A DNA stretch of 56,073 nucleotides from an uncultured Nitrososphaerota archaeon (GTDB lineage Archaea; Thermoproteota; EX4484-205; DTQO01), in assembly GCA_964631995.1 (NCBI GenBank), contig CAZWAU010000057.1, forward strand, positions 1 to 56,073, written 5' to 3'. The position numbers were made by a program, and so were the translations under genes. The notes beneath the pieces are model-generated. The model searched no databases. It was not told the origin of the DNA and worked only from the letters and a program-made list of their open reading frames with translations. This document shows, one piece after another, positions 1 to 56,073 of the stretch (position 1 is the first letter of the stretch; each line of letters begins with the position of its first letter).

Positions 1-320
1 AGGTGAGGTGGTGGAGAAGGTTGCTTCGATATTGCCTTTGGCCTCACGGTGGGCCTCTGGATTTGTCGCAGGCTTTTATCAAGAGGCTTTGGGCTTTTGG
101 ATGCCTTCAGCTTTGGAGCGGGGCTTTTGGCCTTATGGATCAGGCTACCAAAAACCTCGAATAGGTCACGCTGACCCATCGCGCGTACAGAAATTAGGAA
201 GAACAAGAAACCAAACAACGCAGGTACCATCGAACCGTAGATCAGGATGGAGTACCCTTGGAAACTTGAGGCTATTGCCAGAGCCAGAAAAAGGGCGAGA
301 GAGATGATCGAAAAAAACAT
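1..320 (-). CDS. partial membrane protein (C-terminus lies beyond window edge)
   Basis: An ATG at 320 on the minus strand opens a frame that stays open to position 1. The N-terminus MFFSIISLALFLALAIASSFQGYSILIYGSMVPALFGFLFFLISV reads as two TM helices, followed by a K/P-rich tail. It is absent from the ORF track because it has no stop in the window. I prefer it to the overlapping + strand ORF 8..307. Confidence 0.35.
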   Translation of the reverse strand, partial: MFFSIISLALFLALAIASSFQGYSILIYGSMVPALFGFLFFLISVRAMGQRDLFEVFGSLIHKAKSPAPKLKASKSPKPLDKSLRQIQRPTVRPKAISKQPSPPPH

Positions 321-875
321 GAACCGCTCAGACTTGTCCATTCCCAGCTACACGCAACGAATACGTAGAACCCACAAGTTAATAGCCCTTGCTAAACATC
401 GAGGCAAGCTAAAGATTTCTTGAAGTTGCCAAAAAGGACAGTAGCTTCCCAGTTAGCTTAAGATTCGGCCAGGGCGAGAACGAGTAGCCATCGAAACTTC
501 CTTAGCTGCGCTTCGTTGATAATGGTCGTTTCGAATAGCATCCTTCCACGCTTCTCACTCGAAGGAAAAATCGAGCAATTCAAGCGAAGCCAAGTAGATA
601 ATAGGCCAAATTTCGGGGATACGCTCCCAAGCATCAAGTTGGGAGGCGCTTTTTACTCCTTGGCTGTGATGGAACCTTGGCTTTGGATATCAAGGCCTCT
701 AATTCCATCGTTCAAAGATAAGGCTGATTCTGTTGATTAGCTGATCTGCCCTAAACTTGTCGGTAACTGCTGGTATGCTCCCTGCGCATCAAATACAAAA
801 GAAAGACGATACGATATTTTTATTCAGAAAGAACTGCAGCTTCGGAACTAAATTCAGCTCAGACTTTTTTTCTGG

Positions 876-1679
876 TCATTGTCCTTTCGTTTCGAGCGAC
901 AGTTCCTTGCCTCTTGCCATTACCTCCCGTTTCAACGATGTAAGAAGTTCAATGTACTTCCCCTCGCATATCTCTTCAGATTCACCAAAGACTATGACCT
1001 CTATTGGCAGACCGGTCTTTTGGTTGTACTCACCAATGAGGGGCTTGAAGTAGGTCCCGTCGTGGGACCGAGCGAGGTTCTCTAAAATTGGTGAGATTTC
1101 AGATTCGTACATTGTAACGAATATCCGGCGCGACAGGCTCCTGTATCCGGTAGCCTCCGCAATCCTCTTGGAGAGATGAGCTGCAAAGCAGCCCTGCATC
1201 TCCTTCGGAGGGCCTGGCAGAGCTGCCAACAAAGTTGAACCTACCGTTACGATTGTTGTTGGCGCCCAACCAACTGGATTTGGCAGGCACTCAGCTCCCT
1301 CGACGGTCCTAGCCATAGCTTTAAGGCCAGGCGATAGGCTGTCTACATCTACGCCCCTTCTCTCTGCCATCTTTCTAAGTATGTTGCCATCGGTAACGAC
1401 TTTGCGCCCTAAGAGCTTTGAGATAGCTTCTATCGTCCTGTCATCAAATGTTGGTCCAAGTCCGCCCGTAATGAAGATGAAGCGGGGCTTCCTTTTCAAG
1501 CTATCTGAAAGAGCTGCGCAAAGGTCATCGATGCTATCCCTCAAACATGTGATCCTGTTGACGATCAGTCCTAACTTCGTAACCTGATCCGCAAGCCAGA
1601 AAGAGTTCGTATCGTAGACTCGGCCGTAACACAGCTCATCACCTATTGCGAAGATTTCCGCATCGATCAGTTCTATCAT
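876..1679 (-). CDS. CinA-like MoCF/molybdopterin-binding domain protein (COG1058-type)
   Basis: The N-terminus IFAIGDELCYGRVYDTNSFWLADQ and FIFITGGLGPTFDDRT match the CinA/MoaB-fold signature. Confidence 0.75.
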   Translation of the reverse strand: MIELIDAEIFAIGDELCYGRVYDTNSFWLADQVTKLGLIVNRITCLRDSIDDLCAALSDSLKRKPRFIFITGGLGPTFDDRTIEAISKLLGRKVVTDGNILRKMAERRGVDVDSLSPGLKAMARTVEGAECLPNPVGWAPTTIVTVGSTLLAALPGPPKEMQGCFAAHLSKRIAEATGYRSLSRRIFVTMYESEISPILENLARSHDGTYFKPLIGEYNQKTGLPIEVIVFGESEEICEGKYIELLTSLKREVMARGKELSLETKGQ

Positions 1680-1734
1680 CCAGCCATCCGCTATGGCAGT
1701 ATAAATCGATTGGATTTAATCTGCTGAGAAATCA

Positions 1735-2883
1735 TCAACGAAATGTGGATGCAATTTTAAGGGTCCTACCGGTCCTAGATGATTGGATCGACTTTATCAT
1801 TATCTCACTTACGTGCTTTCCCCACTCTATGCTTGGAAGGGGGTCTCTATCGTTAACTATGCAATCCAGAAAATGCTCAGTTGAAGCAATGTAGTAGTTC
1901 CACGCCGGAACCTCCTCTCTAGGAATGTGATACCAGCCTTCAGGTTTGAAATATTTGCTGTCCTCCTTGATTGTAAGGATCGAGAGAGGTGATGGCCCAC
2001 CAATGAATAGAGCACCTTTGTCACCATATATCTCTATGTGTGGCATATTTCCTATACCTCTCCGCAATCCATCTGGCGTTACGAAGTTTGCAATTATGCA
2101 CCCAATGCTTCCGTTCTTCATGTTAAGTAGTGTTAAGGTGTTGTCCTCGGCCCCCATCCTTATCCTTTGGCTTGGCTTTATCGTGTCCAGCCTACTCCAG
2201 AAGGGTTCGTAGGGTTTCCGGGCAAGATGCTCTGTGAAAAATTCGTCTGGGACGATATACCTCTCGGGGATCGAAATCTTTGCGATGCCCGTAACTTTAA
2301 TTGCTGGTCCTAGGAGATATGTCAAGGCAGCAATATCATAAACGCCAAGGTCGTAGAGAGGACCCCCAGCGGTCTTCGTGAAGAACGTCTTCTCGCTCCA
2401 AGTCGGAGGACCTCTACCCAAGCCAGCCCTAAACCAATATATGTCGCCTATCACCTTTTCTTCGAGAATGCTCTTCGCCTTTTTGTACAGGGGATCCTGC
2501 TGGACATTCGGTTCTACGAGAACCTTAACCCCTGCCTTTCTCACTGCCCTATGGACAGCCTCAAGGTCCTTGATGTTCGTGGCCAGTGGTTTCTGAACAA
2601 GCACGTGCTTTCCAGCCCTTGCTGCCTTTGCGACGTGCGCTGCGTGCATCCCCATTCCTGTCAGGACGAAGACCGCCTCGATGTCGGCCTTCCTCAGCAT
2701 GTCTTCAAGGCTCGAGTACCACTCCTTCGCACCCCAGAGCTCCATGCTCCTCTTGGCCCTTTCAGGTATGATGTCGCAGGTGGCCACAAGTTCGGCCTTT
2801 TCCCTTAAAGTTGGAAGATACACCTCGTTGGCTATAACACCACAGCCCAGAACGCCGCACTTCACGCGCCTTTCATTGGACAT
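1735..2883 (-). CDS. Gfo/Idh/MocA family NAD(P)-dependent oxidoreductase
   Basis: It has an N-terminal Rossmann segment VKCGVLGCGVIANEVYLPTL and an EKP-like motif VLVQKPLA. Length is 382 aa. Confidence 0.85.
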   Translation of the reverse strand: MSNERRVKCGVLGCGVIANEVYLPTLREKAELVATCDIIPERAKRSMELWGAKEWYSSLEDMLRKADIEAVFVLTGMGMHAAHVAKAARAGKHVLVQKPLATNIKDLEAVHRAVRKAGVKVLVEPNVQQDPLYKKAKSILEEKVIGDIYWFRAGLGRGPPTWSEKTFFTKTAGGPLYDLGVYDIAALTYLLGPAIKVTGIAKISIPERYIVPDEFFTEHLARKPYEPFWSRLDTIKPSQRIRMGAEDNTLTLLNMKNGSIGCIIANFVTPDGLRRGIGNMPHIEIYGDKGALFIGGPSPLSILTIKEDSKYFKPEGWYHIPREEVPAWNYYIASTEHFLDCIVNDRDPLPSIEWGKHVSEIMIKSIQSSRTGRTLKIASTFR

Positions 2884-3105
2884 TTAATCTTCGCATTCCA
2901 ATCGAATAAACGTTTGATTTAAGGTTATCCCGTCAAGAAAAAACGTTTTTTGGCTTAAGCAATGAAATTGGGCTTAAAACTCTTTTCGTATATCTTTCAG
3001 GCCTATTTCGCTTGAAACAGGCGTTCGAAAATATTGTGAAGAGGATACGATATCGTGAATAATCGGATTCGTGCCTTCAAGCTCTTCGATTCGGAATTGC
3101 ATGAT

Positions 3106-3963
3106 CTAGGCTGAGTCTATCGCTGAGCGCAAGAAGGTAAGTTCCTCCTTCAGTTTTTTCTCCGCTGGCAGATCCCTGAAATCCTCGACAGATATGAACT
3201 TATCATATCCAACAGCCTTCAGATCTTGGATTGCTTGCTTCACATCAAGGAGACCCTCTGCCAGAGGAGTGCCTTCCCAATGCCATCTGATCGTTCCATC
3301 GGCTTGGCGGGGGCCTGGCTTCGGAGCACTCCCCCCAAGATGGACATGACCTACATATGGCCCCAGCAATTCCAGCGCCATCCTGGGATTCTCGTATCCT
3401 TCTTGAATGATATTTGCGAGGTCGTATATGACGCCGATCTCTGATGGCTCGAATTGAGACACGAACCTATGCGCAAGACCGCTGCTCACGAAGATCGTCC
3501 CGACATGCATCTCAATTAAAATTCGGACGCCATAGCTTCTCGTTACGTCCAAAGCTTTCGAGAATGCCTCTGTAGCTTCTGAGAAAAGCTCATTGTAGTT
3601 TGCAGTGCGGTCGTAATTTCTAGGAGCCACTATGCGTATGAATGGAGCTTTAGATCCTGCAGCCCCTCTTGCAAGGAGCTCGACATCCTTCAGATTGTTG
3701 GCTGGCGCGTTGCTAGCTATACCAGCTATCGCGATTTTAAAGCGCTTGGATACGTCGACAAGCTTCTCTGGGTTCTCGGCGAACATCTCGGGGGTATAGT
3801 CGTTCTTGACATTGCCCCAGGGCGTAAAGGGTTGGCCCCTTGCTCCCTCCGGTATTCTCCTAACTCTCCACTCTGCTCCGTCATATCCGAGGCTTGAAAG
3901 TAATGCGGCCGTCTCCTCCATATCATATTGGGGCAGCATTACTGTTGTAGCTGAAATTCTCAA
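3106..3963 (-). CDS. sugar phosphate isomerase/epimerase (xylose isomerase-like TIM barrel)
   Basis: The N-terminus and LIEMHVGT / HVHLGG metal-ligand-like segments are typical of the AP-endonuclease-2/xylose-isomerase TIM family. Confidence 0.8.
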   Translation of the reverse strand: MRISATTVMLPQYDMEETAALLSSLGYDGAEWRVRRIPEGARGQPFTPWGNVKNDYTPEMFAENPEKLVDVSKRFKIAIAGIASNAPANNLKDVELLARGAAGSKAPFIRIVAPRNYDRTANYNELFSEATEAFSKALDVTRSYGVRILIEMHVGTIFVSSGLAHRFVSQFEPSEIGVIYDLANIIQEGYENPRMALELLGPYVGHVHLGGSAPKPGPRQADGTIRWHWEGTPLAEGLLDVKQAIQDLKAVGYDKFISVEDFRDLPAEKKLKEELTFLRSAIDSA

Positions 3964-4420
3964 ATCCTTCGCGGCAAAGATGCTACGCCTCCCTTATCTC
4001 GGTTGCGTTTCCTTTGAAGTGGAATGGTTAAAATCGCAAGCAAAGCCTGGTGTGCGTGTGGGGGCCATTTACCATCATGGTCTTATTGCCTGTGCATCCC
4101 ATCGACACCAATTCCGCTATCCAGATTATCACATGAAGGTTTAGAGGGCCGATGTTGGAAATTTTCGACTAATAAAATTTCACCTAGAGATAAGATATGG
4201 GCAGCGTTGATATTCCAAGGGCGATTGTGCTTTGGTGCTGTCATAAAGTTCCTTCGACGCGTTGGCACCTAGGCACCCTCACCTCCACTGGCAAGAACTT
4301 TCGATGTCGATTCCGAACTATGTTCACTCCATCCTTTGTTGGAAAACTAAATTAAGACCATGCTTCCTCAAGGGCTAAAAAAGGCGTATTGCGGGGGGCA
4401 GTTGACTTATATCCTACCTT

Positions 4421-4693
4421 TTGCCACTCCGCATGGGGTCGAAGTTGACGCTGACGGACCTAGGAATCCTCCTGATCCTCCTCGGCTTCGGCACGGCATT
4501 TGTGGGCGTTCTCTTGTCGATACTCTCCACCCAAAGGGCTCGAGACAAGCAGATCAAGGCGGGTGGCTTTGTAATGATAGGCCCCATTCCGATCGTGTTT
4601 GGTTCTGACAGGAAGTGGATCGGCTTGGCTGCCATACTGGTCATGGCCTTCCTCTTCTTCGTTTTTATCTTGAAGGGAGGTGTCGGTCTTTGA
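4421..4693 (+). CDS. small membrane protein, DUF131/TIGR00304-like
   Basis: It has two TM segments and the motif GGFVMIGPIPIVFGSD. The ATG at 4433 is the more likely start, because a CTTATATCC box lies at 4406-4414. Confidence 0.6.
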   Translation: MPLRMGSKLTLTDLGILLILLGFGTAFVGVLLSILSTQRARDKQIKAGGFVMIGPIPIVFGSDRKWIGLAAILVMAFLFFVFILKGGVGL

Positions 4694-5004
4694 TCGAAAC
4701 TCGCAATGAATTCTCGGAACTGGGATTCAGACTAATTATCCTTGGTTTTGTGCTGAGCCTTATCGGATTCGTACTTGTCGCGATCTCTTCTTATCAGTTG
4801 CCCGACTCTTCAACCTCGACAGCGATCGTGATCTTCATAGGGCCTATACCGATAATTTTGGGAAAAGGTCCACTTTGGTCAGAACTCATTGCCATCGGCC
4901 TCTTCGTGATAGCCCTCATGGTCCTGATATTCGCTTTCCTAAGATCTAGACAGGCAGAACAGGAAGTTGCGCAGGAACCAGTCCGTAAAGAAAGTGTTCG
5001 CTGA
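4690..5004 (+). CDS. second DUF131/TIGR00304-like small membrane protein (tandem paralogue)
   Basis: It carries the same signature (VIFIGPIPIILGKGP). The track ORF starts at 4615 and overlaps the upstream gene. A TTG at 4690 overlaps the upstream TGA (4691-4693) and gives a paralogue-sized product. Confidence 0.55.
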   Translation: MIETRNEFSELGFRLIILGFVLSLIGFVLVAISSYQLPDSSTSTAIVIFIGPIPIILGKGPLWSELIAIGLFVIALMVLIFAFLRSRQAEQEVAQEPVRKESVR

Positions 5005-5010
5005 GGTGGT

Positions 5011-5493
5011 TCAGCTGGCCAACTGCTTGTCAAGTCCTGATAGGTATGTTTCCGCCTTTTGTAAAACTTCTTTGGAAGAGCGGAACGTTATTCTTTCGAA
5101 GGCGGCCTTGCTGTCGAGCCAATCGAAAGCTATGTGCTCGCTTGAAAGCTTAACATCTTTCGTCTTAGTTTCAGCCAGAAGATAAATTACCTCCTTGTAT
5201 ATCGTTTTTCCGCCTCTCTTGTAGAAGTACTTTACTTTCTGTTTGAAACCCGGTATGAAAATGATGTTCCTTATTCCCGTCTCTTCATTCACCTCCCTCC
5301 TGGCAGCGGTTTCGACCGTCTCGCCTCTCTCAATATTTCCCTTTGGGAAGTCCCAGTGGCCGGCCTCGTAGTGGAGGAGGAGGTACTGCCTGGTTGTATC
5401 TCGTCTGAATATGACGGCTCCTGCAGAGAATTCCTTAGGCATTCTTTGGCGAACCATATCGTATGACAGACCACCTATATTTACAATTACCAC
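5011..5493 (-). CDS. NUDIX hydrolase
   Basis: The Nudix box is GNIERGETVETAARREVNEETGI (GX5EX7REUXEEXGU). Confidence 0.9.
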   Translation of the reverse strand: MVIVNIGGLSYDMVRQRMPKEFSAGAVIFRRDTTRQYLLLHYEAGHWDFPKGNIERGETVETAARREVNEETGIRNIIFIPGFKQKVKYFYKRGGKTIYKEVIYLLAETKTKDVKLSSEHIAFDWLDSKAAFERITFRSSKEVLQKAETYLSGLDKQLAS

Positions 5494-5540
5494 CCTGTTC
5501 TAAGGTTGCTCTTGTTTTGTGAGCTGAACACATGGAGAAG

Positions 5541-6566
5541 CTAGATCTTTCGGTAGGCCTCTATCAAAGTCTTCCATGAGCTTTCTGGGTCCTCGCATGA
5601 GTATATCGAGCCAGGACCACCACGGTATGACCATGTTGCTACAGAGTCTGCGCCAAGTTTGGCAGCTTCTATAACAGTGGGGACGATGATCTCCCTTTCC
5701 CTTCCTCTTGGAACTTTTATCAGCGCTACCCATATCTGAGCCAACATACCATTTTTGTAGGCAAAATCCACGCATCTTTTACTCCAGTCCACGAACCACT
5801 CGAACTTCTTCCCGCTCCATGCCCAGTAAGGATCGGTTGCGAATGTCCTAAGGTTCTTAAAACCTTTCACAGGTTCCCACGATCTGAAACCATGGATACC
5901 TGTTAGGTCTGGCATGAGGCAGAGCTGATTTTCAATCTTTGGATCCACAGCTTGAGCAGCATCGAAGAGGCTTTCAAGAAGGCGGTATGCTGACCTCTCT
6001 CGAAACTCCAATACCTCTGGCGTAAGGTGCCTTGGTAGATCACTTCGATAATATCTTCTGTACTCCTCTTTACAGTTCTCACAGCAACAACACCAGATTT
6101 CAGGCCATTTTGGGCTTTGGGCGAAATGTGGTTCATCCCAGAACATCCCATCCGGCTCAAGGTACCTAATAATTTCTTGGGCGGTATTTGTCAGCCAGGC
6201 TACATAGCTGGAATTGCTCGGGCAACCTCTGTTCCAGGCTCTATTTCCCTGGTTGTCGATTTGGCAACACTCCGGATGTTCCGCCAAGAAGTAGCTGTGC
6301 GGTCCTGCAAATTGGCCGAAACCGTGCATGTCGACAAAAACTTTTAACTGCAGGTCGTGCGCAACCTTGACAGTATTTTTGGCCACATCCCTGTAACGCC
6401 ACCAATCTAGTTCATTGACGCAGAACGTGATGCTTGTGAAGCCCCCCTCTGCTATCTCCTTCAGATCATTGAACGCATGGTGAGGATAGTAGCTGCCGAG
6501 ATACGCGATGTTCTTGTCGATAGGCATGAACTGCCATAAATTATAGTGGACATAAAATTTACCCAT
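5541..6566 (-). CDS. glycoside-hydrolase-like TIM-barrel protein (GH42-like Cys cluster)
   Basis: WDEPHF and the Cys cluster WCCCCENCKEEYRRYY resemble the GH42 catalytic-domain Zn/Cys region. At 341 aa it is shorter than canonical GH42. Confidence 0.5.
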   Translation of the reverse strand: MGKFYVHYNLWQFMPIDKNIAYLGSYYPHHAFNDLKEIAEGGFTSITFCVNELDWWRYRDVAKNTVKVAHDLQLKVFVDMHGFGQFAGPHSYFLAEHPECCQIDNQGNRAWNRGCPSNSSYVAWLTNTAQEIIRYLEPDGMFWDEPHFAQSPKWPEIWCCCCENCKEEYRRYYRSDLPRHLTPEVLEFRERSAYRLLESLFDAAQAVDPKIENQLCLMPDLTGIHGFRSWEPVKGFKNLRTFATDPYWAWSGKKFEWFVDWSKRCVDFAYKNGMLAQIWVALIKVPRGREREIIVPTVIEAAKLGADSVATWSYRGGPGSIYSCEDPESSWKTLIEAYRKI

Positions 6567-6587
6567 GAATCAGCCGGAGCATGAAGG

Positions 6588-6596
6588 AAAATTTTT
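6588..6596. repeat. target-site duplication AAAATTTTT (left copy)
   Basis: This 9-mer is identical to the one at 7947-7955 and lies immediately outside the IS terminal inverted repeat. Confidence 0.75.
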
Positions 6597-7946
6597 GGTC
6601 CTGTTCAATTGTCGGTTAGGTGTGCTGTGATCGCGGTCAAGCATCTCCTCGGATGGATATATGCCTTCCAGAATGCTTTGTAGAGCTTCGGGTTCGTGTA
6701 CCTCACGAGTATGATGCGGAGCATGTTCTCTAAGCCATCAGTGCTCCAGTGCATCCACCTGTCCTTGCATCTCTTTGCTACCTCTCCCATCAGGCGCTCG
6801 ATTACGTTAGAGGTGTATGGTATGATCTTTCCCTCCAGTGCAAGCTTCGCGAATGTTACCATCAGCATCGCATTCTTAGCTATGAACATCGCAGCTGTTT
6901 TATAGCCATCCCGCTTGAGCTTCCTCGCTATGCTGTAGAGCTTCTTTAGCGTAGCTTTAATCCTCCTCCTGAGCCTGCGCTTGTTCCCATCTGCGAGGTG
7001 CTTTCTGACCGATTTGACGAGCGCGAAGAGCGCGTTCTTCATTCTCTCAGAGATCATATTTCTCTCCTCTTTGCCCATGCCCTCACCCCAGAGCTTGAAG
7101 AGCGTCTCCTTTATCGCGTGCACGATATCGAGCTGCCTTTCCATGTCTCCCTGCAGGCTGAGGTTCATGCTCCTCTCGGCGTCCGACACCATAACCATTG
7201 AGCCCTTCATCACGCGCGATGCAGCGAGCCTCTCGCCGACCTCATCCCAGGATCTGTTCACAGAAGCAGCTAAGAGCCTCTTTGAGCCATCTGCCGGATC
7301 GCAGCCTATTACAACGTTCACCTCGTTCTTCTCCTTTCTGCCTGTGCCGTGCACCTTCGTTCCATCCGATATGATCACTGTGCTCCTGCTCCGCTTCACA
7401 TTCTCCCCGTTTGCCTTGGCTAGCTTAGGCGCTATCTCAGCGAGGAAGCTGTGTACCGTCCTCTTGGGTATGCTAAGGCCTATGGTATTCTCTATCTCCT
7501 CGCTGGCATCTGCATAGGAGAGCCTCGATGCCGCATCCACGCAAAGCATGCGAACGTCGAGCGCGTACTTCCTTCCCCTTATGCCGAGCGCGTCGAGCAT
7601 GGGAGAGCATATCCTGCCGTCTAGCGATGACCTGACCTTCACTACCCTGAGCTCTATTGTGCCTAGCCTGGTAACCAGCCTCCTCCTGTAGCTTCCAGCT
7701 ACATAGAAGGCCCTCCTCCCGTCGCACGCGATGTTGGATAGAGAATCGATCAACTTGTCCTGTTTGTACTCTATCAGGCGCTTCAGCTCATCCTTGCTTT
7801 GGTTGTGGACTTCGTCGGTCATGCTGGAAAGGTCTATATCCAACCGATCGACCTTATTCACCTGGCTTACTTCCTCCTTGTTTTGTGTCACTCACAGCAC
7901 AGGGAGGCTGTAAGCCTCTTAATCTAACCGACTATTGAACGCGACC
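6597..7946 (-). mobile_element. insertion sequence, 1350 bp, single transposase gene
   Basis: The terminal inverted repeats are GGTCCTGTTCAATTGTCGGTTAG (6597-6619) and the reverse complement of 7924-7946, GGTCGCGTTCAATAGTCGGTTAG. They match at 20/23 positions. The element is flanked by a 9-bp direct repeat. Confidence 0.8.
6605..7891 (-). CDS. DDE-type transposase (family not resolvable by eye; IS256/ISH6/ISLre2-like layout)
   Basis: This 428 aa ORF fills the IS. Segments VIISDGTKVHG ... VVIGCD ... VMVSDAERS fit spaced acidic catalytic residues. Its stop lies inside the inverted repeat. Confidence 0.75.
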   Translation of the reverse strand: MTQNKEEVSQVNKVDRLDIDLSSMTDEVHNQSKDELKRLIEYKQDKLIDSLSNIACDGRRAFYVAGSYRRRLVTRLGTIELRVVKVRSSLDGRICSPMLDALGIRGRKYALDVRMLCVDAASRLSYADASEEIENTIGLSIPKRTVHSFLAEIAPKLAKANGENVKRSRSTVIISDGTKVHGTGRKEKNEVNVVIGCDPADGSKRLLAASVNRSWDEVGERLAASRVMKGSMVMVSDAERSMNLSLQGDMERQLDIVHAIKETLFKLWGEGMGKEERNMISERMKNALFALVKSVRKHLADGNKRRLRRRIKATLKKLYSIARKLKRDGYKTAAMFIAKNAMLMVTFAKLALEGKIIPYTSNVIERLMGEVAKRCKDRWMHWSTDGLENMLRIILVRYTNPKLYKAFWKAYIHPRRCLTAITAHLTDN

Positions 7947-7955
7947 AAAATTTTT
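7947..7955. repeat. target-site duplication AAAATTTTT (right copy)
   Basis: It is identical to 6588-6596. Confidence 0.75.
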
Positions 7956-7981
7956 GGACCTGTCTTCTGCTCCATCAGCGC

Positions 7982-9316
7982 CTAGGTGCTAGTACTGGAA
8001 AAATGAGAGACACCAAAGAGGCTTGACTTTTGCTTCAATCCATATTTCCTGCATGCTTCGAAGTAGCTCTCAAGATTTTCGATCGGAACGTTGTCTGGTA
8101 TGGATCCGGTAACATTTATGAAGTACCCTGGACAATGGCCTGCAACGCTGAGACACCTCGTCACCTCTCGAACCGCATCCTCGCGTTTTCCGAAAGTTAT
8201 AGCCTTGAGGTCGACGTTCCCCATTATAATTTTATCATACCCATATCGATCGACGGCACTTTCAAGGTTACAGCTTGGCTCCAAGATGAAGCCGTCAGCA
8301 CCTGCCTTCGCAATATCATCAATTATCTTGTCGATGTTTCCATCTGAGCAGAAGATTACGCGTATTCCCCTTGCCTTAAGTATTTGCCAGAGCCGCTCAT
8401 ACCATGGGAAGATATACCTGCGAAGCCAGCTGGGATTCATGATCGGGCCTTCAGTCATGCAGATGTCGTCGTGGCTAATGAATGCCTTGATTTCGCACAT
8501 CGACCAGGCCTTAAAGTCCTGTAACGAGATCTCTGCGAATCGGCTGAGCAATTTCTCAAATCTCCTCGGATCTCGAGCTGCTGCTCTTATCGTCCACTCA
8601 AGGCCGAAGTGCATCACACACCACATGAATGCCGTGCAGTAGTACCCTCCTGGGACCAGTTGGCTTCGATACAGTTTTTGGTGATGAGCATGTGTTTGGC
8701 TGAACATTTCAAAAACCTTATCGAATGAAAGGCCGCCAAGGCTTGGCTCGTAATTGAGGACATCCTCCTCCGATGAAACTTTGTGTTCGAGCCTCCACGT
8801 GCTTGGATATAACTTCGACCAGTTTTCCCTTTCGGTGAAACTTTTTCGATTCGCTTTCCTTGCCTCAGCATAAGGATCGATCGATTGTTGGGTATAGAAG
8901 ATCATGTCCGTGTCGAGCCTCTCGTATGTTTTGGCCAGAGCTTTTTCCGGATTTAAGAAAGGATCGAAACCTGCTAGTTTTCTTATCAGGTCTGTGTGGA
9001 AGATATATTCTATCTGTGCAACCCTGTCGGTGTCCTCAAGGTAAATTGCAGATAGCGCCCTTTCATAGCACATATGCCATTTCCGCAGGATAACGAACCG
9101 TAATGCCTTAAATATCATTTTGCGCAGCACCTTTGGATTTTTCCAAACCGATGGAACAGAAGGCAGATAAAGCACATAATTTGCACCATTTGCCATGGCA
9201 AGCGGCACGAAGTTTAGTGGAATCATCATTATCGTGCTTGCAGCAGTTCTGGGCTTCTCGATGACGCTGATCCCGCCGCCATATAATTCGATCGTTCCTT
9301 TCGTCGCTGTCGGCAT
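7982..9316 (-). CDS. uroporphyrinogen decarboxylase (URO-D) family protein, MtaA/CmuA-like
   Basis: The C-terminal half (HDDICMTEGPIMNPSWLRRYIFPWYERLW..IRVIFCSDGNIDKII..AGADGF) is typical URO-D fold. The track ORF extends to 9547 and overlaps the divergent gene. The internal ATG at 9316 (MPTATKG) removes the overlap. Confidence 0.7.
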   Translation of the reverse strand: MPTATKGTIELYGGGISVIEKPRTAASTIMMIPLNFVPLAMANGANYVLYLPSVPSVWKNPKVLRKMIFKALRFVILRKWHMCYERALSAIYLEDTDRVAQIEYIFHTDLIRKLAGFDPFLNPEKALAKTYERLDTDMIFYTQQSIDPYAEARKANRKSFTERENWSKLYPSTWRLEHKVSSEEDVLNYEPSLGGLSFDKVFEMFSQTHAHHQKLYRSQLVPGGYYCTAFMWCVMHFGLEWTIRAAARDPRRFEKLLSRFAEISLQDFKAWSMCEIKAFISHDDICMTEGPIMNPSWLRRYIFPWYERLWQILKARGIRVIFCSDGNIDKIIDDIAKAGADGFILEPSCNLESAVDRYGYDKIIMGNVDLKAITFGKREDAVREVTRCLSVAGHCPGYFINVTGSIPDNVPIENLESYFEACRKYGLKQKSSLFGVSHFSSTST

Positions 9317-9387
9317 ATTCGTTCCGATCGCAAAGGTTCTCAACTGGTAGAGGGCCTTGGAACAGCTGAAGAGGATATGGGAATGGC

Positions 9388-10830
9388 ATGAGCAAGATTC
9401 TGTTGGGTAGGAAGGATTACCTAGACAAGATGCGTGGGTGCTGGCTTGGGAAGAACATCGGGGGCACTCTTGGCACACCATACGAAGGCAAGAAGTATAC
9501 GCACTGCCTCGATTACTACAGTCCGATTCCAACTGAACCTTTGCCAAATGACGACCTCGACTTCCAACTGGTCTGGTTGAAGATGCTTGAGGACAGAGGT
9601 GAGAACTTAACCTTCAACGACTTCTCCGAATATTGGATGAAGCACCTCTCAAGACACTGGTACTGCGAATATAGCTTCTGCACCTACAACCTTCAGAGGG
9701 GCCTGAAGCCTCCCATCTCTGGAGCCTTTCAGAACTACTGGGTGGATGAGATGGGATCGCCCATAAGAAGTGAGATCTGGGCATGCGTAGCACCAGGTGA
9801 TCCGCAACTTGCGGCATCGATGGCATGGATGGATTCTTCGATGGACCATGCTGGAGGCGAAGGAAGGTGGGGGGAGATGTTCTGGGCAGCTGTCGAGAGT
9901 GCAGCGTTCATCATCGATGATCCGAAAACTCTCATCGACATAGGACTTTCCATGATTCCAATTTCGTCACATATCGCCAGAGCGGTGAGGGAAGCATTGC
10001 GCTGCCACGAAGATGGGATTGAGTGGGGCGAGGCGAGGGAGAGAATAGCTACTACCTTTGGACACCACAATCCATGCAATGCCGTACCAAACCATGGCTT
10101 CATTATAATGGGTTGGCTCTACGGGAAGGACTATGGTGACAAGCTGTGCAAGGCTGTCAATTGCGGATTTGATACAGATTGCACAGGTGCAACTTTGGGC
10201 TCTCTACTTGGAATCATTTATGGTGCATCGAAAATTCCAGACGAGTGGAAGGGACCGGTAGGAGATGCGATAACGCCCGTCAGCTTCACAAACACGGAAG
10301 GTTTGCCGAAAACGATTGGCGAACTTGTCACACGAACCCAGAATGTTGCAGAGAAATTCGTTTCCAAGAAGTCGAGGACCATTGAATTTGCCGAAATGAC
10401 TTCGGTACCAAGGGAAGCGCTATCACTTCTTTACGATAACCAGGCGGTAAGGGATCTGCTTGGCTTCGATGTGCACTGTTCGGTCGAGAACTTGGACGAC
10501 TTGCAGGTGGTGTTCCACTATGGAGGGGATCCTGTTTTACGTCCTGGCATAAGGAGGACCTTCGAAATATCGCTTAGGAGATCCTGGATGCTTTTGGATG
10601 CAAGCGCTGCCAATATCAGCTTGAAAGTACCAAAAGGATGGGAGGCGTCATCTCCCCTAATCGAGGACAACCGCTTCAAGTTCAGTGTCCTAGCTAATGC
10701 TTTAGAGAGCAGAAATATCCTTGAATTGGACGTGAAATTTGGGCAGAGGAGCGGGAAGCTGAGATTTACAATCCTGGGCCCTTCTGCCATGAAGCCAATT
10801 CCAGCATCAACCCACGCGCCGAAGGATTGA
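9388..10830 (+). CDS. ADP-ribosylglycohydrolase family protein with ~150 aa C-terminal extension
   Basis: GCWLGKNIGGTLGTPYEG and FDTDCTGATLGSLLGIIYG match the ARH/DraG metal-binding motifs. Confidence 0.85.
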   Translation: MSKILLGRKDYLDKMRGCWLGKNIGGTLGTPYEGKKYTHCLDYYSPIPTEPLPNDDLDFQLVWLKMLEDRGENLTFNDFSEYWMKHLSRHWYCEYSFCTYNLQRGLKPPISGAFQNYWVDEMGSPIRSEIWACVAPGDPQLAASMAWMDSSMDHAGGEGRWGEMFWAAVESAAFIIDDPKTLIDIGLSMIPISSHIARAVREALRCHEDGIEWGEARERIATTFGHHNPCNAVPNHGFIIMGWLYGKDYGDKLCKAVNCGFDTDCTGATLGSLLGIIYGASKIPDEWKGPVGDAITPVSFTNTEGLPKTIGELVTRTQNVAEKFVSKKSRTIEFAEMTSVPREALSLLYDNQAVRDLLGFDVHCSVENLDDLQVVFHYGGDPVLRPGIRRTFEISLRRSWMLLDASAANISLKVPKGWEASSPLIEDNRFKFSVLANALESRNILELDVKFGQRSGKLRFTILGPSAMKPIPASTHAPKD

Positions 10831-11048
10831 GAGCGACTCTTATCAAATTTGAGCAGGCTCTATTTGCTGCTTACTTAGGTCATGTTGCCATTACATTTTT
10901 CAAGAATTAGGGCCAAGATTTTATACACCAGGAGATTTTCAAACGAGGATTTGATAGGGATAGTAAAGATGGGCGATTGAATAGATAGTGAATGGCATGC
11001 GGTATGTTATTGGGCAGGGCATGACCAATATATGGTACAGGTGAAAAA

Positions 11049-11387
11049 ATGTCCGAAAAGGAAACTGGTACAATATTGGTGCTTGTGGTGGTAGCTTTCT
11101 TGGTGCTGTTACCAATTCTTTCTATGAGGTTTTGGAGTTGGAAAATCCCTTGGCGTGGCATGATGGGCATTGCTGGTTACGGCTTGGGCTTTATGTTCAT
11201 AGTTCCACTCTTACTATTTATTTTGATAGTGATCGGTTCTTACCTGTATTTTGGATCCACCAAGGAGTCAAGGGTTCCATTTCCCCCTAAGGAAGGCAGA
11301 GCGATCGAAATTCTGAATGAAAGGTATGCGAAGGGAGAGATCACTAGGGAGGAGTACACGAGGATGAAGGAGGAGTTGCGGAAATGA
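11049..11387 (+). CDS. SHOCT-domain membrane protein
   Basis: It has TM segments followed by the C-terminal ILNERYAKGEITREEYTRMKEEL (SHOCT signature). Confidence 0.7.
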   Translation: MSEKETGTILVLVVVAFLVLLPILSMRFWSWKIPWRGMMGIAGYGLGFMFIVPLLLFILIVIGSYLYFGSTKESRVPFPPKEGRAIEILNERYAKGEITREEYTRMKEELRK

Positions 11388-12010
11388 GCAAGGATGCCAG
11401 GCGAACTGCTGGAGCCCTTTTAATAACTGCCGGAATAGTTGGGCTGATTCTGCTTCCCTACCTGATGTTCGTCGCTTGGAATAGAGGAGTTGCTACGATG
11501 GACGAGGCGGTTAAAATTGCGGAGGATTTCTTGAAGTCGCTGAATAATGAGGATCTGGCAATAGATGAGATCATGGAGTATAGGTACAACTTCTATGTTG
11601 CCTACTATGAAAAGAGCACAGGTATGGGGGCTTTCGAAATGCTGATAGACAAAGCCAGCAATGGCGGAATGATGGGGATGTGGGCGGGCAGCATAAGACC
11701 GGAGCCAGGACCTAACATGATGTGGAATACAAAGTACAGCGCGATGGGAAGCGGAATGATGGTTTGGTCATCTGAAGATAACCAAATCACGGAGGAAAAG
11801 GCGAAGCAGTATGCCCAGAGATATCTTGACAACTACATAACTGGGGCTAAGGCGGAGGATGTGCATAGATTCTACGGATACTATACGATACACGTTGACA
11901 AAGGTGGTAGGAACTATGGTATGCTTAGCGTTAACGCATACACCGGGGATGTCTGGTTCCACGACTGGCATGGAGCATACATCCAGACCAGAGAGATGAA
12001 GGTTGATTGA
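11384..12010 (+). CDS. membrane-anchored hypothetical protein, possibly PepSY-like
   Basis: It has an N-terminal TM and its start overlaps the SHOCT gene stop by 4 nt. The two-lobed pattern (AVKIAEDFL.., AKQYAQRYL.. YTGDVW) resembles PepSY repeats, but this assignment is weak. Confidence 0.4.
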   Translation: MSKDARRTAGALLITAGIVGLILLPYLMFVAWNRGVATMDEAVKIAEDFLKSLNNEDLAIDEIMEYRYNFYVAYYEKSTGMGAFEMLIDKASNGGMMGMWAGSIRPEPGPNMMWNTKYSAMGSGMMVWSSEDNQITEEKAKQYAQRYLDNYITGAKAEDVHRFYGYYTIHVDKGGRNYGMLSVNAYTGDVWFHDWHGAYIQTREMKVD

Positions 12011-12054
12011 TCCAGAAAGTACATATAGCTCCAAACAACCATTCTTAAAAAATC

Positions 12055-15000
12055 TTACTTTTTTCTTGCGAATTTCAAGTAAACTAGGAAGATCATGGCT
12101 GAAGCTGCCAACATTGGTATTGCCCCAATGACCCAAGAGCTGATAGGCGAAGATTGGACGTTAACTCTGAGTAGAAGCTGAGGCGATTCAGCACAGCCCG
12201 AGATGGACCTAATACCGATAACATATTCACCGATATCTGTGTTGCTCGGGGACTTGAGCTGAAGCATAATGCTCCCAAATGATCCTGGAGCTAGCTCGTC
12301 TATGTAATTTGGCATGAGTGTAACCTGCCATCCTGAAGGCGCAGATACATCGAGGGTCACGTTTGAGAGCCTAGTCGGACCCACGTTATTCATGGTGGCT
12401 GTTAGCATGGTAATTTCTCCTGGTCTGACTTTCACGTACAGGGTACTGAACTCAAGAGCAAGCTCGTAAAAGCCGGTAATATTGGCTGTGAAAGTCAAAT
12501 TCTGGCATATCCCCTCCTTCGGTTCTACCTCGATTGTAAAGTTGTATGTTCCTACTCCTGCATTTCTTGGTGGAATGGCCTCCAAGTAAAAAAGGGCACT
12601 CTCCCCTGCCTCCAAGAAAGCGGTACGTAAGAATGTTGGGTCTCCAGGAGTTTTTCTGAAAGATAAGTTCCAACCTTCTGGAATGGAAATGAAGGAAAGA
12701 TTGAAAGTCAAATCGTTCGTAGCAATGTTGGTTATTGCCATAGGGAAGTACAAAGTCCTGCCCGTTTTCGCGCTCACCTCTGAATAGAGGGTCGAGATTG
12801 CGAGAGTACGGCATGCCGAGGATGTTCTGGCTGAAGAAAGACGGATGATTATGGGATAGTCTTTAACGAGCAAGTTTCGTATGGTAGTTTTCCCATCTTC
12901 AAAGTTCTTAATGAGATCCTGCTCGAAGCCATGCAGCACGTCGATGCAAGTTGCAACCTCGTTAAATGTGCCATCTATGATCAGCGTGGAATGCACTCCA
13001 TAATCATCTTCGACAGCTAATCCATCTGTCCAAAGTGCGATCAACCTATCGCCATTCGGTAGGATGAAACTGTAGCTCATTATGTTTGTTGCATCGCTCT
13101 CGATATCTGCGGAAAAGTTTCCTATTCTGGCTCCAGCCATTATGGTGCACAATGCACGTATCACTCTTGCGGAAAATCCACTCTGGTCTGATTGGCAAGC
13201 AGCACTAACGGTGACATTCAGGCCCAAATGGGTGATGATGGCCCTTGCGAGATATTTTGCTGCCACCCTTTCGGTTACTGTGGACATTGTGCCATCGCCG
13301 TGAAAAGAATTAGATGGCCACTCGATCTCTTCGGCTAAGTACTCTCCTTTAAAGCCATGCGAGGCTGCCATCCCCATTATCTCCTGCACCATCTGGGGGT
13401 AACTCTTGTAATATTGATCATCTGGTCTGTTGCCATGGAAAGGATGCCAAGAGATCGCATCCACAAGTGGCGCCACTCCAGATCTCAGGAGGGTTTTCAG
13501 GTAATCGATGTGAAGCGTATAGCGCGAAAATTTTTCGTAACCGGATGCCCATTGCCCTCCAGTCGCGCCTACTACGATCTTTGCATCAGGATCTTCCATT
13601 CGAATGATGGGTACAACTAGCTTGATTAGGTTGGCATAATTATCAACCGAAATTCCTCCCCATGGCGTATCTGTGTCAGGTTCGTTCCACAACTCGTAAT
13701 ACTTTACGCGGCCTTTGAAATGGCTAACCACGAAACGCACATAGTTTGCATATCTCTCGATCTCCTCCTTGGAAGAGAACCTAGTATAGTCAGGTCGGTC
13801 CTCTCCTGTTCCAACGCCAAGATTTAGCATAATGGAAACGCCATTATCGGCTAAGCTTGAGATGAAAGTTTCCACTTCTGGATCGATGGCGTAATTGCCT
13901 TTTTCCTTTTCTACATTCTGCCAATTTAATGGATTGCCCAAGCCATCATAGGCAAATCGAACCCACTTCAGACCGATCCGGAGAAGTGTTTCCTTGCCGA
14001 TGCTAACACCATAACTTAAATCCACTCCAATTCTGTTATCATCGATGTCATAAGACCATTTTGTCAATATCGACCTCCTGTGAAGGTCATTTCCATCCTG
14101 AAGGCAGAGAGAAATACCTTGACCACCTGTGGGCGATGAGAACTTGCTTGTGTCACCATCTTCGTCTGTTACAGTGGCTGTAAGGCGAGGACCTGAAAAA
14201 GAGGCGCCTTTATCGAGCAAGAAGAAACCTGTATCATCGGACTTCGTCCGACCTTCGTAGATGGCTCCCTCATCATTACTATCAGAAAATATCTCCACAA
14301 AGCAATTTGGACTAGCTACTCCCAAAGCCGTCCCAGCTCTTAGGTCGAAATCGATGATCATTGGAGGGGTTATTTCCTCATTACCGAAGTCGCACAGCCA
14401 GATACCTGTTCCGCTATTGTTGTAGATGCTGTTGCGGATGAACGTGTTATGTAGCGAATAAGAGCGCACACTTATGCCATTACCGTTGTTGTCGTGGATT
14501 CTGTTTTGAACGATTGTGTTGCGCATCGAATTTGAGCAAATGCCTATACCGTGTCCTCCGTTGAATGCAATTATGTTGTTAGGGCCGATGACATTGCAGC
14601 TTGCACGATCGATGACGATGCCCGAGTTGCGGTTGCCCAGCCTCAAGATGCCATTCAAATCTGTTCCAATGCGGTTTCCAACAAATGTGTTGTAACTTTC
14701 ATTGTTATTGCCAATGTATACTCCATTAAGATTCCCACAGATCAGATTATCGATGACCTTGTTGTGATGTGGCCCATTTATGTGGATGCCATCTCTGAGT
14801 TTGCCCCATGATACTGTTCCACTTAGGTCTGTGCCGATGTAGTTGCCCTGTATCGTATTGAAGGAAGTTTCCAAGTCCCAAAGACCAATGCCAAAGTTTC
14901 CTTCTCCGCTGATTAGATTTCCCTGGCCCAGTGGACCAGCGCCAATGTTTCGATCCCCTCCGATTATGTTGTTCCGTGCTCCCCCATAGAGAGCTATGCA

Positions 15001-15945
15001 GGAACCCGGAAAGTTGATGATCTGCAAACCTCTAATTATGTTTTCACTCGATCTTATCGAGAGTCCATTGACCCACTGCTCCGAGTGCGAGAACCCAAGC
15101 TCGAGAGCAATACCGATGACGCCAGAAGGGATTGTCTGGCTTGTAGTGGCCTTCGTCCAGTCTTCCATTCTGTCGAACCACTTTGAATGAATATTTTCCA
15201 TATGCCCGTCGGAGAAGAGAGCATTCAGCCAGACTGAAAAACCCCCGTACCTGTACCAAAGGCTAAGTTCAACCGTTTCGCCACTGACCAAAGGTATCCA
15301 GACTGTGCTTTCCCGGTAGTAAGGCCAATAGTAAGCCCTGTTTGGAAACGGGTAGCTAGTGCTGTTTGTATCATATACCAAATGGCTCTCGCCCACCTGT
15401 GCCACAGTTGTCCACTCGTAGCTCTGAGGTGAGGAATGGTAATCGCTGTACCTCAAATGCCTAGTTGCGCCTGGGGCATCATCCCAAGGTCGCCAGTGAA
15501 CTGAGCCTGAGGAAAAGTCACCGTTTGAAATGAGGTTCGGACCGCCATCTACCTTCAAGCTAATGTCATCCAAAAGCAAAGTTTCAGGTCTTCTTCCAAT
15601 CCCACTTCCATCCAAGATAACGCCAGCGTTACTGCCATCGATCGTCAACCTGCCCTGTGAGATCTCTGGAAGGCCGCTGGTGACAGCGATTGTTGTGGGC
15701 CTACTTGGAGGGAAAACCTCCGGATCGAATATGATTGTGTCTCCTCGCCTTGCGTCATGAAGCGCTTGGCGCAAAGTACCCGAGCCTGAGTCGGCGGCGC
15801 TTGTCACCACTAGAATTGTGGCAGGGCTTTGCTGCGCGATCAAGGGCACATTATCTAGTAGTAAATCACAAGATACGAAACGAGTGGTTAAAGAGAAAAG
15901 AAGAACAGATATTGTGACCAAGCCAAACATCTGACGGGCCAACAT
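12055..15945 (-). CDS. large cell-surface protein: parallel beta-helix repeats + clan GH-A glycoside hydrolase-like domain + two NEW3/COG1470-like domains + C-terminal TM anchor
   Basis: The start at ATG 15945 has GGGAGG 9 nt upstream and a signal-like MLARQMFGLVTISVLLFSL. PbH1-type repeats (NIIGGD..GNLISG..GNYIG..) are present. YYELWNEPDT is a GH-A acid/base motif. The C-terminus is VIGAIPMLAASAMIFLVYLKFARKK. Confidence 0.8.
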   Translation of the reverse strand: MLARQMFGLVTISVLLFSLTTRFVSCDLLLDNVPLIAQQSPATILVVTSAADSGSGTLRQALHDARRGDTIIFDPEVFPPSRPTTIAVTSGLPEISQGRLTIDGSNAGVILDGSGIGRRPETLLLDDISLKVDGGPNLISNGDFSSGSVHWRPWDDAPGATRHLRYSDYHSSPQSYEWTTVAQVGESHLVYDTNSTSYPFPNRAYYWPYYRESTVWIPLVSGETVELSLWYRYGGFSVWLNALFSDGHMENIHSKWFDRMEDWTKATTSQTIPSGVIGIALELGFSHSEQWVNGLSIRSSENIIRGLQIINFPGSCIALYGGARNNIIGGDRNIGAGPLGQGNLISGEGNFGIGLWDLETSFNTIQGNYIGTDLSGTVSWGKLRDGIHINGPHHNKVIDNLICGNLNGVYIGNNNESYNTFVGNRIGTDLNGILRLGNRNSGIVIDRASCNVIGPNNIIAFNGGHGIGICSNSMRNTIVQNRIHDNNGNGISVRSYSLHNTFIRNSIYNNSGTGIWLCDFGNEEITPPMIIDFDLRAGTALGVASPNCFVEIFSDSNDEGAIYEGRTKSDDTGFFLLDKGASFSGPRLTATVTDEDGDTSKFSSPTGGQGISLCLQDGNDLHRRSILTKWSYDIDDNRIGVDLSYGVSIGKETLLRIGLKWVRFAYDGLGNPLNWQNVEKEKGNYAIDPEVETFISSLADNGVSIMLNLGVGTGEDRPDYTRFSSKEEIERYANYVRFVVSHFKGRVKYYELWNEPDTDTPWGGISVDNYANLIKLVVPIIRMEDPDAKIVVGATGGQWASGYEKFSRYTLHIDYLKTLLRSGVAPLVDAISWHPFHGNRPDDQYYKSYPQMVQEIMGMAASHGFKGEYLAEEIEWPSNSFHGDGTMSTVTERVAAKYLARAIITHLGLNVTVSAACQSDQSGFSARVIRALCTIMAGARIGNFSADIESDATNIMSYSFILPNGDRLIALWTDGLAVEDDYGVHSTLIIDGTFNEVATCIDVLHGFEQDLIKNFEDGKTTIRNLLVKDYPIIIRLSSARTSSACRTLAISTLYSEVSAKTGRTLYFPMAITNIATNDLTFNLSFISIPEGWNLSFRKTPGDPTFLRTAFLEAGESALFYLEAIPPRNAGVGTYNFTIEVEPKEGICQNLTFTANITGFYELALEFSTLYVKVRPGEITMLTATMNNVGPTRLSNVTLDVSAPSGWQVTLMPNYIDELAPGSFGSIMLQLKSPSNTDIGEYVIGIRSISGCAESPQLLLRVNVQSSPISSWVIGAIPMLAASAMIFLVYLKFARKK

Positions 15946-16030
15946 TTCCTTTCGCCTCCCTTTGTGCAAATGAATGCTAGTATCCATCCTAACCTTTTGT
16001 GGTTGAGATCTTCTCCACATCCTCATGTCC

Positions 16031-16975
16031 CTATGTCTTTTCCTCGACCTCCACTCCTCGCACACTCAAGATCAGGCAAGAGACTGTCAAAGTTGCCACC
16101 AACATACAAACAATAGCAGAGAAGCATGGCCATACGTTCTTCAACGTCACAAAGATGTCCAATGGAAGTGGTTGTGCTGTCATAGATGTGAATGGTGGAG
16201 CGTCGATCATTGGATTGAGTAGAGCACTTGCTCCTTCGACGAAAACCGCTGATGGGGAAAGCCAGTTAATGTATCCCGCGATACTTCCCCTAAGGTCTAA
16301 GATGGCCCCAAACCATGGGTCTCCTACGATTCGATACGATGGAAGAGGTGCAAGCAGGTTTGATAGGGCAACGGACGTTGCATACCATGCTGAAAAAGAA
16401 ACAAGAAGAAAGATCGAGAAGAATAGCGAACTCGAAAGGCTGTTCGCTACCGAAGAAATCAGGATGCTGATAGATATCCAAAATGAGACATATATTAGAA
16501 GCATTCCTGTGAAAGCCGTTATCCTCGCCAGCTCCTCGATGCTGAATGAACCTATCAGAGCGATCGTCAGACCTCCTGCGATTAGGACAGCCGATAAAGA
16601 TACGATGGATACTGCAGCTAGGCCGCCCAAAAATTTACCGATCACGATCGATACCTTCGATATCGACCTTACCAGAAACAACTGCATCGTTCCAGTTTTT
16701 CTTTCACGAACGATTGTGTCAAAACTAATGGCGATCGAAAGGAAGGGAAGCATGGCATTAGACACAATCCAGACACTTGAGGAAAAGGCTGAGAGGGACG
16801 TAGGTTCGATGCCCTCTCCCTTGCCATACAGCTCTATCTGCTTGCGATGGGTTAGGAAAGACTCGTATGCGCCTGTTAGGGAAAGTAAAATTGTGAGTAA
16901 AAATCCTAGTAAAAAGCGGCGACTTCTCAAAATGGATCGGATTTCCTTTCCAGCTATAGTTAGCATCTCACCCAA
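16031..16975 (-). CDS. ABC-2 type transporter permease
   Basis: It is polytopic, with the motif FDTIVRERKTGTMQLFLVRSISK typical of ABC-2 permeases. Its start overlaps the upstream stop by 8 nt. Confidence 0.8.
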   Translation of the reverse strand: MGEMLTIAGKEIRSILRSRRFLLGFLLTILLSLTGAYESFLTHRKQIELYGKGEGIEPTSLSAFSSSVWIVSNAMLPFLSIAISFDTIVRERKTGTMQLFLVRSISKVSIVIGKFLGGLAAVSIVSLSAVLIAGGLTIALIGSFSIEELARITAFTGMLLIYVSFWISISILISSVANSLSSSLFFSIFLLVSFSAWYATSVALSNLLAPLPSYRIVGDPWFGAILDLRGSIAGYINWLSPSAVFVEGASALLNPMIDAPPFTSMTAQPLPLDIFVTLKNVWPCFSAIVCMLVATLTVSCLILSVRGVEVEEKT

Positions 16976-19900
16976 TTTCTTGCCTCTCCGTTTCTATGAC
17001 AGCCTCAACCATTCCCTTCTTTAGTGACAATATTTTATTACAAAATTTTAATTCTTGAGCGTTTCTCCCGGTACATATGATCGTAAGGCCTTCCCATCGA
17101 CTTAGGTTCTTCAATAGAACCTCAACCCCCTTTGCCTCCTGATCTTTCAAACCAGCTAGCGGCTCCTCGAGAAGTAGGAGCGACGGCCTTTTGATGAGCG
17201 CTTGAACGATCATGAGCTTTCTTTTAATCTCCTGATTAAGATTTGATGCTTTTTTGTCTGCATGCTGCGTTAAGTTGTACTTCTCTAGTAAATCATTGAT
17301 GGTGTTCTCATCTACATTTCCATCCAGCTTGCCCAAAAAGAGGAGGTTCCACCTAGGGGAGAACTGCCCATAGAGTTCTGTGCGATTAAGAAGAAGCCCG
17401 ATGGAATCTTTGATCTCACTTCTCCTACTATAGGTGTCGATGCCATCCAGAGTTACAGAGCCACTGGTTGGCTTGAAAAGTCCTGCAATAGCTAAAATTA
17501 GGGCTCTTCTGCCTTCTCCAACCAAGCCGATTATTTCGCCTCTCATTGCGCTCATACTGATTCCCCTTAGGACTGGCTTTCCTCCCGCGAAGAGACTTAT
17601 GTTCTCGACCCGTAAAAGCTCTCTCGTTCGGCCCCATCTTACAGATGAAGGGACGGCTGCCCACTGGAGCATGAGACGGCGAACAGCTGAGGCTGTTTTT
17701 TTAACAACTTCCATCGGCTCGTAGTTGTAGAGCATGGCTATCTTGATGACGAGATCCATCGAGTATGTAGAAGAGCCCCTGCTTCTCGTCAGAGCCAATT
17801 CATTCTCGGTCCTAAATGCCCTCGATCCTTCCTGTGCAAAGCTGTGTGAGAAAAGCAGTTTCTTCACCTCCTTCTCCTGGTCAGATTCCTCAACTATCTC
17901 CTTGAACTCCATCTTCTCAGGTATCGTGTGCATCATTTGCATCTCCTCGAATTTTTCTTGTACAAACCTGAAGAAGCGCCTTAGCTCTATTTGCGAAACC
18001 AGTTGGGGAACGTGGAGAAGCCACATATCCTTCGCAGCTGGAATGTAATCGAGCTTCCACTTCAGGGGAAGCTTCGGGGTCGCTATTGTCGACGCTTTCA
18101 TAGCTGGCAGAACGGATGCTGAAATGGCTATCGTAACAGCCATTACTATGATAGCAATGCTCCATGTCCAAGATACCTTCTCGGTAAGGAAACCTTGACC
18201 CCCAACGCTAAGCAGAAACCTCGGCACGCCAACACCGAACAGATATCCGATTATGCCTCCTATGAAAGCCACTAGCCCTGACTCGGCAAGAAACACATAA
18301 CTTATCTGCGAAGGATTGAGGCCTACTAAAGAAAGCGTTGCAATTTCCCTCTTCCTTTCGTAGACCGCATTAAGCGTGCACGCCAAAACGTTTAGCCCCA
18401 CAAGAGCCAGCACCATAGGCAAGGTGGTGCCACCCAGAAGAAACAGATCTTTCCTGTAATGGAAAAGTTTGACTCCTTCGCCTGCTGATGCATAGACAAA
18501 GTAACGCCACTTGCGGGCTAGCTCAGTAGCAAGAGGCGTTATGTCATTAGCACTAATTGTCTTGACATCTATTCTTGTCAGTTCACCGAGCTTAAGCTTG
18601 ATGAGTTCCTGCCAGTTGAATACGACCACGTTTTCTGGACTGAGGTAGACCTTTTCCCTCTCCATGAAAATATAGGGCCTTATCGGTTGGCCGTCAAAAT
18701 CAACGATCCCCTCGAGCATCTGGTCATCCAAAATGCCCGCGACCATGTACTCGGTCACGATGGTTCCAGTCCCTGATGCCCAAGCAAACTTCACTTTTCC
18801 ACCAGGAGCGATGCCTAGCTGGTTCGCAGCACGTTTTGATATTAGAATTGCATGCTCATCCTCGGTAAAGTAGTGCCCCTCGATGACAGCAGCATCGAGA
18901 TTGTTGATATTCGCTTCATCGCCAGAGACTCCGATCGCACCCCTGATCGGAACTTTTCGGCCATCCTCGCCAATCAGCTGGGCCTCTAAGTAGTAGGGGC
19001 TTGTTTCTGTCTTTGGTGCGACTGAGACCACCAAGGGATTCGCCCTCAGGGCCTCAACGAGAGACATCGAAAGCGGATTGGGAGTTGTTCGGCCTGGCGG
19101 AGGAACTACCATAAGACCCGTTGGCGGGTTTGATTTAGGATAAGGCGAAGCTGGGCGTCCAAAAGCCACGTCCGCCTGTATTCGAAATGAAGTGAAAATC
19201 ATGAATCCAAAGACAAATGTCAAGATCGATGCTAGCATCAGCGACGATCTCATCTTCCTCCTCTTCAAATTTCGCGTTGCAAGCGAGAACGTGGACATCA
19301 AGCTTGATGCTAAGGCAATGCCTGATTGTGTAACGACATCCTTTCCAACGCGTGGTAACAAAAGAACTAAACCGATGGCTAGTGCTGCAGCTGCTGCGTT
19401 CGACATTGCAAGAAAAATTGGATCGGTTAATCTTAAGCCTGGCGACACGTAGTAGTAGAATGCGAGGAAGGACAGGCTGATCAGCAGTCCTGCCCCTATT
19501 CTTGATCCTTCCTTCTCGACGAAGATACTCGCTAAGCCGAAGCCAGAGAGCATGAGGAGGAATGAGAGGGGGATTGGGGAGAAAGTTGCATCAGACAAGA
19601 TGCTTTCCAACCTGTTTCGAACATCCATATCCATAATGTAAGCAGCCCTCAGATTGATGAAACAATTTGAGTAGAAACGCTTACGTAGCGCCAGTCTTGC
19701 CAAATCTAGATAGCTGAATGCCGTTTCTAAATCTCCTATTTCGGGCGTGACGACGATTCCATTGAGGCCCATTTCCTTGGCCTTTAACCATGTTGAGGTC
19801 AATCCATTTCTGACAAAGTCAACATTCCTGTTCATTACCGCCCAGCTTAAATCGACCGTTGTGACGCTTCCTTTGGGAAATTTGAAGAAGTTTCCATCAT

Positions 19901-20645
19901 CGTCAATGATGAACCTGCTCCCCGACGATTCGCAGTACAAAAGTATCGGCATGTCGGAAGGTACTACTACGAGTCCGGGCTCGAGACCTAGTACCTTGGA
20001 AATTTCGGGATCAAAGTTCGTTAGGGTTTGGTTCAACAATGGAGCACCATAATATCCTTCTATAAAGCCAAAGCACAAATCTTCTGGAACTCTGCCCAAT
20101 TCGACAAATTCTACCGATCCTGTGAAAAAGACCGAAGCGCCAGGGTGAAGTTGAAAATTGGCGACTATGTTTTTAAAAGCTGAACCAGGCTGCGTCAAGT
20201 CAAGTTGCAGGAACCCTATGATGTAGTCTTTGCCAGGAGTTTCAGGATAGTCAACCAAGACTGCCATCGAGTAATGACCTATGTTTAGTTTTACACTGTA
20301 ATGCCCTGTTTCGTTTGTGTAAATGGATGAATCGTACCGATTCTGTAATTGGTTACCCACATAGCTCCAGCCCCATATGCGTATGGTCGCGCCACCAATA
20401 GGTTTACCAACTAGAGCATCTGTAACAACTCCAGTGATGCTCATCTCCTGTTGAGGGCGCACTACCGAGATTTGTACCACTAAGGTTGTTACAGCGATAA
20501 AAGCTAAGAGCTTAATGTGCCGATTGCAGTATCCAACCATTTGAGTTTGTAGGTGATGAGGGAGCTCATAGTGGTCCATTAATGGTCTTGTAAAACAGAT
20601 CAATGCTGTGAGCATGCGCGGGTAGATGGCCGAGTATTCTAGCAT
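16968..20645 (-). CDS. MacB/FtsX-type permease with CarboxypepD_reg-like ectodomain, fused to a degenerate ABC nucleotide-binding domain
   Basis: SITGVVTDALVGKPIGGATIRIWGW indicates a carboxypeptidase-regulatory-like fold. ATRNLKRRKMRSSLMLASIL is a MacB TM1 signature. The FtsX domain reads YERKREIATLSLVGLNPSQISYVFLAE. The last 216 aa align to an ABC NBD but with altered motifs (see findings). Confidence 0.8.
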   Translation of the reverse strand: MLEYSAIYPRMLTALICFTRPLMDHYELPHHLQTQMVGYCNRHIKLLAFIAVTTLVVQISVVRPQQEMSITGVVTDALVGKPIGGATIRIWGWSYVGNQLQNRYDSSIYTNETGHYSVKLNIGHYSMAVLVDYPETPGKDYIIGFLQLDLTQPGSAFKNIVANFQLHPGASVFFTGSVEFVELGRVPEDLCFGFIEGYYGAPLLNQTLTNFDPEISKVLGLEPGLVVVPSDMPILLYCESSGSRFIIDDDGNFFKFPKGSVTTVDLSWAVMNRNVDFVRNGLTSTWLKAKEMGLNGIVVTPEIGDLETAFSYLDLARLALRKRFYSNCFINLRAAYIMDMDVRNRLESILSDATFSPIPLSFLLMLSGFGLASIFVEKEGSRIGAGLLISLSFLAFYYYVSPGLRLTDPIFLAMSNAAAAALAIGLVLLLPRVGKDVVTQSGIALASSLMSTFSLATRNLKRRKMRSSLMLASILTFVFGFMIFTSFRIQADVAFGRPASPYPKSNPPTGLMVVPPPGRTTPNPLSMSLVEALRANPLVVSVAPKTETSPYYLEAQLIGEDGRKVPIRGAIGVSGDEANINNLDAAVIEGHYFTEDEHAILISKRAANQLGIAPGGKVKFAWASGTGTIVTEYMVAGILDDQMLEGIVDFDGQPIRPYIFMEREKVYLSPENVVVFNWQELIKLKLGELTRIDVKTISANDITPLATELARKWRYFVYASAGEGVKLFHYRKDLFLLGGTTLPMVLALVGLNVLACTLNAVYERKREIATLSLVGLNPSQISYVFLAESGLVAFIGGIIGYLFGVGVPRFLLSVGGQGFLTEKVSWTWSIAIIVMAVTIAISASVLPAMKASTIATPKLPLKWKLDYIPAAKDMWLLHVPQLVSQIELRRFFRFVQEKFEEMQMMHTIPEKMEFKEIVEESDQEKEVKKLLFSHSFAQEGSRAFRTENELALTRSRGSSTYSMDLVIKIAMLYNYEPMEVVKKTASAVRRLMLQWAAVPSSVRWGRTRELLRVENISLFAGGKPVLRGISMSAMRGEIIGLVGEGRRALILAIAGLFKPTSGSVTLDGIDTYSRRSEIKDSIGLLLNRTELYGQFSPRWNLLFLGKLDGNVDENTINDLLEKYNLTQHADKKASNLNQEIKRKLMIVQALIKRPSLLLLEEPLAGLKDQEAKGVEVLLKNLSRWEGLTIICTGRNAQELKFCNKILSLKKGMVEAVIETERQEIG

Positions 20646-21131
20646 TTATGCCTTATCTCAAGAAAAATAAAGTTCTATCAGCCGTCCCTTCCTTACTTTT
20701 TATAAGCTATTGATCCACATATCTATGAGTGCAATTTTTTATTGCAAAGGCTCCTTGCGAGATGTTTGTTCAAGCTTGCACAGTATCCACTTACCTGAAT
20801 AGTGTATGGGAAACTTCAACATCTATCTGATATATAGAGAAAGATAAAATTATGGGGTAGGCATGCTATACCAATCGAGGGTTGCAGTTCAAAAGCTTTA
20901 ATTTGGAAGAGATCGGCATAGCGTTGGTCCTTAGAAACGCGCCAATGGTGGCTGAGAGGGCATATGACGGTACAGCGACTTTAACCTTGACAGCATACCC
21001 TGATCTCCTCGCCGCCTTTCTCTACGGCAATGCCGAATTTAGCACCCAGAACGCTTTTTTCTAATTTCAAATAACGTTTTTCTTCCGATTCTATAGCCCA
21101 AACGACAATATTCGTAAAAGCTTAGCAGAAT

Positions 21132-21139
21132 CTTATATC
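21132..21139 (+). promoter_or_regulatory. TATA-box candidate CTTATATC
   Basis: It is centred about 29 nt upstream of ATG 21165. The same core is seen upstream of several other genes in the window. Confidence 0.4.
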
Positions 21140-21164
21140 ATACCATCTAGGTCGGATAGGTGTA

Positions 21165-21497
21165 ATGAAAAGATTGAGAGTCCTGTTTGTGTGTTATGGT
21201 AATGTCGACAGAAGCCCTACAGCTGAAGAGATGTTTAAGAAGAGGTCGGGATTGGAGGTCATGTCTGCAGGGATCGCTGCTGTTGCAGGAGGGACGCAAT
21301 TAACTCGGGAGCTCATCGATTGGGCAGATAAAATCTTCGTTATGGAGTCTGAACAAGCGGAATATATCAAAGCTTTGAATCCTGAAGCCAATCAGAAGGT
21401 CATCATCCTTGGCATTCCTGATAACTACTTTAGGAACGACCCAAGGTTGAGGATGCTGCTCGAGGAACGCGTGACGCCACATTTACCACAAATCTAA
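21165..21497 (+). CDS. low-molecular-weight phosphotyrosine phosphatase-like protein (COG4551-like)
   Basis: It has the P-loop VLFVCYGNVDRSPTAE (CX5R-S). Confidence 0.7.
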   Translation: MKRLRVLFVCYGNVDRSPTAEEMFKKRSGLEVMSAGIAAVAGGTQLTRELIDWADKIFVMESEQAEYIKALNPEANQKVIILGIPDNYFRNDPRLRMLLEERVTPHLPQI

Positions 21498-21610
21498 AAT
21501 TTCCGCATTCATGAGGCTAGCGATGATAGAGCCTGAAGTCAAGGGATTCTTCCATTATCATGACTAGGAGCTTCACCTTTCCAGGAGCAGGTGAAGTAGA
21601 CATGGAGTTT

Positions 21611-22204
21611 CTATGTGCTTTTGCCAACCTTTGGCTTGAGGCGGAATCCTATTAGAGCCAATAGAACTCCTATTGCAAATAAGAAGCCGCCCCCGACAGC
21701 GACATTGATAGCTTCCTGCAATCCTGGTAGACTGCAGTCGAACGATACGCGCGCACCTCCTTCCCACTGGTAGAACCACATCTCCAGCGTATGCGTTCCT
21801 CTCGTCAGCTGTGCCTCAGCCGACCTTGTGGTATAGGCCTGGAGCAACCAGTTGTTGATCAGCGCGTTGCCATCCACGTAAAGCTGCGAACCATCATCGC
21901 TTCCGATTTGGAACCAGACTGTGCTGTCCTCCGCCAAATCTATCGTCGTAGTCGCCATGAAACCCACATGCTCGCTATGTCCTTGAAAATTTACAGTCGT
22001 CATGTCGAACCTGAGGGGAGCTGTCGAGGTGCCTAAAACGTCGCCATATCCGCCAAGTTGGTCGTTCATCTCGTACCAAGTGATCGCCCAATCGTGCATT
22101 CCGATTGCGCCTTCAAGCTGGCTCCTCGTGTATAGGCCATATCCAAGCAGAACCACCCCAAGCACTAGGAATATGACACCTACAAAGAAGACGTTTTTTC
22201 TCAA
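21611..22204 (-). CDS. PA14-domain membrane protein
   Basis: It has N- and C-terminal TM helices. The core WFQIGSDDGSQLYVDGNALINNW ... GTHTLEMWFYQWEGGARVSF matches the PA14 signature. Confidence 0.7.
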   Translation of the reverse strand: MRKNVFFVGVIFLVLGVVLLGYGLYTRSQLEGAIGMHDWAITWYEMNDQLGGYGDVLGTSTAPLRFDMTTVNFQGHSEHVGFMATTTIDLAEDSTVWFQIGSDDGSQLYVDGNALINNWLLQAYTTRSAEAQLTRGTHTLEMWFYQWEGGARVSFDCSLPGLQEAINVAVGGGFLFAIGVLLALIGFRLKPKVGKST

Positions 22205-22562
22205 TATCTCGCCCCATCTACTGGTGCGCTGCTTTTGGACTTAAGTTTTTCGAAGTTTGAACACTATGCCAACCCTAATTCTGGGCAATCTGCCCATTTC
22301 AAGAGCCTTGTCTCATTGACACCAGAAGATATGCCGTCTCTGGAACTGAACTGAGCCGAGATGAAGTATTGTCATTCCCCAGAATTGGTAGAAAACTCAA
22401 ATTGGAGGGGCAAAACTGGACATTTGTGAGAAGCATGCGTCGTTGCTTAATTGAATGAACTAAATTTTTGGCCATTACAGCCATCATTACCTAAAGGGTA
22501 TGCCCGGTTAGCCTGCAATTGCTTGGCAGAAGAGTTATTCATATGGAAAGAGGTTGTGAAAA

Positions 22563-22570
22563 CTTATTAA
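22563..22570 (+). promoter_or_regulatory. TATA-box candidate CTTATTAA
   Basis: It is centred about 30 nt upstream of ATG 22597. Confidence 0.35.
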
Positions 22571-22596
22571 GACTCAGTTTCCGAGATTTGGTCGCC

Positions 22597-23526
22597 ATGG
22601 GAAACGTTTCCATCCCATCCATCAGATATGGTCTAATACCTGCAACGATAACGCCGATGGACGAAAATTACCAAGTCGACTACGACCAAATTGAGAAATA
22701 TATCGATTGGATTTCAAAGTTCAAGTTAGGAGGAGTGGCGGTAAACGTTGACACCAGTGAGGGGCCCCACCTGAATGCTGAGGAACGTGCTTCTATAATC
22801 AAAACTTATGCTAGAAAAATTGGTAGAAGGTTTCCAATAGTGGCAGGGCTGCATGCGAGGAACACCGAGGAGGCTGTAAAGCTTGGCAAAGAGGCAAAGG
22901 ATTCTGGCGCCGATGGACTTTTGGTCTTCCCACACCCAGCATTCATGGGGGAGAAAGCTGAAGAGGTTGTTTACGCGTATCACAAGGAGATTGCAGAGAA
23001 AGTTGGTTTACCCATCGTACTTTTCCAGCTGCAGCCAGTTCTCGGAGGAATTGAGTTTGGAAAGGAAGTTCTGAATAGGCTTGTTGAAATAGAGAACGTA
23101 GTTGCGATAAAGGAAGCTTCTTTTGATGCAAAGAAATTCACAGAAACGGTAAGAATTTTGGAAAAAGCACCAAGGAAGATAACGATATTGACAGGAAATG
23201 ATAACTTCATTTATGAATCACTTGTTATGGGCGCCGAAGGAGGGCTCCTTGGATTTGGAACCATTGCTGTGGAAATGCAGGTCGAGATGTTTCGACTTGC
23301 ATCCGAAGGCAGGTTCAAGGAGTCTAGCGAGATCTGGAAAGAACTGCTGCCTTTGGAGGAAACGATTTTTTCACCACCTGTTAGAGATTACAGGGCTAGA
23401 TTGAAAGTGGCGCTGAAGATCATGGGCATCATCGATGAGGCATTTGTGAGGCCGCCACTTTTGCAGATAACGAAAAACGAAGAGGAACACATAAGAACGA
23501 CCCTAAAGAGTTTGCGGATGATTTAA
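22597..23526 (+). CDS. DapA/dihydrodipicolinate synthase family class I aldolase
   Basis: It has GLIPATITPMDENYQVDYD, and VAIKEAS supplies the Schiff-base Lys. The track ORF starts at 22519. ATG 22597 gives the canonical N-terminal length and has an upstream TATA box. Confidence 0.85.
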   Translation: MGNVSIPSIRYGLIPATITPMDENYQVDYDQIEKYIDWISKFKLGGVAVNVDTSEGPHLNAEERASIIKTYARKIGRRFPIVAGLHARNTEEAVKLGKEAKDSGADGLLVFPHPAFMGEKAEEVVYAYHKEIAEKVGLPIVLFQLQPVLGGIEFGKEVLNRLVEIENVVAIKEASFDAKKFTETVRILEKAPRKITILTGNDNFIYESLVMGAEGGLLGFGTIAVEMQVEMFRLASEGRFKESSEIWKELLPLEETIFSPPVRDYRARLKVALKIMGIIDEAFVRPPLLQITKNEEEHIRTTLKSLRMI

Positions 23527-23536
23527 GGTAGAAAGA

Positions 23537-24712
23537 TTGGTGGACCCTTCCGTAGAAATAGCTGGGATCTCTTTCAGGAATCCTGTTATTGTTGCATCTT
23601 CGCCCCCATCACGATCCTCCAAGCACATCGTGAAGTGTATAAGGAGCGGAGCTGGAGGGGTTGTTACTAAGACGATAACTTACGATCCAACGCAGAGAAT
23701 TCAACCGAAACCAAGAATGCATGTGGTGAATCCGAAGGATGCTCTGGCTGGCAGGTTCTACTCTTTCTACTCAGTGGACTTGATGTCTGAGCTTGAGCCT
23801 GAGGCTTGGGTAAAGGAATTGGCTAAAGCGAAAAAGGAAGTTGGAAACGATGGGGTCCTTATAGCGAGTATTGCTGGAAGAACTTATGGTGAGTGGGAGA
23901 AACTTGCTGCCTTGATGCAAGGAGCTGGAGCGGACATGCTAGAGCTTAACCTCTCCTGTCCGCACATAGATGAAGGGGGGCTTATGGGAAAGGCTGCCTC
24001 CTACGATGCTGAAATTGTGTCCAATGTAGTAAAGGCTGTTAAAGGTTCTGCCTCTATCCCAGTGATCGGGAAGCTGACCCCCCAGGGCGCAAATCCTGTT
24101 CTGCTGGCAAGGAGGATGGCCTCCTCTGGCATTGATGCAGTCGTATCGACCGCCAGGTTTCAAGGCCTCTTGATCGATACCGAAAGCGGAAAACCTGTAC
24201 TTTGGCCTGGCTTTGGTGGATATGGGGGACCTTGGCAAGTTCCCATAAGCGTTGCTTGGACAGCGCACATCGCGATGGAGGGGCTAGGAAAGCCGATCAT
24301 AGGCTCTGGAGGGATATCCACATGGCAGGATGCCCTGAGCTTCATACTTGCAGGCGCCTCTGCGATACAGCTTTGCACATCCATAATGATGAAAGGTTAC
24401 GGCGTCATCGAGGATATCGAAAAGGGGATTGAGGGTTGGCTGGAGAAAAAGGGGTTTGGCAGCTTGAAAGAGGCGGTTGGCATGTCTTTGAAAGGCATAG
24501 TCCCGCTCGAGAAACTGGAGAGGTCAAAAGTCTACCGCGTAACCGTGAACGATGGAAAGTGTACGAGGTGCGGGATTTGCGAGAAAATCTGCCCATACGA
24601 TGCCATCACAATTGTCAGTAAAGGTGTTGTCATAGATTGGAAAGCTTGCGACAACTGCAACCTCTGCGTCTCTCTCTGCCCGACAAGTGCCATGAGCCTT
24701 CTTAAGTGCTGA
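23537..24712 (+). CDS. dihydroorotate/dihydropyrimidine dehydrogenase-like flavoprotein with C-terminal 2x[4Fe-4S] ferredoxin domain (PreA-like)
   Basis: It has GADMLELNLSCPH. The C-terminal clusters are CTRCGICEKICP and CDNCNLCVSLCP. The start codon is TTG or GTG. Confidence 0.85.
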   Translation: MVDPSVEIAGISFRNPVIVASSPPSRSSKHIVKCIRSGAGGVVTKTITYDPTQRIQPKPRMHVVNPKDALAGRFYSFYSVDLMSELEPEAWVKELAKAKKEVGNDGVLIASIAGRTYGEWEKLAALMQGAGADMLELNLSCPHIDEGGLMGKAASYDAEIVSNVVKAVKGSASIPVIGKLTPQGANPVLLARRMASSGIDAVVSTARFQGLLIDTESGKPVLWPGFGGYGGPWQVPISVAWTAHIAMEGLGKPIIGSGGISTWQDALSFILAGASAIQLCTSIMMKGYGVIEDIEKGIEGWLEKKGFGSLKEAVGMSLKGIVPLEKLERSKVYRVTVNDGKCTRCGICEKICPYDAITIVSKGVVIDWKACDNCNLCVSLCPTSAMSLLKC

Positions 24713-24728
24713 AAGAAGTTTTACGACA

Positions 24729-26741
24729 ATGCCTTCATGCGCTAAACTTATTACGAAAAAATTTGCATCCTATCGCATGGAAATCGCTTGGAAGATTTTA
24801 CCAGAAGGGGTCATACCCAAAGACAGGAGGTTGGAGGAAGTCAGGAGATTGGATATGTTCCTCGAATTGAAAAAGTACAGCAAGCGTGAGTGGATGAAGA
24901 GAAAGGAGAAAATAAGAAAGCACATCCTCGCGGTATGTGGTCTTCTACCCGAACCTCGTAAGAATCCACTAAATGCTGTAATCTTTGGAACAAGGGAGCA
25001 TGAGGACTATGTCGTTGAGAAGGTCTTTTTCGAGAGCCATCCTGGGTTCTACGTGACCGGGAACCTTTACAGACCTCTGGATAGCGGAAAACATCCGGGT
25101 GTCCTTTGTCCCCATGGACACTGGAGCGAGGGAAGGTTTGCAGATGACGTCCAGGCAAGGTGCATAAGCTTTGCAAGGCAGGGGTATGTTTCGTTCCTCT
25201 ACGACATGATTGGTTACAACGACAGCAAGCAGGTGAGCCATGATTTTGGCGGAGCCAGGGAGAGCCTTTGGGGAATCAACCTCATGGGGCTACAGCTTTG
25301 GAATAGCATCAGGGCAATCGACTTCCTTCAGTCCCTGAATGATGTGGACGCTGAGAGGATCGGGTGCACAGGTGAATCTGGCGGTGGAACCCAGACTTTC
25401 ATGGTCTCGGCCATCGACACGAGGATCAAGGTTAGTGCTCCGGTGTGTATGGTCTCAGCCCACTTCCAAGGAGGATGCATTTGCGAGAACGCCCCAAGCC
25501 TGAGACTGGAAACGAACAATGTGGAAATAGCGGCTCTTACAGCTCCCAGACCCTTAATGCTCGTTTCGGCCACAGGTGATTGGACGCGCAGAAACCCCTG
25601 GGTCGAGTATCCTTTTATCAAAAAGATATATGGTTTCTTTGGAGCTGCAGACAAGGTCGAATGTGTTCAGGTCAATGCGCCACACAATTACAACAAGGAG
25701 AGCAGAGAAGCGGTATACAGATGGTTTGCAAAATGGTTGCTTGGGAAGCCCTTCCCTGAAGAATTTAGCGAGAGGACCTCCATTCCGGACAAAAAAGAGG
25801 ACCTGCTCGTTTTCGACAGAAGGGATAGACCAAAAAACTACCTAGACACTCAAGGTCTTCTATCTTACCTCGTGGCATCTTCTAGAAGTTTGTTGGAAGA
25901 AATTAGGCCAAAAAATATTGAAAAAGTACACGACTTCAGGAAGAACATGGGAGAGATCATGATGGAATATTTGTCGGTCGATGCATCTCCCGATGTTGAT
26001 GCTAAAATCATGAGCAGGACGACCATTGAGCCAAAAGCCAGGTTGGCAAAGATTCTTTTGGGAAGGAGAAATTCTGGCGAGGAGATACCCGGAATATGGA
26101 TGCAGCCTTTCAGAAGGACCGGATATGGCGTGCTCGTCATCTGCGAGGGGGGCAAGTCCGGCCTTTTTGAAGGAAGGGGTTTGAATGCCTTTGCCTCAGG
26201 ATTGCTATCGGCTGGATTCGATGTCCTATCGATCGATTGTTTCCTCAAAGGCGAGTATGCAGCACCGGTTGAGTCAAGAAGGGACATATCTTCCTGTTAT
26301 GTGAACTATTACGAGACTTACAACAGAACAGATTCGGTGCTGAGGATTCAAGACATTCTGACCGCCCTGTCTTTCCTGAGGAAATCATGCAGAAAAGTGA
26401 GCCTTGTTGGCTTCGAAGACGCTGGAGTTTGGTGCCTTCTGGCCTCGAGCGTGGTTGGAAAATTGGAATCGGTAGTAGCAGACTTAAACCGGTTTGAAGA
26501 CAACTCTGAGGAAAGCTGGCTTAAGCGCCTGTATATACCGGGGATAATAAAAGCAGGTGGATTGAAAACCGCCGCTTCCCTTAACGCTCCAAGGAAGCTT
26601 CTAGTTCACAACACCGGAGTTGGTTTTGATGCTGAATGGGTCAGGAGTATATATAGGGTCCTCTCGGCTGAAGATAAATTCAGGTCCTACGATGGGACCA
26701 TCGATCATAAGACATTACTGAACTGGGTGGTAACAAAATAG
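24729..26741 (+). CDS. alpha/beta-hydrolase fold protein (esterase/peptidase-like)
   Basis: The nucleophile elbow is GCTGESGGGTQTF. Length is 670 aa with a C-terminal second alpha/beta-like half. Confidence 0.7.
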   Translation: MPSCAKLITKKFASYRMEIAWKILPEGVIPKDRRLEEVRRLDMFLELKKYSKREWMKRKEKIRKHILAVCGLLPEPRKNPLNAVIFGTREHEDYVVEKVFFESHPGFYVTGNLYRPLDSGKHPGVLCPHGHWSEGRFADDVQARCISFARQGYVSFLYDMIGYNDSKQVSHDFGGARESLWGINLMGLQLWNSIRAIDFLQSLNDVDAERIGCTGESGGGTQTFMVSAIDTRIKVSAPVCMVSAHFQGGCICENAPSLRLETNNVEIAALTAPRPLMLVSATGDWTRRNPWVEYPFIKKIYGFFGAADKVECVQVNAPHNYNKESREAVYRWFAKWLLGKPFPEEFSERTSIPDKKEDLLVFDRRDRPKNYLDTQGLLSYLVASSRSLLEEIRPKNIEKVHDFRKNMGEIMMEYLSVDASPDVDAKIMSRTTIEPKARLAKILLGRRNSGEEIPGIWMQPFRRTGYGVLVICEGGKSGLFEGRGLNAFASGLLSAGFDVLSIDCFLKGEYAAPVESRRDISSCYVNYYETYNRTDSVLRIQDILTALSFLRKSCRKVSLVGFEDAGVWCLLASSVVGKLESVVADLNRFEDNSEESWLKRLYIPGIIKAGGLKTAASLNAPRKLLVHNTGVGFDAEWVRSIYRVLSAEDKFRSYDGTIDHKTLLNWVVTK

Positions 26742-26940
26742 AGAAATGCTTGAATTGGGTAATACTTTTTACAGTTGTGATTTGGATAACTGCAAGGGGA
26801 ATCAAGATAGCTATGCAAGACATTTCAATGGAATTGGACATGTAAGCTTTCGAAGGTTAGGGAGAAAGTAAATTTAGATTCAAATCGAAATTCAAGAAAT
26901 TGCCTTTTCAAAAGCCATCGATTCTGTGCATCCAATAACA

Positions 26941-27993
26941 TCAAAACCTTCCATCCCTTACGTCGAAGTGCGTAGGTTTGTTTAAAGTTGGGCCTCCGAT
27001 CTTGACCCAATGTGCTATCCAGCTGATCATTTTCTCCAGTGAAACCTTCGGAGACCTAGACAAACGGTGGTATTTGGATGCATTGCTCAGGAGAGCTGTT
27101 TCAGACTCCGAGTTCTCGAAGGTAGGCTCTCTACCGAACAAAACGCCGAATCTCTTTGCAAGCCACCTTACTGAAATGGTCTCTGGTCCTGTAACATTCA
27201 GTACTTTTGGAGGATTTGTGCAATGGGCAAGTCCCAAGATCGCAGCATTGTTCACATCTCCTTGCCAGATTACATTGACGTAGCCCATTCTCAAATCGAT
27301 CGGTATTCCATGGAATACCTTTAGTGCTACGTCCAAGAGGACCCCATACCTCAGGTCGATCGCATAATTTAATCTCATAAACAGGGCTTTCGTGCCAAAT
27401 TTTCGGCAAAAATATTCGAAAACCCTTTCCCTTCCAAGACAGGATTGAGCATATTCTCCAATTGGTTCTGGAGGATGCGATTCCAAAGCACCTCCAGATG
27501 TTATGGGAACTAGTGGATAGACATTTCCAGTAGAGAAGACAACTATTCTAGAGTGCTTAAACTTTTGGGCCACGACTCCGGGAATGTAGGCGTTCGTTGC
27601 CCAAGTTAGAGGTTCGTTTTCTTCGGTTCCAAACTTCATTCCAACCATGTAGATGACATTAGGTATTTCTGGAATCGTATCTATGCTGTTTTCTTCCAGA
27701 AGGTCACACTTAATAGTTACGATACCCAAATTGGCCAGTTCATCTTTTACTTCAGCTCTCGAGAATCTTGAAACAGCGAAAACCCTCTTTTTGACGCCAG
27801 ATTCCTCAATTGCATTTCGCACCAACTTTGCCAAGCTTGGGCCGATCTTTCCACCAGCCCCAAGTATTAGAATGTCTCCTCGAATTTTCGATAATATATC
27901 GACGGACTCTCTTGAAGGCCTTGATAAGATATCTTCGAGAATGGATTCCGAATCGATGAACTTTGGAAGTTGACCATCATGATTCGTTTTCAT
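26941..27993 (-). CDS. NAD-dependent epimerase/dehydratase family (extended SDR) protein
   Basis: It has the Rossmann motif ILILGAGGKIGPSLA. The expected YxxxK reads YAQSC (see findings). Confidence 0.75.
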   Translation of the reverse strand: MKTNHDGQLPKFIDSESILEDILSRPSRESVDILSKIRGDILILGAGGKIGPSLAKLVRNAIEESGVKKRVFAVSRFSRAEVKDELANLGIVTIKCDLLEENSIDTIPEIPNVIYMVGMKFGTEENEPLTWATNAYIPGVVAQKFKHSRIVVFSTGNVYPLVPITSGGALESHPPEPIGEYAQSCLGRERVFEYFCRKFGTKALFMRLNYAIDLRYGVLLDVALKVFHGIPIDLRMGYVNVIWQGDVNNAAILGLAHCTNPPKVLNVTGPETISVRWLAKRFGVLFGREPTFENSESETALLSNASKYHRLSRSPKVSLEKMISWIAHWVKIGGPTLNKPTHFDVRDGRF

Positions 27994-28139
27994 TCTATAT
28001 ACCTTCTGGGGATTTTCATGCTGATCGCCGAGATCTGATTTTGAGGAAACTTGGTGCTTTTTAAGAGTTTAATGACAGGTAAAGGCGGGATGGTAGTATA
28101 ATGTTCAGTTCAAAGCTTACTAAATTGCTTAGAATGAAA

Positions 28140-29663
28140 TCATTTTCCTGCAATTCTTTTATCAGCATTGGCAAGTATGTTCTCGATCTGTCTTGCTGTT
28201 GCCTGATCGATCTGTGGCACAGGTTGATGCTCCTTCAATATTCTATCGACTTCCCGCTTGGCCCTAGGAAGAACATCCTCCTTTCCAGCTTTCGCCCAGG
28301 CCTCGTACCTCTGCCTGTCGAGTAGTTTTGAGAGGTATACCATCTCCCTGTTTCTTCGCAGCGTCAAGGAGTCGGAGAGATAGTTGCCCTTCGAAATCCC
28401 ACGTTCCATGATTTGCAGTTCAAAATCGATCTGTTCAGAAGGAATGCCTCGTTGCAACCTCTTCAACAACTCAACGATCTCGTTGTCTATCACAAGTTGT
28501 TCGAAGCAAAAGATCTGGTCTGAATCGACTTGCCCGGCTGGGCCCAAAGTTGTAGCTCCAGCAAGAACAGCCAATGTGGCTGTCAAAGTCTTTTCGATTG
28601 CAGCCTGGATTCCGGGCATCTTTGCATCGGTGCGAAGCGCGCGTGTGCCCCAAACCGGGATTCCGTAGTACTCCCTGATGAACTGGGACTCTGCCAGACC
28701 AACCAAAGCTGTCTCGGGAGCGGCATATAGGTGGCGGAGGTTGCGTGGGTCGGAGAGCATCACGTCGAGAGCCCAGCAGTGCTTTAAGCATACCCCGAGA
28801 CACCAAGAGGGAGCCGGCACCAGATCTGGATTCGCGAGCTCAGTCAGGTACAGACCTGGAACTATCTCGGCCACGTTCTGAGCAATCGCAGCTGGAATCG
28901 ACATTGGTGCCGTTACACCCGGCTGTGGCATGGAACCGATGGAAAAAGCTGGCAAACCAAGTTCCGAGTAGTAGAGGAGAAGGTCGATTACTCGGTCGTC
29001 GTATATGAGAGGCGAGATCGCCTCTAAAAGGGCTGTGTGCCTTGGCCTTTTCCTGAGCTCTTCCATTCCACCAGCCAAAACCTTTTCCACCTCTACCGCG
29101 ATCCTAGCCATCTCAAGGTCTATTATGTGGATCCACGCGATTGGCTTCGATGTAGTTTGGGCGAGGATCGCGAGGGCGTGGAGGCCCCTCGTCTTTGCTG
29201 GAGCATCGTGGGGGGTAATTGGCACTCCAACGATCTTTATGTTATCGAGGGAGTCTGCAAGGATTCCAGCTCTGGCTACGTCGTCTTTGGTTGCGTAGCG
29301 TCGTTCCAGCCTCTCGAGGTCGAAGATGTAATCATTTACTGTTCCAGTTATCATCTCCTGCAAAAGGATGGGGCCAAGGGAGAAGAAGATGCTTTCACCC
29401 ATCTTAATGTATTGCTTACGGTCCTGGTAGTAGAGCTTCAGATCTCTTCCAGTGCTTTTCCTGATTATGTCCTCGGAAAGGCTTCGGGGGATCTTCAACC
29501 TGCTTTTGCTCTCGTCAAAGGAGCATCCCCCGTCTTTGAGAAGACCAATTGCTCTTGGATGAGTTATGCGCACACCGATCTTTTCAAGTATCTGTAAGAA
29601 AAGTTCATGAATACCGTCCATCTCGGCTTCGTTAAGAATACGAAGCATCGACTCTGTTCTCAA
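28140..29663 (-). CDS. MttB-superfamily methyltransferase, non-pyrrolysine type
   Basis: It shows N-terminus-to-C-terminus collinearity with the trimethylamine methyltransferase family (ILNEAEMDGIHELFLQILEKIGVRI..). The frame is uninterrupted, with no in-frame TAG. ATG 29648 is an alternative start to TTG 29663. Confidence 0.8.
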   Translation of the reverse strand: MRTESMLRILNEAEMDGIHELFLQILEKIGVRITHPRAIGLLKDGGCSFDESKSRLKIPRSLSEDIIRKSTGRDLKLYYQDRKQYIKMGESIFFSLGPILLQEMITGTVNDYIFDLERLERRYATKDDVARAGILADSLDNIKIVGVPITPHDAPAKTRGLHALAILAQTTSKPIAWIHIIDLEMARIAVEVEKVLAGGMEELRKRPRHTALLEAISPLIYDDRVIDLLLYYSELGLPAFSIGSMPQPGVTAPMSIPAAIAQNVAEIVPGLYLTELANPDLVPAPSWCLGVCLKHCWALDVMLSDPRNLRHLYAAPETALVGLAESQFIREYYGIPVWGTRALRTDAKMPGIQAAIEKTLTATLAVLAGATTLGPAGQVDSDQIFCFEQLVIDNEIVELLKRLQRGIPSEQIDFELQIMERGISKGNYLSDSLTLRRNREMVYLSKLLDRQRYEAWAKAGKEDVLPRAKREVDRILKEHQPVPQIDQATARQIENILANADKRIAGK

Positions 29664-29874
29664 CTTTTATGCGTAACGCAATACGACCAATTGGGCTGAT
29701 AACAGTTGCGTAACCTACGTAGGCGCTTTTGGATGCCCCAGAGACGCAACGTTCAAAAGTGATTGTGGAGCATTCCCGAATGGAGTGTGCACGAGCTGAA
29801 GGAGCCCTTAAAATACGAAAAGACTTCGATATTCTTAGAAGCTGCCAGCAAAGGAGCATGGGAGTAGGTTTCAG

Positions 29875-31743
29875 ATGCCCTCTGAAATGGGTTCGCAGCT
29901 GAAAAGGCTTGGGACGCTCCTTCGAGAGGGAGCGGAGGAGGAGGTCGATGAAACGAAGACCAGGCTTGAATCCGCTGCCCAACTTTACAGGGATTTTGTA
30001 TCAAATATAATTGTGTCAAGCTTCGACCAAGACGAGGCCACGCGAACTGCGGAGAAGCTTTTTGGATCGACAAGCGTGAAGTTTGCAGCAATAGATGGAT
30101 CTGAAGACCAGAGGTTGGTTGCGGGATTGGCTGTATTTTGGGGCGGAGCATGCGCTTCGACGGGCATTGTGGAGTTCAGGAAAGGTTCATTGCCAAAAGT
30201 TTCATACGAAACTGGGTTCGTAAAGAGGGGACAAGGTGTTTCAAGTTGTGTTCCCATCTATGTTGATCGGGTTGTCGAGGTGGACCAAAAGATCTTGAAG
30301 CTCTCCGAATCGGGGGAAGCAACATTGACTGTCCCACTTACCGAGCAGGCGGTTGTGGACAACTCGAGCATCGCAGGTTGGATCATGATCTTCTCAGAAC
30401 TTTACCTTGCATATCGTATGGTGATAGACGAAGGCATAAAGATCGTGCTGCTTGATCGCAGCCTGTCAAACACCCAGACGAGCCTGATCTATGACACTTC
30501 GAGGAGGGGCAGGTGGGAGAGCGAATGTTCCATCTGTGGCTTCGATTTAGAAGGCTTGCCGATCGACAGGAATGAAATGGGATATGGAAGGTACCACTAT
30601 ATTAACCAAGAACTGAAGATACCTTCTGCTCGGGGAGATTCGATCAGATATTCTGTCATCTACCTCGTGCAAGAAAAAGGAGTGCCGATGAGCCTTGAGG
30701 AGGTTTGCGAAGCTCTGGGCGTAAATGAGCATGACCGGAAGGAGAGGGTCAGAAAGTATCTGAAGAAGGCCGTCGCTGAAGGGTACTTAATAGAGCAGGA
30801 AGGAAAGTACATTTCGAATCCACGCTATGAGAGAAGCTGGGAGAGATTGAGGAAGCTGGTTGAGATGATCGGTCAGCAGCTTTTTGAGGCGAGGAAGGGT
30901 AACCCGATGCGTATTAAAAGAGGAGATGAGTTCAGGTGGCTTACAACGCAAGACATGGCTTTCTTGACTCTCTACTGCCTGTATATGCTCATTGAGGAGT
31001 GCTGGAAGAGAAATGTTCTCCTAGTTGGAATTACGAAGGACACGACTGCACGGGATTTCAAGTCACACGTTGTTCCAGTTTGCGGAAATGTTGGGATATG
31101 GAAGGTAGATGAGCAAAGACTTAGGGATATACCTACTACAGACAGGATGTTCCTTCAATCGATCAGCATGAATAACTATGAAGATATTCCAGTACCTTGG
31201 AGCCTTATCGAGTATGATACGTCTTTCCAAACGATTGTGCCCGACTTTAAGAAGAGGGCCGGATATGTGAGTGGTGCGAGGAGGAATAGGATAAGTGCCG
31301 AGAGGACATTCGTAAAATCGTATATACAACTTGGACAGTCAAAGAGAGATCCACAGTTCAGGAGCAACGTACTTTTCATCGACAGACTTGCATATCCCCA
31401 GTTCGATACTCCCCGATTAAAATTGAATCACGAGTATGATGGAGCGGTAGAGCCGGTAGAGGTCATCTTCTACAAGGACAAGGAAACGAAGAACGAGATA
31501 CAGAACTTAGTGGTGACTATCCTTAGAAGTATGGGAGGCGGGAGCATTCCTGAAGCATTTGGCCACAATAGGCCGCTATTCGTTGCAGACAAGATTGCGA
31601 AGGCCCAGAGGAGGAGCGTGGTCGGAATGCTGGACGCGACTGGACACTGGCTTATGAACAGCTCCAGGCTCAGGCGATTCTGCTTTTATATGAACACATT
31701 CAGAGAGAGAAGGGCGGAAGTAGAGCATGCAAGAGGCAGATAG
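29875..31743 (+). CDS. NurA-domain nuclease, enlarged (622 aa) with internal wHTH-like insertion
   Basis: NurA motifs are KFAAIDGSEDQ, KIVLLDRSLS, LLVGITKDTTARDF and C-terminal GHNRPLFVADKIA. The insertion is VQEKGVPMSLEEVCEALGVNEHDRKERVRKYLKKAVAEGYLIEQEGKY. Confidence 0.75.
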   Translation: MPSEMGSQLKRLGTLLREGAEEEVDETKTRLESAAQLYRDFVSNIIVSSFDQDEATRTAEKLFGSTSVKFAAIDGSEDQRLVAGLAVFWGGACASTGIVEFRKGSLPKVSYETGFVKRGQGVSSCVPIYVDRVVEVDQKILKLSESGEATLTVPLTEQAVVDNSSIAGWIMIFSELYLAYRMVIDEGIKIVLLDRSLSNTQTSLIYDTSRRGRWESECSICGFDLEGLPIDRNEMGYGRYHYINQELKIPSARGDSIRYSVIYLVQEKGVPMSLEEVCEALGVNEHDRKERVRKYLKKAVAEGYLIEQEGKYISNPRYERSWERLRKLVEMIGQQLFEARKGNPMRIKRGDEFRWLTTQDMAFLTLYCLYMLIEECWKRNVLLVGITKDTTARDFKSHVVPVCGNVGIWKVDEQRLRDIPTTDRMFLQSISMNNYEDIPVPWSLIEYDTSFQTIVPDFKKRAGYVSGARRNRISAERTFVKSYIQLGQSKRDPQFRSNVLFIDRLAYPQFDTPRLKLNHEYDGAVEPVEVIFYKDKETKNEIQNLVVTILRSMGGGSIPEAFGHNRPLFVADKIAKAQRRSVVGMLDATGHWLMNSSRLRRFCFYMNTFRERRAEVEHARGR

Positions 31744-33586
31744 AAAGTACTTCACCGATTTTGGTGGAAGATTCAGAGCGCGCCTCAGTTCTGTACACGC
31801 TACAAGCGGCATAGCAACGGTACCTTCTGAAACGACAGGTGTTTCGGCGAAGTATCAGTGCAGGATAAAGGTCGAGTACCAGAAGGAACTGATGGGTCTT
31901 CTCGAAGAAGGGATGCTGCTCGCTGTCAGGAACTTCAAGTCGACAAGAACCAGTGGTGGGGGAAGGTACACACTTCTTGAGGCATCGAGAATAGGGCCGG
32001 AGCACTATGGTCTGAAGGGGCTCTCCGACTCAAGTTATTATCCGTACCAGTTCGAAGTGATAGAGCAGACGGTCGATGACTGGGGAACCGATGACAAGGC
32101 GATCATGATGATTCAGATGAACGCGATCCCCCTGAACTACGACCTGGTAATAGATGATAATGGCGAATGCAAGTACGTAAAGGGATTTACCTATCCCATA
32201 ATAGCTGAGGAAGTTCACATACTCAATAAAGATACCATACACCAGATGTACAATAGGCCAGTCTTGGAAAGAATGGGAAGAAATTGGAAAAAGATCGAGA
32301 CGACACATTTGGCAAGAGAAGACTGCAGGCTTGGAACTATAAAGATGTTTGAGGCGGAGGGGGAGAGCATCCCGATCTACGTTGATTTCGAGAGGCTCGT
32401 GAGGTACCACTTTGGTATTTTCGGATTCACGGGCTCAGGTAAGTCAAACCTAATGTCGAACATACTGAGAAGACTCATCTACCACTCGAGGGATACAAAG
32501 GTTGTCGTATTTGATATTTCTATGGAGTATCCTTTTCTACTGCAGGATGTCTTGGCAGATCCCAAAATTTCTTCAAAGGTTATATTGGAGACACCTGTCG
32601 AGGACGTTGAGCAATTCTACAAAGTTGTTGTGAAACCGAGGGGATTCGAGAAGGATGATAGGGCAAAGCGTTCTTTCGAAGCGATCATGAGGCAGGGGAA
32701 GCTTGGTTACTTTGCAGAGTCCACCTCGGCCTCGGTCACGTATGAAGATATTCTACGCCAATTCGAAATGCTTAGGCAGGAGAATGAAAACAAGGCCACA
32801 AACCTTGAAGCGATCGACGCCCTCCAAAGAGCCGTATTAAGGTATATGAAAGAGAAAAAGCTTGAGCGCGGAAGAGCCATAGACGAAAGGTTCGTCGATT
32901 TTCTGAGCGAAGAAGCCATTACGACATTTGACAAGTACAAGATATGGAAAAGCGGAAGCCTATACGCCTGGGCTATGACTAGGAGCGAACTAAAAGAAAG
33001 GATCGGGCTCGAGGACAAGGAAGAGAAAGGTGAAAGTTACGACACGAAAGACATTTCGGAGATGATCGAATCAGAAACTAGAATCATCTGTCTTTCTATT
33101 GTTGATCCAAACATTATTAAAAACCTTGCCATCGATCTCTCAAAAATGGTACTTTTGGAAAGGAAAAGAGAATTCAAAGTCGAGCCTTCGATCCTTTTCA
33201 TATTCGATGAGGCCCAAGAATTCATCCCATCGCATGACAGGGCAAGGGGCATAGAGAAGGAGTGCACTGTGCAGGTCGAAACTCTTCTGAGGCAGGGAAG
33301 GAAGTATGGACTAGGAGGGTGCATTGCGACGCAGAGGATAGCTTACCTGAACACAAACGCGCTGCAGCAACTGCACACCTACTTCATCGGCCCCATGCCA
33401 AGACCATATGATAGAAGCCTCGTCAGCAACACCTTCACCATAGACCAAGGCATACTTGAGAAGACGCTTGAGTTTGCTCCAGGGGAGTGGTTGCTATCAA
33501 GTTATGTAGCGACTGGAATAGAGAATGTTCCGATCTTTGTGAAGGCGGACAACGCCGAGCTGGAGATAGAGAGGTTCTTAGGTTGA
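31727..33586 (+). CDS. HerA-like (DUF87/FtsK-HerA superfamily) ATPase
   Basis: Walker A is FGFTGSGKSNL, Walker B is ILFIFDEAQEFIP and the sensor is GGCIATQRIAYLN. There is an N-terminal HAS-barrel-like region. The start overlaps the NurA stop by 17 nt. Confidence 0.85.
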   Translation: MQEADRKYFTDFGGRFRARLSSVHATSGIATVPSETTGVSAKYQCRIKVEYQKELMGLLEEGMLLAVRNFKSTRTSGGGRYTLLEASRIGPEHYGLKGLSDSSYYPYQFEVIEQTVDDWGTDDKAIMMIQMNAIPLNYDLVIDDNGECKYVKGFTYPIIAEEVHILNKDTIHQMYNRPVLERMGRNWKKIETTHLAREDCRLGTIKMFEAEGESIPIYVDFERLVRYHFGIFGFTGSGKSNLMSNILRRLIYHSRDTKVVVFDISMEYPFLLQDVLADPKISSKVILETPVEDVEQFYKVVVKPRGFEKDDRAKRSFEAIMRQGKLGYFAESTSASVTYEDILRQFEMLRQENENKATNLEAIDALQRAVLRYMKEKKLERGRAIDERFVDFLSEEAITTFDKYKIWKSGSLYAWAMTRSELKERIGLEDKEEKGESYDTKDISEMIESETRIICLSIVDPNIIKNLAIDLSKMVLLERKREFKVEPSILFIFDEAQEFIPSHDRARGIEKECTVQVETLLRQGRKYGLGGCIATQRIAYLNTNALQQLHTYFIGPMPRPYDRSLVSNTFTIDQGILEKTLEFAPGEWLLSSYVATGIENVPIFVKADNAELEIERFLG

Positions 33587-33677
33587 TTCAGCTCATGCAA
33601 TGGATTGCTTTAGAGCCTCCCAGCACCAGTTTTCCAAGAGGCGATGAAAGTCTTAAATCGGTGAACTCGGAACACTG

Positions 33678-34022
33678 ATGCGTGGAGAACTGAATCCTTT
33701 GGAGGAAAAATTGAAGTCCTTCTTGAAAACTGGATCGGATTGGGCTAGACTTAAAACAAGCGTTCCAGGTGTTTTCGTTTTGAAGCTTCCGCCATTTCGC
33801 GGCAGTCCTGCGCGCCTTGCAGTTGAACTCAATCCGGTCGACGATTCTGGGAATCCGACGAGGAGGAGAGGATTGATATTGAGGAACTTTGATGAACTTT
33901 CGCAGTACAAGCAGCTCTTTCAGACGGACAAGCTAGAGCCTTTGGTTAAGAGCGTAGAAACTGCAAACCCCGTCGAGAAGAAGAAGTTTGTAAAACCCGG
34001 AGAAGATGTCTTGGAGATTTAA
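33678..34022 (+). CDS. hypothetical protein (114 aa)
   Basis: The ATG has a CTTAAAT box at 33652-33658. Its stop codon directly abuts the helicase start. I recognise no motif. Confidence 0.5.
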   Translation: MRGELNPLEEKLKSFLKTGSDWARLKTSVPGVFVLKLPPFRGSPARLAVELNPVDDSGNPTRRRGLILRNFDELSQYKQLFQTDKLEPLVKSVETANPVEKKKFVKPGEDVLEI

Positions 34023-36161
34023 TTGCTCTCAAAATCCCCTGAAAGGAGGACTTTTTACGAACATCCATTGGTGAGGGATGGCGCGGTCGAGTACAGGGTT
34101 TACCAAGCCAGAATAGCTGAAGCTGCTTCAAAAGGGAATACGTTAGTAGTTCTGCCCACGGCACTTGGCAAGACAATCATATCAGCGCTTGTGGCTGCAA
34201 ATATCTTGTACTCCTACAGGCATGCTAGGATCCTCGTGATGGCGCCTACCAGACCCCTCGTTGCGCAACATAGAGAAAGTTTTCTACGCATACTGAAAAT
34301 TGGCGAAGAGGATGCTGTCATGCTCACAGGCCATACACCGCCAGAGATGCGAGAGGTTGTTTGGAAAAGCTCTGCTAGAGTTTTGCTGGCAACGCCCCAA
34401 GTCGTAAGGAACGACATTTTAGATGGGCGGTTGACGCTGGAAAGCTTTGGCCTCCTGATATTCGACGAGTGTCACAGGGCTGTCAAGGAGTACGCTTACA
34501 CAGATATCGCAAGTTTCTATCGACAACAAGCTGAGAACTCGCTCGTTCTTGCCATGACAGCCTCGCCCGGATCGAGTCTTGAGAGGATCCAAGATGTTTG
34601 CGTAAATCTCTCAATTGAACAGATTTTTTACAGGACTGAGGAAGATGAAGACGTAAGACCTTACATCCATGCTATAGATGTCGATTGGAGGCGAATAGAC
34701 CTTCCGGAAGATTACGCTCCCTTTGAAAAAGCATTGAGGAGCATGCTGATGGAAAAACTGCAGCGACTTTCCACGCAGGGCCTTCTAGAAAAAGACCCAA
34801 GATTCGTGGGGAGGAGGGAGCTTGTTGAGCTTGGTGACCTGCTTCGCTTCCGCCTGGAGGTTAGCGTAGAGGAGGAAAGGGAGAGGTGGATGCGGGCGAT
34901 TTTGCAACAATCGATGGCCCTTACGATATTCCACATGATAGAACTTCTACTTAGTCAGGGACCACAGACCTTGTCTTCCTTCATTGAGAAGATGGAAAGA
35001 GAGAGGAAGGAGAAGAGAAGCTATGGCATCATCTTGGCTGAGATGGAATCGATGGGAATCCTTGAGAAACTTGAGGCGCTAAAAAGGACACTTCATCCTA
35101 AAGTACTGCATTTGGTGAAGATAGTTAAGGAGCACCTTAGAGAAAATGGAAAGGGCAGAATTTTGGTGTTCTCGCAGTACAGAGATACGGTCGGTCATCT
35201 TGTGAGCGTTATGGAAAAAGTAGAGGGCGTTTCGGTCTCGCGTTTCGTTGGGCAAGCTTCGAAGTTTGGCGGGAGGGGCATGAGCCAGAAGGAGCAAATG
35301 CAAGTACTGAATGAGCTTCGAGATGGCGCGATCAATGTTCTTGTTTGCACAAGCATCGCTGAAGAAGGTTTGGACATTCCTGAGGTGGACCTTGTTGTGT
35401 TCTACGAGCCAATTCCGAGCGAGATAAGGTACATCCAGAGGCGCGGTAGGACAGGGAGAAGGGCTCCGGGAAAAGTGATAGTGCTCGCGGCCAAAAACAC
35501 ACTCGATATGGCTTACTTGAGGGCGAGTATGAAGCGCTTGGAGAAGATGAGGAGCATGATGGAGAAACTGAGCAGAACGCTCTCAACAAAGCCCCTCAGG
35601 CCGAGGCCACACATGGATCCCTTGACTCCTGAGGAGCTAGCGATTTTGGAAAGAAAGTCTCGAGCTCCTATCTTAGAGGCCGAGGTCGCCTTCCCAGTGA
35701 AGATCGAGGAAGCGGAAAAGGAAGCCAAGAGGGCGATGTCCAAGGATGTCGACAAGGCCTGCAAGGCGCTCTACGTGAAGCTTTTGGAGCATGGCGGAAA
35801 AGCAGAAGTTGAAAGCCTACTGTCAGACCTAGAAGTGGAAGGCTACTCAAGCGCTTTGACCGAAGCAGCGCTCAAAAAGCTGCTAAAAGAACGTAGGGTG
35901 TTCGCTCCCGAAATTGGGGCTGTTGCCATCCCGAAGGCATGCAAGGGAGATGAGCACGAAGTGTCCGTTGAGAAAATCCTGAAAGGTGAAGCTGTAGTTT
36001 GGGTTGATGGGAAGTGGCGCGCACGCCTACAATCTGAAGATTACAACGGACCAAGGTCTATATTGAGAAAGGATGCATGCTTCAAAGTAATAGGGAAACT
36101 TTATCGCATGGATGGCGTACTCTGCCTCAGGATCTATCAAGTGATTGGGTTAATGAAGTAA
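34023..36161 (+). CDS. Hef/FANCM/Mph1-like SF2 helicase (COG1111-type) without XPF nuclease domain
   Basis: It has YRVYQARIAEAA, motif I LPTALGKT, motif II FDECHRAV, motif III MTASPG and motif VI QRRGRTGR. The C-terminal ~170 aa show no ERK/GDxnERKx3D nuclease motif. The start codon is TTG. Confidence 0.85.
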   Translation: MLSKSPERRTFYEHPLVRDGAVEYRVYQARIAEAASKGNTLVVLPTALGKTIISALVAANILYSYRHARILVMAPTRPLVAQHRESFLRILKIGEEDAVMLTGHTPPEMREVVWKSSARVLLATPQVVRNDILDGRLTLESFGLLIFDECHRAVKEYAYTDIASFYRQQAENSLVLAMTASPGSSLERIQDVCVNLSIEQIFYRTEEDEDVRPYIHAIDVDWRRIDLPEDYAPFEKALRSMLMEKLQRLSTQGLLEKDPRFVGRRELVELGDLLRFRLEVSVEEERERWMRAILQQSMALTIFHMIELLLSQGPQTLSSFIEKMERERKEKRSYGIILAEMESMGILEKLEALKRTLHPKVLHLVKIVKEHLRENGKGRILVFSQYRDTVGHLVSVMEKVEGVSVSRFVGQASKFGGRGMSQKEQMQVLNELRDGAINVLVCTSIAEEGLDIPEVDLVVFYEPIPSEIRYIQRRGRTGRRAPGKVIVLAAKNTLDMAYLRASMKRLEKMRSMMEKLSRTLSTKPLRPRPHMDPLTPEELAILERKSRAPILEAEVAFPVKIEEAEKEAKRAMSKDVDKACKALYVKLLEHGGKAEVESLLSDLEVEGYSSALTEAALKKLLKERRVFAPEIGAVAIPKACKGDEHEVSVEKILKGEAVVWVDGKWRARLQSEDYNGPRSILRKDACFKVIGKLYRMDGVLCLRIYQVIGLMK

Positions 36162-36181
36162 TGGATCGGGTGTTGTGAAAG

Positions 36182-36958
36182 ATGTCGGAAGAAAGGAAGG
36201 CGAATACGGAGAAGCTCTTTTCGTACTTTTGGAGAGAGTTGGGAAAGGTTGGGCGCGATGGAGTGTTAGGAGTGGCTAGCTTTGCAGACGTTTTTGGTGA
36301 ACTGATGCCCGTCCAAAGGAACAAGCTGAAGGAGCTCTGTGGCAGAAGCTTTCAGAACATGCTCAGTGGCGGTTCGATCGTATCTATTGGGATCTCACAT
36401 TCGGAGAATGCCATAGACTCTATCAATGTAGTTGTCAATGGCATCATTGACAAGAAAAGGTGGAACGAATATGGAAGGGAATACGAAAAGATCAATCAGA
36501 GTCTTGACGAGATCGCTGGAAAGATAGCTGATAGCTTCGGAGGAACGCCGATAGCAGCAACTATAGGAGGACTTGTGAGAAAGGTAAGTAAAGTCGAGGA
36601 ATACTATACGCTCACGATCTCTCACAGAATCGTGGCCGAGTGCGCCGGCCTAGGATGGAGAGGAAAGAACGAACTTGTAGTGAACGAGAGGTATGGGTGC
36701 GCCTTAAGGTTCGCATCCATTGTGATGGATACCAAGTTTCAAAATGGGAATAAAATGGAATCCAAGTGCGGCCATTGTAGCGCATGCCTTGATGCCTGCT
36801 CGATATTGAAAAACAAAGACAAGCTGAAAAATTACAGGGAAAACTGCAGGAGATTCATCGAGTCTCTTGGCCTTGAGCACGAGGTCTGCGGAAAGTGCAT
36901 CGCAGCTTGTTACAGGAAAAGTATCTACAAGGACATTTTTAGGCTCAAACACATCTAG
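36182..36958 (+). CDS. QueG/reductive-dehalogenase-like 4Fe-4S protein
   Basis: It has SHRIVAECAGLGWRGKNELVVNERYG, CGHCSACLDAC and a second partial Cys cluster VCGKCIAACY. It lies 20 nt downstream of the helicase. Confidence 0.6.
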   Translation: MSEERKANTEKLFSYFWRELGKVGRDGVLGVASFADVFGELMPVQRNKLKELCGRSFQNMLSGGSIVSIGISHSENAIDSINVVVNGIIDKKRWNEYGREYEKINQSLDEIAGKIADSFGGTPIAATIGGLVRKVSKVEEYYTLTISHRIVAECAGLGWRGKNELVVNERYGCALRFASIVMDTKFQNGNKMESKCGHCSACLDACSILKNKDKLKNYRENCRRFIESLGLEHEVCGKCIAACYRKSIYKDIFRLKHI

Positions 36959-37021
36959 GGTGCGGCGGCTCACAAGCACACACTCGAAAGCTTGAGATTC
37001 GCTATGCTGCAAGTATCATGC

Positions 37022-37792
37022 CTAACGGGAACATTGCGAGTCCAGAGATTTTGCTTGATTGGCCTTCTCATATGATTCCGGCGTTCCGATGTCCCACCAC
37101 TCCCCTCCCAATGTGTACGCGTAGATTTTTTCTTTCTTGCAAAGCCACTCTATGAAGTGGCCTGGGCTATCAGCATTATTTCCCTGCTTCAGATATTCAT
37201 GTATACTCCTTATGCTACTCCTTGGCAACAAGTAGATGCAAGTCCCAATAAGGGTTGTTTTTGGCTTTTCTGGCTTTTCCTCGAAACCTACTAATACACC
37301 GTCAGAATCAACAACCGCGGCAGAGAACTTTTTCACAGCTTTGGTATCACCGACATCATATACTGCCACAACGGGCCGCTTCCTATCTTTGTATTGTTTG
37401 ACAAAACCACCTAAGCTGGATGTGAACAGGTTGTCACCAGCTATTACGAGGTACTCATCGCCTTCAATCTCATCTACCAATTCTGCTAAAGCCTTAATCG
37501 CGCCCAACTTCTCCTCCTCCTTTCTGCTACGTTCTGCTCTTATCCTGATGTTCTTTCGGGGTTTTTTCGAAAGCCACTCCATGAACTGACCTTCGAACCT
37601 TTGGTTTGTAGCAACAACGATTTGCTCAATCTCTCCTATCTTCTCGAGCTTTTCAACTATGTATTCGATTATCGGTTTTCCTTTTATAGGCAGAAGCGGT
37701 TTGCTGATGTCCTTGGTCATTGGGTAAAGGCGGGTCGCATACCCTCCAGCCAAGATGATCGCGATCACCGAAAGCCCGAATCCACTAAGCAT
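37022..37792 (-). CDS. sugar-phosphate nucleotidyltransferase
   Basis: It has AIILAGGYATRLYPMTKDISKPLLPIKGKPII. Confidence 0.85.
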   Translation of the reverse strand: MLSGFGLSVIAIILAGGYATRLYPMTKDISKPLLPIKGKPIIEYIVEKLEKIGEIEQIVVATNQRFEGQFMEWLSKKPRKNIRIRAERSRKEEEKLGAIKALAELVDEIEGDEYLVIAGDNLFTSSLGGFVKQYKDRKRPVVAVYDVGDTKAVKKFSAAVVDSDGVLVGFEEKPEKPKTTLIGTCIYLLPRSSIRSIHEYLKQGNNADSPGHFIEWLCKKEKIYAYTLGGEWWDIGTPESYEKANQAKSLDSQCSR

Positions 37793-37963
37793 ATGGGGAG
37801 ATAATAATTTTACCTTAATTCAAAGGAAGGGTCAAAATTCAAGGGCAGAGAAGAATAACAGCATAGGGTCTGATGTTGGAGCTGATGAACTGAAAGCGAT
37901 AGGTTGTTAGTTGGAAGTTATATTTCCTGTATCACTTTATCTTGCAGCTTCCCCCTAGGAAGG

Positions 37964-38515
37964 CTAACGATGGCCTAAAATCTCATCTATGTACCATTCG
38001 ATGTTTTGGGCATATGTAACTCCAACCAGCTTATACTTTACGTATCCGCGTTGATCGATTATGAATGTCGTCGGAAATCCAGTAACTCTATACTTGGAGG
38101 CAGCTCCCACAACATCTCTTGCCCAAGTCCAGTTTGCGCCATTGGTTTTGGCAAATTGCTGAAGGGTTTCCTCTGTGTCTACAAACGGTGAACCGCTAAT
38201 GGAAATTAAAACAATCTTGTCGCTGTATTTATCCCAAATCTTCTTCAGCTCTAAAACCTGCGCCCTGCAGTAACTGCAGGAAGTTTCCATGAAATTTACC
38301 AAAATTACCTTTCCCCTGTTCTCTTCGATTGAAAAATTACTTCCCGATAGGGTTTTGGTGTTGAAGTCTTCAGCCAGAGTATTCTCTTCTTTGAATTGTA
38401 AATTTGAACCTATGAATATTGCTAAGAGCAAAATAAGTGCAGCAGGGAAAGCGTACCAATTTGATGTGGAATATCTTTTCCTTCCTATATTCATTCTCCT
38501 TGGCTCGGAACCCAT
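37964..38515 (-). CDS. membrane-anchored TlpA/ResA-like thiol-disulfide oxidoreductase
   Basis: It has an N-terminal TM and a thioredoxin fold with VILVNFMETSCSYCRAQ (CxxC). Confidence 0.8.
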   Translation of the reverse strand: MGSEPRRMNIGRKRYSTSNWYAFPAALILLLAIFIGSNLQFKEENTLAEDFNTKTLSGSNFSIEENRGKVILVNFMETSCSYCRAQVLELKKIWDKYSDKIVLISISGSPFVDTEETLQQFAKTNGANWTWARDVVGAASKYRVTGFPTTFIIDQRGYVKYKLVGVTYAQNIEWYIDEILGHR

Positions 38516-38671
38516 TCCCAGTCTTACATAAATGACTCGTCATGCTTTACATTTAGATTGCCGATTACGTTTTCTTATATCCAGTAGAATAATAATTACA
38601 TTTGAGTGTATTGTGGCATTCCCATTTTACGTTTGAGTTATATGTAGATAATCGCATGTCCATCTGTCTCG

Positions 38672-39442
38672 TCAAATGAAAAGATTTTGCTTCATAGGTC
38701 TTACCAAAATATTGGCACCTTTGGATGATACCCTATATTTATAACCCCTGATTATGGCTACTGGGATGGCTTCGTTTGCGCTTCCCGTTACAAGCTCGGC
38801 TGCGCTGGCAATCTCGTCGATAACAGCGATCTGCTTGACTTTTAGCTTGTAGCCGCATAGATCTTTTTTACCTCTCAGGTCCGCGATTGGTGCAATACCA
38901 GCAGAACCTATTGCGATGTTGATATCTCCGCGCCGAAATGGTCTACCATGTGTATCTGAAAGCACAACACCGACCTTGAGGCCCCGTTTCCTGAAGCAAG
39001 CTCGAAACCTTCTGGCTGACGCGTCTGGGTCCTTTGGCAAAGCTACTACAGATTCTCCTCCATCGACATTTGAGAGATCTACACCTGAATTTGCAACTAT
39101 GAATCCGTTGTGCGTTTCAGTTATCAAATGGTGGCCCACAAGCCTGATTATTCTTTTCGCCTCGCGTAGAATCGCCTGTACATGCTCAGGAGCCTTTCCA
39201 GTCTCTTCCGCTATTAGCGACGCTGCAATGGAGTTCTTAATGTTCCGCAACCTGTAAACTCTACCTTCCGACTTCGAAACGGCCTTGCTGGTTATGACAA
39301 TTATGTCTCCATTCCTTATCGGCGTGTCCTGCTTTTTTGCCGCCTCTATTACCAAGGACACTAGGTCGTCTCCCTTCTCGACCATTTTGATACCCTTGAC
39401 ACCGATTATTCTAATTCCGGAAGTTTTCAAATCGCTCTGCAC
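38672..39442 (-). CDS. cofE: coenzyme F420-0:L-glutamate ligase
   Basis: It has GDIIVITSKAVSKSEGRV and FIVANSGVDLSNV. Confidence 0.8.
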   Translation of the reverse strand: MQSDLKTSGIRIIGVKGIKMVEKGDDLVSLVIEAAKKQDTPIRNGDIIVITSKAVSKSEGRVYRLRNIKNSIAASLIAEETGKAPEHVQAILREAKRIIRLVGHHLITETHNGFIVANSGVDLSNVDGGESVVALPKDPDASARRFRACFRKRGLKVGVVLSDTHGRPFRRGDINIAIGSAGIAPIADLRGKKDLCGYKLKVKQIAVIDEIASAAELVTGSANEAIPVAIIRGYKYRVSSKGANILVRPMKQNLFI

Positions 39443-39529
39443 TGTGCCTCAAAAAGCATGGTCTTGTGGGAAAAAAGCTTTACTTAACGATGCCTTTTAG
39501 GAAAAAATGCGAAGATTGCCAAGCTCAAT

Positions 39530-40114
39530 GTGCATTTCCTTCTGGAGAAGACTTTTCAGCATGTTTTTCACGTCGTTGTGCGCGAGGGAAAGCTTATCAC
39601 GATTCTATCTCGACCTGAGATTCTCAGGCTGATCGAAGAGGGAAGGTTAAAAATAAAGCCGTTTGAGGAGGAGCAAGTAGGTCCAGGAAGTATCGACCTA
39701 ACGCTGGGGAACCGGTTCAGGGTCTTCAAGAAGATTGATGGAATAGTGCATATCAGAGGGGACATTAGCGCCAACAAGTTCACGAGGCTAAAAACTGTGA
39801 GAGATGGGGGACACATTCTTCTTATGCCAGGTGAACTCGTGCATGGTATCACAAAGGAGCTTGTTGAACTTCCAGACGACATTGCGGGATGGATAGAGGG
39901 GCGTTCAAGCTATGCGAGAATGGGTCTCATGGTACACATGTCGGCAGGCCTAGTGCAACCTGGCACTAGGAACAAGCAAGTCCTTGAAGTGAGCAATATG
40001 TCGCCTTTTCCGATAGCTCTCTATCCTGGCACAAGGATCTGCCAGCTCGTCCTCGAGTCTGTTCGAGGAAAGGCAAGGTATAGGGGAAGGTTTAGGCGGC
40101 AAAGAGCGCCGTAA
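39530..40114 (+). CDS. dcd: dCTP deaminase
   Basis: It has GPGSIDLTLGNRFRVF and GWIEGRSSYARMGL. The start is uncertain: GTG 39530 or GTG 39578. The latter gives the usual N-terminal length. Confidence 0.9.
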   Translation: MHFLLEKTFQHVFHVVVREGKLITILSRPEILRLIEEGRLKIKPFEEEQVGPGSIDLTLGNRFRVFKKIDGIVHIRGDISANKFTRLKTVRDGGHILLMPGELVHGITKELVELPDDIAGWIEGRSSYARMGLMVHMSAGLVQPGTRNKQVLEVSNMSPFPIALYPGTRICQLVLESVRGKARYRGRFRRQRAP

Positions 40115-40177
40115 TCACCGTTAAACTCCGATTAGAATCTTTTATCAACTAGTTGAACATAGGAATAGCAGTTAAGA

Positions 40178-41014
40178 TTGAGCACAGGTATGGTTCCTTC
40201 TCCCGTAGTTAGGGACGTTTTGTGCAGGACCGCTCTTGGCGAAAGCAGGCTTCCAGGATACGACTACTGCCTCAATCCATATGTGGGGTGTGGCCACGCT
40301 TGCATATACTGCTATGCCAGAAGCTACTCTCTTAGGCGTGGAAGGACCGAAAGGTGGGGAAGTTACGTCGATGTGAAACGAAACGTTGCAGAGGTTTTGG
40401 CGAACGAAGTTAGAAAGAACTTGAGGAGAGGTGTTGTAGGTATCAGTACACTCACAGATGCTTACCAGCCGATCGAGGCGACCCGTTGCCTTTCAAGGAG
40501 GTGCCTCAGACTCCTTTTGGAAAACGGCTTCCGCGTGGCGATACAGACGAAGTCCGACCTTGTCCTGAGAGACATCGAATTACTGGTGAAACATGGTTAT
40601 GATGTAAGCCTGGGCGTTACGATCACAACGCTCGATAAGGAATTAGCAAGGCAGATCGAACCAGGGGCTCCTAATCCTGAAAGGAGGGTTGAAGTCCTAT
40701 CAAGGGCTATTTCGGCTGGGCTGGAAACATGGATCTTTGTTGGGCCAATACTGCCTTACCTGACAGACAACAATCTGAAAGAGATTCTAGATGTTGCGAA
40801 ATCTCTGAATGTTGGGGAGGTGCTTTTCGACAGGCTTAACATTAGGCCTGGCGTCTGGTCTTCAGTTTCGGAGTTTTTAAGGATAAATTACCCTGAGCTA
40901 CTTCAGAAGTATGCAGACATATTTTTTGGGAAGGCACAGTTTTACCAATCCCTTAAGGAACGACTGGAGGCTGAGGCTTCTGCTAGAGGGTTAAAATACA
41001 GCTTCTGCTTCTGA
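40178..41014 (+). CDS. radical SAM protein, SplB/DNA-photolyase-like (COG1533)
   Basis: It has LNPYVGCGHACIYCYAR (CX3CX2C). Confidence 0.85.
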   Translation: MSTGMVPSPVVRDVLCRTALGESRLPGYDYCLNPYVGCGHACIYCYARSYSLRRGRTERWGSYVDVKRNVAEVLANEVRKNLRRGVVGISTLTDAYQPIEATRCLSRRCLRLLLENGFRVAIQTKSDLVLRDIELLVKHGYDVSLGVTITTLDKELARQIEPGAPNPERRVEVLSRAISAGLETWIFVGPILPYLTDNNLKEILDVAKSLNVGEVLFDRLNIRPGVWSSVSEFLRINYPELLQKYADIFFGKAQFYQSLKERLEAEASARGLKYSFCF

Positions 41015-41174
41015 GCCCTTTTCGAAACTGTGTGGTAATTTTTTCATTAGCACATATAGAGGCATAGTTGTTCAAATCTACATACTGGGTGTATGCTGGA
41101 TTCCGCCCCCTTTAAAATTCATGCAACCACGATACTGCCCCTGAGAAGACCTGATACTTTGTATTTTATGCGCA

Positions 41175-41319
41175 TGCGGAGAGTGGGATAACTGGAGGCT
41201 TCGAACCTCTCTCGGACCCACGATCCCCTTCGGGACAGGGTTCTAAGCCCTGCGCGTTAACCAAGCCTCGCGGCCATGACCCCCTGACCCTGGGGCACAC
41301 GTTCTTTCGCTATCTCCGC
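41175..41319 (-). tRNA. tRNA-Leu (anticodon TAG) gene, 145 nt, interrupted by two insertions at non-canonical positions
   Basis: The minus strand reads GCGGAGA-TA-GCG-[39 nt]-AGGCTTGGTTAA-CGC-G-CAGGG-CTTAGAA-CCCTG-TCCCGAAGGGGATC-GTGGG-[29 nt]-CCCAC-TCTCCGC-A. The acceptor stem is perfect (7 bp). The anticodon and T stems are 5 bp each, and there is a type II variable arm. No CCA is encoded. Removing the two insertions gives about 84 nt. Confidence 0.65.
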
Positions 41320-41477
41320 GGGCCTTCCTTTTTATTTGGGTACACTTTAGTCTTTCTGCAATGCTTCGCTCGAAGTGTTTTTGTCTATTAATTTATTTCA
41401 AGATAGAACCTAACGCAACCAATTGTTAAAAATGCCGAAACTACCCTAGAATTCCTATGTGTTTTTCAAAATTTTCC

Positions 41478-41858
41478 CTATGCCACTCCCTTCGTCCGAA
41501 TCGCTTCCAACTTTGCAAGTTCGCTGTAATATTCGCCACTCTCGATCTTCTCACACAAGTGTGTCAGTACGTCGTGTACCTCGGTGAAGTACGTTCTGTC
41601 AGCTTCACAGAAATCCCTTTGGCCGATCTCCGTAGCCCTAGCCCATAGCCCTAGGCCCGCTTCTCTTAGGGTGTGGAATAGTACTCGGTGTCTCGCTTCA
41701 ACAAGTTGATCATAGACCTGGTCAGCCAAAACTATCAGGTCTTCGCCAGTACCGGCAAGATGTTCGGAGTCTGAGGAGCAGGTATACTCCTGGAGCTTTA
41801 TTACTATCAGGCTCAGCCTTTCTTGGATAGTTAACAATACTGCCCCTACGCTTTCCAA
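41478..41858 (-). CDS. hypothetical protein (126 aa, helical)
   Basis: This is an ORF only; I recognise no motif. Confidence 0.35.
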   Translation of the reverse strand: MESVGAVLLTIQERLSLIVIKLQEYTCSSDSEHLAGTGEDLIVLADQVYDQLVEARHRVLFHTLREAGLGLWARATEIGQRDFCEADRTYFTEVHDVLTHLCEKIESGEYYSELAKLEAIRTKGVA

Positions 41859-42582
41859 TCTTCTAGCAATATAGGGTGGTGGAACCTAGATAAGGTCTTC
41901 CATAACGATCTATTTGAACTGAAGGTTGCTTGGCCATACTTAGAACCAAGATAATTAACTGGTATGCAACGAATTCGATTTAAAGTACGATTTGGGATTT
42001 GCAATTATGTGAAGATCGGGCATTAACCATTATTGAAATCCTGCAGTAGCATCCATAATCTAGCAATTTAGAGCTAGAATTCCAAAAATCAGCTAAATAA
42101 TAAACGCAAGCAAAACATCATGTTTAAAATGGAATGGAAAGAGCTAGATGACTTCAGTATGCACGGCAAAATCTTGGTCTTTTGCATAGCCAAATCCGCT
42201 TAAACCGCTGCCAACTCGCTATCTGGAGGAATTTAACGAGATAGGAGGTACGCTTGGCAGTTAGAAATGGCTTTGTAATGGGCGCAATGCATCTGATTCT
42301 CTGCGAGAAATCCGATCTCCGTAGCCATAGACTTGGAATTTGAATGGCTCTTCTGCAAAAGCGCTAATCGCTAAGTCTGCTCCGTAGGTAAAAATCGAGA
42401 ATAAATTCGCAGGATACAACATCTCGATGTCCCAGTATCCATGACGGCCCCTAGTTTACCTAGATCTCCAACTTGGTGCATTATGTAAACATCTTAGGAT
42501 TGATGGTCAACGCCATCGTGATCATTCATTTGTGACTGCATAAAAAGAGCTAAAAAGAAGGGTTTCTAAACAGCACTCTATC

Positions 42583-43020
42583 CTATTCCCCAACAGCCTG
42601 CACTACCAAATCTCTCGACCTGCCACGAATATCGAACTCGACGAAAACGACTTGCTGCCAAGTGCCAAGTGTTAACCTTCCTTCTACAAACGGGATTGTA
42701 ATGCTTGGTCCTAAGAGGGCTGCCCTGACATGTGAGTGACCGTTCCCATCGTGCCACCGCCTCTCGTGCTCATAATCCGCCTCCCTTGGAGCTACCCTTT
42801 CAAGCATCGTTGGTAAATCTCGAAGGAGACCAGGTTCGTACTCCATCGTTGTGATGGCGCCAGTAGATCCTTGGACGAATATCGTGATGGTGCCATTTCT
42901 CAATTTTGTCGATCTTAAAGCTTCTTCTACATCTGCTGTGATATCTATGATTTCGCCCTCCTTTCGAGTATTCAGCTTTATGTGCCTAGTCGCAACGGTA
43001 ACAGCCAATCCACACATCAC
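42583..43020 (-). CDS. YjbQ/UPF0047 family protein
   Basis: It has ITIFVQGSTGAITTMEYEPGL, DGNGHSHVRAALLGPS and LGTWQQVVFVEFD. Confidence 0.85.
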   Translation of the reverse strand: MMCGLAVTVATRHIKLNTRKEGEIIDITADVEEALRSTKLRNGTITIFVQGSTGAITTMEYEPGLLRDLPTMLERVAPREADYEHERRWHDGNGHSHVRAALLGPSITIPFVEGRLTLGTWQQVVFVEFDIRGRSRDLVVQAVGE

Positions 43021-43043
43021 AGAGCGAAGCTATATTAAGTACG

Positions 43044-43589
43044 CTAAAAATCTAGCCCCGGTTTACGGCTCATCTCATGGAGCTTTTCCTTCTCAGCGAA
43101 TTCCGAAAGCCTTTGCAGAAGCGATCCCATGAGCTGCTCGGGCTTCTCTGGAGGAGCCTGCTCTGTGCCTTCCCCGATGGTGAGGAGCTGCTCACCAAGC
43201 TGCGTTGAGCACTCTTGGGAAGTTATGATTAGGGCTTTCAGTTTTTTCTCCAAGAGCTCGACCTCGCCAAGTCTAGCTAATGCCCTTCTGTGCCAACGAG
43301 TCAGCAACTCGACATATTTTCCGATCGCAATTTTTTCAAGCTCAAGTTCTGCCAATGAATCCTTGACCGTTGAAAGCATCTCCGCTTTCTTCCTTTCCAT
43401 GAATGTGGCTCTATTTCTAAGTTGTCGAAATATGTCGCTTCGAACCATCTCCCCGAACTGCTTGTTTAGGGTTAGCTCATGCAGCTTTTGGCTCTGCTGT
43501 GCCAACCCCATCATTGCTGATATGAGAATGTTGAACTCGTTTATGAAATCCTCGGTGCCCATGCAATCGTAGCTCAATCTATGGTCCAA
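43044..43589 (-). CDS. hypothetical coiled-coil protein (181 aa)
   Basis: It is an ORF with heptad-like E/K/L-rich sequence and no recognised motif. Confidence 0.4.
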   Translation of the reverse strand: MDHRLSYDCMGTEDFINEFNILISAMMGLAQQSQKLHELTLNKQFGEMVRSDIFRQLRNRATFMERKKAEMLSTVKDSLAELELEKIAIGKYVELLTRWHRRALARLGEVELLEKKLKALIITSQECSTQLGEQLLTIGEGTEQAPPEKPEQLMGSLLQRLSEFAEKEKLHEMSRKPGLDF

Positions 43590-43834
43590 TATGGTTTACA
43601 ATGTGGCAAAATAAAGTTTTTGCCTTAAATTTTTGACCAATATTTAATTTAGAAACCAATACAAGTTCTTCTAGAATTTTTCTCCTCAAAATTGGATGAT
43701 ACAACCAGACTCTCAGAGTATTACGCTTTATTGCTGATGTGGGAAAAACAATAAAATGAAAAATAGGCAAATTGAGGAATATTACTATACATCAGTATAA
43801 AATTAAATATACTTTTGTATAGATGTAGAACTCT

Positions 43835-44584
43835 GTGATAGACGAGTACTCAAGTAAACTGCTTCTCTTCCTAGCTCAGAAGGGTAGTGCTAGATTCAGC
43901 GATCTTAAGGACGCTATAAAAAATCCAAGGACACTTAAGAGAAAGCTTGACATGCTCTCTCTCCTCGATCTTGTAGAAAAAAGAAAAAAGGAGTATACTA
44001 TAACGGACAAGGGAAGAGATGTTTCGAGAAAGATCGATGATCTACTCTCGACTCTCGGGAAATCGGACCAAAGTGGGGAGATCGATCGATTACCCTATGC
44101 GTTTGCACCCATACTTAAAAGGTATCGTGATATAATCATCGATCACTTTGGGAAAAGGCTTGCAGGTATTCTTTTATTCGGTTCGGTTGCACGTGGGAAT
44201 TGGGGAAAAAATAGCGACATAGACCTATTAATCGTCGTTGATAGTTGGGAAAAACCTTCATGGGAAAGGTCTAGAGAAATGCAGAAGCTCAGGGCCAAGC
44301 TTAGGGGTAGTGAGGAATATCGTACACTTATCTCGAGGGGTTACATGCCGGCGATACAGCATTACCTCCTAGACACGAATGAGGCCAAGAGAACGAACAG
44401 GATATACATCGACGCTTGTATTGAGTCGGTGATTCTATACGAGAGGGAGAAGTTTCTCAGCGAAGTTCTACAAAGAGTCCGCGATAGATTGGAGCAACTG
44501 GGTGCTCGCAGGATCTACCGCCCAGGAAAGGGTCACCACTGGATCCTATGCGATGACATTCCCATCGAAGGGATAGAAATTTGA
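43835..44584 (+). CDS. wHTH + minimal nucleotidyltransferase (MNT) protein
   Basis: It has ILLFGSVARGNWGKNSDIDLLIVV (GSx10-15DxD) and an N-terminal wHTH-like segment. The start codon is GTG. Confidence 0.8.
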   Translation: MIDEYSSKLLLFLAQKGSARFSDLKDAIKNPRTLKRKLDMLSLLDLVEKRKKEYTITDKGRDVSRKIDDLLSTLGKSDQSGEIDRLPYAFAPILKRYRDIIIDHFGKRLAGILLFGSVARGNWGKNSDIDLLIVVDSWEKPSWERSREMQKLRAKLRGSEEYRTLISRGYMPAIQHYLLDTNEAKRTNRIYIDACIESVILYEREKFLSEVLQRVRDRLEQLGARRIYRPGKGHHWILCDDIPIEGIEI

Positions 44585-45012
44585 ACACTAAGGAGCTTGC
44601 AGCTCTTGGCATAGGTAGAGCTTCGAGGTGGCTCCAAGGAGCTAGGAGGGCATATGAGGATGGAAGGTGGGATGATGTTGTCTACAACGCTGAGATGGCT
44701 GCTGAGCAAGCTTTGAAGGCGGTTCTCATTTTCTTCGGCATAGATTATCCCAAAGAACACGACGTTAGCGATGCAATACTACAACTTGTGGAAAAGGAAG
44801 GCATTCCAGTTTGGTTCAAGGAGCAGCTTGAGACCATGGCTGAGGCTATATCTGAGCTTTCAGATCAAAGGGGGCTGGCAGGATATGGATTTGAGCAGGG
44901 AATAACTGCAGAATACTTCAAGGACTATGCGCCTCAGGCTCTAGCAAAAGCTGAAAGCACCTTCTCGAACTGCGATAAACTCATGAAGAATCTATTGAAG
45001 AGCAGGAGATAA
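44581..45012 (+). CDS. HEPN-domain protein (partner of MNT)
   Basis: It is a helical ~140 aa protein with ARRAYEDGRWDDVVYNAEMAAEQALKAVL. Its TTG start overlaps the MNT TGA. Confidence 0.75.
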   Translation: MNTKELAALGIGRASRWLQGARRAYEDGRWDDVVYNAEMAAEQALKAVLIFFGIDYPKEHDVSDAILQLVEKEGIPVWFKEQLETMAEAISELSDQRGLAGYGFEQGITAEYFKDYAPQALAKAESTFSNCDKLMKNLLKSRR

Positions 45013-45069
45013 TTTTGAGGAATCGATACGATGTGTTCCACACGATAGTTAGCGAAAACACTACTTTCA

Positions 45070-45515
45070 AAGGTGCATCTGGCGTAGGGGTAAAGTGGGC
45101 TGGCTGTAATGGTTATGGGCACCTCTTGAAAAGCCTATCGAGATTGGGCTTACCAACATAAAGTATCTTCATCAAGGGAGGATAGCTGACCTTAGCGGTA
45201 GTTCCGATACTCGAAAAGTGCATCATCGGCTGTGTTGCAATCCTCCTATGCAAGGGGATGAAGCTCGGAATAAAATGCATTCTCTTTATTCATAAGAATA
45301 GATTCCTGCGTAGAATTGGCTTAAGCGATCGGTCAGGCTCCCTAGTAAAGGCATATTTCTCTATAGTCCTCCTCAGAGCCTGCATTACATTCTGTACCAT
45401 CTCCTCTCGAAATACGCTGTGTGCCATAATCAGGCTAGAGGCATCGTCCATGTAGGCTATCCACCATCTGCCATTACTCAGATCATAACGGACGAACGGA
45501 TCTTCCTGCCATCTA
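45070..45515 (-). pseudogene. decayed integrase-core (rve-type DDE) transposase remnant
   Basis: Minus-strand fragments lie in different frames separated by stops. One is ..RWWIAYMDDASSLIMAHSVFREEMVQNVMQALRRTIEKY.. and another is a C-terminal ..HNHYSQPTLPL.. (compare the YNHxRPHxSL tail). No intact ORF remains. Confidence 0.5.
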
Positions 45516-45621
45516 TCTTGGCCACAGCTGGACTATGGTAAGGGGTAAGATGATTTAGGAAAATGAGAGGTACATATATTCAGATTAAAACTTATCTGGA
45601 GCTTTTTCAATTCCGGAAGCA

Positions 45622-46974
45622 ATGGAGAAAAGTATGGCACTCTTCACCGACCTTTATGAGGTGACTATGGCACAATCATACTTTAAAACGGGAAACATAA
45701 TGGCTACCTTCGAGCTGTTCGTCAGAAGGCTTCCGCCCAATCGTGGATATTTGATCGCAGCCGGGTTGGAGGATGTTTGCAACTATCTGTTAAACTTTAG
45801 GTTTGATAAAAATGATTTGGAATTCTTGGAGGAGAAGGGCTTCGAAAAAAACTTTCTGAAATTCCTTTCTAGAGTTAGATTTACCGGGGACATGTGGGCA
45901 CTGCCTGAAGGTGAGCTGGTTTTTCAAAACGAGCCGATAATAAGGATCACAGCCCCGATAATAGAGGCACAGTTTTTCGAAACCTTCATTATAAATGCTG
46001 TCAACTTTCAAACACTAATCACAACTAAGGCCTCTAGGATCGTCAACTCTGCTAAAGGCAGGCCGATCATAGATTTTGGTTCGAGAAGGGCGCATGGTGT
46101 AGATGCTGGCCTGAAGGCTGCGAGGGCGAGCTATATTGGTGGTTGCACAGGAACCTCCAACGTCCTAGCTGGGAAACTTTACGGCATTCCTATTTTCGGA
46201 ACAATGGCACATTCCTACATTGAAGCATTCTCGAGCGAGAGGGAGGCGTTCAAAGCCTGGTTGAAGACAGGGGGGATTGATACAGTTCTACTCATAGATA
46301 CCTATGACACTCTATGTGGTGTTAAGAACGCTATTGAGGCTGTCGAGGAGTTGACAGGGAGAAAGGAGTTGAAGGGTGTTAGAATGGACTCTGGAGACAT
46401 GTTGAGCTTAAGTAAAGAGGTTAGGAGGTTTTTAGATGAAGCAGGGTTTAACTCTACAAAGATATTTGTAAGCAGCGGACTCGACGAATACGTGATAGAT
46501 GAATACTTAAGCAAGGATGCGCAGATCGATGTTTTTGGAGTGGGCTCCTCACTTGTAACCTCAGATGACGCTCCAAAGACGGACATGGTGTATAAGCTGG
46601 CTGAAAGCGAGGAGAACGGTAGGCTCGTACCTAGGATGAAGATCGCCGAGGGGGAGAAGGCAACCCTGCCCGGGGCAAAACAGATTTTTAGGGTTGAGAA
46701 GGATGGGAAGTATGTTAGTGATATTCTAGGGCTTACCGATGAGAACCTGAATGGAGAAAGAAAACTTATCCAGATATTTAAGGATGGCAGGCTAGTTTAC
46801 AAGCTTCCAAAGCTAGACGAGATAAGAGAGAAGGCTAAGAAAGAGCTGGAGAAGCTCCCAGAAAAATACAGGAGGATAAGAAACCCGGAGGCCTATCCCG
46901 TGGAGGTAAGCGATAAGGTAATGGATTTAGGCAGACAACTAATGAGGAAGCTATTTCCGGAGGGGCTTACTTGA
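45622..46974 (+). CDS. pncB: nicotinate phosphoribosyltransferase
   Basis: It has LFTDLYEVTMAQSYF, FGSRRAHG and GTMAHSYI. Confidence 0.9.
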   Translation: MEKSMALFTDLYEVTMAQSYFKTGNIMATFELFVRRLPPNRGYLIAAGLEDVCNYLLNFRFDKNDLEFLEEKGFEKNFLKFLSRVRFTGDMWALPEGELVFQNEPIIRITAPIIEAQFFETFIINAVNFQTLITTKASRIVNSAKGRPIIDFGSRRAHGVDAGLKAARASYIGGCTGTSNVLAGKLYGIPIFGTMAHSYIEAFSSEREAFKAWLKTGGIDTVLLIDTYDTLCGVKNAIEAVEELTGRKELKGVRMDSGDMLSLSKEVRRFLDEAGFNSTKIFVSSGLDEYVIDEYLSKDAQIDVFGVGSSLVTSDDAPKTDMVYKLAESEENGRLVPRMKIAEGEKATLPGAKQIFRVEKDGKYVSDILGLTDENLNGERKLIQIFKDGRLVYKLPKLDEIREKAKKELEKLPEKYRRIRNPEAYPVEVSDKVMDLGRQLMRKLFPEGLT

Positions 46975-46976
46975 TT

Positions 46977-47561
46977 CTAGAGCAGCAAGTCACTCAGCAT
47001 AATGCCTATCGCGCCTTTCGAAATCATTTCCTCAATGGCTTTTTCACCATCTCCAGGATTCAAGTCGACACCCTTAATAGCGTCGAGCAGCAATGCTGTT
47101 TCAAAACCAAGGTCGATCGAGTCTAGAACGGTCATCTTTACGCAGTAATCCGTAGCCAGCCCTCCGATGAAAAGCCTCTTTACACCAAGTCTATGTAACT
47201 CCAGATCCAAAACTGTTTCTTGAAAACCTGAATATGCATCTCTCTCTGAGGAGAAGGCCTTGTCGATAATTCTAGCGTCTGCCGGCAAGCTTAGCCTACT
47301 TGATATTTGCGCACCCCAAGTGTTTTGAACACAATGTGTGGGCCAGGGTCCGCCTCTTTCACTAAAGCTTACATGACTCTTATTATGCCAGTCTCTAGTC
47401 GCGAAAATCGATAAGCCTCTCTCTGAAAAAAGCAGGATATATTTGTTCAAAGGCTCTAGGATCAAGTCTCCCTTAGGAACCGCCAAGGCACCTCCTGGAA
47501 GAAAATCGTTTTGAACGTCCACTATTACTAGGGCGCTTCTCCCAGTTAACGAAATCCTCAT
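46977..47561 (-). CDS. pncA: nicotinamidase/pyrazinamidase (isochorismatase family)
   Basis: It has ALVIVDVQNDFLPGGALAV and the catalytic Cys context GGLATDYCV. It is convergent with pncB, and the two stops are 2 nt apart. Confidence 0.9.
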   Translation of the reverse strand: MRISLTGRSALVIVDVQNDFLPGGALAVPKGDLILEPLNKYILLFSERGLSIFATRDWHNKSHVSFSERGGPWPTHCVQNTWGAQISSRLSLPADARIIDKAFSSERDAYSGFQETVLDLELHRLGVKRLFIGGLATDYCVKMTVLDSIDLGFETALLLDAIKGVDLNPGDGEKAIEEMISKGAIGIMLSDLLL

Positions 47562-47990
47562 GGTGCTCTAAACATTTGACTTGACTTAAAATTAAGTTTT
47601 TTCCCTTTTTCAAAAAACGAGCTATAAGCATATTCCTCTTATTCATTTTTGGAGAATAATTTTTCCATAAAAATAGCGTATTGGATAAAACAGACATAAT
47701 CGCTTTTATAAAGAAAATCGCACCAAGAAATATATTTTGCATGTTCGGGGTCAACATTGTTAAGTTTTCCCATTATCTGAATTTGGTTCTATGATGTCAA
47801 GAAGTTATTACAGGTGACACACGATGACTTGTTGTTGTATAACTTAGCCTCTCCCTTCATCTTCCACAACATTATGCTTACTGTGTACTATCTTCAAAGG
47901 GCTTATCCATAGAGCACCTATAAGGTTGAATAATTAGGTTCTAAGGCTTTATTTTCATTTGTCTGGAAGAATAAAGAATATAGCGAATAG

Positions 47991-50213
47991 CTAGATCCCG
48001 ATCGATTTGATCTCTTTCTCAGGCGGATCCTCCTTAATCTCCAGATCGAAGTGAGCAGCCTTCCTTGTTTTTATTCCGAACTCACGCCTCGAGAAACCCA
48101 AAGTAGAGAGGATGGTCTCTGTAGCGTTCATGAGAAGCTCCCTGTACTTCTCCTTGTCGTATTTCCTCCCATCGTGCGTTTCAATGGGAGATACTCGACA
48201 CAGTGGGTTGCGATTTTTCGAATCGATGTGGACAAACTCCACCACATCCCCCTCCTTGACCTCCTTCCCTTTTTCAGCCAGTCTTTTCGCGGCAGAGACG
48301 TGAGCGATCGCCCTAGCATATGTTGAGAGGGGCCTCCTGAGGACCTTGGAGACCGCCAGATCCCTTACCTGGACCTTGCCCTCCATCACCTTCCTTACCG
48401 ATTCGATGACGAGTTCCCTTGCCCTCTCGTATCCTTCATTCTTTACTCGCTCATATCCATCTTGATTCAGAAGGGTCAGTATCAGCTTGCGTTGAAACTC
48501 CATTATGAACCTTGGAGTATCATGGCGCCTCATCTCTATACCCCTTGCCACCAGCTCGCCGTTCGTAAGAACCCCGAAGTAGTGCTTCTGCGCCTCCATG
48601 TTGCCAGATGGATCCGATTCCAAAGGAAGGAGGACCAGGAACTTGTAGTGGTGGTCTAGCGCTATTGGAAGCCCTGTTCTCCTTGCGATCTCCGAGGCCA
48701 GTTCTTCGTAATCCTCCTTTGAGGCCCCTTTCCTCTTCACGAAGATTGAGTCCGTATCGCCATACACGACCTCGAACTCCATCTCCTGCGAGCAGTCCTT
48801 CGCCAACATCATGGCCTCCCTCGAGCGCCTGTTTATCTCCTCGAAGCACAGCACGTTTCCGAACCTGTTCCAGCAGCAGCCCGATGTACCATAGAGGCAT
48901 ACGAGTATCGATTTGAGCGCCTGCTGCCTCTGCTCGCACAATAGCCATTCGGTGCTTTTTTCAGGATACTTTTTCTTGAGCGCCTTGAAGTAGAGTCTCC
49001 TTTCCAGAAAATTCCTGGTAACGTAAGGCAGTATGGCATCTCCCTTCGGCTTGATCCCTTCTGGAGTAACGGTCTCGTAGCTCAGGTTATGCTTGACGAT
49101 TAGGTTAGGGTACTGGCTCTCAAAGTCAAGCTCTGCGACATTCTCGTGAACTATGCCTATCTTCGGCGATATGATGCAGCCTCCTCTGTCTCTTGCCACC
49201 ACCTCCTTCATCGTCCTGACATACTCGTAACGTCCCTCGTTCCTAGGTATCACGTACCCCCTCTTCATGAGTTCGTAGCAGTTCCTGCTGTCTATGACCT
49301 TGTTGGCAGTCCACCTGCCAGCTATGCCTGGCGGAAGGAAGCCGAACCTCGCCCTCTCGACCAAACCAGCGAGGCCCCAGTCTTCGTAATCAAGGCCAGG
49401 CATCCTGTAGCTGAGTGCTACCCTTCCCTTAGCCCAGCACGGGAGCTTTCTACCAAAGCCAGGGTCGCTCGTTGCATCCCTTCCAAGCTGAAAATTGATT
49501 CCAGCCACCCTTGCCCTCGCAAAGAGGTAGGGGAACGAGAAATCATCGCACTCGGGGCAGACCATGATGTCTGGGTCCTTCTCCCTTACCAGCGATTGGA
49601 AATCCTCCAGTATCTTCGACTCCTCTCCATCAAGTTTGAATTCCTCTCCACCGTAACGTGCGGTTATCGATTTTATGGGGTCGCGCTCAGCCCTTTGAGT
49701 CAGGAATGAACCGCTAAAATTGATGCTGAAAGAAAGTACGGTGAATGGTGGCGGAGCTATCTCGCTTGAATCGTCTAAAGGCTTTGCTGATATTAACTTG
49801 TTCCCTTCGTGTTCGACCTCGACCTTGCTTGTTGGAGCAACGTCGAGCTTGGTGAAGAGATACTGCTGGATGTGGAGAAGGTCTGTGTTATAGACTCCTT
49901 TTACTCCAGGAACGTTCTCGATAGTCCTGAGGATTCGCCTGTAACACTCGAGCCCATCTAGAGTGATGCTTATCACATTCTCCTTCTCCCCTTCGAGGTT
50001 GACGTACTTCTCTTCCAAGTATGCGCTAGTTACGTTCGAGCTGCCCATAACTGCATTAAGCACATCATTCTCGCACCCAGCCTTTGGCAGAACACAGAGG
50101 CGCGGATAGTATTCATCGAGGAGCCTGAGGTGCAAGCCGTCGATGGTTCGCAGCCAGGTGACGGCCTTCTCGCCCTCTATGTAAACGTCTAGGACCCAGC
50201 CTGTGCTCTTCAA
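47991..50213 (-). CDS. family B DNA polymerase with degenerate 3'-5' exonuclease motifs (PolB2-like)
   Basis: Motif A is LDFESQYPNLI, motif B KSILVCLYG, motif C VVYGDTDSIFV and KxY is QKHYFG. Exo I reads LSFSINF and Exo II reads DDFSFPYL. The TTG start overlaps the upstream TGA. Confidence 0.9.
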   Translation of the reverse strand: MKSTGWVLDVYIEGEKAVTWLRTIDGLHLRLLDEYYPRLCVLPKAGCENDVLNAVMGSSNVTSAYLEEKYVNLEGEKENVISITLDGLECYRRILRTIENVPGVKGVYNTDLLHIQQYLFTKLDVAPTSKVEVEHEGNKLISAKPLDDSSEIAPPPFTVLSFSINFSGSFLTQRAERDPIKSITARYGGEEFKLDGEESKILEDFQSLVREKDPDIMVCPECDDFSFPYLFARARVAGINFQLGRDATSDPGFGRKLPCWAKGRVALSYRMPGLDYEDWGLAGLVERARFGFLPPGIAGRWTANKVIDSRNCYELMKRGYVIPRNEGRYEYVRTMKEVVARDRGGCIISPKIGIVHENVAELDFESQYPNLIVKHNLSYETVTPEGIKPKGDAILPYVTRNFLERRLYFKALKKKYPEKSTEWLLCEQRQQALKSILVCLYGTSGCCWNRFGNVLCFEEINRRSREAMMLAKDCSQEMEFEVVYGDTDSIFVKRKGASKEDYEELASEIARRTGLPIALDHHYKFLVLLPLESDPSGNMEAQKHYFGVLTNGELVARGIEMRRHDTPRFIMEFQRKLILTLLNQDGYERVKNEGYERARELVIESVRKVMEGKVQVRDLAVSKVLRRPLSTYARAIAHVSAAKRLAEKGKEVKEGDVVEFVHIDSKNRNPLCRVSPIETHDGRKYDKEKYRELLMNATETILSTLGFSRREFGIKTRKAAHFDLEIKEDPPEKEIKSIGI

Positions 50214-51322
50214 CGATCCTCCCTTTCGATCCGCCTCTCTTGTCTTCCAGCCTCCGCGAGCCTCTCCAACATCTCTACGCGATCCTCCAACTCGCGAATT
50301 TTTTCTTCCTTCTCCCTAAGCGCCTTTCGCAATTCTTCTACACACTTCTTGTTGTGCACGTTTGCCATCAAATTCATGGCATCCAAAGTTACCGGCACCG
50401 TCGAGTTGGACATCGCGTGCCCCTCGGCGCTCCAAGCCTCCTTGAGAAGAAGGTTGAAAGCTTCTCTGTGGTTGAGGTCTAGGAGGGCGTTCTGGAAGCT
50501 CTTCTTCAGCTCTTCTACCTGGGACTCGAAGAGCTGGCGGAATGAGGGGGTTATCCTTCCCATCAGGCTTACACCTCCTTCTGGTACGCGCAAAATGATC
50601 GAGTCTGGCGTTTCCTTGTATGGGTGCTTGACCAGGCAGGCCCTGATCGCCCTCATCTTCTCCACCCTCTTCAGGCACACGATGATGTTTGCACGGTGCC
50701 TGAGAAAAGCACCTCTCGGGAGTCTTGGCACGTATCCGATGCTTGTTCTTGAGGCTACACAGTTTGCAACTATCGTGACTCCGTTCTCATGGGCTGCCCG
50801 CCACATTGTGCTGACAACCTCCTTCAGGGTTTGGTACGCTTCAGCTGGCTTCCTTGACGTTCCTACAAATACTGTGAGGTTGTGGAGAGCGAGCAGCTTG
50901 ATCTCGCCGCTCCTAGATATCAGATCCGCCGCCTCTTTTGCAGCAGAGAACTGTTGCCGTTCATTGAAGGCGCTGATCGAGTATATGTTGCCAAGCGCTA
51001 TGTTGGGATCTAGCCCAGCCTTCTTCGCGAACTCCCCGAACATCGAAGGGTTCAGTATCGTCTTGCCCTGGTGGTAGTTGCAGCTGTTGAAGTACAGCGC
51101 TTTGGCCCCGAAGCCACCTTTTCCTGCGGGGAGAAGAGAATTGACTAGGATTCCGTGGACGATCCTGTCCAATGCCTCCTGGCTGTCTCCATAGAAGAGA
51201 TAAGACCCTCCAAGCTTCACCCCACCCATCAGGGAATCTAGATCACCGTTCCCAGTCGTAAGCATGGGCCTTTTACCCTCCTCCTCCAGCGCTTGAGCCG
51301 CTGTCTCGAAGACTATCGCCAT
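50210..51322 (-). CDS. RadA/RecA-fold paralogue with degenerate Walker A/B and C-terminal coiled coil
   Basis: It is collinear with the RadA core (TTGNGDLDSLMGGVKLGGSYLFYG..). The P-loop is replaced by GDSQEALD, and Walker B reads KLLALHN. The C-terminus is EELRKALREKEEKIRELEDRVEMLERLAEAG. ATG 51322 follows the orf132 stop by 2 nt. The track ORF extends to 51376. Confidence 0.75.
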   Translation of the reverse strand: MAIVFETAAQALEEEGKRPMLTTGNGDLDSLMGGVKLGGSYLFYGDSQEALDRIVHGILVNSLLPAGKGGFGAKALYFNSCNYHQGKTILNPSMFGEFAKKAGLDPNIALGNIYSISAFNERQQFSAAKEAADLISRSGEIKLLALHNLTVFVGTSRKPAEAYQTLKEVVSTMWRAAHENGVTIVANCVASRTSIGYVPRLPRGAFLRHRANIIVCLKRVEKMRAIRACLVKHPYKETPDSIILRVPEGGVSLMGRITPSFRQLFESQVEELKKSFQNALLDLNHREAFNLLLKEAWSAEGHAMSNSTVPVTLDAMNLMANVHNKKCVEELRKALREKEEKIRELEDRVEMLERLAEAGRQERRIEREDR

Positions 51323-51324
51323 GT

Positions 51325-51723
51325 TCAACCCGCTGCCCAACTTCGATGTCGGACAGGAAGAAGTAAGGTTGGCCATTCTTCCAACAGGGCCGAACCCCTG
51401 ATGCTCACTCCGAGCAGTCTTTCTCGGATATAGTGCAGCATTATGGAGCGCTGGACATCTATCAATCGATTACCTTCATCGAGTGGCTCCAGCTCCGTTT
51501 CCCTAACCTTGAAAGCGCCATCCTCCAAGAGCGCATGCTTGGGTCCTATTTTGTTGCATGCTTCCCTGACCCCTGATGAGATGGTCCTGGCGATCACTCC
51601 GACGTACTTCCTTGTTTGTAGGTCATCAAGATTCACGAGTTTGGTACTCCCTTCACCGCCTAGGCCGGGCATTTTCTCCGGTTTTGGAGGAACGTGATCT
51701 GCCCGAAGTAGCATTTTGCCCAC
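51325..51723 (-). CDS. hypothetical protein (132 aa) between radA and the RadA paralogue
   Basis: This ORF fits tightly, 6 nt after the radA stop and 2 nt before the next ATG. I recognise no motif. Confidence 0.5.
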
Positions 51724-51729
51724 CTAGAG

Positions 51730-52716
51730 TTATTCTCTGCTTCTCCTCGGGCTCTCCAGATCCTCGATCCCCTTCTCCGTTATCCTGAACCTCGCCTCGC
51801 TGTACGGGTGGTAGGGGCTGTCCACGATCGTTGCGATTCTCTCCTGTCCTGCCTTCTTCAAGTAGATCCTGTAAGTGCATGCATGTGCTATGACATTGCC
51901 GCCCGTCGGCTTTGTTGGATCTCCGAAGAATACATCGGGCTGGGTCTGGACTTGGTTGCTGACAACTACTGCAATGTTGTAGACCTCGGCCTGCCTTATC
52001 AGCCTGTGGATGATCGTGTTGAGTCTCTGCTGCCTCTCTGCAAGGGTCCCCCTGCCTATGAACTCTGCTCTATGAAGACTGATGATGCTGTCGACGATTA
52101 CGAGCTTCGCCTTGAACTTCTCCACGTACTTGCCCAACGTTTTGATTATAAGCTCGAGGTGGCTGCTGTTGTACACCTTGCAGATTACTATGTTTTGCAG
52201 TATCTCGTTGGAGTCCATTCCTCGAGATTCCGCTATCTGCTTTATCCTCTCTGGCCTGAATGTATTCTCGGTATCTATGTAGAGCGCGCTGCCTCCAAGG
52301 CCGCCTTTCCCTTGGGGAAGCTGGCAGGTGCAGCAGAGCGTATGGCATAGCTGCGTCTTGCCACTTCCGAAGTCCCCGTACACTTCAGTTATGGCTTGGG
52401 TTTCGATCCCTCCCTTCAGGAGCTCGTCCAAGCTCCTAGAGCCTGTGGTGCAGCGCATCATCGTTTTTCGCCTGCTCAGGACCTCTGCCGCTGTTACGAA
52501 ACTTCCCTCAAGTAGCCCGCTCCCCTCCAGCAGTTTTCTGGCAGAGAGAATGAGGGAGGCAGCGTTCACATCTTTTCCGCCGATGGCCTCTTGGAGTTCA
52601 TTCGGAAGGGCCGCGGCGAGATCGAGCACCGTCTCGATTGAGTTCTCGTTCAGTTTCTCCTTCGTCCTCGGGCCTATACCCGGAATCATCTCCAGGTCGA
52701 GTTCTTCTTCTACCAT
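51730..52716 (-). CDS. radA: DNA repair and recombination protein RadA
   Basis: It has an N-terminal HhH (IPGIGPRTKEKL), Walker A EVYGDFGSGKTQLCHTL and Walker B KLVIVDSI, plus SNQVQTQPD. Confidence 0.95.
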   Translation of the reverse strand: MVEEELDLEMIPGIGPRTKEKLNENSIETVLDLAAALPNELQEAIGGKDVNAASLILSARKLLEGSGLLEGSFVTAAEVLSRRKTMMRCTTGSRSLDELLKGGIETQAITEVYGDFGSGKTQLCHTLCCTCQLPQGKGGLGGSALYIDTENTFRPERIKQIAESRGMDSNEILQNIVICKVYNSSHLELIIKTLGKYVEKFKAKLVIVDSIISLHRAEFIGRGTLAERQQRLNTIIHRLIRQAEVYNIAVVVSNQVQTQPDVFFGDPTKPTGGNVIAHACTYRIYLKKAGQERIATIVDSPYHPYSEARFRITEKGIEDLESPRRSRE

Positions 52717-52764
52717 GTTTGCTCATGCCAACATGTGAGCTTCTTTTCTTTAGTTAATATTCGA

Positions 52765-52790
52765 CCACGCACGTGGAGGAAGAGGGGGGT
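52765..52790 (+). promoter_or_regulatory. ORB-like element: dyad CCACG-CA-CGTGG followed by G-string GGGGGG
   Basis: The sequence is CCACGCACGTGGAGGAAGAGGGGGGT. The dyad plus G-tract layout resembles archaeal origin recognition boxes. It lies at the edge of an AT-rich spacer. Confidence 0.3.
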
Positions 52791-53105
52791 ATCCGTGCCA
52801 TCCCTGAAAAATTCATCCATCTAAAATATCTCAATCAAATGGCTAGATCGATTGTGTTAACAAAAGATTCTGTTTCGATATATCTGAACAAGATATTTCT
52901 ATGCTCTCTCACCAGAAGTTTCAATTCGTATACTCTGTCTTGGATTTAGCACATAAGATAATAGAATGGTATTCTGATCGTGAAGTGGGAATCGTTTATA
53001 CTAGAAAAGGTCCATCAAAAGTTGTGAGGAATGTCTATGGCAATGTCATCTTTTAGATTTGGATAACGGTTGAACCCAAAACCCGCTACGGTAACGCGAG
53101 CTTAT

Positions 53106-53124
53106 ATCCCCCAACTGCATGCAT
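53106..53124 (-). promoter_or_regulatory. second dyad + G-tract element, inverted orientation
   Basis: The minus strand reads TGCATGCAGTTGGGGGA. It is inverted relative to 52765-52790, but the dyad sequence differs. Confidence 0.2.
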
Positions 53125-53139
53125 ATCGCCGGATAGACA

Positions 53140-53493
53140 TTGGCGTCTATTAAAGAGGCACCTGTGAAGGCCATTAGGGAATGGAAGGTCATCGCGAGAG
53201 ATGGCCGATCATGGGCATGCGGGATCTATGCTCCGAAAAACCGTTCAGTTGAGGACGTGAAATTCCTCGAAAAGCACGATTGCCCTGAACTCTTCTATCT
53301 TCTCACAGGATCTGTAAAGCTTGTCGTGATGAGGCACGGTCGGAAGGAGGTAATTCCTCTAACTAGGAAAAAGGCGATCGTTGTCAACACCTGGCACAAT
53401 GGCTTCAGTGATGGTAGGAAGAGGGGAATGGCACTCGTAATAGAGAGAGGTAAAGTCTCCACGCAATACATGAAGCTTGAAAAGAAGTGCTGA
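53140..53493 (+). CDS. small cupin-like hypothetical protein
   Basis: It has a TTG start with CTTATATCC at 53101-53109. HDCPELFYLLTGSVKLVV resembles a cupin motif. Confidence 0.4.
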   Translation: MASIKEAPVKAIREWKVIARDGRSWACGIYAPKNRSVEDVKFLEKHDCPELFYLLTGSVKLVVMRHGRKEVIPLTRKKAIVVNTWHNGFSDGRKRGMALVIERGKVSTQYMKLEKKC

Positions 53494-53600
53494 TACGACT
53501 CTTTAGGAACCAGGAAGCAGCCACCCTTCGTTCAGTAGACCTAATTTTCGATTTTCATCAGATGAGCTGAATATAGGTTCTAGATACCTTGTCTGGAATT

Positions 53601-53609
53601 CTTATATAA
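53601..53609 (+). promoter_or_regulatory. TATA-box candidate CTTATATAA for cdc6
   Basis: It is centred about 28 nt upstream of the TTG start at 53633. Confidence 0.45.
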
Positions 53610-53632
53610 TCAAACATAACGATTCAAAGGAG

Positions 53633-54775
53633 TTGACCGTATTCTCAGATAGGAGCAAGCTTTCACCCCGCTACATCCCAAGGATTCTTCCACACCGGGA
53701 GAAGCAGATCGGCAGTCTCTCAAGGATATTCGACCTTCAAGATGTCTCAAAAGGATACCTGACTCCAGTCCAATTGGTTGGAGATGTAGGAACTGGTAAG
53801 ACCTGCACAGCAATCCGATTCGTGGAGCAACTGGTCCAAAGGATGAAGGAGAAGAGAACAAACCTCAAGCACGCGTATATCAACCTCAAGCTCCAGGGAG
53901 GGAGCAGAGTTGTACTCTACAGATATTTGGTTGAGAAGGCAGCTCCGGAAGCTTATTCAGGAAGCATGAGTGCTGAGGAATTGATTCGTGGACTCATAAA
54001 TAATCTTCTGAAAACGAAGACATATCTCTTGATCACCGTTGACGAGATAGATTATTTTATCAAGCATACGAAGGAGCACTTGATCTACGACCTTACAAGG
54101 TTGAACGAACTTAGCCCTGGGGAGGCTTGCGGCGTTTTGGGAGTGATCTTCATAGCAAGGGGTAAGGATTTTCACAGCTTTCTTGAGAGGTCCGAGATAA
54201 GCACGCTCGGAAGGAATACAGTGGATTTCCCGAATTATAGCGCGGAGCAGCTATACGACATAATTACGAAAAGGGCGGAAGAATCGATTAAGCCGGGGGC
54301 GATCTCAGAGGATGTAATTCGGTACATAGCCGACATCACAGCAAAACCACCAATCATGGGAGATGTGAGGCATGCGCTCGACCTTCTTCTATACTCTGGA
54401 AATTTAGCAGATAGCCAAGGCAGCGAGCAAATAGGATTGGAACATGTCAGGAGAGTTCACGGAGAGACCTACCACCTAATCACAAGGGAGGATCTACTGA
54501 ACCTGCCTGAGAAGGGAATGCATGTCCTGATGGCCTTAATCAATGCTTTAAGGGGGAAAGGGACCGCATATGTTTCTTTGAAGGAGATAAGGGAAGCTTA
54601 TCGGTTATTGTGCGAGGAATATAGCATCAAACCAACTTCGGAACTTGAGGAAACCCTGCAAGACCTTAAAGACAGAGGAGTTATAGAGGTTGCATCTCTT
54701 ACCAGAATTGGCATAATTGGTGCTTCTGCTGAACAACTTGGAAAGATGCTGGAAAACATCATGAGGCAGGAGTAA
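53633..54775 (+). CDS. cdc6: Orc1/Cdc6 replication initiator
   Basis: It has the N-terminal PRYIPRILPHREKQIGSL, Walker A GDVGTGKT, Walker B LITVDEIDY and a C-terminal winged helix. Confidence 0.95.
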   Translation: MTVFSDRSKLSPRYIPRILPHREKQIGSLSRIFDLQDVSKGYLTPVQLVGDVGTGKTCTAIRFVEQLVQRMKEKRTNLKHAYINLKLQGGSRVVLYRYLVEKAAPEAYSGSMSAEELIRGLINNLLKTKTYLLITVDEIDYFIKHTKEHLIYDLTRLNELSPGEACGVLGVIFIARGKDFHSFLERSEISTLGRNTVDFPNYSAEQLYDIITKRAEESIKPGAISEDVIRYIADITAKPPIMGDVRHALDLLLYSGNLADSQGSEQIGLEHVRRVHGETYHLITREDLLNLPEKGMHVLMALINALRGKGTAYVSLKEIREAYRLLCEEYSIKPTSELEETLQDLKDRGVIEVASLTRIGIIGASAEQLGKMLENIMRQE

Positions 54776-55202
54776 TAAACGCATAATAAAACATCCAAAG
54801 CTATTTAAAAGAGCGCCAGTAGAATGCATCGCCTTCAAGCTTGAAGCTCCATTTGAGTTCTAAGAGAAAGAAAATTGGTCTAGAACAGATGGTATAGCTG
54901 AGGATCTAGACATAGATGAAAAAGGACTGAAGGAGATAAGAAAGGAGCGAACATATTATTGCAGGTAGCAAGGCTTTCCATTTTACTATGTTCTTCTAAC
55001 CAAGATCGATATGGCATTCACATTGGCCAAGCTATGGTAAATTGGCAAAGCAGTTGGAAATGTCGCTGAAAGGTATCAAGAAGACGACAGGATTTTGTGC
55101 TTTAGGGTTGTGGATTTGGAAGCGGCCTCGAATTTTGCGCGGGGATTGTACTACCTGATTTAAGGCAAACCTTTGAAACTAGCCCGCGCGAAGGATTTGG
55201 CT

Positions 55203-55798
55203 TCATTCGTTTTCTTCTGAAAGAATAGATTCGATAAAAGCTGACTTGGATTCTGTATAGGCGGTGCGGTCGGAACGGTACTTGGCTGCAAGCTCTTTCT
55301 TCAACTCGTAGTACTTTCGAGCGATGTCTGGATTGGTCCGCAAATGTTCACGGAACAGAAGGTGTCTCTTCGAAAAACGCTCATATTCTTCATGAGATGC
55401 AGGTGGTATCCGACGCCACACGATTCTTTTCCGAGACAGTAGTACCAGTCAGGATTTCCTACTTGCACAGTAACATCTGTGTAACCGACGCCTTTCAGCA
55501 ATGGAACGCATACATCCGCATCAAAAATATTTTGGACACAAACCATTATATCTATGATGGGTTTGGCGCCCAATCCTGGAACCGAGGTGCTTCCGATATG
55601 CTCTATAGCCAATGCTTTGTTTCCTAAAGCTTCGATGATCTTAATTTTTTCCTTCTCGTAGAGAGTAGGCCACATAGGATCGTAATCGACGATTGTAACT
55701 GATCTAGCCAAATTTTGCTTATATCTGATTTCATCCGTATTAAGCTTTGTCCATCCCTTTTGTTTGACTCGATTCAAACTGAGTAATGGAGTTAACAA
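55203..55798 (-). pseudogene. GrpB family gene split by a frameshift
   Basis: ORF 55301..55798 carries the GrpB N-terminal/core (IVDYDPMWP .. IEHIGSTSVPGLGAKPIIDI .. GYHLHL). ORF 55203..55421 in another frame carries the GrpB C-terminus (HEEYERFSKRHLLFREHLRTNPDIARKYYELKKELA). The frames meet at about 55391-55399. Confidence 0.7.
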
Positions 55799-55919
55799 TT
55801 CAAAGATTCTTTATCTCATCGCATTACAAGATTCGATGCCAACTTCTTCTGAATTAAAAAAACCTTTTTCAGAACATGTATAGAGCTCTCACCCTCTATG
55901 TTCCAACGCTTACTCTACC

Positions 55920-56073
55920 AGCTTAGAAGCCTCTTCAGCAGGCAGCGCTACCAGTGTTTCGGTGGAAACATAGTCTCCAAACCTGAGGAGGGCCTTCATA
56001 GCTGCGTTTACGTCTGGGCCCTCAGCTATCGTTACCGAGTCGTACCGACCAAAAGTCCAGTACATGCCCAGTA
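55920..56073 (-). CDS. GYD-domain protein, partial (N-terminus beyond window edge)
   Basis: The minus-strand frame is open from the window edge: ..LGMYWTFGRYDSVTIAEGPDVNAAMKALLRFGDYVSTETLVALPAEEASKLVE, with the stop at 55920-55922. This matches the GYD signature. Confidence 0.65.

Follow-up and report, generated by a model that had tools for sequence, protein, structure and literature searches.

NosDFY uses ATP to actuate an extracytoplasmic partner, and works in this way rather than by transport. In the YtrBCDEF operon of B. subtilis, a FtsX/MacB_PCD protein (YtrF) is encoded together with other ABC membrane proteins, of which YtrC and YtrD are ABC-2-type, and with NBDs. The wall-thickening phenotype of this system persists after deletion of either NBD, and a non-transport, protein-modulating role has therefore been proposed (PMC8060467). 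The type VII systems include MacB, FtsEX-EnvC/PcsB/CwlO, LolCDE and YbbAP-TesA; those characterised all actuate an extracytoplasmic partner by ATP (PMC12646458, and in part general knowledge), and in FtsEX and YbbAP-TesA the extracytoplasmic hydrolase is encoded adjacent (PMC12646458), as a putative one is in the locus described here.

The locus lies in a window (the whole stretch of DNA analysed, 56,073 nucleotides) from a Brockarchaeota archaeon of a hot spring. ORF calling gives a three-gene module at 12055–20645, all on the minus strand, with the genes here named A, B and C (Table 1). A and B have 8 nt in common (16968–16975). The stop/start overlap TTGGGTGA is conserved in 8 of the 9 related loci, and B is translationally coupled to A through it. 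The true start of A may be Met36, at nt 20540. The longest ORF for C begins with GTG at 16065, with an alternative ATG at 15945. This ATG opens a signal peptide, and the identical start is called in a collinear contig (L077); it gives a gap of 85 nt between B and C and a product of 1296 residues. The ORFs thus bear out the gene layout of the initial annotation, and the three genes form a single operon encoding a co-translated envelope module.

Table 1. Features of the three-gene module, in window coordinates.
Feature	Position	Strand	Description and basis
Gene A	16968-20645	minus	1225 aa, ORF; FtsX/MacB-type envelope protein with C-terminal pseudo-NBD
N-terminal ectodomain, A residues 63-357	19575-20459	minus	hydropathy topology, Pfam, AF2
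Three extra TM helices preceding FtsX module, A residues 358-434	19344-19574	minus	hydropathy
Extracytoplasmic MacB_PCD (Porter/Sabre-like) domain, A residues 488-743	18417-19184	minus	between FtsX TM1 and TM2
FtsX TM2-TM4, A residues 744-854	18084-18416	minus	Pfam FtsX 2.4e-14, invariant columns
Family-private cytoplasmic domain, A residues 855-1008	17622-18083	minus	beta-beta-alpha-beta4-alpha
Mosaic junction, A residues ~900-960	17770-17950	minus	sliding identity
Pseudo-NBD, A residues 1009-1225	16971-17621	minus	DrrA/ABCA/NosF-type ABC fold
Gene B	16031-16975	minus	314 aa, TTG start; ABC-2 permease PF12679 (NosY family)
Shine-Dalgarno-like GGAGG	15955-15959	minus	read from sequence; 10-14 nt ahead of ATG 15945 of C
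Gene C	12055-15945	minus	1296 aa; ORF, hydropathy, Pfam
Beta-helix head (CASH/NosD-like), C residues 45-636	14038-15813	minus	right-handed, inserted beta-sandwich
Clan GH-A-like TIM-barrel, C residues 637-931	13153-14037	minus	YYELWNEPD motif
NEW3 Ig-like repeats and anchor, C residues 932-1296	12058-13152	minus	Pfam NEW3 1.7e-12

Pfam identifies MacB_PCD (residues 510–709, 1.6e-7), FtsX (744–854, 2.4e-14) and ABC_tran (1026–1163, 6e-13) in A, the first two scoring above their curated cut-offs. Pfam, hydropathy and AF2 show a FtsX four-TM module whose TM1 and TM2 flank an ectodomain, modelled as an α/β domain (pLDDT 70–88). The module, the MacB_PCD ectodomain and the TM2–TM3 cytoplasmic loop are all shared with the type VII systems. 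The loop carries the invariant sequence YER.rEIatLSLVGLNPSQI, which is the most conserved motif in the entire A family and occupies the position of the major coupling helix in MacB-type proteins; it was also recovered in Bathyarchaeia homologs with no NBD. A differs from the type VII proteins in its archaeal host and in three additions. These are an N-terminal ectodomain, three further TM helices (helical in the AF2 model, at low confidence) and a private cytoplasmic domain. The N-terminal ectodomain comprises a CarboxypepD_reg-like β domain (PF13620, 1.2e-5, under the curated cut-off), a second β domain and a three-helix bundle (AF2 pLDDT 70–95). The cytoplasmic domain, which follows TM4 immediately, at the place expected for NBD docking, is modelled with a pLDDT of 81 and a pTM of 0.75. 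It has no Foldseek PDB match below E 1e-3 and no Pfam match, and only 16 matches in 1.84 billion representatives. The AF2 model of full-length A has a pTM of 0.34. There are about 23 full-length homologs, exclusively in Brockarchaeota/Thermoproteota. The FtsX core also stands alone in Bathyarchaeia and Brockarchaeota, with no ATPase near; for the Bathyarchaeia core genes, no ABC NBD was found within 8–10 kb.

The C-terminal domain of A retains an ABC fold. The ABC ATPases 4yer and 1vpl are Foldseek matches, at TM-scores of 0.7–0.84 (target-normalised) and an rmsd of 2.1 Å, and NosF is among the matches of both Foldseek and a PDB profile search. Judged by sequence comparison, this domain belongs with the DrrA/ABCA/NosF (ABC-2) NBDs rather than with those of MacB type. 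It scores 88.7 bits against NCBIfam drrA, compared to 238 bits for an intact ATPase of the canonical operon described below. Its Walker A reads GEGRR (GSGKT in a canonical relative), in a loop that is three residues short; the signature is LNQEI, Walker B is LLLEEP, and there is no H-loop histidine. In the AF2 model, DSSP assigns a strand (IIGLVG) and a helix (RRALILAI) with only two residues (EG) between them, and therefore no P-loop. With the fold present and Walker A, signature and H-loop degenerate, this is not a competent DrrA-type NBD, and is predicted to be catalytically dead. The same degeneracy is found in all 23 distinct NBD relatives, with GEGRR in 22 and GEGGR in one, and none of them has a proper signature, D-loop or H-loop; several clades retain a half-intact signature, LSxGDKRK. 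The initial annotation had judged by eye that the only NBD appears dead, and the profile search, alignment and motif table of the relatives uphold this, rather than revealing a misread normal ATPase.

Despite its degeneracy the pseudo-NBD has a dN/dS of 0.11–0.39 (0.08–0.23 for the core), and is therefore maintained. All 23 distinct copies are open in frame across the domain, and the replacement motif GEGRRAL is conserved. The pseudo-NBDs are monophyletic against the canonical ATPase, and therefore have a single origin. Conserved, functional but non-hydrolytic catalytic motifs of non-consensus type are found in the heterodimeric exporters TAP1/2, TM287/288, CFTR and ABCG5/G8. In those proteins the NBDs have kept the P-loop intact, can still bind ATP and pair with a consensus site, whereas here the P-loop is cut short and the vicinity encodes no consensus partner. 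There is no second ABC NBD in the 56-kb window. The module also has no intact MacB/FtsE/LolD-type NBD, either N-terminally fused or adjacent, in contrast to the type VII systems; its sole NBD is C-terminal, of ABC-2 (DrrA) type and apparently dead.

B is a six-TM ABC-2 permease (ABC2_membrane_2, PF12679, 1e-25), so that Pfam confirms the earlier observation that the module joins FtsX-type and ABC-2-type membrane domains. Both are exporter or actuator classes, and no binding protein was found among the neighbours scanned with Pfam or annotated in the collinear contig, in agreement with the view that the module is not an importer. B has eight close homologs; identity to other ABC-2 permeases falls from about 50% to 27%. 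Its closest outside relatives, at 27% identity, reside in operons with the order NEW3 protein, DrrA-type ATPase and PF12679 ABC-2 permease. This canonical trio, whose ATPase is intact (GPNGSGKT, FSRGMRQR, DEP, H), was found in the two metagenome contigs holding these relatives, in a Brockarchaeota contig (L027), and on annotated plasmids of Sinorhizobium fredii (NXT3_RS20805-20815) and Bacteroides finegoldii (UHF62_RS00180-00190). B aligns end to end with the Sinorhizobium and Bacteroides permeases, with 22 invariant columns. The literature searched gave no function for this operon.

The trio is homologous to B, to the pseudo-NBD and to the stalk, TM helix and tail of C, and these parts of the module are a rearranged copy of this widespread operon. 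The NEW3 gene is first in the trio and last in the window. The separate, intact ATPase of the trio is here fused to the FtsX protein and has lost all its catalytic motifs, and the NEW3 protein has been enlarged by β-helix and glycosidase-like heads. The window module thus has the NEW3/TM/basic-tail protein and the PF12679 permease of the trio, and does not have its separate intact ATPase. This origin was missed in the initial annotation. It is newly found here, together with the solo FtsX core, the occurrence of the triad in 10 of 24 loci, and the optional nature of the enzyme head.

C consists of a signal peptide, a variable head, a NEW3 stalk and a TM helix near the C-terminus, and is thus the C-terminally anchored surface protein of about 1300 residues that had been described. 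The head matches Pfam Beta_helix (2.8e-10) and NosD (4e-9); the NosD match spans only 80 residues (profile positions 81–160) and consists of generic β-helix repeats. The central domain is putatively glycosidase-like. It matches PDB 5jvk at 5e-9, and GH10, GH39 and GH5 weakly (GH39 Pfam 1e-3, at 18.3 bits below the cut-off of 26), and its NEP motif aligns with those of 5jvk and GH10/GH39 enzymes. Identity of the stalk-and-anchor region is 44–52% with the short NEW3 proteins that related triads encode, and 35% with the NEW3 protein from the canonical trio of L027. The region ends in S-x-W, a TM helix and a KF.RK[KR] tail, which in the window reads KFARKK; alignment shows that the proteins from the canonical trios in L027 and L078 share this terminus (S-x-W, TM, KF.R[KR]).

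The triad of A, B and C occurs in 10 of the 24 NBD-bearing loci, so the neighbourhood is conserved across relatives in part; in the other 14, B and C are absent beside A. A NEW3 protein gene follows B in all nine related loci. In five of these triads it encodes a NEW3-repeats-only protein of 519–528 residues, in one a β-helix without a glycosidase, and two end at a contig edge after the β-helix part of C. The β-helix part is common to L024, L026 and L048 at 65% identity, and the glycosidase-like barrel is missing from the L048 ortholog. The NBD clade that unites the window and L023 with L026 and L048 coincides with β-helix heads on C. The constant part of C is therefore only the NEW3 stalk and TM anchor, and the enzyme head is an optional add-on. 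The enzyme is thus not the conserved partner, and the earlier proposal of a mechanotransducer that regulates it is not supported as worded. The module also differs in this respect from the type VII systems, since its putative hydrolase partner is optional and is a membrane-anchored NEW3-stalk protein.

On balance we propose, tentatively and at somewhat less than even confidence, that the pseudo-NBD serves to attach B and C to A in an ATP-independent scaffold. The module would be a 'pseudo-ABC' envelope complex assembled from two older units. One would be a membrane protein of some 950 residues, private to the lineage, in which a four-helix module of FtsX/MacB type is combined with the three additional TM helices, two large ectodomains and a cytoplasmic α/β domain of its own. 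The other would be the widespread operon of NEW3 protein, DrrA-type ATPase and PF12679 permease, whose ATPase became the C-terminal domain of the first unit. There it has lost all catalytic motifs and its P-loop has shortened, while the ABC fold is retained under purifying selection. It would no longer bind or hydrolyse ATP, and would survive as an adaptor that docks on B from the cytoplasmic side, tethering B to A and, via B, the conserved NEW3 stalk and TM anchor of C. A stalked surface protein would then be held beside the ectodomains of A by the complex, with exchangeable heads: NEW3 repeats only, a β-helix, or, as in the window, a β-helix and a putative clan-A glycosidase. YtrBCDEF provides a precedent for a role that outlasts loss of an NBD, although it is bacterial and has two apparently intact separate NBDs, with no NEW3 or glycosidase partner. 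Several observations count against the scaffold. In the 14 loci that lack B and C in cis, the pseudo-NBD needs another role or a partner in trans; the conserved TM2–TM3 loop would suit a real ATPase encoded elsewhere; the signature is half intact in several clades; and a purely static role is unusual for two transporter-type membrane domains.

The main alternative, which we regard as rather unlikely but less so than any of the others, is an ATP-powered machine energised in trans that drives the ectodomains of A and the NEW3-stalk protein. The pseudo-NBD could form a pair on B with a canonical DrrA-type ATPase encoded elsewhere in the genome, or the conserved FtsX coupling loop of A could be the docking site of a MacB/FtsE-type ATPase. 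This is the mechanotransducer regulating a surface enzyme of the initial annotation with an energy source added, which that idea requires and which was not found in the 56-kb window. The invariance of the loop throughout the family, NBD-less members included, fits such a machine, as do the LSxGDKRK signatures, the ATP-driven actuation in the type VII systems and NosDFY, and the contig L027, in which a class-2 A gene lies 5.5 kb from a complete canonical trio. However, NBD genes usually adjoin permease genes, and no second NBD was found in the window, near any Bathyarchaeia core gene, or flanking the other triad loci that gave matches in the scan. Moreover, in a heterodimer the degenerate Walker A and, in this clade, the degenerate signature (LNQEI) would ruin the two composite ATP sites, and the private cytoplasmic domain lies right behind TM4, at the expected docking place of an NBD.

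The other readings are much less probable. That the three genes make up no functional module, with the NBD a decaying relic and their adjacency due to history only, is already disfavoured and is improbable. The neighbourhood is indeed not universal and the B lineage is very divergent, but the low dN/dS, the open frames, the conserved GEGRRAL motif and 8-nt overlap, the constant association of a NEW3 gene with B, and the 22 columns of B invariant with canonical permeases all argue otherwise. Slightly less probable still is that A in the window is an assembly chimera, joined at the conserved stretch 17770–17950, which would make the pairing of FtsX core with NBD, B and C artificial. The nearest relative changes sharply within A, from L044 and L022 (97–100% identity upstream of the junction) to L023 (97–99% downstream); L022 terminates at window position 17758, exactly at the junction; and L044 and L023, from the same metagenome, resemble reciprocal swaps. 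However, the identical join is present in the independent 77.5-kb contig L077, which is 2.5% divergent throughout. The pairing is also phylogenetically congruent, core clade, NBD clade and β-helix C all matching L024 and L026, and nine other loci have the architecture of A-NBD, B and NEW3 regardless of the join in the window. Least probable of all is cofactor delivery of the NosDFY type, in which the β-helix would take up a metal or sulfur species for handover to a surface enzyme. The domain sets are parallel: a permease in the Pfam family of NosY, with one homolog labelled 'multi-copper enzyme maturation permease' by JGI; an NBD fold matching NosF; and a right-handed β-helix partner outside, which would be anchored at the permease and which matches NosD. 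Against this, the NosD match is short and generic, the β-helix is missing in five of nine related triads and so is not a conserved partner, and no active NosF-type ATPase is present. The locus has no nos gene context, neither a NosZ nor a NosL family having turned up among those neighbours that were scanned or annotated, and permeases of this subfamily have a NEW3 protein, rather than NosD, as their canonical partner.

Returning to the ATP-independent scaffold, we infer that docking of the pseudo-NBD on B, and contact between B and C, would be what holds the complex together. On this reading the module would be a scaffold in the membrane that carries a stalked, putatively sugar-cutting enzyme at the surface, and not a pump. 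It would then be a platform for anchoring and organising polysaccharide-active surface proteins, with no transport powered by its own NBD.

The three minus-strand genes of the module, here called A, B and C, have the layout described in the initial annotation, including the overlap between A and B, which is exactly 8 nt, and the 85-nt gap before C. The domain calls likewise agree with Pfam and NCBIfam. The A/B stop/start overlap TTGGGTGA is present in eight of nine related loci, and this conservation argues for coupled translation of the two genes. The longest open reading frame of C opens with a GTG at 16065, but the ATG at 15945 is preferred as the start codon, since it has a GGAGG 10-14 nt upstream and since a signal peptide then opens the protein. 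This start gives a protein of 1296 aa and the 85-nt gap, and the equivalent ATG was picked by the gene caller in L077, an independent collinear contig of 77.5 kb.

Features of the module and of the remaining window (positions in the window unless given as residues)
Feature	Position	Strand	Description
A	16968-20645	minus	1225 aa
A, MacB_PCD	residues 510-709		Pfam/NCBIfam
A, FtsX	residues 744-854		Pfam/NCBIfam
A, private cytoplasmic domain	residues 855-1008
A, pseudo-NBD	residues 1009-1225		C-terminal ABC domain
A, ABC_tran	residues 1026-1163		Pfam/NCBIfam
B	16031-16975	minus	314 aa, TTG start; ABC2_membrane_2 (PF12679, 1e-25), Pfam
C	12055-15945	minus	Beta_helix/NosD repeats, weak GH39 match, NEW3; Pfam/NCBIfam
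Antisense ORF over B	15999-17024	plus	341 aa
Switch of nearest relative	17770-17950		A residues 900-960
Segment unaligned with relatives	20782-21068		intergenic
PepSY-like gene (weak)	11384-12010		208 aa, directly downstream of C
Stretch missing from L077	6602-7947		1.3 kb
Transposase ORF	6605-7891	minus	Mutator family (Pfam 3.4e-9)
MttB-family methyltransferase homolog	28140-29663	minus	8e-52
NurA/HerA pair	29875-33586	plus
Family-B DNA polymerase	47991-50213	minus
tRNA (Leu)	41184-41277	minus	94 nt

An open reading frame runs antisense over B, and in the L077 record such an ORF (244 aa) is annotated in place of the permease, B being absent from its gene list. Its Pfam match, homologs and synteny identify B as the real gene. 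Hydropathy yields a consistent topology for A, which runs from a signal anchor through an ectodomain of 295 aa and three TM helices to FtsX TM1, and continues with a 255-aa MacB_PCD ectodomain, TM2-TM4 and about 375 cytoplasmic residues. A full-length AlphaFold2 (AF2) model of A was obtained with a pTM of 0.34 and pLDDT below 50 in the TM helices, and its inter-domain contacts were discarded. The central domain of C aligns to the clan GH-A-like barrel 5jvk (5e-9) via the motif YYELWNEPD, and the C-terminus of the protein consists of a TM helix and the tail KFARKK.

The C-terminal ABC domain of A is the pseudo-NBD. Its best family matches are DrrA, GldA, NodI, ABCA and NosF, which are ATPases of the ABC-2 class and not of the MacB class. 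Motifs were compared between 23 distinct relatives and the canonical ATPase of a related contig. The canonical Walker A, GPNGSGKT, is replaced by GEGRR in 22 of the 23 and by GEGGR in the other; the signature FSRGMRQR has become LNQEIKRK in the window and LSxGDKRK in some clades; Walker B, canonically FDEP, is LEDP or LEEP; and both the D-loop and the H-loop histidine are lost. In the AF2 model, the strand IIGLVG (1038-1043) is joined to the helix RRALILAI by only two coil residues, EG, which leaves no room for a phosphate-binding loop. HMMER puts the three-residue gap slightly upstream, and the Lys-to-Arg and Thr-to-Arg changes hold in either alignment. The fold is nevertheless that of a normal ABC NBD, since Foldseek aligns it to 4yer and 1vpl with an rmsd of 2.1 Å and TM scores, normalised to the target, of 0.7-0.84; NosF is again among the matches. 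The initial annotation had judged that this domain appears catalytically dead, and the refuting outcome which it named, a normal ATPase misread by eye, was not borne out. Given the normal fold, a dN/dS of 0.11-0.39 (0.08-0.23 in the FtsX core of A), and the grouping of all pseudo-NBDs in one clade against the canonical ATPase, the domain is predicted to be a conserved pseudo-enzyme and not a decaying relic.

The cytoplasmic domain between the FtsX domain and the pseudo-NBD is private to the A family, with 16 matches among 1.84 billion representatives. It is modelled confidently (pLDDT 81), has no Pfam match, and has no structural neighbours in Foldseek below E 1e-3. The best Foldseek matches, SRPBCC/Bet v 1 and PsbP-like folds, reach a TM of at most 0.4 and were not assigned.

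Full-length relatives of A form about 23 clusters in a set of 5.8 billion proteins, and every one derives from a Brockarchaeota or Thermoproteota metagenome bin. GTDB genomes and JGI metagenomes were scanned and yielded 72 loci, of which those of Brockarchaeota were sorted into three classes by tblastn and ORF clustering. Ten distinct loci, including the window, have A with its NBD, then B, then a NEW3 protein (class 1, here called triads); fourteen have A with its NBD but lack B and C over the 1.3-8 kb that follow downstream (class 2); and about ten have an A lacking the NBD, B and C (class 3). Conservation of the neighbourhood is partial. Upstream of A lies a gene of about 200 aa, encoding a PA14 membrane protein in the window, that is not conserved across loci and was rejected as a fourth member of the module. 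Distant homologs in Bathyarchaeia share about 26% identity over residues 50-1000 and lack the NBD, with no ABC ATPase within 8-10 kb. Bathyarchaeia (L011-L016, L060, L069-L071) also have another family of giant proteins with FtsX domains, mostly of 1553-1570 aa, whose conserved neighbours measure 635 aa and about 660 aa; here too, no ABC ATPase lies within 8-10 kb. FtsX proteins without an ATPase may be common in these archaea. The more remote matches P0041 and P0045 of the first search have a Peptidase_M28 domain.

B has only eight close relatives. Those that rank next, at 27% identity, lie in operons that encode, in this order, a NEW3 protein, an ABC ATPase and an ABC-2 permease (the canonical trio). 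An operon of this form is also annotated on a plasmid of Sinorhizobium fredii and on one of Bacteroides finegoldii. The Brockarchaeota contig L027 carries a trio with an intact ATPase 5.5 kb from a class 2 A gene. The trio permeases and B align end to end with 22 invariant columns. The same DrrA-type model scores the canonical trio ATPase at 238 bits and the pseudo-NBD at 88.7 bits. The last NEW3 repeat of C, its S-x-W, TM helix and KF.R[KR] tail match those of trio NEW3 proteins, bacterial-like ones included. On the basis of the B alignment, the DrrA-type canonical ATPase and the stalk and anchor of C, the NBD, B and C of the window are, judged by homology, a rearranged trio whose ATPase was fused to an FtsX protein and disabled; the module thus descends from the trio but lacks the separate, intact ATPase that defines it. 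The literature searched offered no functional study of COG1470, of the NEW3 domain, or of NEW3 with ABC-2. The Sinorhizobium trio (L080, pSfreNXT3a, 1916-4945) adjoins GroEL, a Do-family protease and DnaJ/CbpM, and that of B. finegoldii (L081, 2071-4918) adjoins PepSY-like proteins and a two-component system; these neighbours hint at an envelope-stress role for the canonical trio. A weakly PepSY-like gene also follows C in the window.

A NEW3 gene follows B in all nine related loci, and in its product only the stalk and anchor stay constant. Five related triads have a version of 519-528 aa made solely of NEW3 repeats, that of L048 is 994 aa long, with β-helix and NEW3 but no glycosidase domain, and L023 and the window have the full β-helix, GH-A and NEW3 form. 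In L024 and L026 the gene runs off the contig once the β-helix part is complete. Neighbours of carbohydrate type include an AXE1/glucuronoyl-esterase-like protein, GHL6 and the PA14 membrane protein.

A itself is a mosaic with respect to its nearest relatives. The window follows L044 and L022 (97-100%) over the interval from 20685 to about 17770, and L023 (97-99%) downstream of about 17950. The switch lies in the conserved cytoplasmic domain, and contig L022 ends exactly there. The A of the window is probably genuine, since L077, 97.5% identical throughout, has the same join, and since the combination fits the phylogeny, in which core clade, NBD clade and β-helix C agree with L024 and L026. 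L044 and L023, both from metagenome Ga0078972, resemble reciprocal swaps of the core against NBD, B and C, and would be either recombinants between paralogs or misassemblies. As proof of a mobile NBD-B-C cassette the mosaic was downgraded to a weaker argument, because the junction lies in the most conserved stretch of DNA, which favours recombination and misassembly equally, and because L044 and L023 share one metagenome. The functional argument for the module is independent of it.

The transposase stretch missing from L077 looks like an IS insertion polymorphism between populations. The intergenic segment that separates a 110-aa gene from the A promoter region is a small replacement or indel, with no alignment to L077, L022 or L044 although its flanks are about 97% identical on both sides. 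Shortly downstream of it, at about 20700, is a TATA-like CTTATAAAAAG. Elsewhere in the window, the MttB-family homolog is in keeping with the methylotrophy proposed for Brockarchaeota. The single tRNA is longer than usual even for class II, and may for that reason contain an intron. An Rfam scan of the window gave no RNA-element matches.

No competent ATPase was found in cis with the module. The initial annotation described the module correctly, and its interpretation receives partial support: the proposal of an envelope module with a dead NBD that is not an importer holds, but the extension to a mechanotransducer regulating the enzyme is not supported, since an energy source is lacking and the enzyme is not the conserved partner. 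We tentatively favour a static platform, in which the pseudo-NBD would keep only the permease-docking role of its ancestor, tethering B to A and, through B, the NEW3 stalk, and so would place a surface glycan-active protein beside the ectodomains of A. Even members without an NBD keep the FtsX TM2-TM3 loop invariant, so that the partner of this loop would not be the pseudo-NBD, which leaves B as the likely docking site of that domain. The main rival, which we consider somewhat less likely, is that an ATPase encoded elsewhere energises the module in trans. Such energisation would account for the finding that no motif of the A family is more conserved than the FtsX coupling loop, and for the half signature kept in some clades. 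NBD-independent action of a mixed FtsX system has a precedent in YtrBCDEF of B. subtilis (PMC8060467), and YbbAP-TesA illustrates how a type VII system can work with a hydrolase (PMC12646458).

It is improbable, though worth stating, that the whole ABC machine has been exapted for ATP-independent work. Here the P-loop-less pseudo-NBD would physically bridge two different ABC membrane folds, the type VII fold of the FtsX module and the type V fold of the ABC-2 permease. The private α/β domain, and not an ATPase, would drive the FtsX coupling loop, and a cytoplasmic ligand other than ATP would gate movements of the ectodomains and of a stalked surface glycanase with swappable heads. The private domain does bear a faint resemblance to START/Bet v 1 ligand-binding folds.

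The module would work like type VII ABC transporters but is not a member, because it has no cognate active NBD; membership of NosDFY was also rejected.

If the static platform is correct, the pseudo-NBD would offer a clear example from nature of an ABC NBD retained over millions of years solely as a structural adaptor. Its P-loop is truncated, yet the domain is under purifying selection, and this bears on which parts of an ABC machine assembly requires and which energy coupling requires. A is also a 'Rosetta stone' fusion, tying an orphan archaeal FtsX family to a widespread but unstudied NEW3-ATPase-ABC-2 operon that ranges from rhizobia and Bacteroides to archaea. The fusion points to a role for the trio in the envelope or with surface proteins, and is a starting point for experiments in tractable bacteria. 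Brockarchaeota are known from metagenomes only and have been proposed to degrade polysaccharides (PMC8065059), and the module suggests how they mount glycan-active enzymes on their surface.

What the first reader, a model, noticed from the sequence alone, without database searches (positions are those of the whole stretch)
29875..36958. NurA(wHTH)-HerA-orf114-Hef-like helicase-FeS protein module lacking Mre11/Rad50
Five co-directional genes are tightly packed. NurA and HerA overlap by 17 nt. The orf114 stop abuts the helicase start. The QueG-like gene follows the helicase after 20 nt. Canonical archaeal herA-nurA is embedded with mre11-rad50, but neither is present here. The NurA is about 200-300 aa longer than characterised NurA proteins, and a nuclease-less Hef/FANCM-like helicase is attached. 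HerA-family ATPases paired with effector nucleases are established in bacterial anti-phage systems (for example Sir2-HerA and DUF4297-HerA). This could be either a variant end-resection machine or a nucleic-acid surveillance/defence module. A CTTAAAT box at 33652-33658 may give orf114 and the helicase their own promoter, so linkage of the two halves is uncertain.
Basis: partly seen in the sequence, partly recalled or inferred. Interest (0 to 1): 0.75.

Follow-up and report, generated by a model that had tools for sequence, protein, structure and literature searches.

The report
Two DNA-repair gene pairs, adjacent
The five genes are real, but they are two separate, widely conserved archaeal DNA-repair gene pairs (NurA-HerA and a small unknown protein with a Hef-type helicase) plus an iron-sulfur gene, and they sit side by side only in one narrow lineage, so this is neither a conserved five-gene machine nor a defence system.

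Summary
The window is chromosomal DNA of a Bathyarchaeia/Brockarchaeota-like archaeon.

Gene 1 is a true NurA nuclease by fold, with an inserted winged-helix domain. It is translationally coupled to a HerA ATPase. This roughly 620-aa NurA plus HerA pair is conserved across Bathyarchaeia: HerA is adjacent in 75 of 77 loci, and the surrounding genes are housekeeping genes that vary from locus to locus.

The helicase is the known "split" Hef/ERCC4-like helicase (COG1111), which lacks the XPF nuclease. Split forms of this kind are already described for Thaumarchaeota and Aigarchaeota.

orf114 is a real, highly conserved protein with no annotation. It lies immediately upstream of this helicase in 45 of 60 genomes from Bathyarchaeia, Nitrososphaeria, Brockarchaeota and Hadesarchaea, and it has its own conserved TATA-like box.

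The five-gene order exists only where NurA is at least 70% identical to the window's NurA (6 of 6 loci, two of them already eroded). It is absent in all 45 more distant loci.

No defence-system signature was found.

The parts that go beyond what is known are the winged-helix NurA variant and the orf114 family as a candidate partner of Hef. Interest is moderate to low.

The parts
29808..29815 (+). TTAAAATA, a candidate TATA box about 60 nt upstream of the NurA start, in the divergent intergenic region shared with the MttB-like gene. Low confidence.
   Evidence: Read directly from the sequence. Conservation was not tested.
29875..31743 (+). NurA-family 5'-3' nuclease, 622 aa, long form. Candidate catalytic motifs are AAIDGS (D74), FSELY (E175), LLDRS (D194) and FGHN (H564).
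   Evidence: Pfam NurA scores 21.8 bits against a cutoff of 21, and the match is split by an insertion. The AF2 model has pLDDT 79.9 and pTM 0.84. The top 10 Foldseek PDB hits are all NurA, from T. kodakarensis, S. solfataricus and P. furiosus, with E = 3.7e-9 to 2e-5 and probability 1.0. D74, E175, D194 and H564 are invariant in 31 homologues.
30640..30819 (+). Winged helix-turn-helix insertion within NurA, approximately residues 256-315.
   Evidence: The model shows a helix-helix-helix-strand-strand pattern at residues 256-314. There is a DUF4777-like hit at 261-312 (E = 1e-5, below cutoff). Foldseek local matches to wHTH proteins include 2g9w, 2d1h and 1bja at probability 0.99-1.0. The insertion is conserved across the family.
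31727..33586 (+). HerA-family hexameric ATPase/translocase, 619 aa. Its start overlaps the NurA stop by 17 nt, which indicates translational coupling.
   Evidence: DUF87/HerA central domain at 70.2 bits. Walker A at residue 233 and Walker B at residue 494. PDB HerA hits are only remote. HerA lies adjacent to NurA in 75 of 77 related loci.
33641..33658 (+). Conserved BRE/TATA-like block GCGATGAAAGTCTTAAAT, 20 nt upstream of the orf114 ATG. Candidate promoter for a leaderless or short-leader transcript covering orf114 and the helicase.
   Evidence: Sequence read. The block is conserved in L006, L081 and L003 although the rest of the intergenic region diverges. TATA-like boxes lie at -25 to -40 in many of the 41 orf114 homologues examined. 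Transcription was not measured.
33678..34022 (+). orf114, a conserved small protein with no annotated family. Its predicted fold is alpha-beta4-alpha-alpha, followed by a conserved basic linker and a G-E-[DE]-V-L-E-[IL] C-terminal tail. It is the candidate partner of the Hef-type helicase.
   Evidence: No Pfam, NCBIfam or PADLOC hit. 366 homologues at 56-99% identity occur in Bathyarchaeia and Nitrososphaeria. The family comprises 382 clusters at 50% identity. The AF2 model has pLDDT 80.9. No significant fold match was found in PDB or BFVD. It lies directly upstream of the Hef-like helicase in 45 of 60 GTDB loci.
34023..36161 (+). Hef/FANCM-type SF2 helicase, 712 aa (ERCC4-like helicase, COG1111). 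It lacks the XPF nuclease. A conserved C-terminal region of about 170 aa is of unknown type and may be wHTH plus a beta-rich domain.
   Evidence: NCBIfam Hef PRK13766 scores 587.9 bits over model positions 3-526 of 781. PDB 1wp9 matches at 2.4e-122 and FANCM 9el5 at 4e-66. Motifs GKT (49), DECH (148), TAS (179) and QRRGR (472) are present. The C-terminal region has no Pfam or PDB match. Full-length homologues are widespread.
36182..36958 (+). QueG/reductive-dehalogenase-superfamily Fe-S protein, 258 aa, carrying CGHCSACLDAC and CGKCIAAC motifs. It is not QueG itself. It accompanies the helicase only in the close clade.
   Evidence: TIGR00276 scores 52 bits against a cutoff of 200, over residues 143-250 only. 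PDB QueG 5d08 matches at 9e-9 over residues 145-215. Cys motifs were located. Among the 65 orf114-anchored loci the gene is present only in L013. It is present in 5 of 5 Hef-containing loci of the clade with NurA at least 70% identical.

Best explanation
The region is a lineage-specific side-by-side placement of independent housekeeping DNA-repair units on an archaeal chromosome (Thermoproteota, Bathyarchaeia/Brockarchaeota-like).

**Unit 1: nurA-herA.** This is the lineage's DNA-end-resection pair.
- By analogy with the solved archaeal complexes, a HerA hexamer uses ATP to feed duplex DNA into a NurA dimer.
- The NurA dimer degrades DNA 5'-3' and leaves 3' tails for RadA.
- The overlapping stop and start codons couple translation of the two subunits.
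- This NurA is a long variant. It has an inserted winged-helix domain, an N-terminal helix, a disordered loop and a C-terminal helical extension. I infer that the winged helix adds a DNA contact or a partner contact.
- The pair works unlinked from mre11-rad50, as in Deinococcus-Thermus.

**Unit 2: orf114 plus the Hef-type helicase.** This is a separate two-gene operon with its own promoter, conserved across Bathyarchaeia, Nitrososphaeria, Brockarchaeota and Hadesarchaea.
- The helicase is the known split form of Hef (COG1111 without the XPF nuclease). It presumably remodels stalled forks and branched DNA.
- orf114 is most likely a small accessory subunit or a nucleic-acid-binding adaptor for the helicase. 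This is inferred from gene adjacency and from domain fusions.

**Unit 3: the QueG-like Fe-S gene.** This is a recent passenger behind the helicase, of unknown role.

**What is shown and what is inferred.**
- Shown: gene identities, folds, motif conservation, adjacency statistics.
- Inferred: biochemical activities, the orf114-Hef physical interaction, promoter use.
For: **NurA-HerA**
- The NurA fold is confirmed, and the candidate catalytic residues D, E, D and H are invariant.
- HerA carries the DUF87 domain and both Walker motifs.
- The NurA-HerA adjacency and overlap are conserved in 75 of 77 loci, down to 48% identity.
- The flanking genes are housekeeping genes that differ between loci: a ribosomal-protein operon in L002, AspRS and CTP synthase in L001, MttB and DHDPS in the window. 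This fits vertical inheritance.

**Gene order**
- The five-gene order is limited to the clade with NurA at least 70% identical, and it is already eroding there. L008/L083 carries an inserted PALP-enzyme gene. L003/L080 keeps orf114 but has no helicase or FeS gene.
- orf114 is followed by Hef in 45 of 60 GTDB loci. NurA-HerA lies upstream in only 1 of 65.
- RadA lies directly upstream of orf114-Hef in 7 of 55 loci.
- A promoter-like block upstream of orf114 is conserved.

**Literature and other loci**
- The split ERCC4-like helicase is documented for Thaumarchaeota and Aigarchaeota (PMC3082918).
- A stand-alone herA-nurA operon is documented in bacteria of the Deinococcus-Thermus phylum (PMC12977600).
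- The four-gene operon with mre11-rad50 is described for thermophilic archaea (PMC7776575).
- A Bathyarchaeote MAG carries an Mre11-like plus Rad50-like pair at a locus with no NurA or HerA within 8 kb (L060).
Against: - No expression data exist, so read-through from herA into orf114 cannot be excluded. All five genes are co-directional and tightly packed.
- orf114 stays next to HerA in L003 even though the helicase is gone there. In Nitrosotalea it precedes a HerA-like DUF87 ATPase. It could therefore serve HerA-type ATPases as well as Hef.
- I could not scan whole Bathyarchaeia genomes. Copy number of nurA-herA and the position of mre11-rad50 in this particular organism are untested.
- HerA's best PADLOC profile is a "type III coevolved" HerA (E = 4e-43, 146 bits).
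- The mapping of the invariant NurA residues onto the catalytic positions rests on motif order, not on a superposition.
Confidence: 0.8

Rival explanations
1. In this clade the five genes form one functional super-operon. It would couple end resection (NurA-HerA) to fork or branch remodelling (orf114-Hef) and to an Fe-S redox or sensor protein, and so be a variant recombination machine.
For: The genes are co-directional and tightly spaced. Both halves are recombination-related, and orf114-Hef is linked to RadA elsewhere. The arrangement persists from 98% down to about 71% NurA identity in 4 of 6 loci with all five genes contiguous (L078, L079, L081, L082). L013, found in the separate orf114-anchored scan at 80% NurA identity, shows the same order but its contig ends within the FeS gene. 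orf114 remains after HerA in L003.
Against: The arrangement is absent from all 45 more distant NurA loci and from 64 of 65 orf114 loci. Within the clade it is interrupted by an unrelated PALP-enzyme gene in L008 and has lost the helicase and FeS gene in L003. A conserved promoter-like element separates the two halves. The FeS gene has no wider association with the others.
Confidence: 0.12
2. The region is an anti-phage or nucleic-acid-surveillance module, in which a HerA-family ATPase is paired with an effector nuclease (analogous to Sir2-HerA, DUF4297-HerA, or type III CRISPR-associated HerA/NurA) and has recruited a helicase.
For: HerA's best PADLOC profile is PDLC01055, "HerA, type III coevolved", at 4e-43. 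Its nearest PDB sequence hits include anti-phage HerA proteins at weak E-values. The NurA architecture is unusual.
Against: NurA, orf114 and the FeS protein have no PADLOC hit, and the helicase shows only generic SF2 similarity. The NCBIfam anti-phage HerA models score 39-47 bits against cutoffs of 800-850, no better than the repair HerA model. The window has no CRISPR array, no cas genes and no tandem repeats. The pair is conserved across the class, sits among housekeeping genes, and its divergence tracks that of the neighbouring genes. Its partner is a bona fide NurA fold, as in the repair complex.
Confidence: 0.04
3. orf114 is not Hef-specific. It would be a general small DNA-binding or adaptor protein of the recombination machinery that serves several motors (Hef, HerA-like ATPases, XPD, Mre11-Rad50, TopoIB). 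In the window it would functionally bridge HerA-NurA and Hef.
For: - orf114 follows HerA without Hef in L003.
- It precedes a DUF87/TraG-like ATPase in 5 Nitrosotalea-type loci.
- It precedes an XPD-like helicase in L035.
- It lies 302 nt upstream of an Mre11-like plus Rad50-like pair in L060, separated by a short Hef N-terminal fragment.
- It is fused to TopoIB in L040.
- Remote family members are fused to a NYN RNase or a RING finger, or occur as 2-4 tandem copies.
Against: 75% of assessable loci pair it with Hef. L060 retains a short Hef N-terminal fragment between orf114 and Mre11, which suggests a rearranged orf114-Hef copy rather than a selected pairing. Several neighbours are unrelated enzymes: a methyltransferase, a GH99 glycosidase, an M42 peptidase and deoxyhypusine synthase. 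No DNA-binding fold could be assigned. The best Foldseek hit has E = 0.16, and the Sub1/PC4-like hit has probability 0.2.
Confidence: 0.15

Closest known systems
Archaeal HerA-NurA end-resection complex (S. solfataricus, P. furiosus, T. kodakarensis; PDB 2ygk, 3tai, 4d2i, 9x1l-9x1p)
   Same: The NurA fold matches (Foldseek probability 1.0). HerA has the DUF87 ATPase domain with Walker A and B motifs. The two genes are adjacent and overlapping. The implied mechanism is a hexameric translocase feeding a dimeric nuclease.
   Different: NurA is about 170-300 aa longer. It has a winged-helix insertion at about residues 256-315, a disordered loop at about 112-164, and extra terminal helices. Sequence similarity to solved NurA and HerA proteins is near or below detection. 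The pair is not in an operon with mre11-rad50.
Stand-alone bacterial NurA-HerA operon of Deinococcus-Thermus (D. radiodurans, T. thermophilus)
   Same: A nurA-herA pair without adjacent mre11-rad50, proposed to be a minimal resection machine (PMC12977600).
   Different: The host here is an archaeon and the NurA is the long wHTH form. The gene order is nurA then herA, with a class-wide vertical distribution in Bathyarchaeia.
Split Hef: ERCC4-like helicase (COG1111) encoded apart from the XPF nuclease in Thaumarchaeota, Aigarchaeota and a minority of Euryarchaeota; eukaryotic FANCM
   Same: The helicase core is orthologous to P. furiosus Hef (1wp9, 2.4e-122) and related to FANCM (9el5, 4e-66). 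The nuclease domain is absent, as described in PMC3082918.
   Different: It carries a conserved C-terminal region of about 170 aa with no detectable family. It is preceded by the conserved orf114 gene. I found no Pfam or NCBIfam family for that protein, and the source databases name it only as hypothetical. Any analogy between orf114 and the FANCM partners MHF and FAAP24 is speculative.
Anti-phage HerA systems (Sir2-HerA, DUF4297-HerA) and type III CRISPR-associated HerA/NurA
   Same: A HerA-family ATPase is paired with a nuclease. A remote profile hit exists to a type III-associated HerA model.
   Different: There is no Sir2 or DUF4297 effector, no cas genes and no defence-island context. The curated anti-phage HerA models are far below cutoff. 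The distribution is housekeeping-like.
Epoxyqueuosine reductase QueG / reductive dehalogenase family
   Same: The Fe-S cluster region and the adjacent core align to QueG (5d08 at 9e-9; TIGR00276 over residues 143-250).
   Different: The protein is 258 aa against about 340-440 aa for QueG. It scores 52 bits against a cutoff of 200. The N-terminal half is unmatched and there is no C-terminal tRNA-binding region. Archaea are not known to make queuosine (my own knowledge).

Membership tests
HerA-NurA DNA end-resection pair | NurA (RNase H-like) nuclease fold | tested here: met
   The top 10 Foldseek PDB hits are all NurA structures, with E = 3.7e-9 to 2.2e-5 and probability 1.0. Pfam NurA scores 21.8 bits against a cutoff of 21.
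HerA-NurA DNA end-resection pair | Conserved metal-binding catalytic residues of NurA (Asp, Glu, Asp, His) | tested here: inconclusive
   D74 (AAIDGS), E175, D194 (LLDRS) and H564 (FGHN) are invariant in 31 homologues and occur in the expected order. No structural superposition onto the known active site was possible.
HerA-NurA DNA end-resection pair | HerA/FtsK-class ATPase with HerA central domain and Walker A/B motifs | tested here: met
   DUF87 at 70.2 bits. GFTGSGKS at residue 233 and DEAQ at residue 494. The curated equivalog models for HerA are far below cutoff (44.6 against 970), so this is a divergent clade.
HerA-NurA DNA end-resection pair | nurA and herA adjacent and co-transcribed | tested here: met
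   17-nt overlap in the window. Adjacency in 75 of 77 related loci. Co-transcription itself was not measured.
HerA-NurA DNA end-resection pair | Operon linkage with mre11-rad50 (a trait of thermophilic archaea, not universal) | tested here: not met
   No Mre11-like or Rad50-like gene in the window. No homologue of a Bathyarchaeote Mre11-like/Rad50-like pair lies within 8-10 kb of NurA in 80 related loci.
HerA-NurA DNA end-resection pair | ATP-dependent nuclease/translocase activity and HerA6:NurA2 assembly | not testable with these tools
   Needs biochemistry or multimer modelling.
Anti-phage HerA systems / type III CRISPR-associated HerA-NurA | Match to curated anti-phage HerA models at their cutoffs | tested here: not met
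   NF042944 scores 46.7 against 850, and NF042943 scores 38.8 against 800. PADLOC PDLC01055 scores only 146 bits on a 532-position profile. NurA has no PADLOC hit.
Anti-phage HerA systems / type III CRISPR-associated HerA-NurA | Defence effector partner (Sir2, DUF4297) or cas genes/CRISPR array nearby, with a variable defence-island context | tested here: not met
   No such domains, repeats or arrays were found. The neighbours are housekeeping genes and the pair is conserved across the class.
Hef (euryarchaeal helicase-nuclease, PRK13766) | SF2 Hef-type helicase core with helical insertion domain | tested here: met
   1wp9 at 2.4e-122. Pfam DEAD, RNA_helicase_helical and Helicase_C domains. 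Motifs located.
Hef (euryarchaeal helicase-nuclease, PRK13766) | C-terminal ERCC4/XPF nuclease plus HhH2 domains | tested here: not met
   The NCBIfam match stops at model position 526 of 781, and the score of 587.9 is below the cutoff of 610. The C-terminal 170-210 aa have no Pfam or PDB match. This places the protein with the split ERCC4-like helicases (COG1111) of PMC3082918.
QueG (epoxyqueuosine reductase, TIGR00276) | Full-length match at the curated cutoff | tested here: not met
   52 bits against a cutoff of 200, aligning only residues 143-250. No Pfam family is above threshold.

The most novel reading that the evidence does not exclude
orf114 would define an undescribed, strongly conserved small-protein family. 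Identity between Bathyarchaeia and Nitrososphaeria is 56-65%, there are 382 clusters at 50% identity, no Pfam or NCBIfam model exists, and no significant structural neighbour was found. The family would be the dedicated partner subunit of the split Hef/FANCM-type helicase of Thermoproteota-related archaea, an archaeal counterpart in role to FANCM accessory factors. Through its conserved acidic C-terminal tail it might link the helicase to RadA, to HerA-type ATPases or to DNA. In addition, the winged-helix insertion in Bathyarchaeial NurA might give the resection nuclease a new DNA-recognition or recruitment function.
Probability: 0.3. Interest if true: 0.55.

Novelty: new variant of a known kind. 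Interest (0 to 1): 0.35.

Why it matters
If the best explanation holds, nothing here needs a new kind of system. The region documents how Bathyarchaeia, an abundant uncultured sediment lineage, encode recombinational repair. They carry a free-standing long NurA(wHTH)-HerA pair, and a split Hef helicase with a conserved small companion gene.

Two practical points follow:
- A tight co-directional cluster of repair genes should not be read as a system without checking synteny.
- The orf114 family is a cheap and well-defined target for structural and interaction work, which could reveal how nuclease-less Hef/FANCM-like helicases are assisted in archaea.

Tried and rejected
- **PDB sequence and profile searches with NurA** found nothing. 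Only the fold comparison identified the protein.
- **Pfam, NCBIfam, PADLOC and a PDB profile search for orf114** found nothing significant. RAD23B XPC-binding domain hits at E about 0.6 were rejected as noise.
- **Foldseek of the orf114 model against PDB and BFVD** gave best E-values of 0.16 and 0.076. The Sub1/PC4-like and PUR-alpha hits are suggestive of single-stranded nucleic-acid binding, but they are not significant.
- **The Hef C-terminal region as a degenerate ERCC4 nuclease, or as a relative of orf114**: no support.
- **CRISPR or defence context**: no tandem repeats, no Rfam hits, no cas genes.
- **Origin-of-replication repeats near the Cdc6 gene**: none found.
- **Literature** on NurA winged-helix insertions and on Bathyarchaeota Mre11/Rad50: nothing relevant.
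- **Whole-genome checks** for a second herA-nurA pair, or for the mre11-rad50 location in this organism, were not possible with the capped scans.


Full report
**1. Observation.**
- 29875-31743 (622 aa)
- 31727-33586 (619 aa)
- 33678-34022 (114 aa)
- 34023-36161 (712 aa, TTG start)
- 36182-36958 (258 aa)

The 17-nt NurA/HerA overlap is confirmed. So are the abutting orf114 stop and helicase start, and the 20-nt gap before the FeS gene. CTTAAAT lies at 33652-33658 within the 91-nt HerA-orf114 spacer.

The window is archaeal chromosomal DNA. It encodes RadA, a RadA paralogue, PolB, Cdc6/Orc1, F420 ligase, an MttB-like methyltransferase, dCTP deaminase and metabolic enzymes. It has no CRISPR array, no tandem repeats and no Rfam hits. 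None of the ORFs of 150 aa or more that I scanned with Pfam is Mre11-like or Rad50-like. The closest named relatives are Bathyarchaeia and "Brockarchaeota" MAGs.

**2. What the genes are.**

*NurA.*
- It reaches Pfam NurA only at threshold (21.8 bits against 21). The match is split by an insertion that weakly resembles a winged-helix family.
- Sequence and profile searches of the PDB found nothing.
- An AlphaFold2 model built on 31 homologues (pLDDT 79.9, pTM 0.84) gave only NurA structures as its ten best PDB matches. These come from the T. kodakarensis HerA-NurA complex, S. solfataricus and P. furiosus (E = 3.7e-9 to 2e-5, probability 1.0).
- The segment at about residues 256-315 matched small winged-helix proteins locally.
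- D74, E175, D194 and H564 are invariant and occur in the order expected for the NurA metal site. I could not superpose them on a solved active site.
- The extra length relative to solved NurAs (319-433 residues in the structures) comes from four elements. These are an N-terminal helix, a low-confidence loop (about 112-164), the winged helix, and C-terminal helices.

*HerA.* It has the HerA central domain (70 bits) and intact Walker A and B motifs. It is only remotely similar to every characterised HerA, whether from repair or from defence systems.

*The helicase.* It is a Hef-type SF2 enzyme. It matches 1wp9 at 2.4e-122 and FANCM at 4e-66, and all helicase motifs are present. The Hef model is matched only to position 526 of 781. 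The conserved C-terminal region of about 170 aa has no Pfam or PDB relative and is unrelated to orf114.

*The FeS protein.* It aligns to QueG only around the Fe-S region, at 52 bits against a cutoff of 200.

**3. Is it a module? Test anchored on NurA.**
The roughly 620-aa NurA architecture is conserved in hundreds of Bathyarchaeia-type sequences at 48% identity or more. In 80 metagenomic loci plus six assembly contexts, HerA follows NurA in 75 of 77 assessable cases, usually with an overlap.

Among 51 loci with at least 1.5 kb of sequence after HerA, orf114 follows in only six. All six belong to the bin with NurA at least 70% identical (6 of 6). The counts are 0 of 11 at 55-70% identity and 0 of 34 below 55%.

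The arrangement is decaying even inside that clade:
- L008/L083 has a PALP-enzyme gene inserted between HerA and orf114.
- L003/L080 keeps an orf114 homologue after HerA but has no helicase or FeS gene. The gene caller missed this orf114 homologue; tblastn found it.

More distant NurA-HerA pairs sit next to a ribosomal-protein operon (L002) or next to AspRS and CTP synthase (L001). This is the pattern of a vertically inherited housekeeping pair, not of a mobile defence island.

**4. Is it a module? Test anchored on orf114.**
orf114 is a genuine protein.
- It has 366 homologues, and identity between Bathyarchaeia and Nitrososphaeria is 56-65%. That is higher than for the helicase itself.
- A profile search found 382 clusters at 50% identity.
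- It has no Pfam, NCBIfam or PADLOC family.

A scan of GTDB species genomes returned 65 loci from Bathyarchaeia, Nitrososphaeria/Thaumarchaeota, Brockarchaeota, Hadesarchaea and others. In 45 of 60 assessable loci the next gene is the Hef-like helicase, usually abutting or overlapping. NurA-HerA lies upstream in only one locus, the 80% relative. The FeS gene is also present only there. RadA lies immediately upstream in 7 of 55 loci.

orf114-Hef is therefore a conserved two-gene unit in its own right. A block GCG-TGAA-TCTTA[A/T]AT, 20-25 nt upstream of orf114, is conserved among clade members while the rest of the spacer diverges. TATA-like boxes occur 25-40 nt upstream of many of the 41 homologues examined.

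**5. Comparison with what is known.**
- The four-gene herA-mre11-rad50-nurA operon is described for thermophilic archaea (PMC7776575).
- A free-standing herA-nurA operon is known in Deinococcus-Thermus (PMC12977600).
- One Bathyarchaeote MAG (L060) carries an Mre11-like and a Rad50-like gene with no NurA or HerA within 8 kb. Mre11-Rad50 can therefore lie elsewhere in this class.
- A Hef helicase (COG1111) encoded apart from the XPF nuclease is already described for Thaumarchaeota, "Caldiarchaeum" and some Euryarchaeota (PMC3082918).

The "missing Mre11/Rad50" and the "nuclease-less Hef" are therefore expected features of these lineages rather than anomalies.

The defence reading fails every test I could run:
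- There is no PADLOC hit for NurA, orf114 or the FeS protein.
- The helicase shows only generic SF2 similarity.
- The anti-phage HerA models are far below cutoff.
- There are no cas genes and no CRISPR array.
- The gene context is housekeeping.

The one counter-hint is that HerA's best PADLOC profile is a type III-associated HerA model (146 bits). I read this as remote family resemblance.

**6. Most likely mechanism.**

*Unit 1.* NurA(wHTH)-HerA acts as the end-resection motor and nuclease, as in the solved archaeal complexes. Its two subunits are translationally coupled. The winged helix probably adds a DNA contact or a partner contact; this is an inference.

*Unit 2.* orf114-Hef acts on stalled forks and branched intermediates, with orf114 as an accessory subunit or nucleic-acid-binding adaptor. 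The evidence for this is adjacency plus the other architectures in which the domain occurs:
- it is fused to TopoIB in one thaumarchaeote (L040);
- it lies upstream of an XPD-like helicase (L035);
- it lies 302 nt upstream of an Mre11/Rad50-like pair (L060), where a Hef N-terminal remnant between them suggests a rearrangement;
- it lies upstream of a DUF87/TraG-like ATPase in Nitrosotalea-type loci (L012, L021, L028, L032, L033);
- remote relatives are fused to a NYN RNase or a RING finger, or occur as tandem repeats.

The orf114 model (pLDDT 80.9) has an alpha-beta4-alpha-alpha fold followed by a conserved basic linker and a GE[DE]VLE[IL] tail. It has no significant structural neighbour.

*Unit 3.* The QueG-like Fe-S protein is a clade-specific passenger of unknown role.

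**7. Verdict.**

In novelty terms this is a new variant of a known kind, namely a long winged-helix NurA in a free-standing NurA-HerA pair. It comes with a by-product lead, the orf114 family as an uncharacterised and widely conserved companion of split Hef helicases. Interest is 0.35.

Noticed in passing
L040:7995-9869 (Thaumarchaeota UBA141, DAEN01000026.1): The orf114 domain (63% identical over residues 9-103) is fused in one continuous 624-aa ORF to the N-terminus of a eukaryotic-type topoisomerase IB (Topoisom_I_N starts at residue 108). The same MAG has a second, free orf114 copy (L043), with a Hef-like helicase encoded divergently upstream.
   Followed up: partly
L060:8001-11612 (Bathyarchaeota PFL18, JALHTG010000045.1): A second orf114 copy is followed by a short Hef N-terminal fragment (residues 13-50), then a Metallophos/Mre11-like gene (342 aa) and a Rad50-like ATPase (655 aa). 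The first copy in the same MAG (L044) has the normal orf114-Hef pair. This shows that an Mre11/Rad50-like pair can be unlinked from NurA-HerA in Bathyarchaeia.
   Followed up: partly
L012, L021, L028, L032, L033 (Nitrosotalea and related Thaumarchaeota): Here the orf114 homologue precedes a 602-aa DUF87/TraG-P-loop ATPase instead of Hef. In four of the five loci a T2SSE-type ATPase lies upstream at varying distance (about 350 nt to 4 kb); L032 is too short to show it. This may be a different DNA-translocation system that uses the same small protein.
   Followed up: partly
P0361, P0370, P0449, P0493 (remote orf114-family proteins): The orf114 domain also occurs as 2-4 tandem copies in one protein, and fused to a RING finger (P0449) or a Zc3h12a-like NYN ribonuclease (P0493). 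The organisms of origin are unknown.
   Followed up: partly
L035:7572-9275 (Hadesarchaea MAG): An orf114 homologue lies directly upstream of an XPD/Rad3-type helicase (DEAD_2 plus HBB domains) rather than Hef. The same MAG has a normal orf114-Hef locus (L034).
   Followed up: no
L003:13896-14231 (+): The public gene call at this position is a 143-aa ORF on the opposite strand. tblastn shows a 68%-identical orf114 homologue on the + strand, so the small gene is missed by annotation there.
   Followed up: yes
L001:11841-13702 (2.36-Mb contig): HerA is split into two ORFs (351 and 272 aa) in different frames in this otherwise intact NurA-HerA locus. This is either a frameshift or sequencing error, or a pseudogene.
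   Followed up: no
window 47991-54775: A cluster of replication and recombination genes on the other side of the window. It comprises PolB (47991-50213, -), a RadA paralogue (50210-51376, -), RadA (51730-52716, -), an AT-rich dip (33% GC at about 52800-53000) and Cdc6/Orc1 (53633-54775, +). This is a possible replication-origin neighbourhood, but no ORB-like direct or inverted repeats were detected.
   Followed up: partly
window 6605-7891 (-): A Mutator-family transposase-like ORF (428 aa, Pfam Transposase_mut, E = 3.4e-9), about 22 kb upstream of the finding. It is the only mobile-element signature seen in the window.
   Followed up: no
L147 and L150 (JGI24422J19971 contigs): Two NurA loci have about 1.4 kb of sequence downstream but no detectable HerA. 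They are the only exceptions to NurA-HerA adjacency among 77 loci.
   Followed up: no
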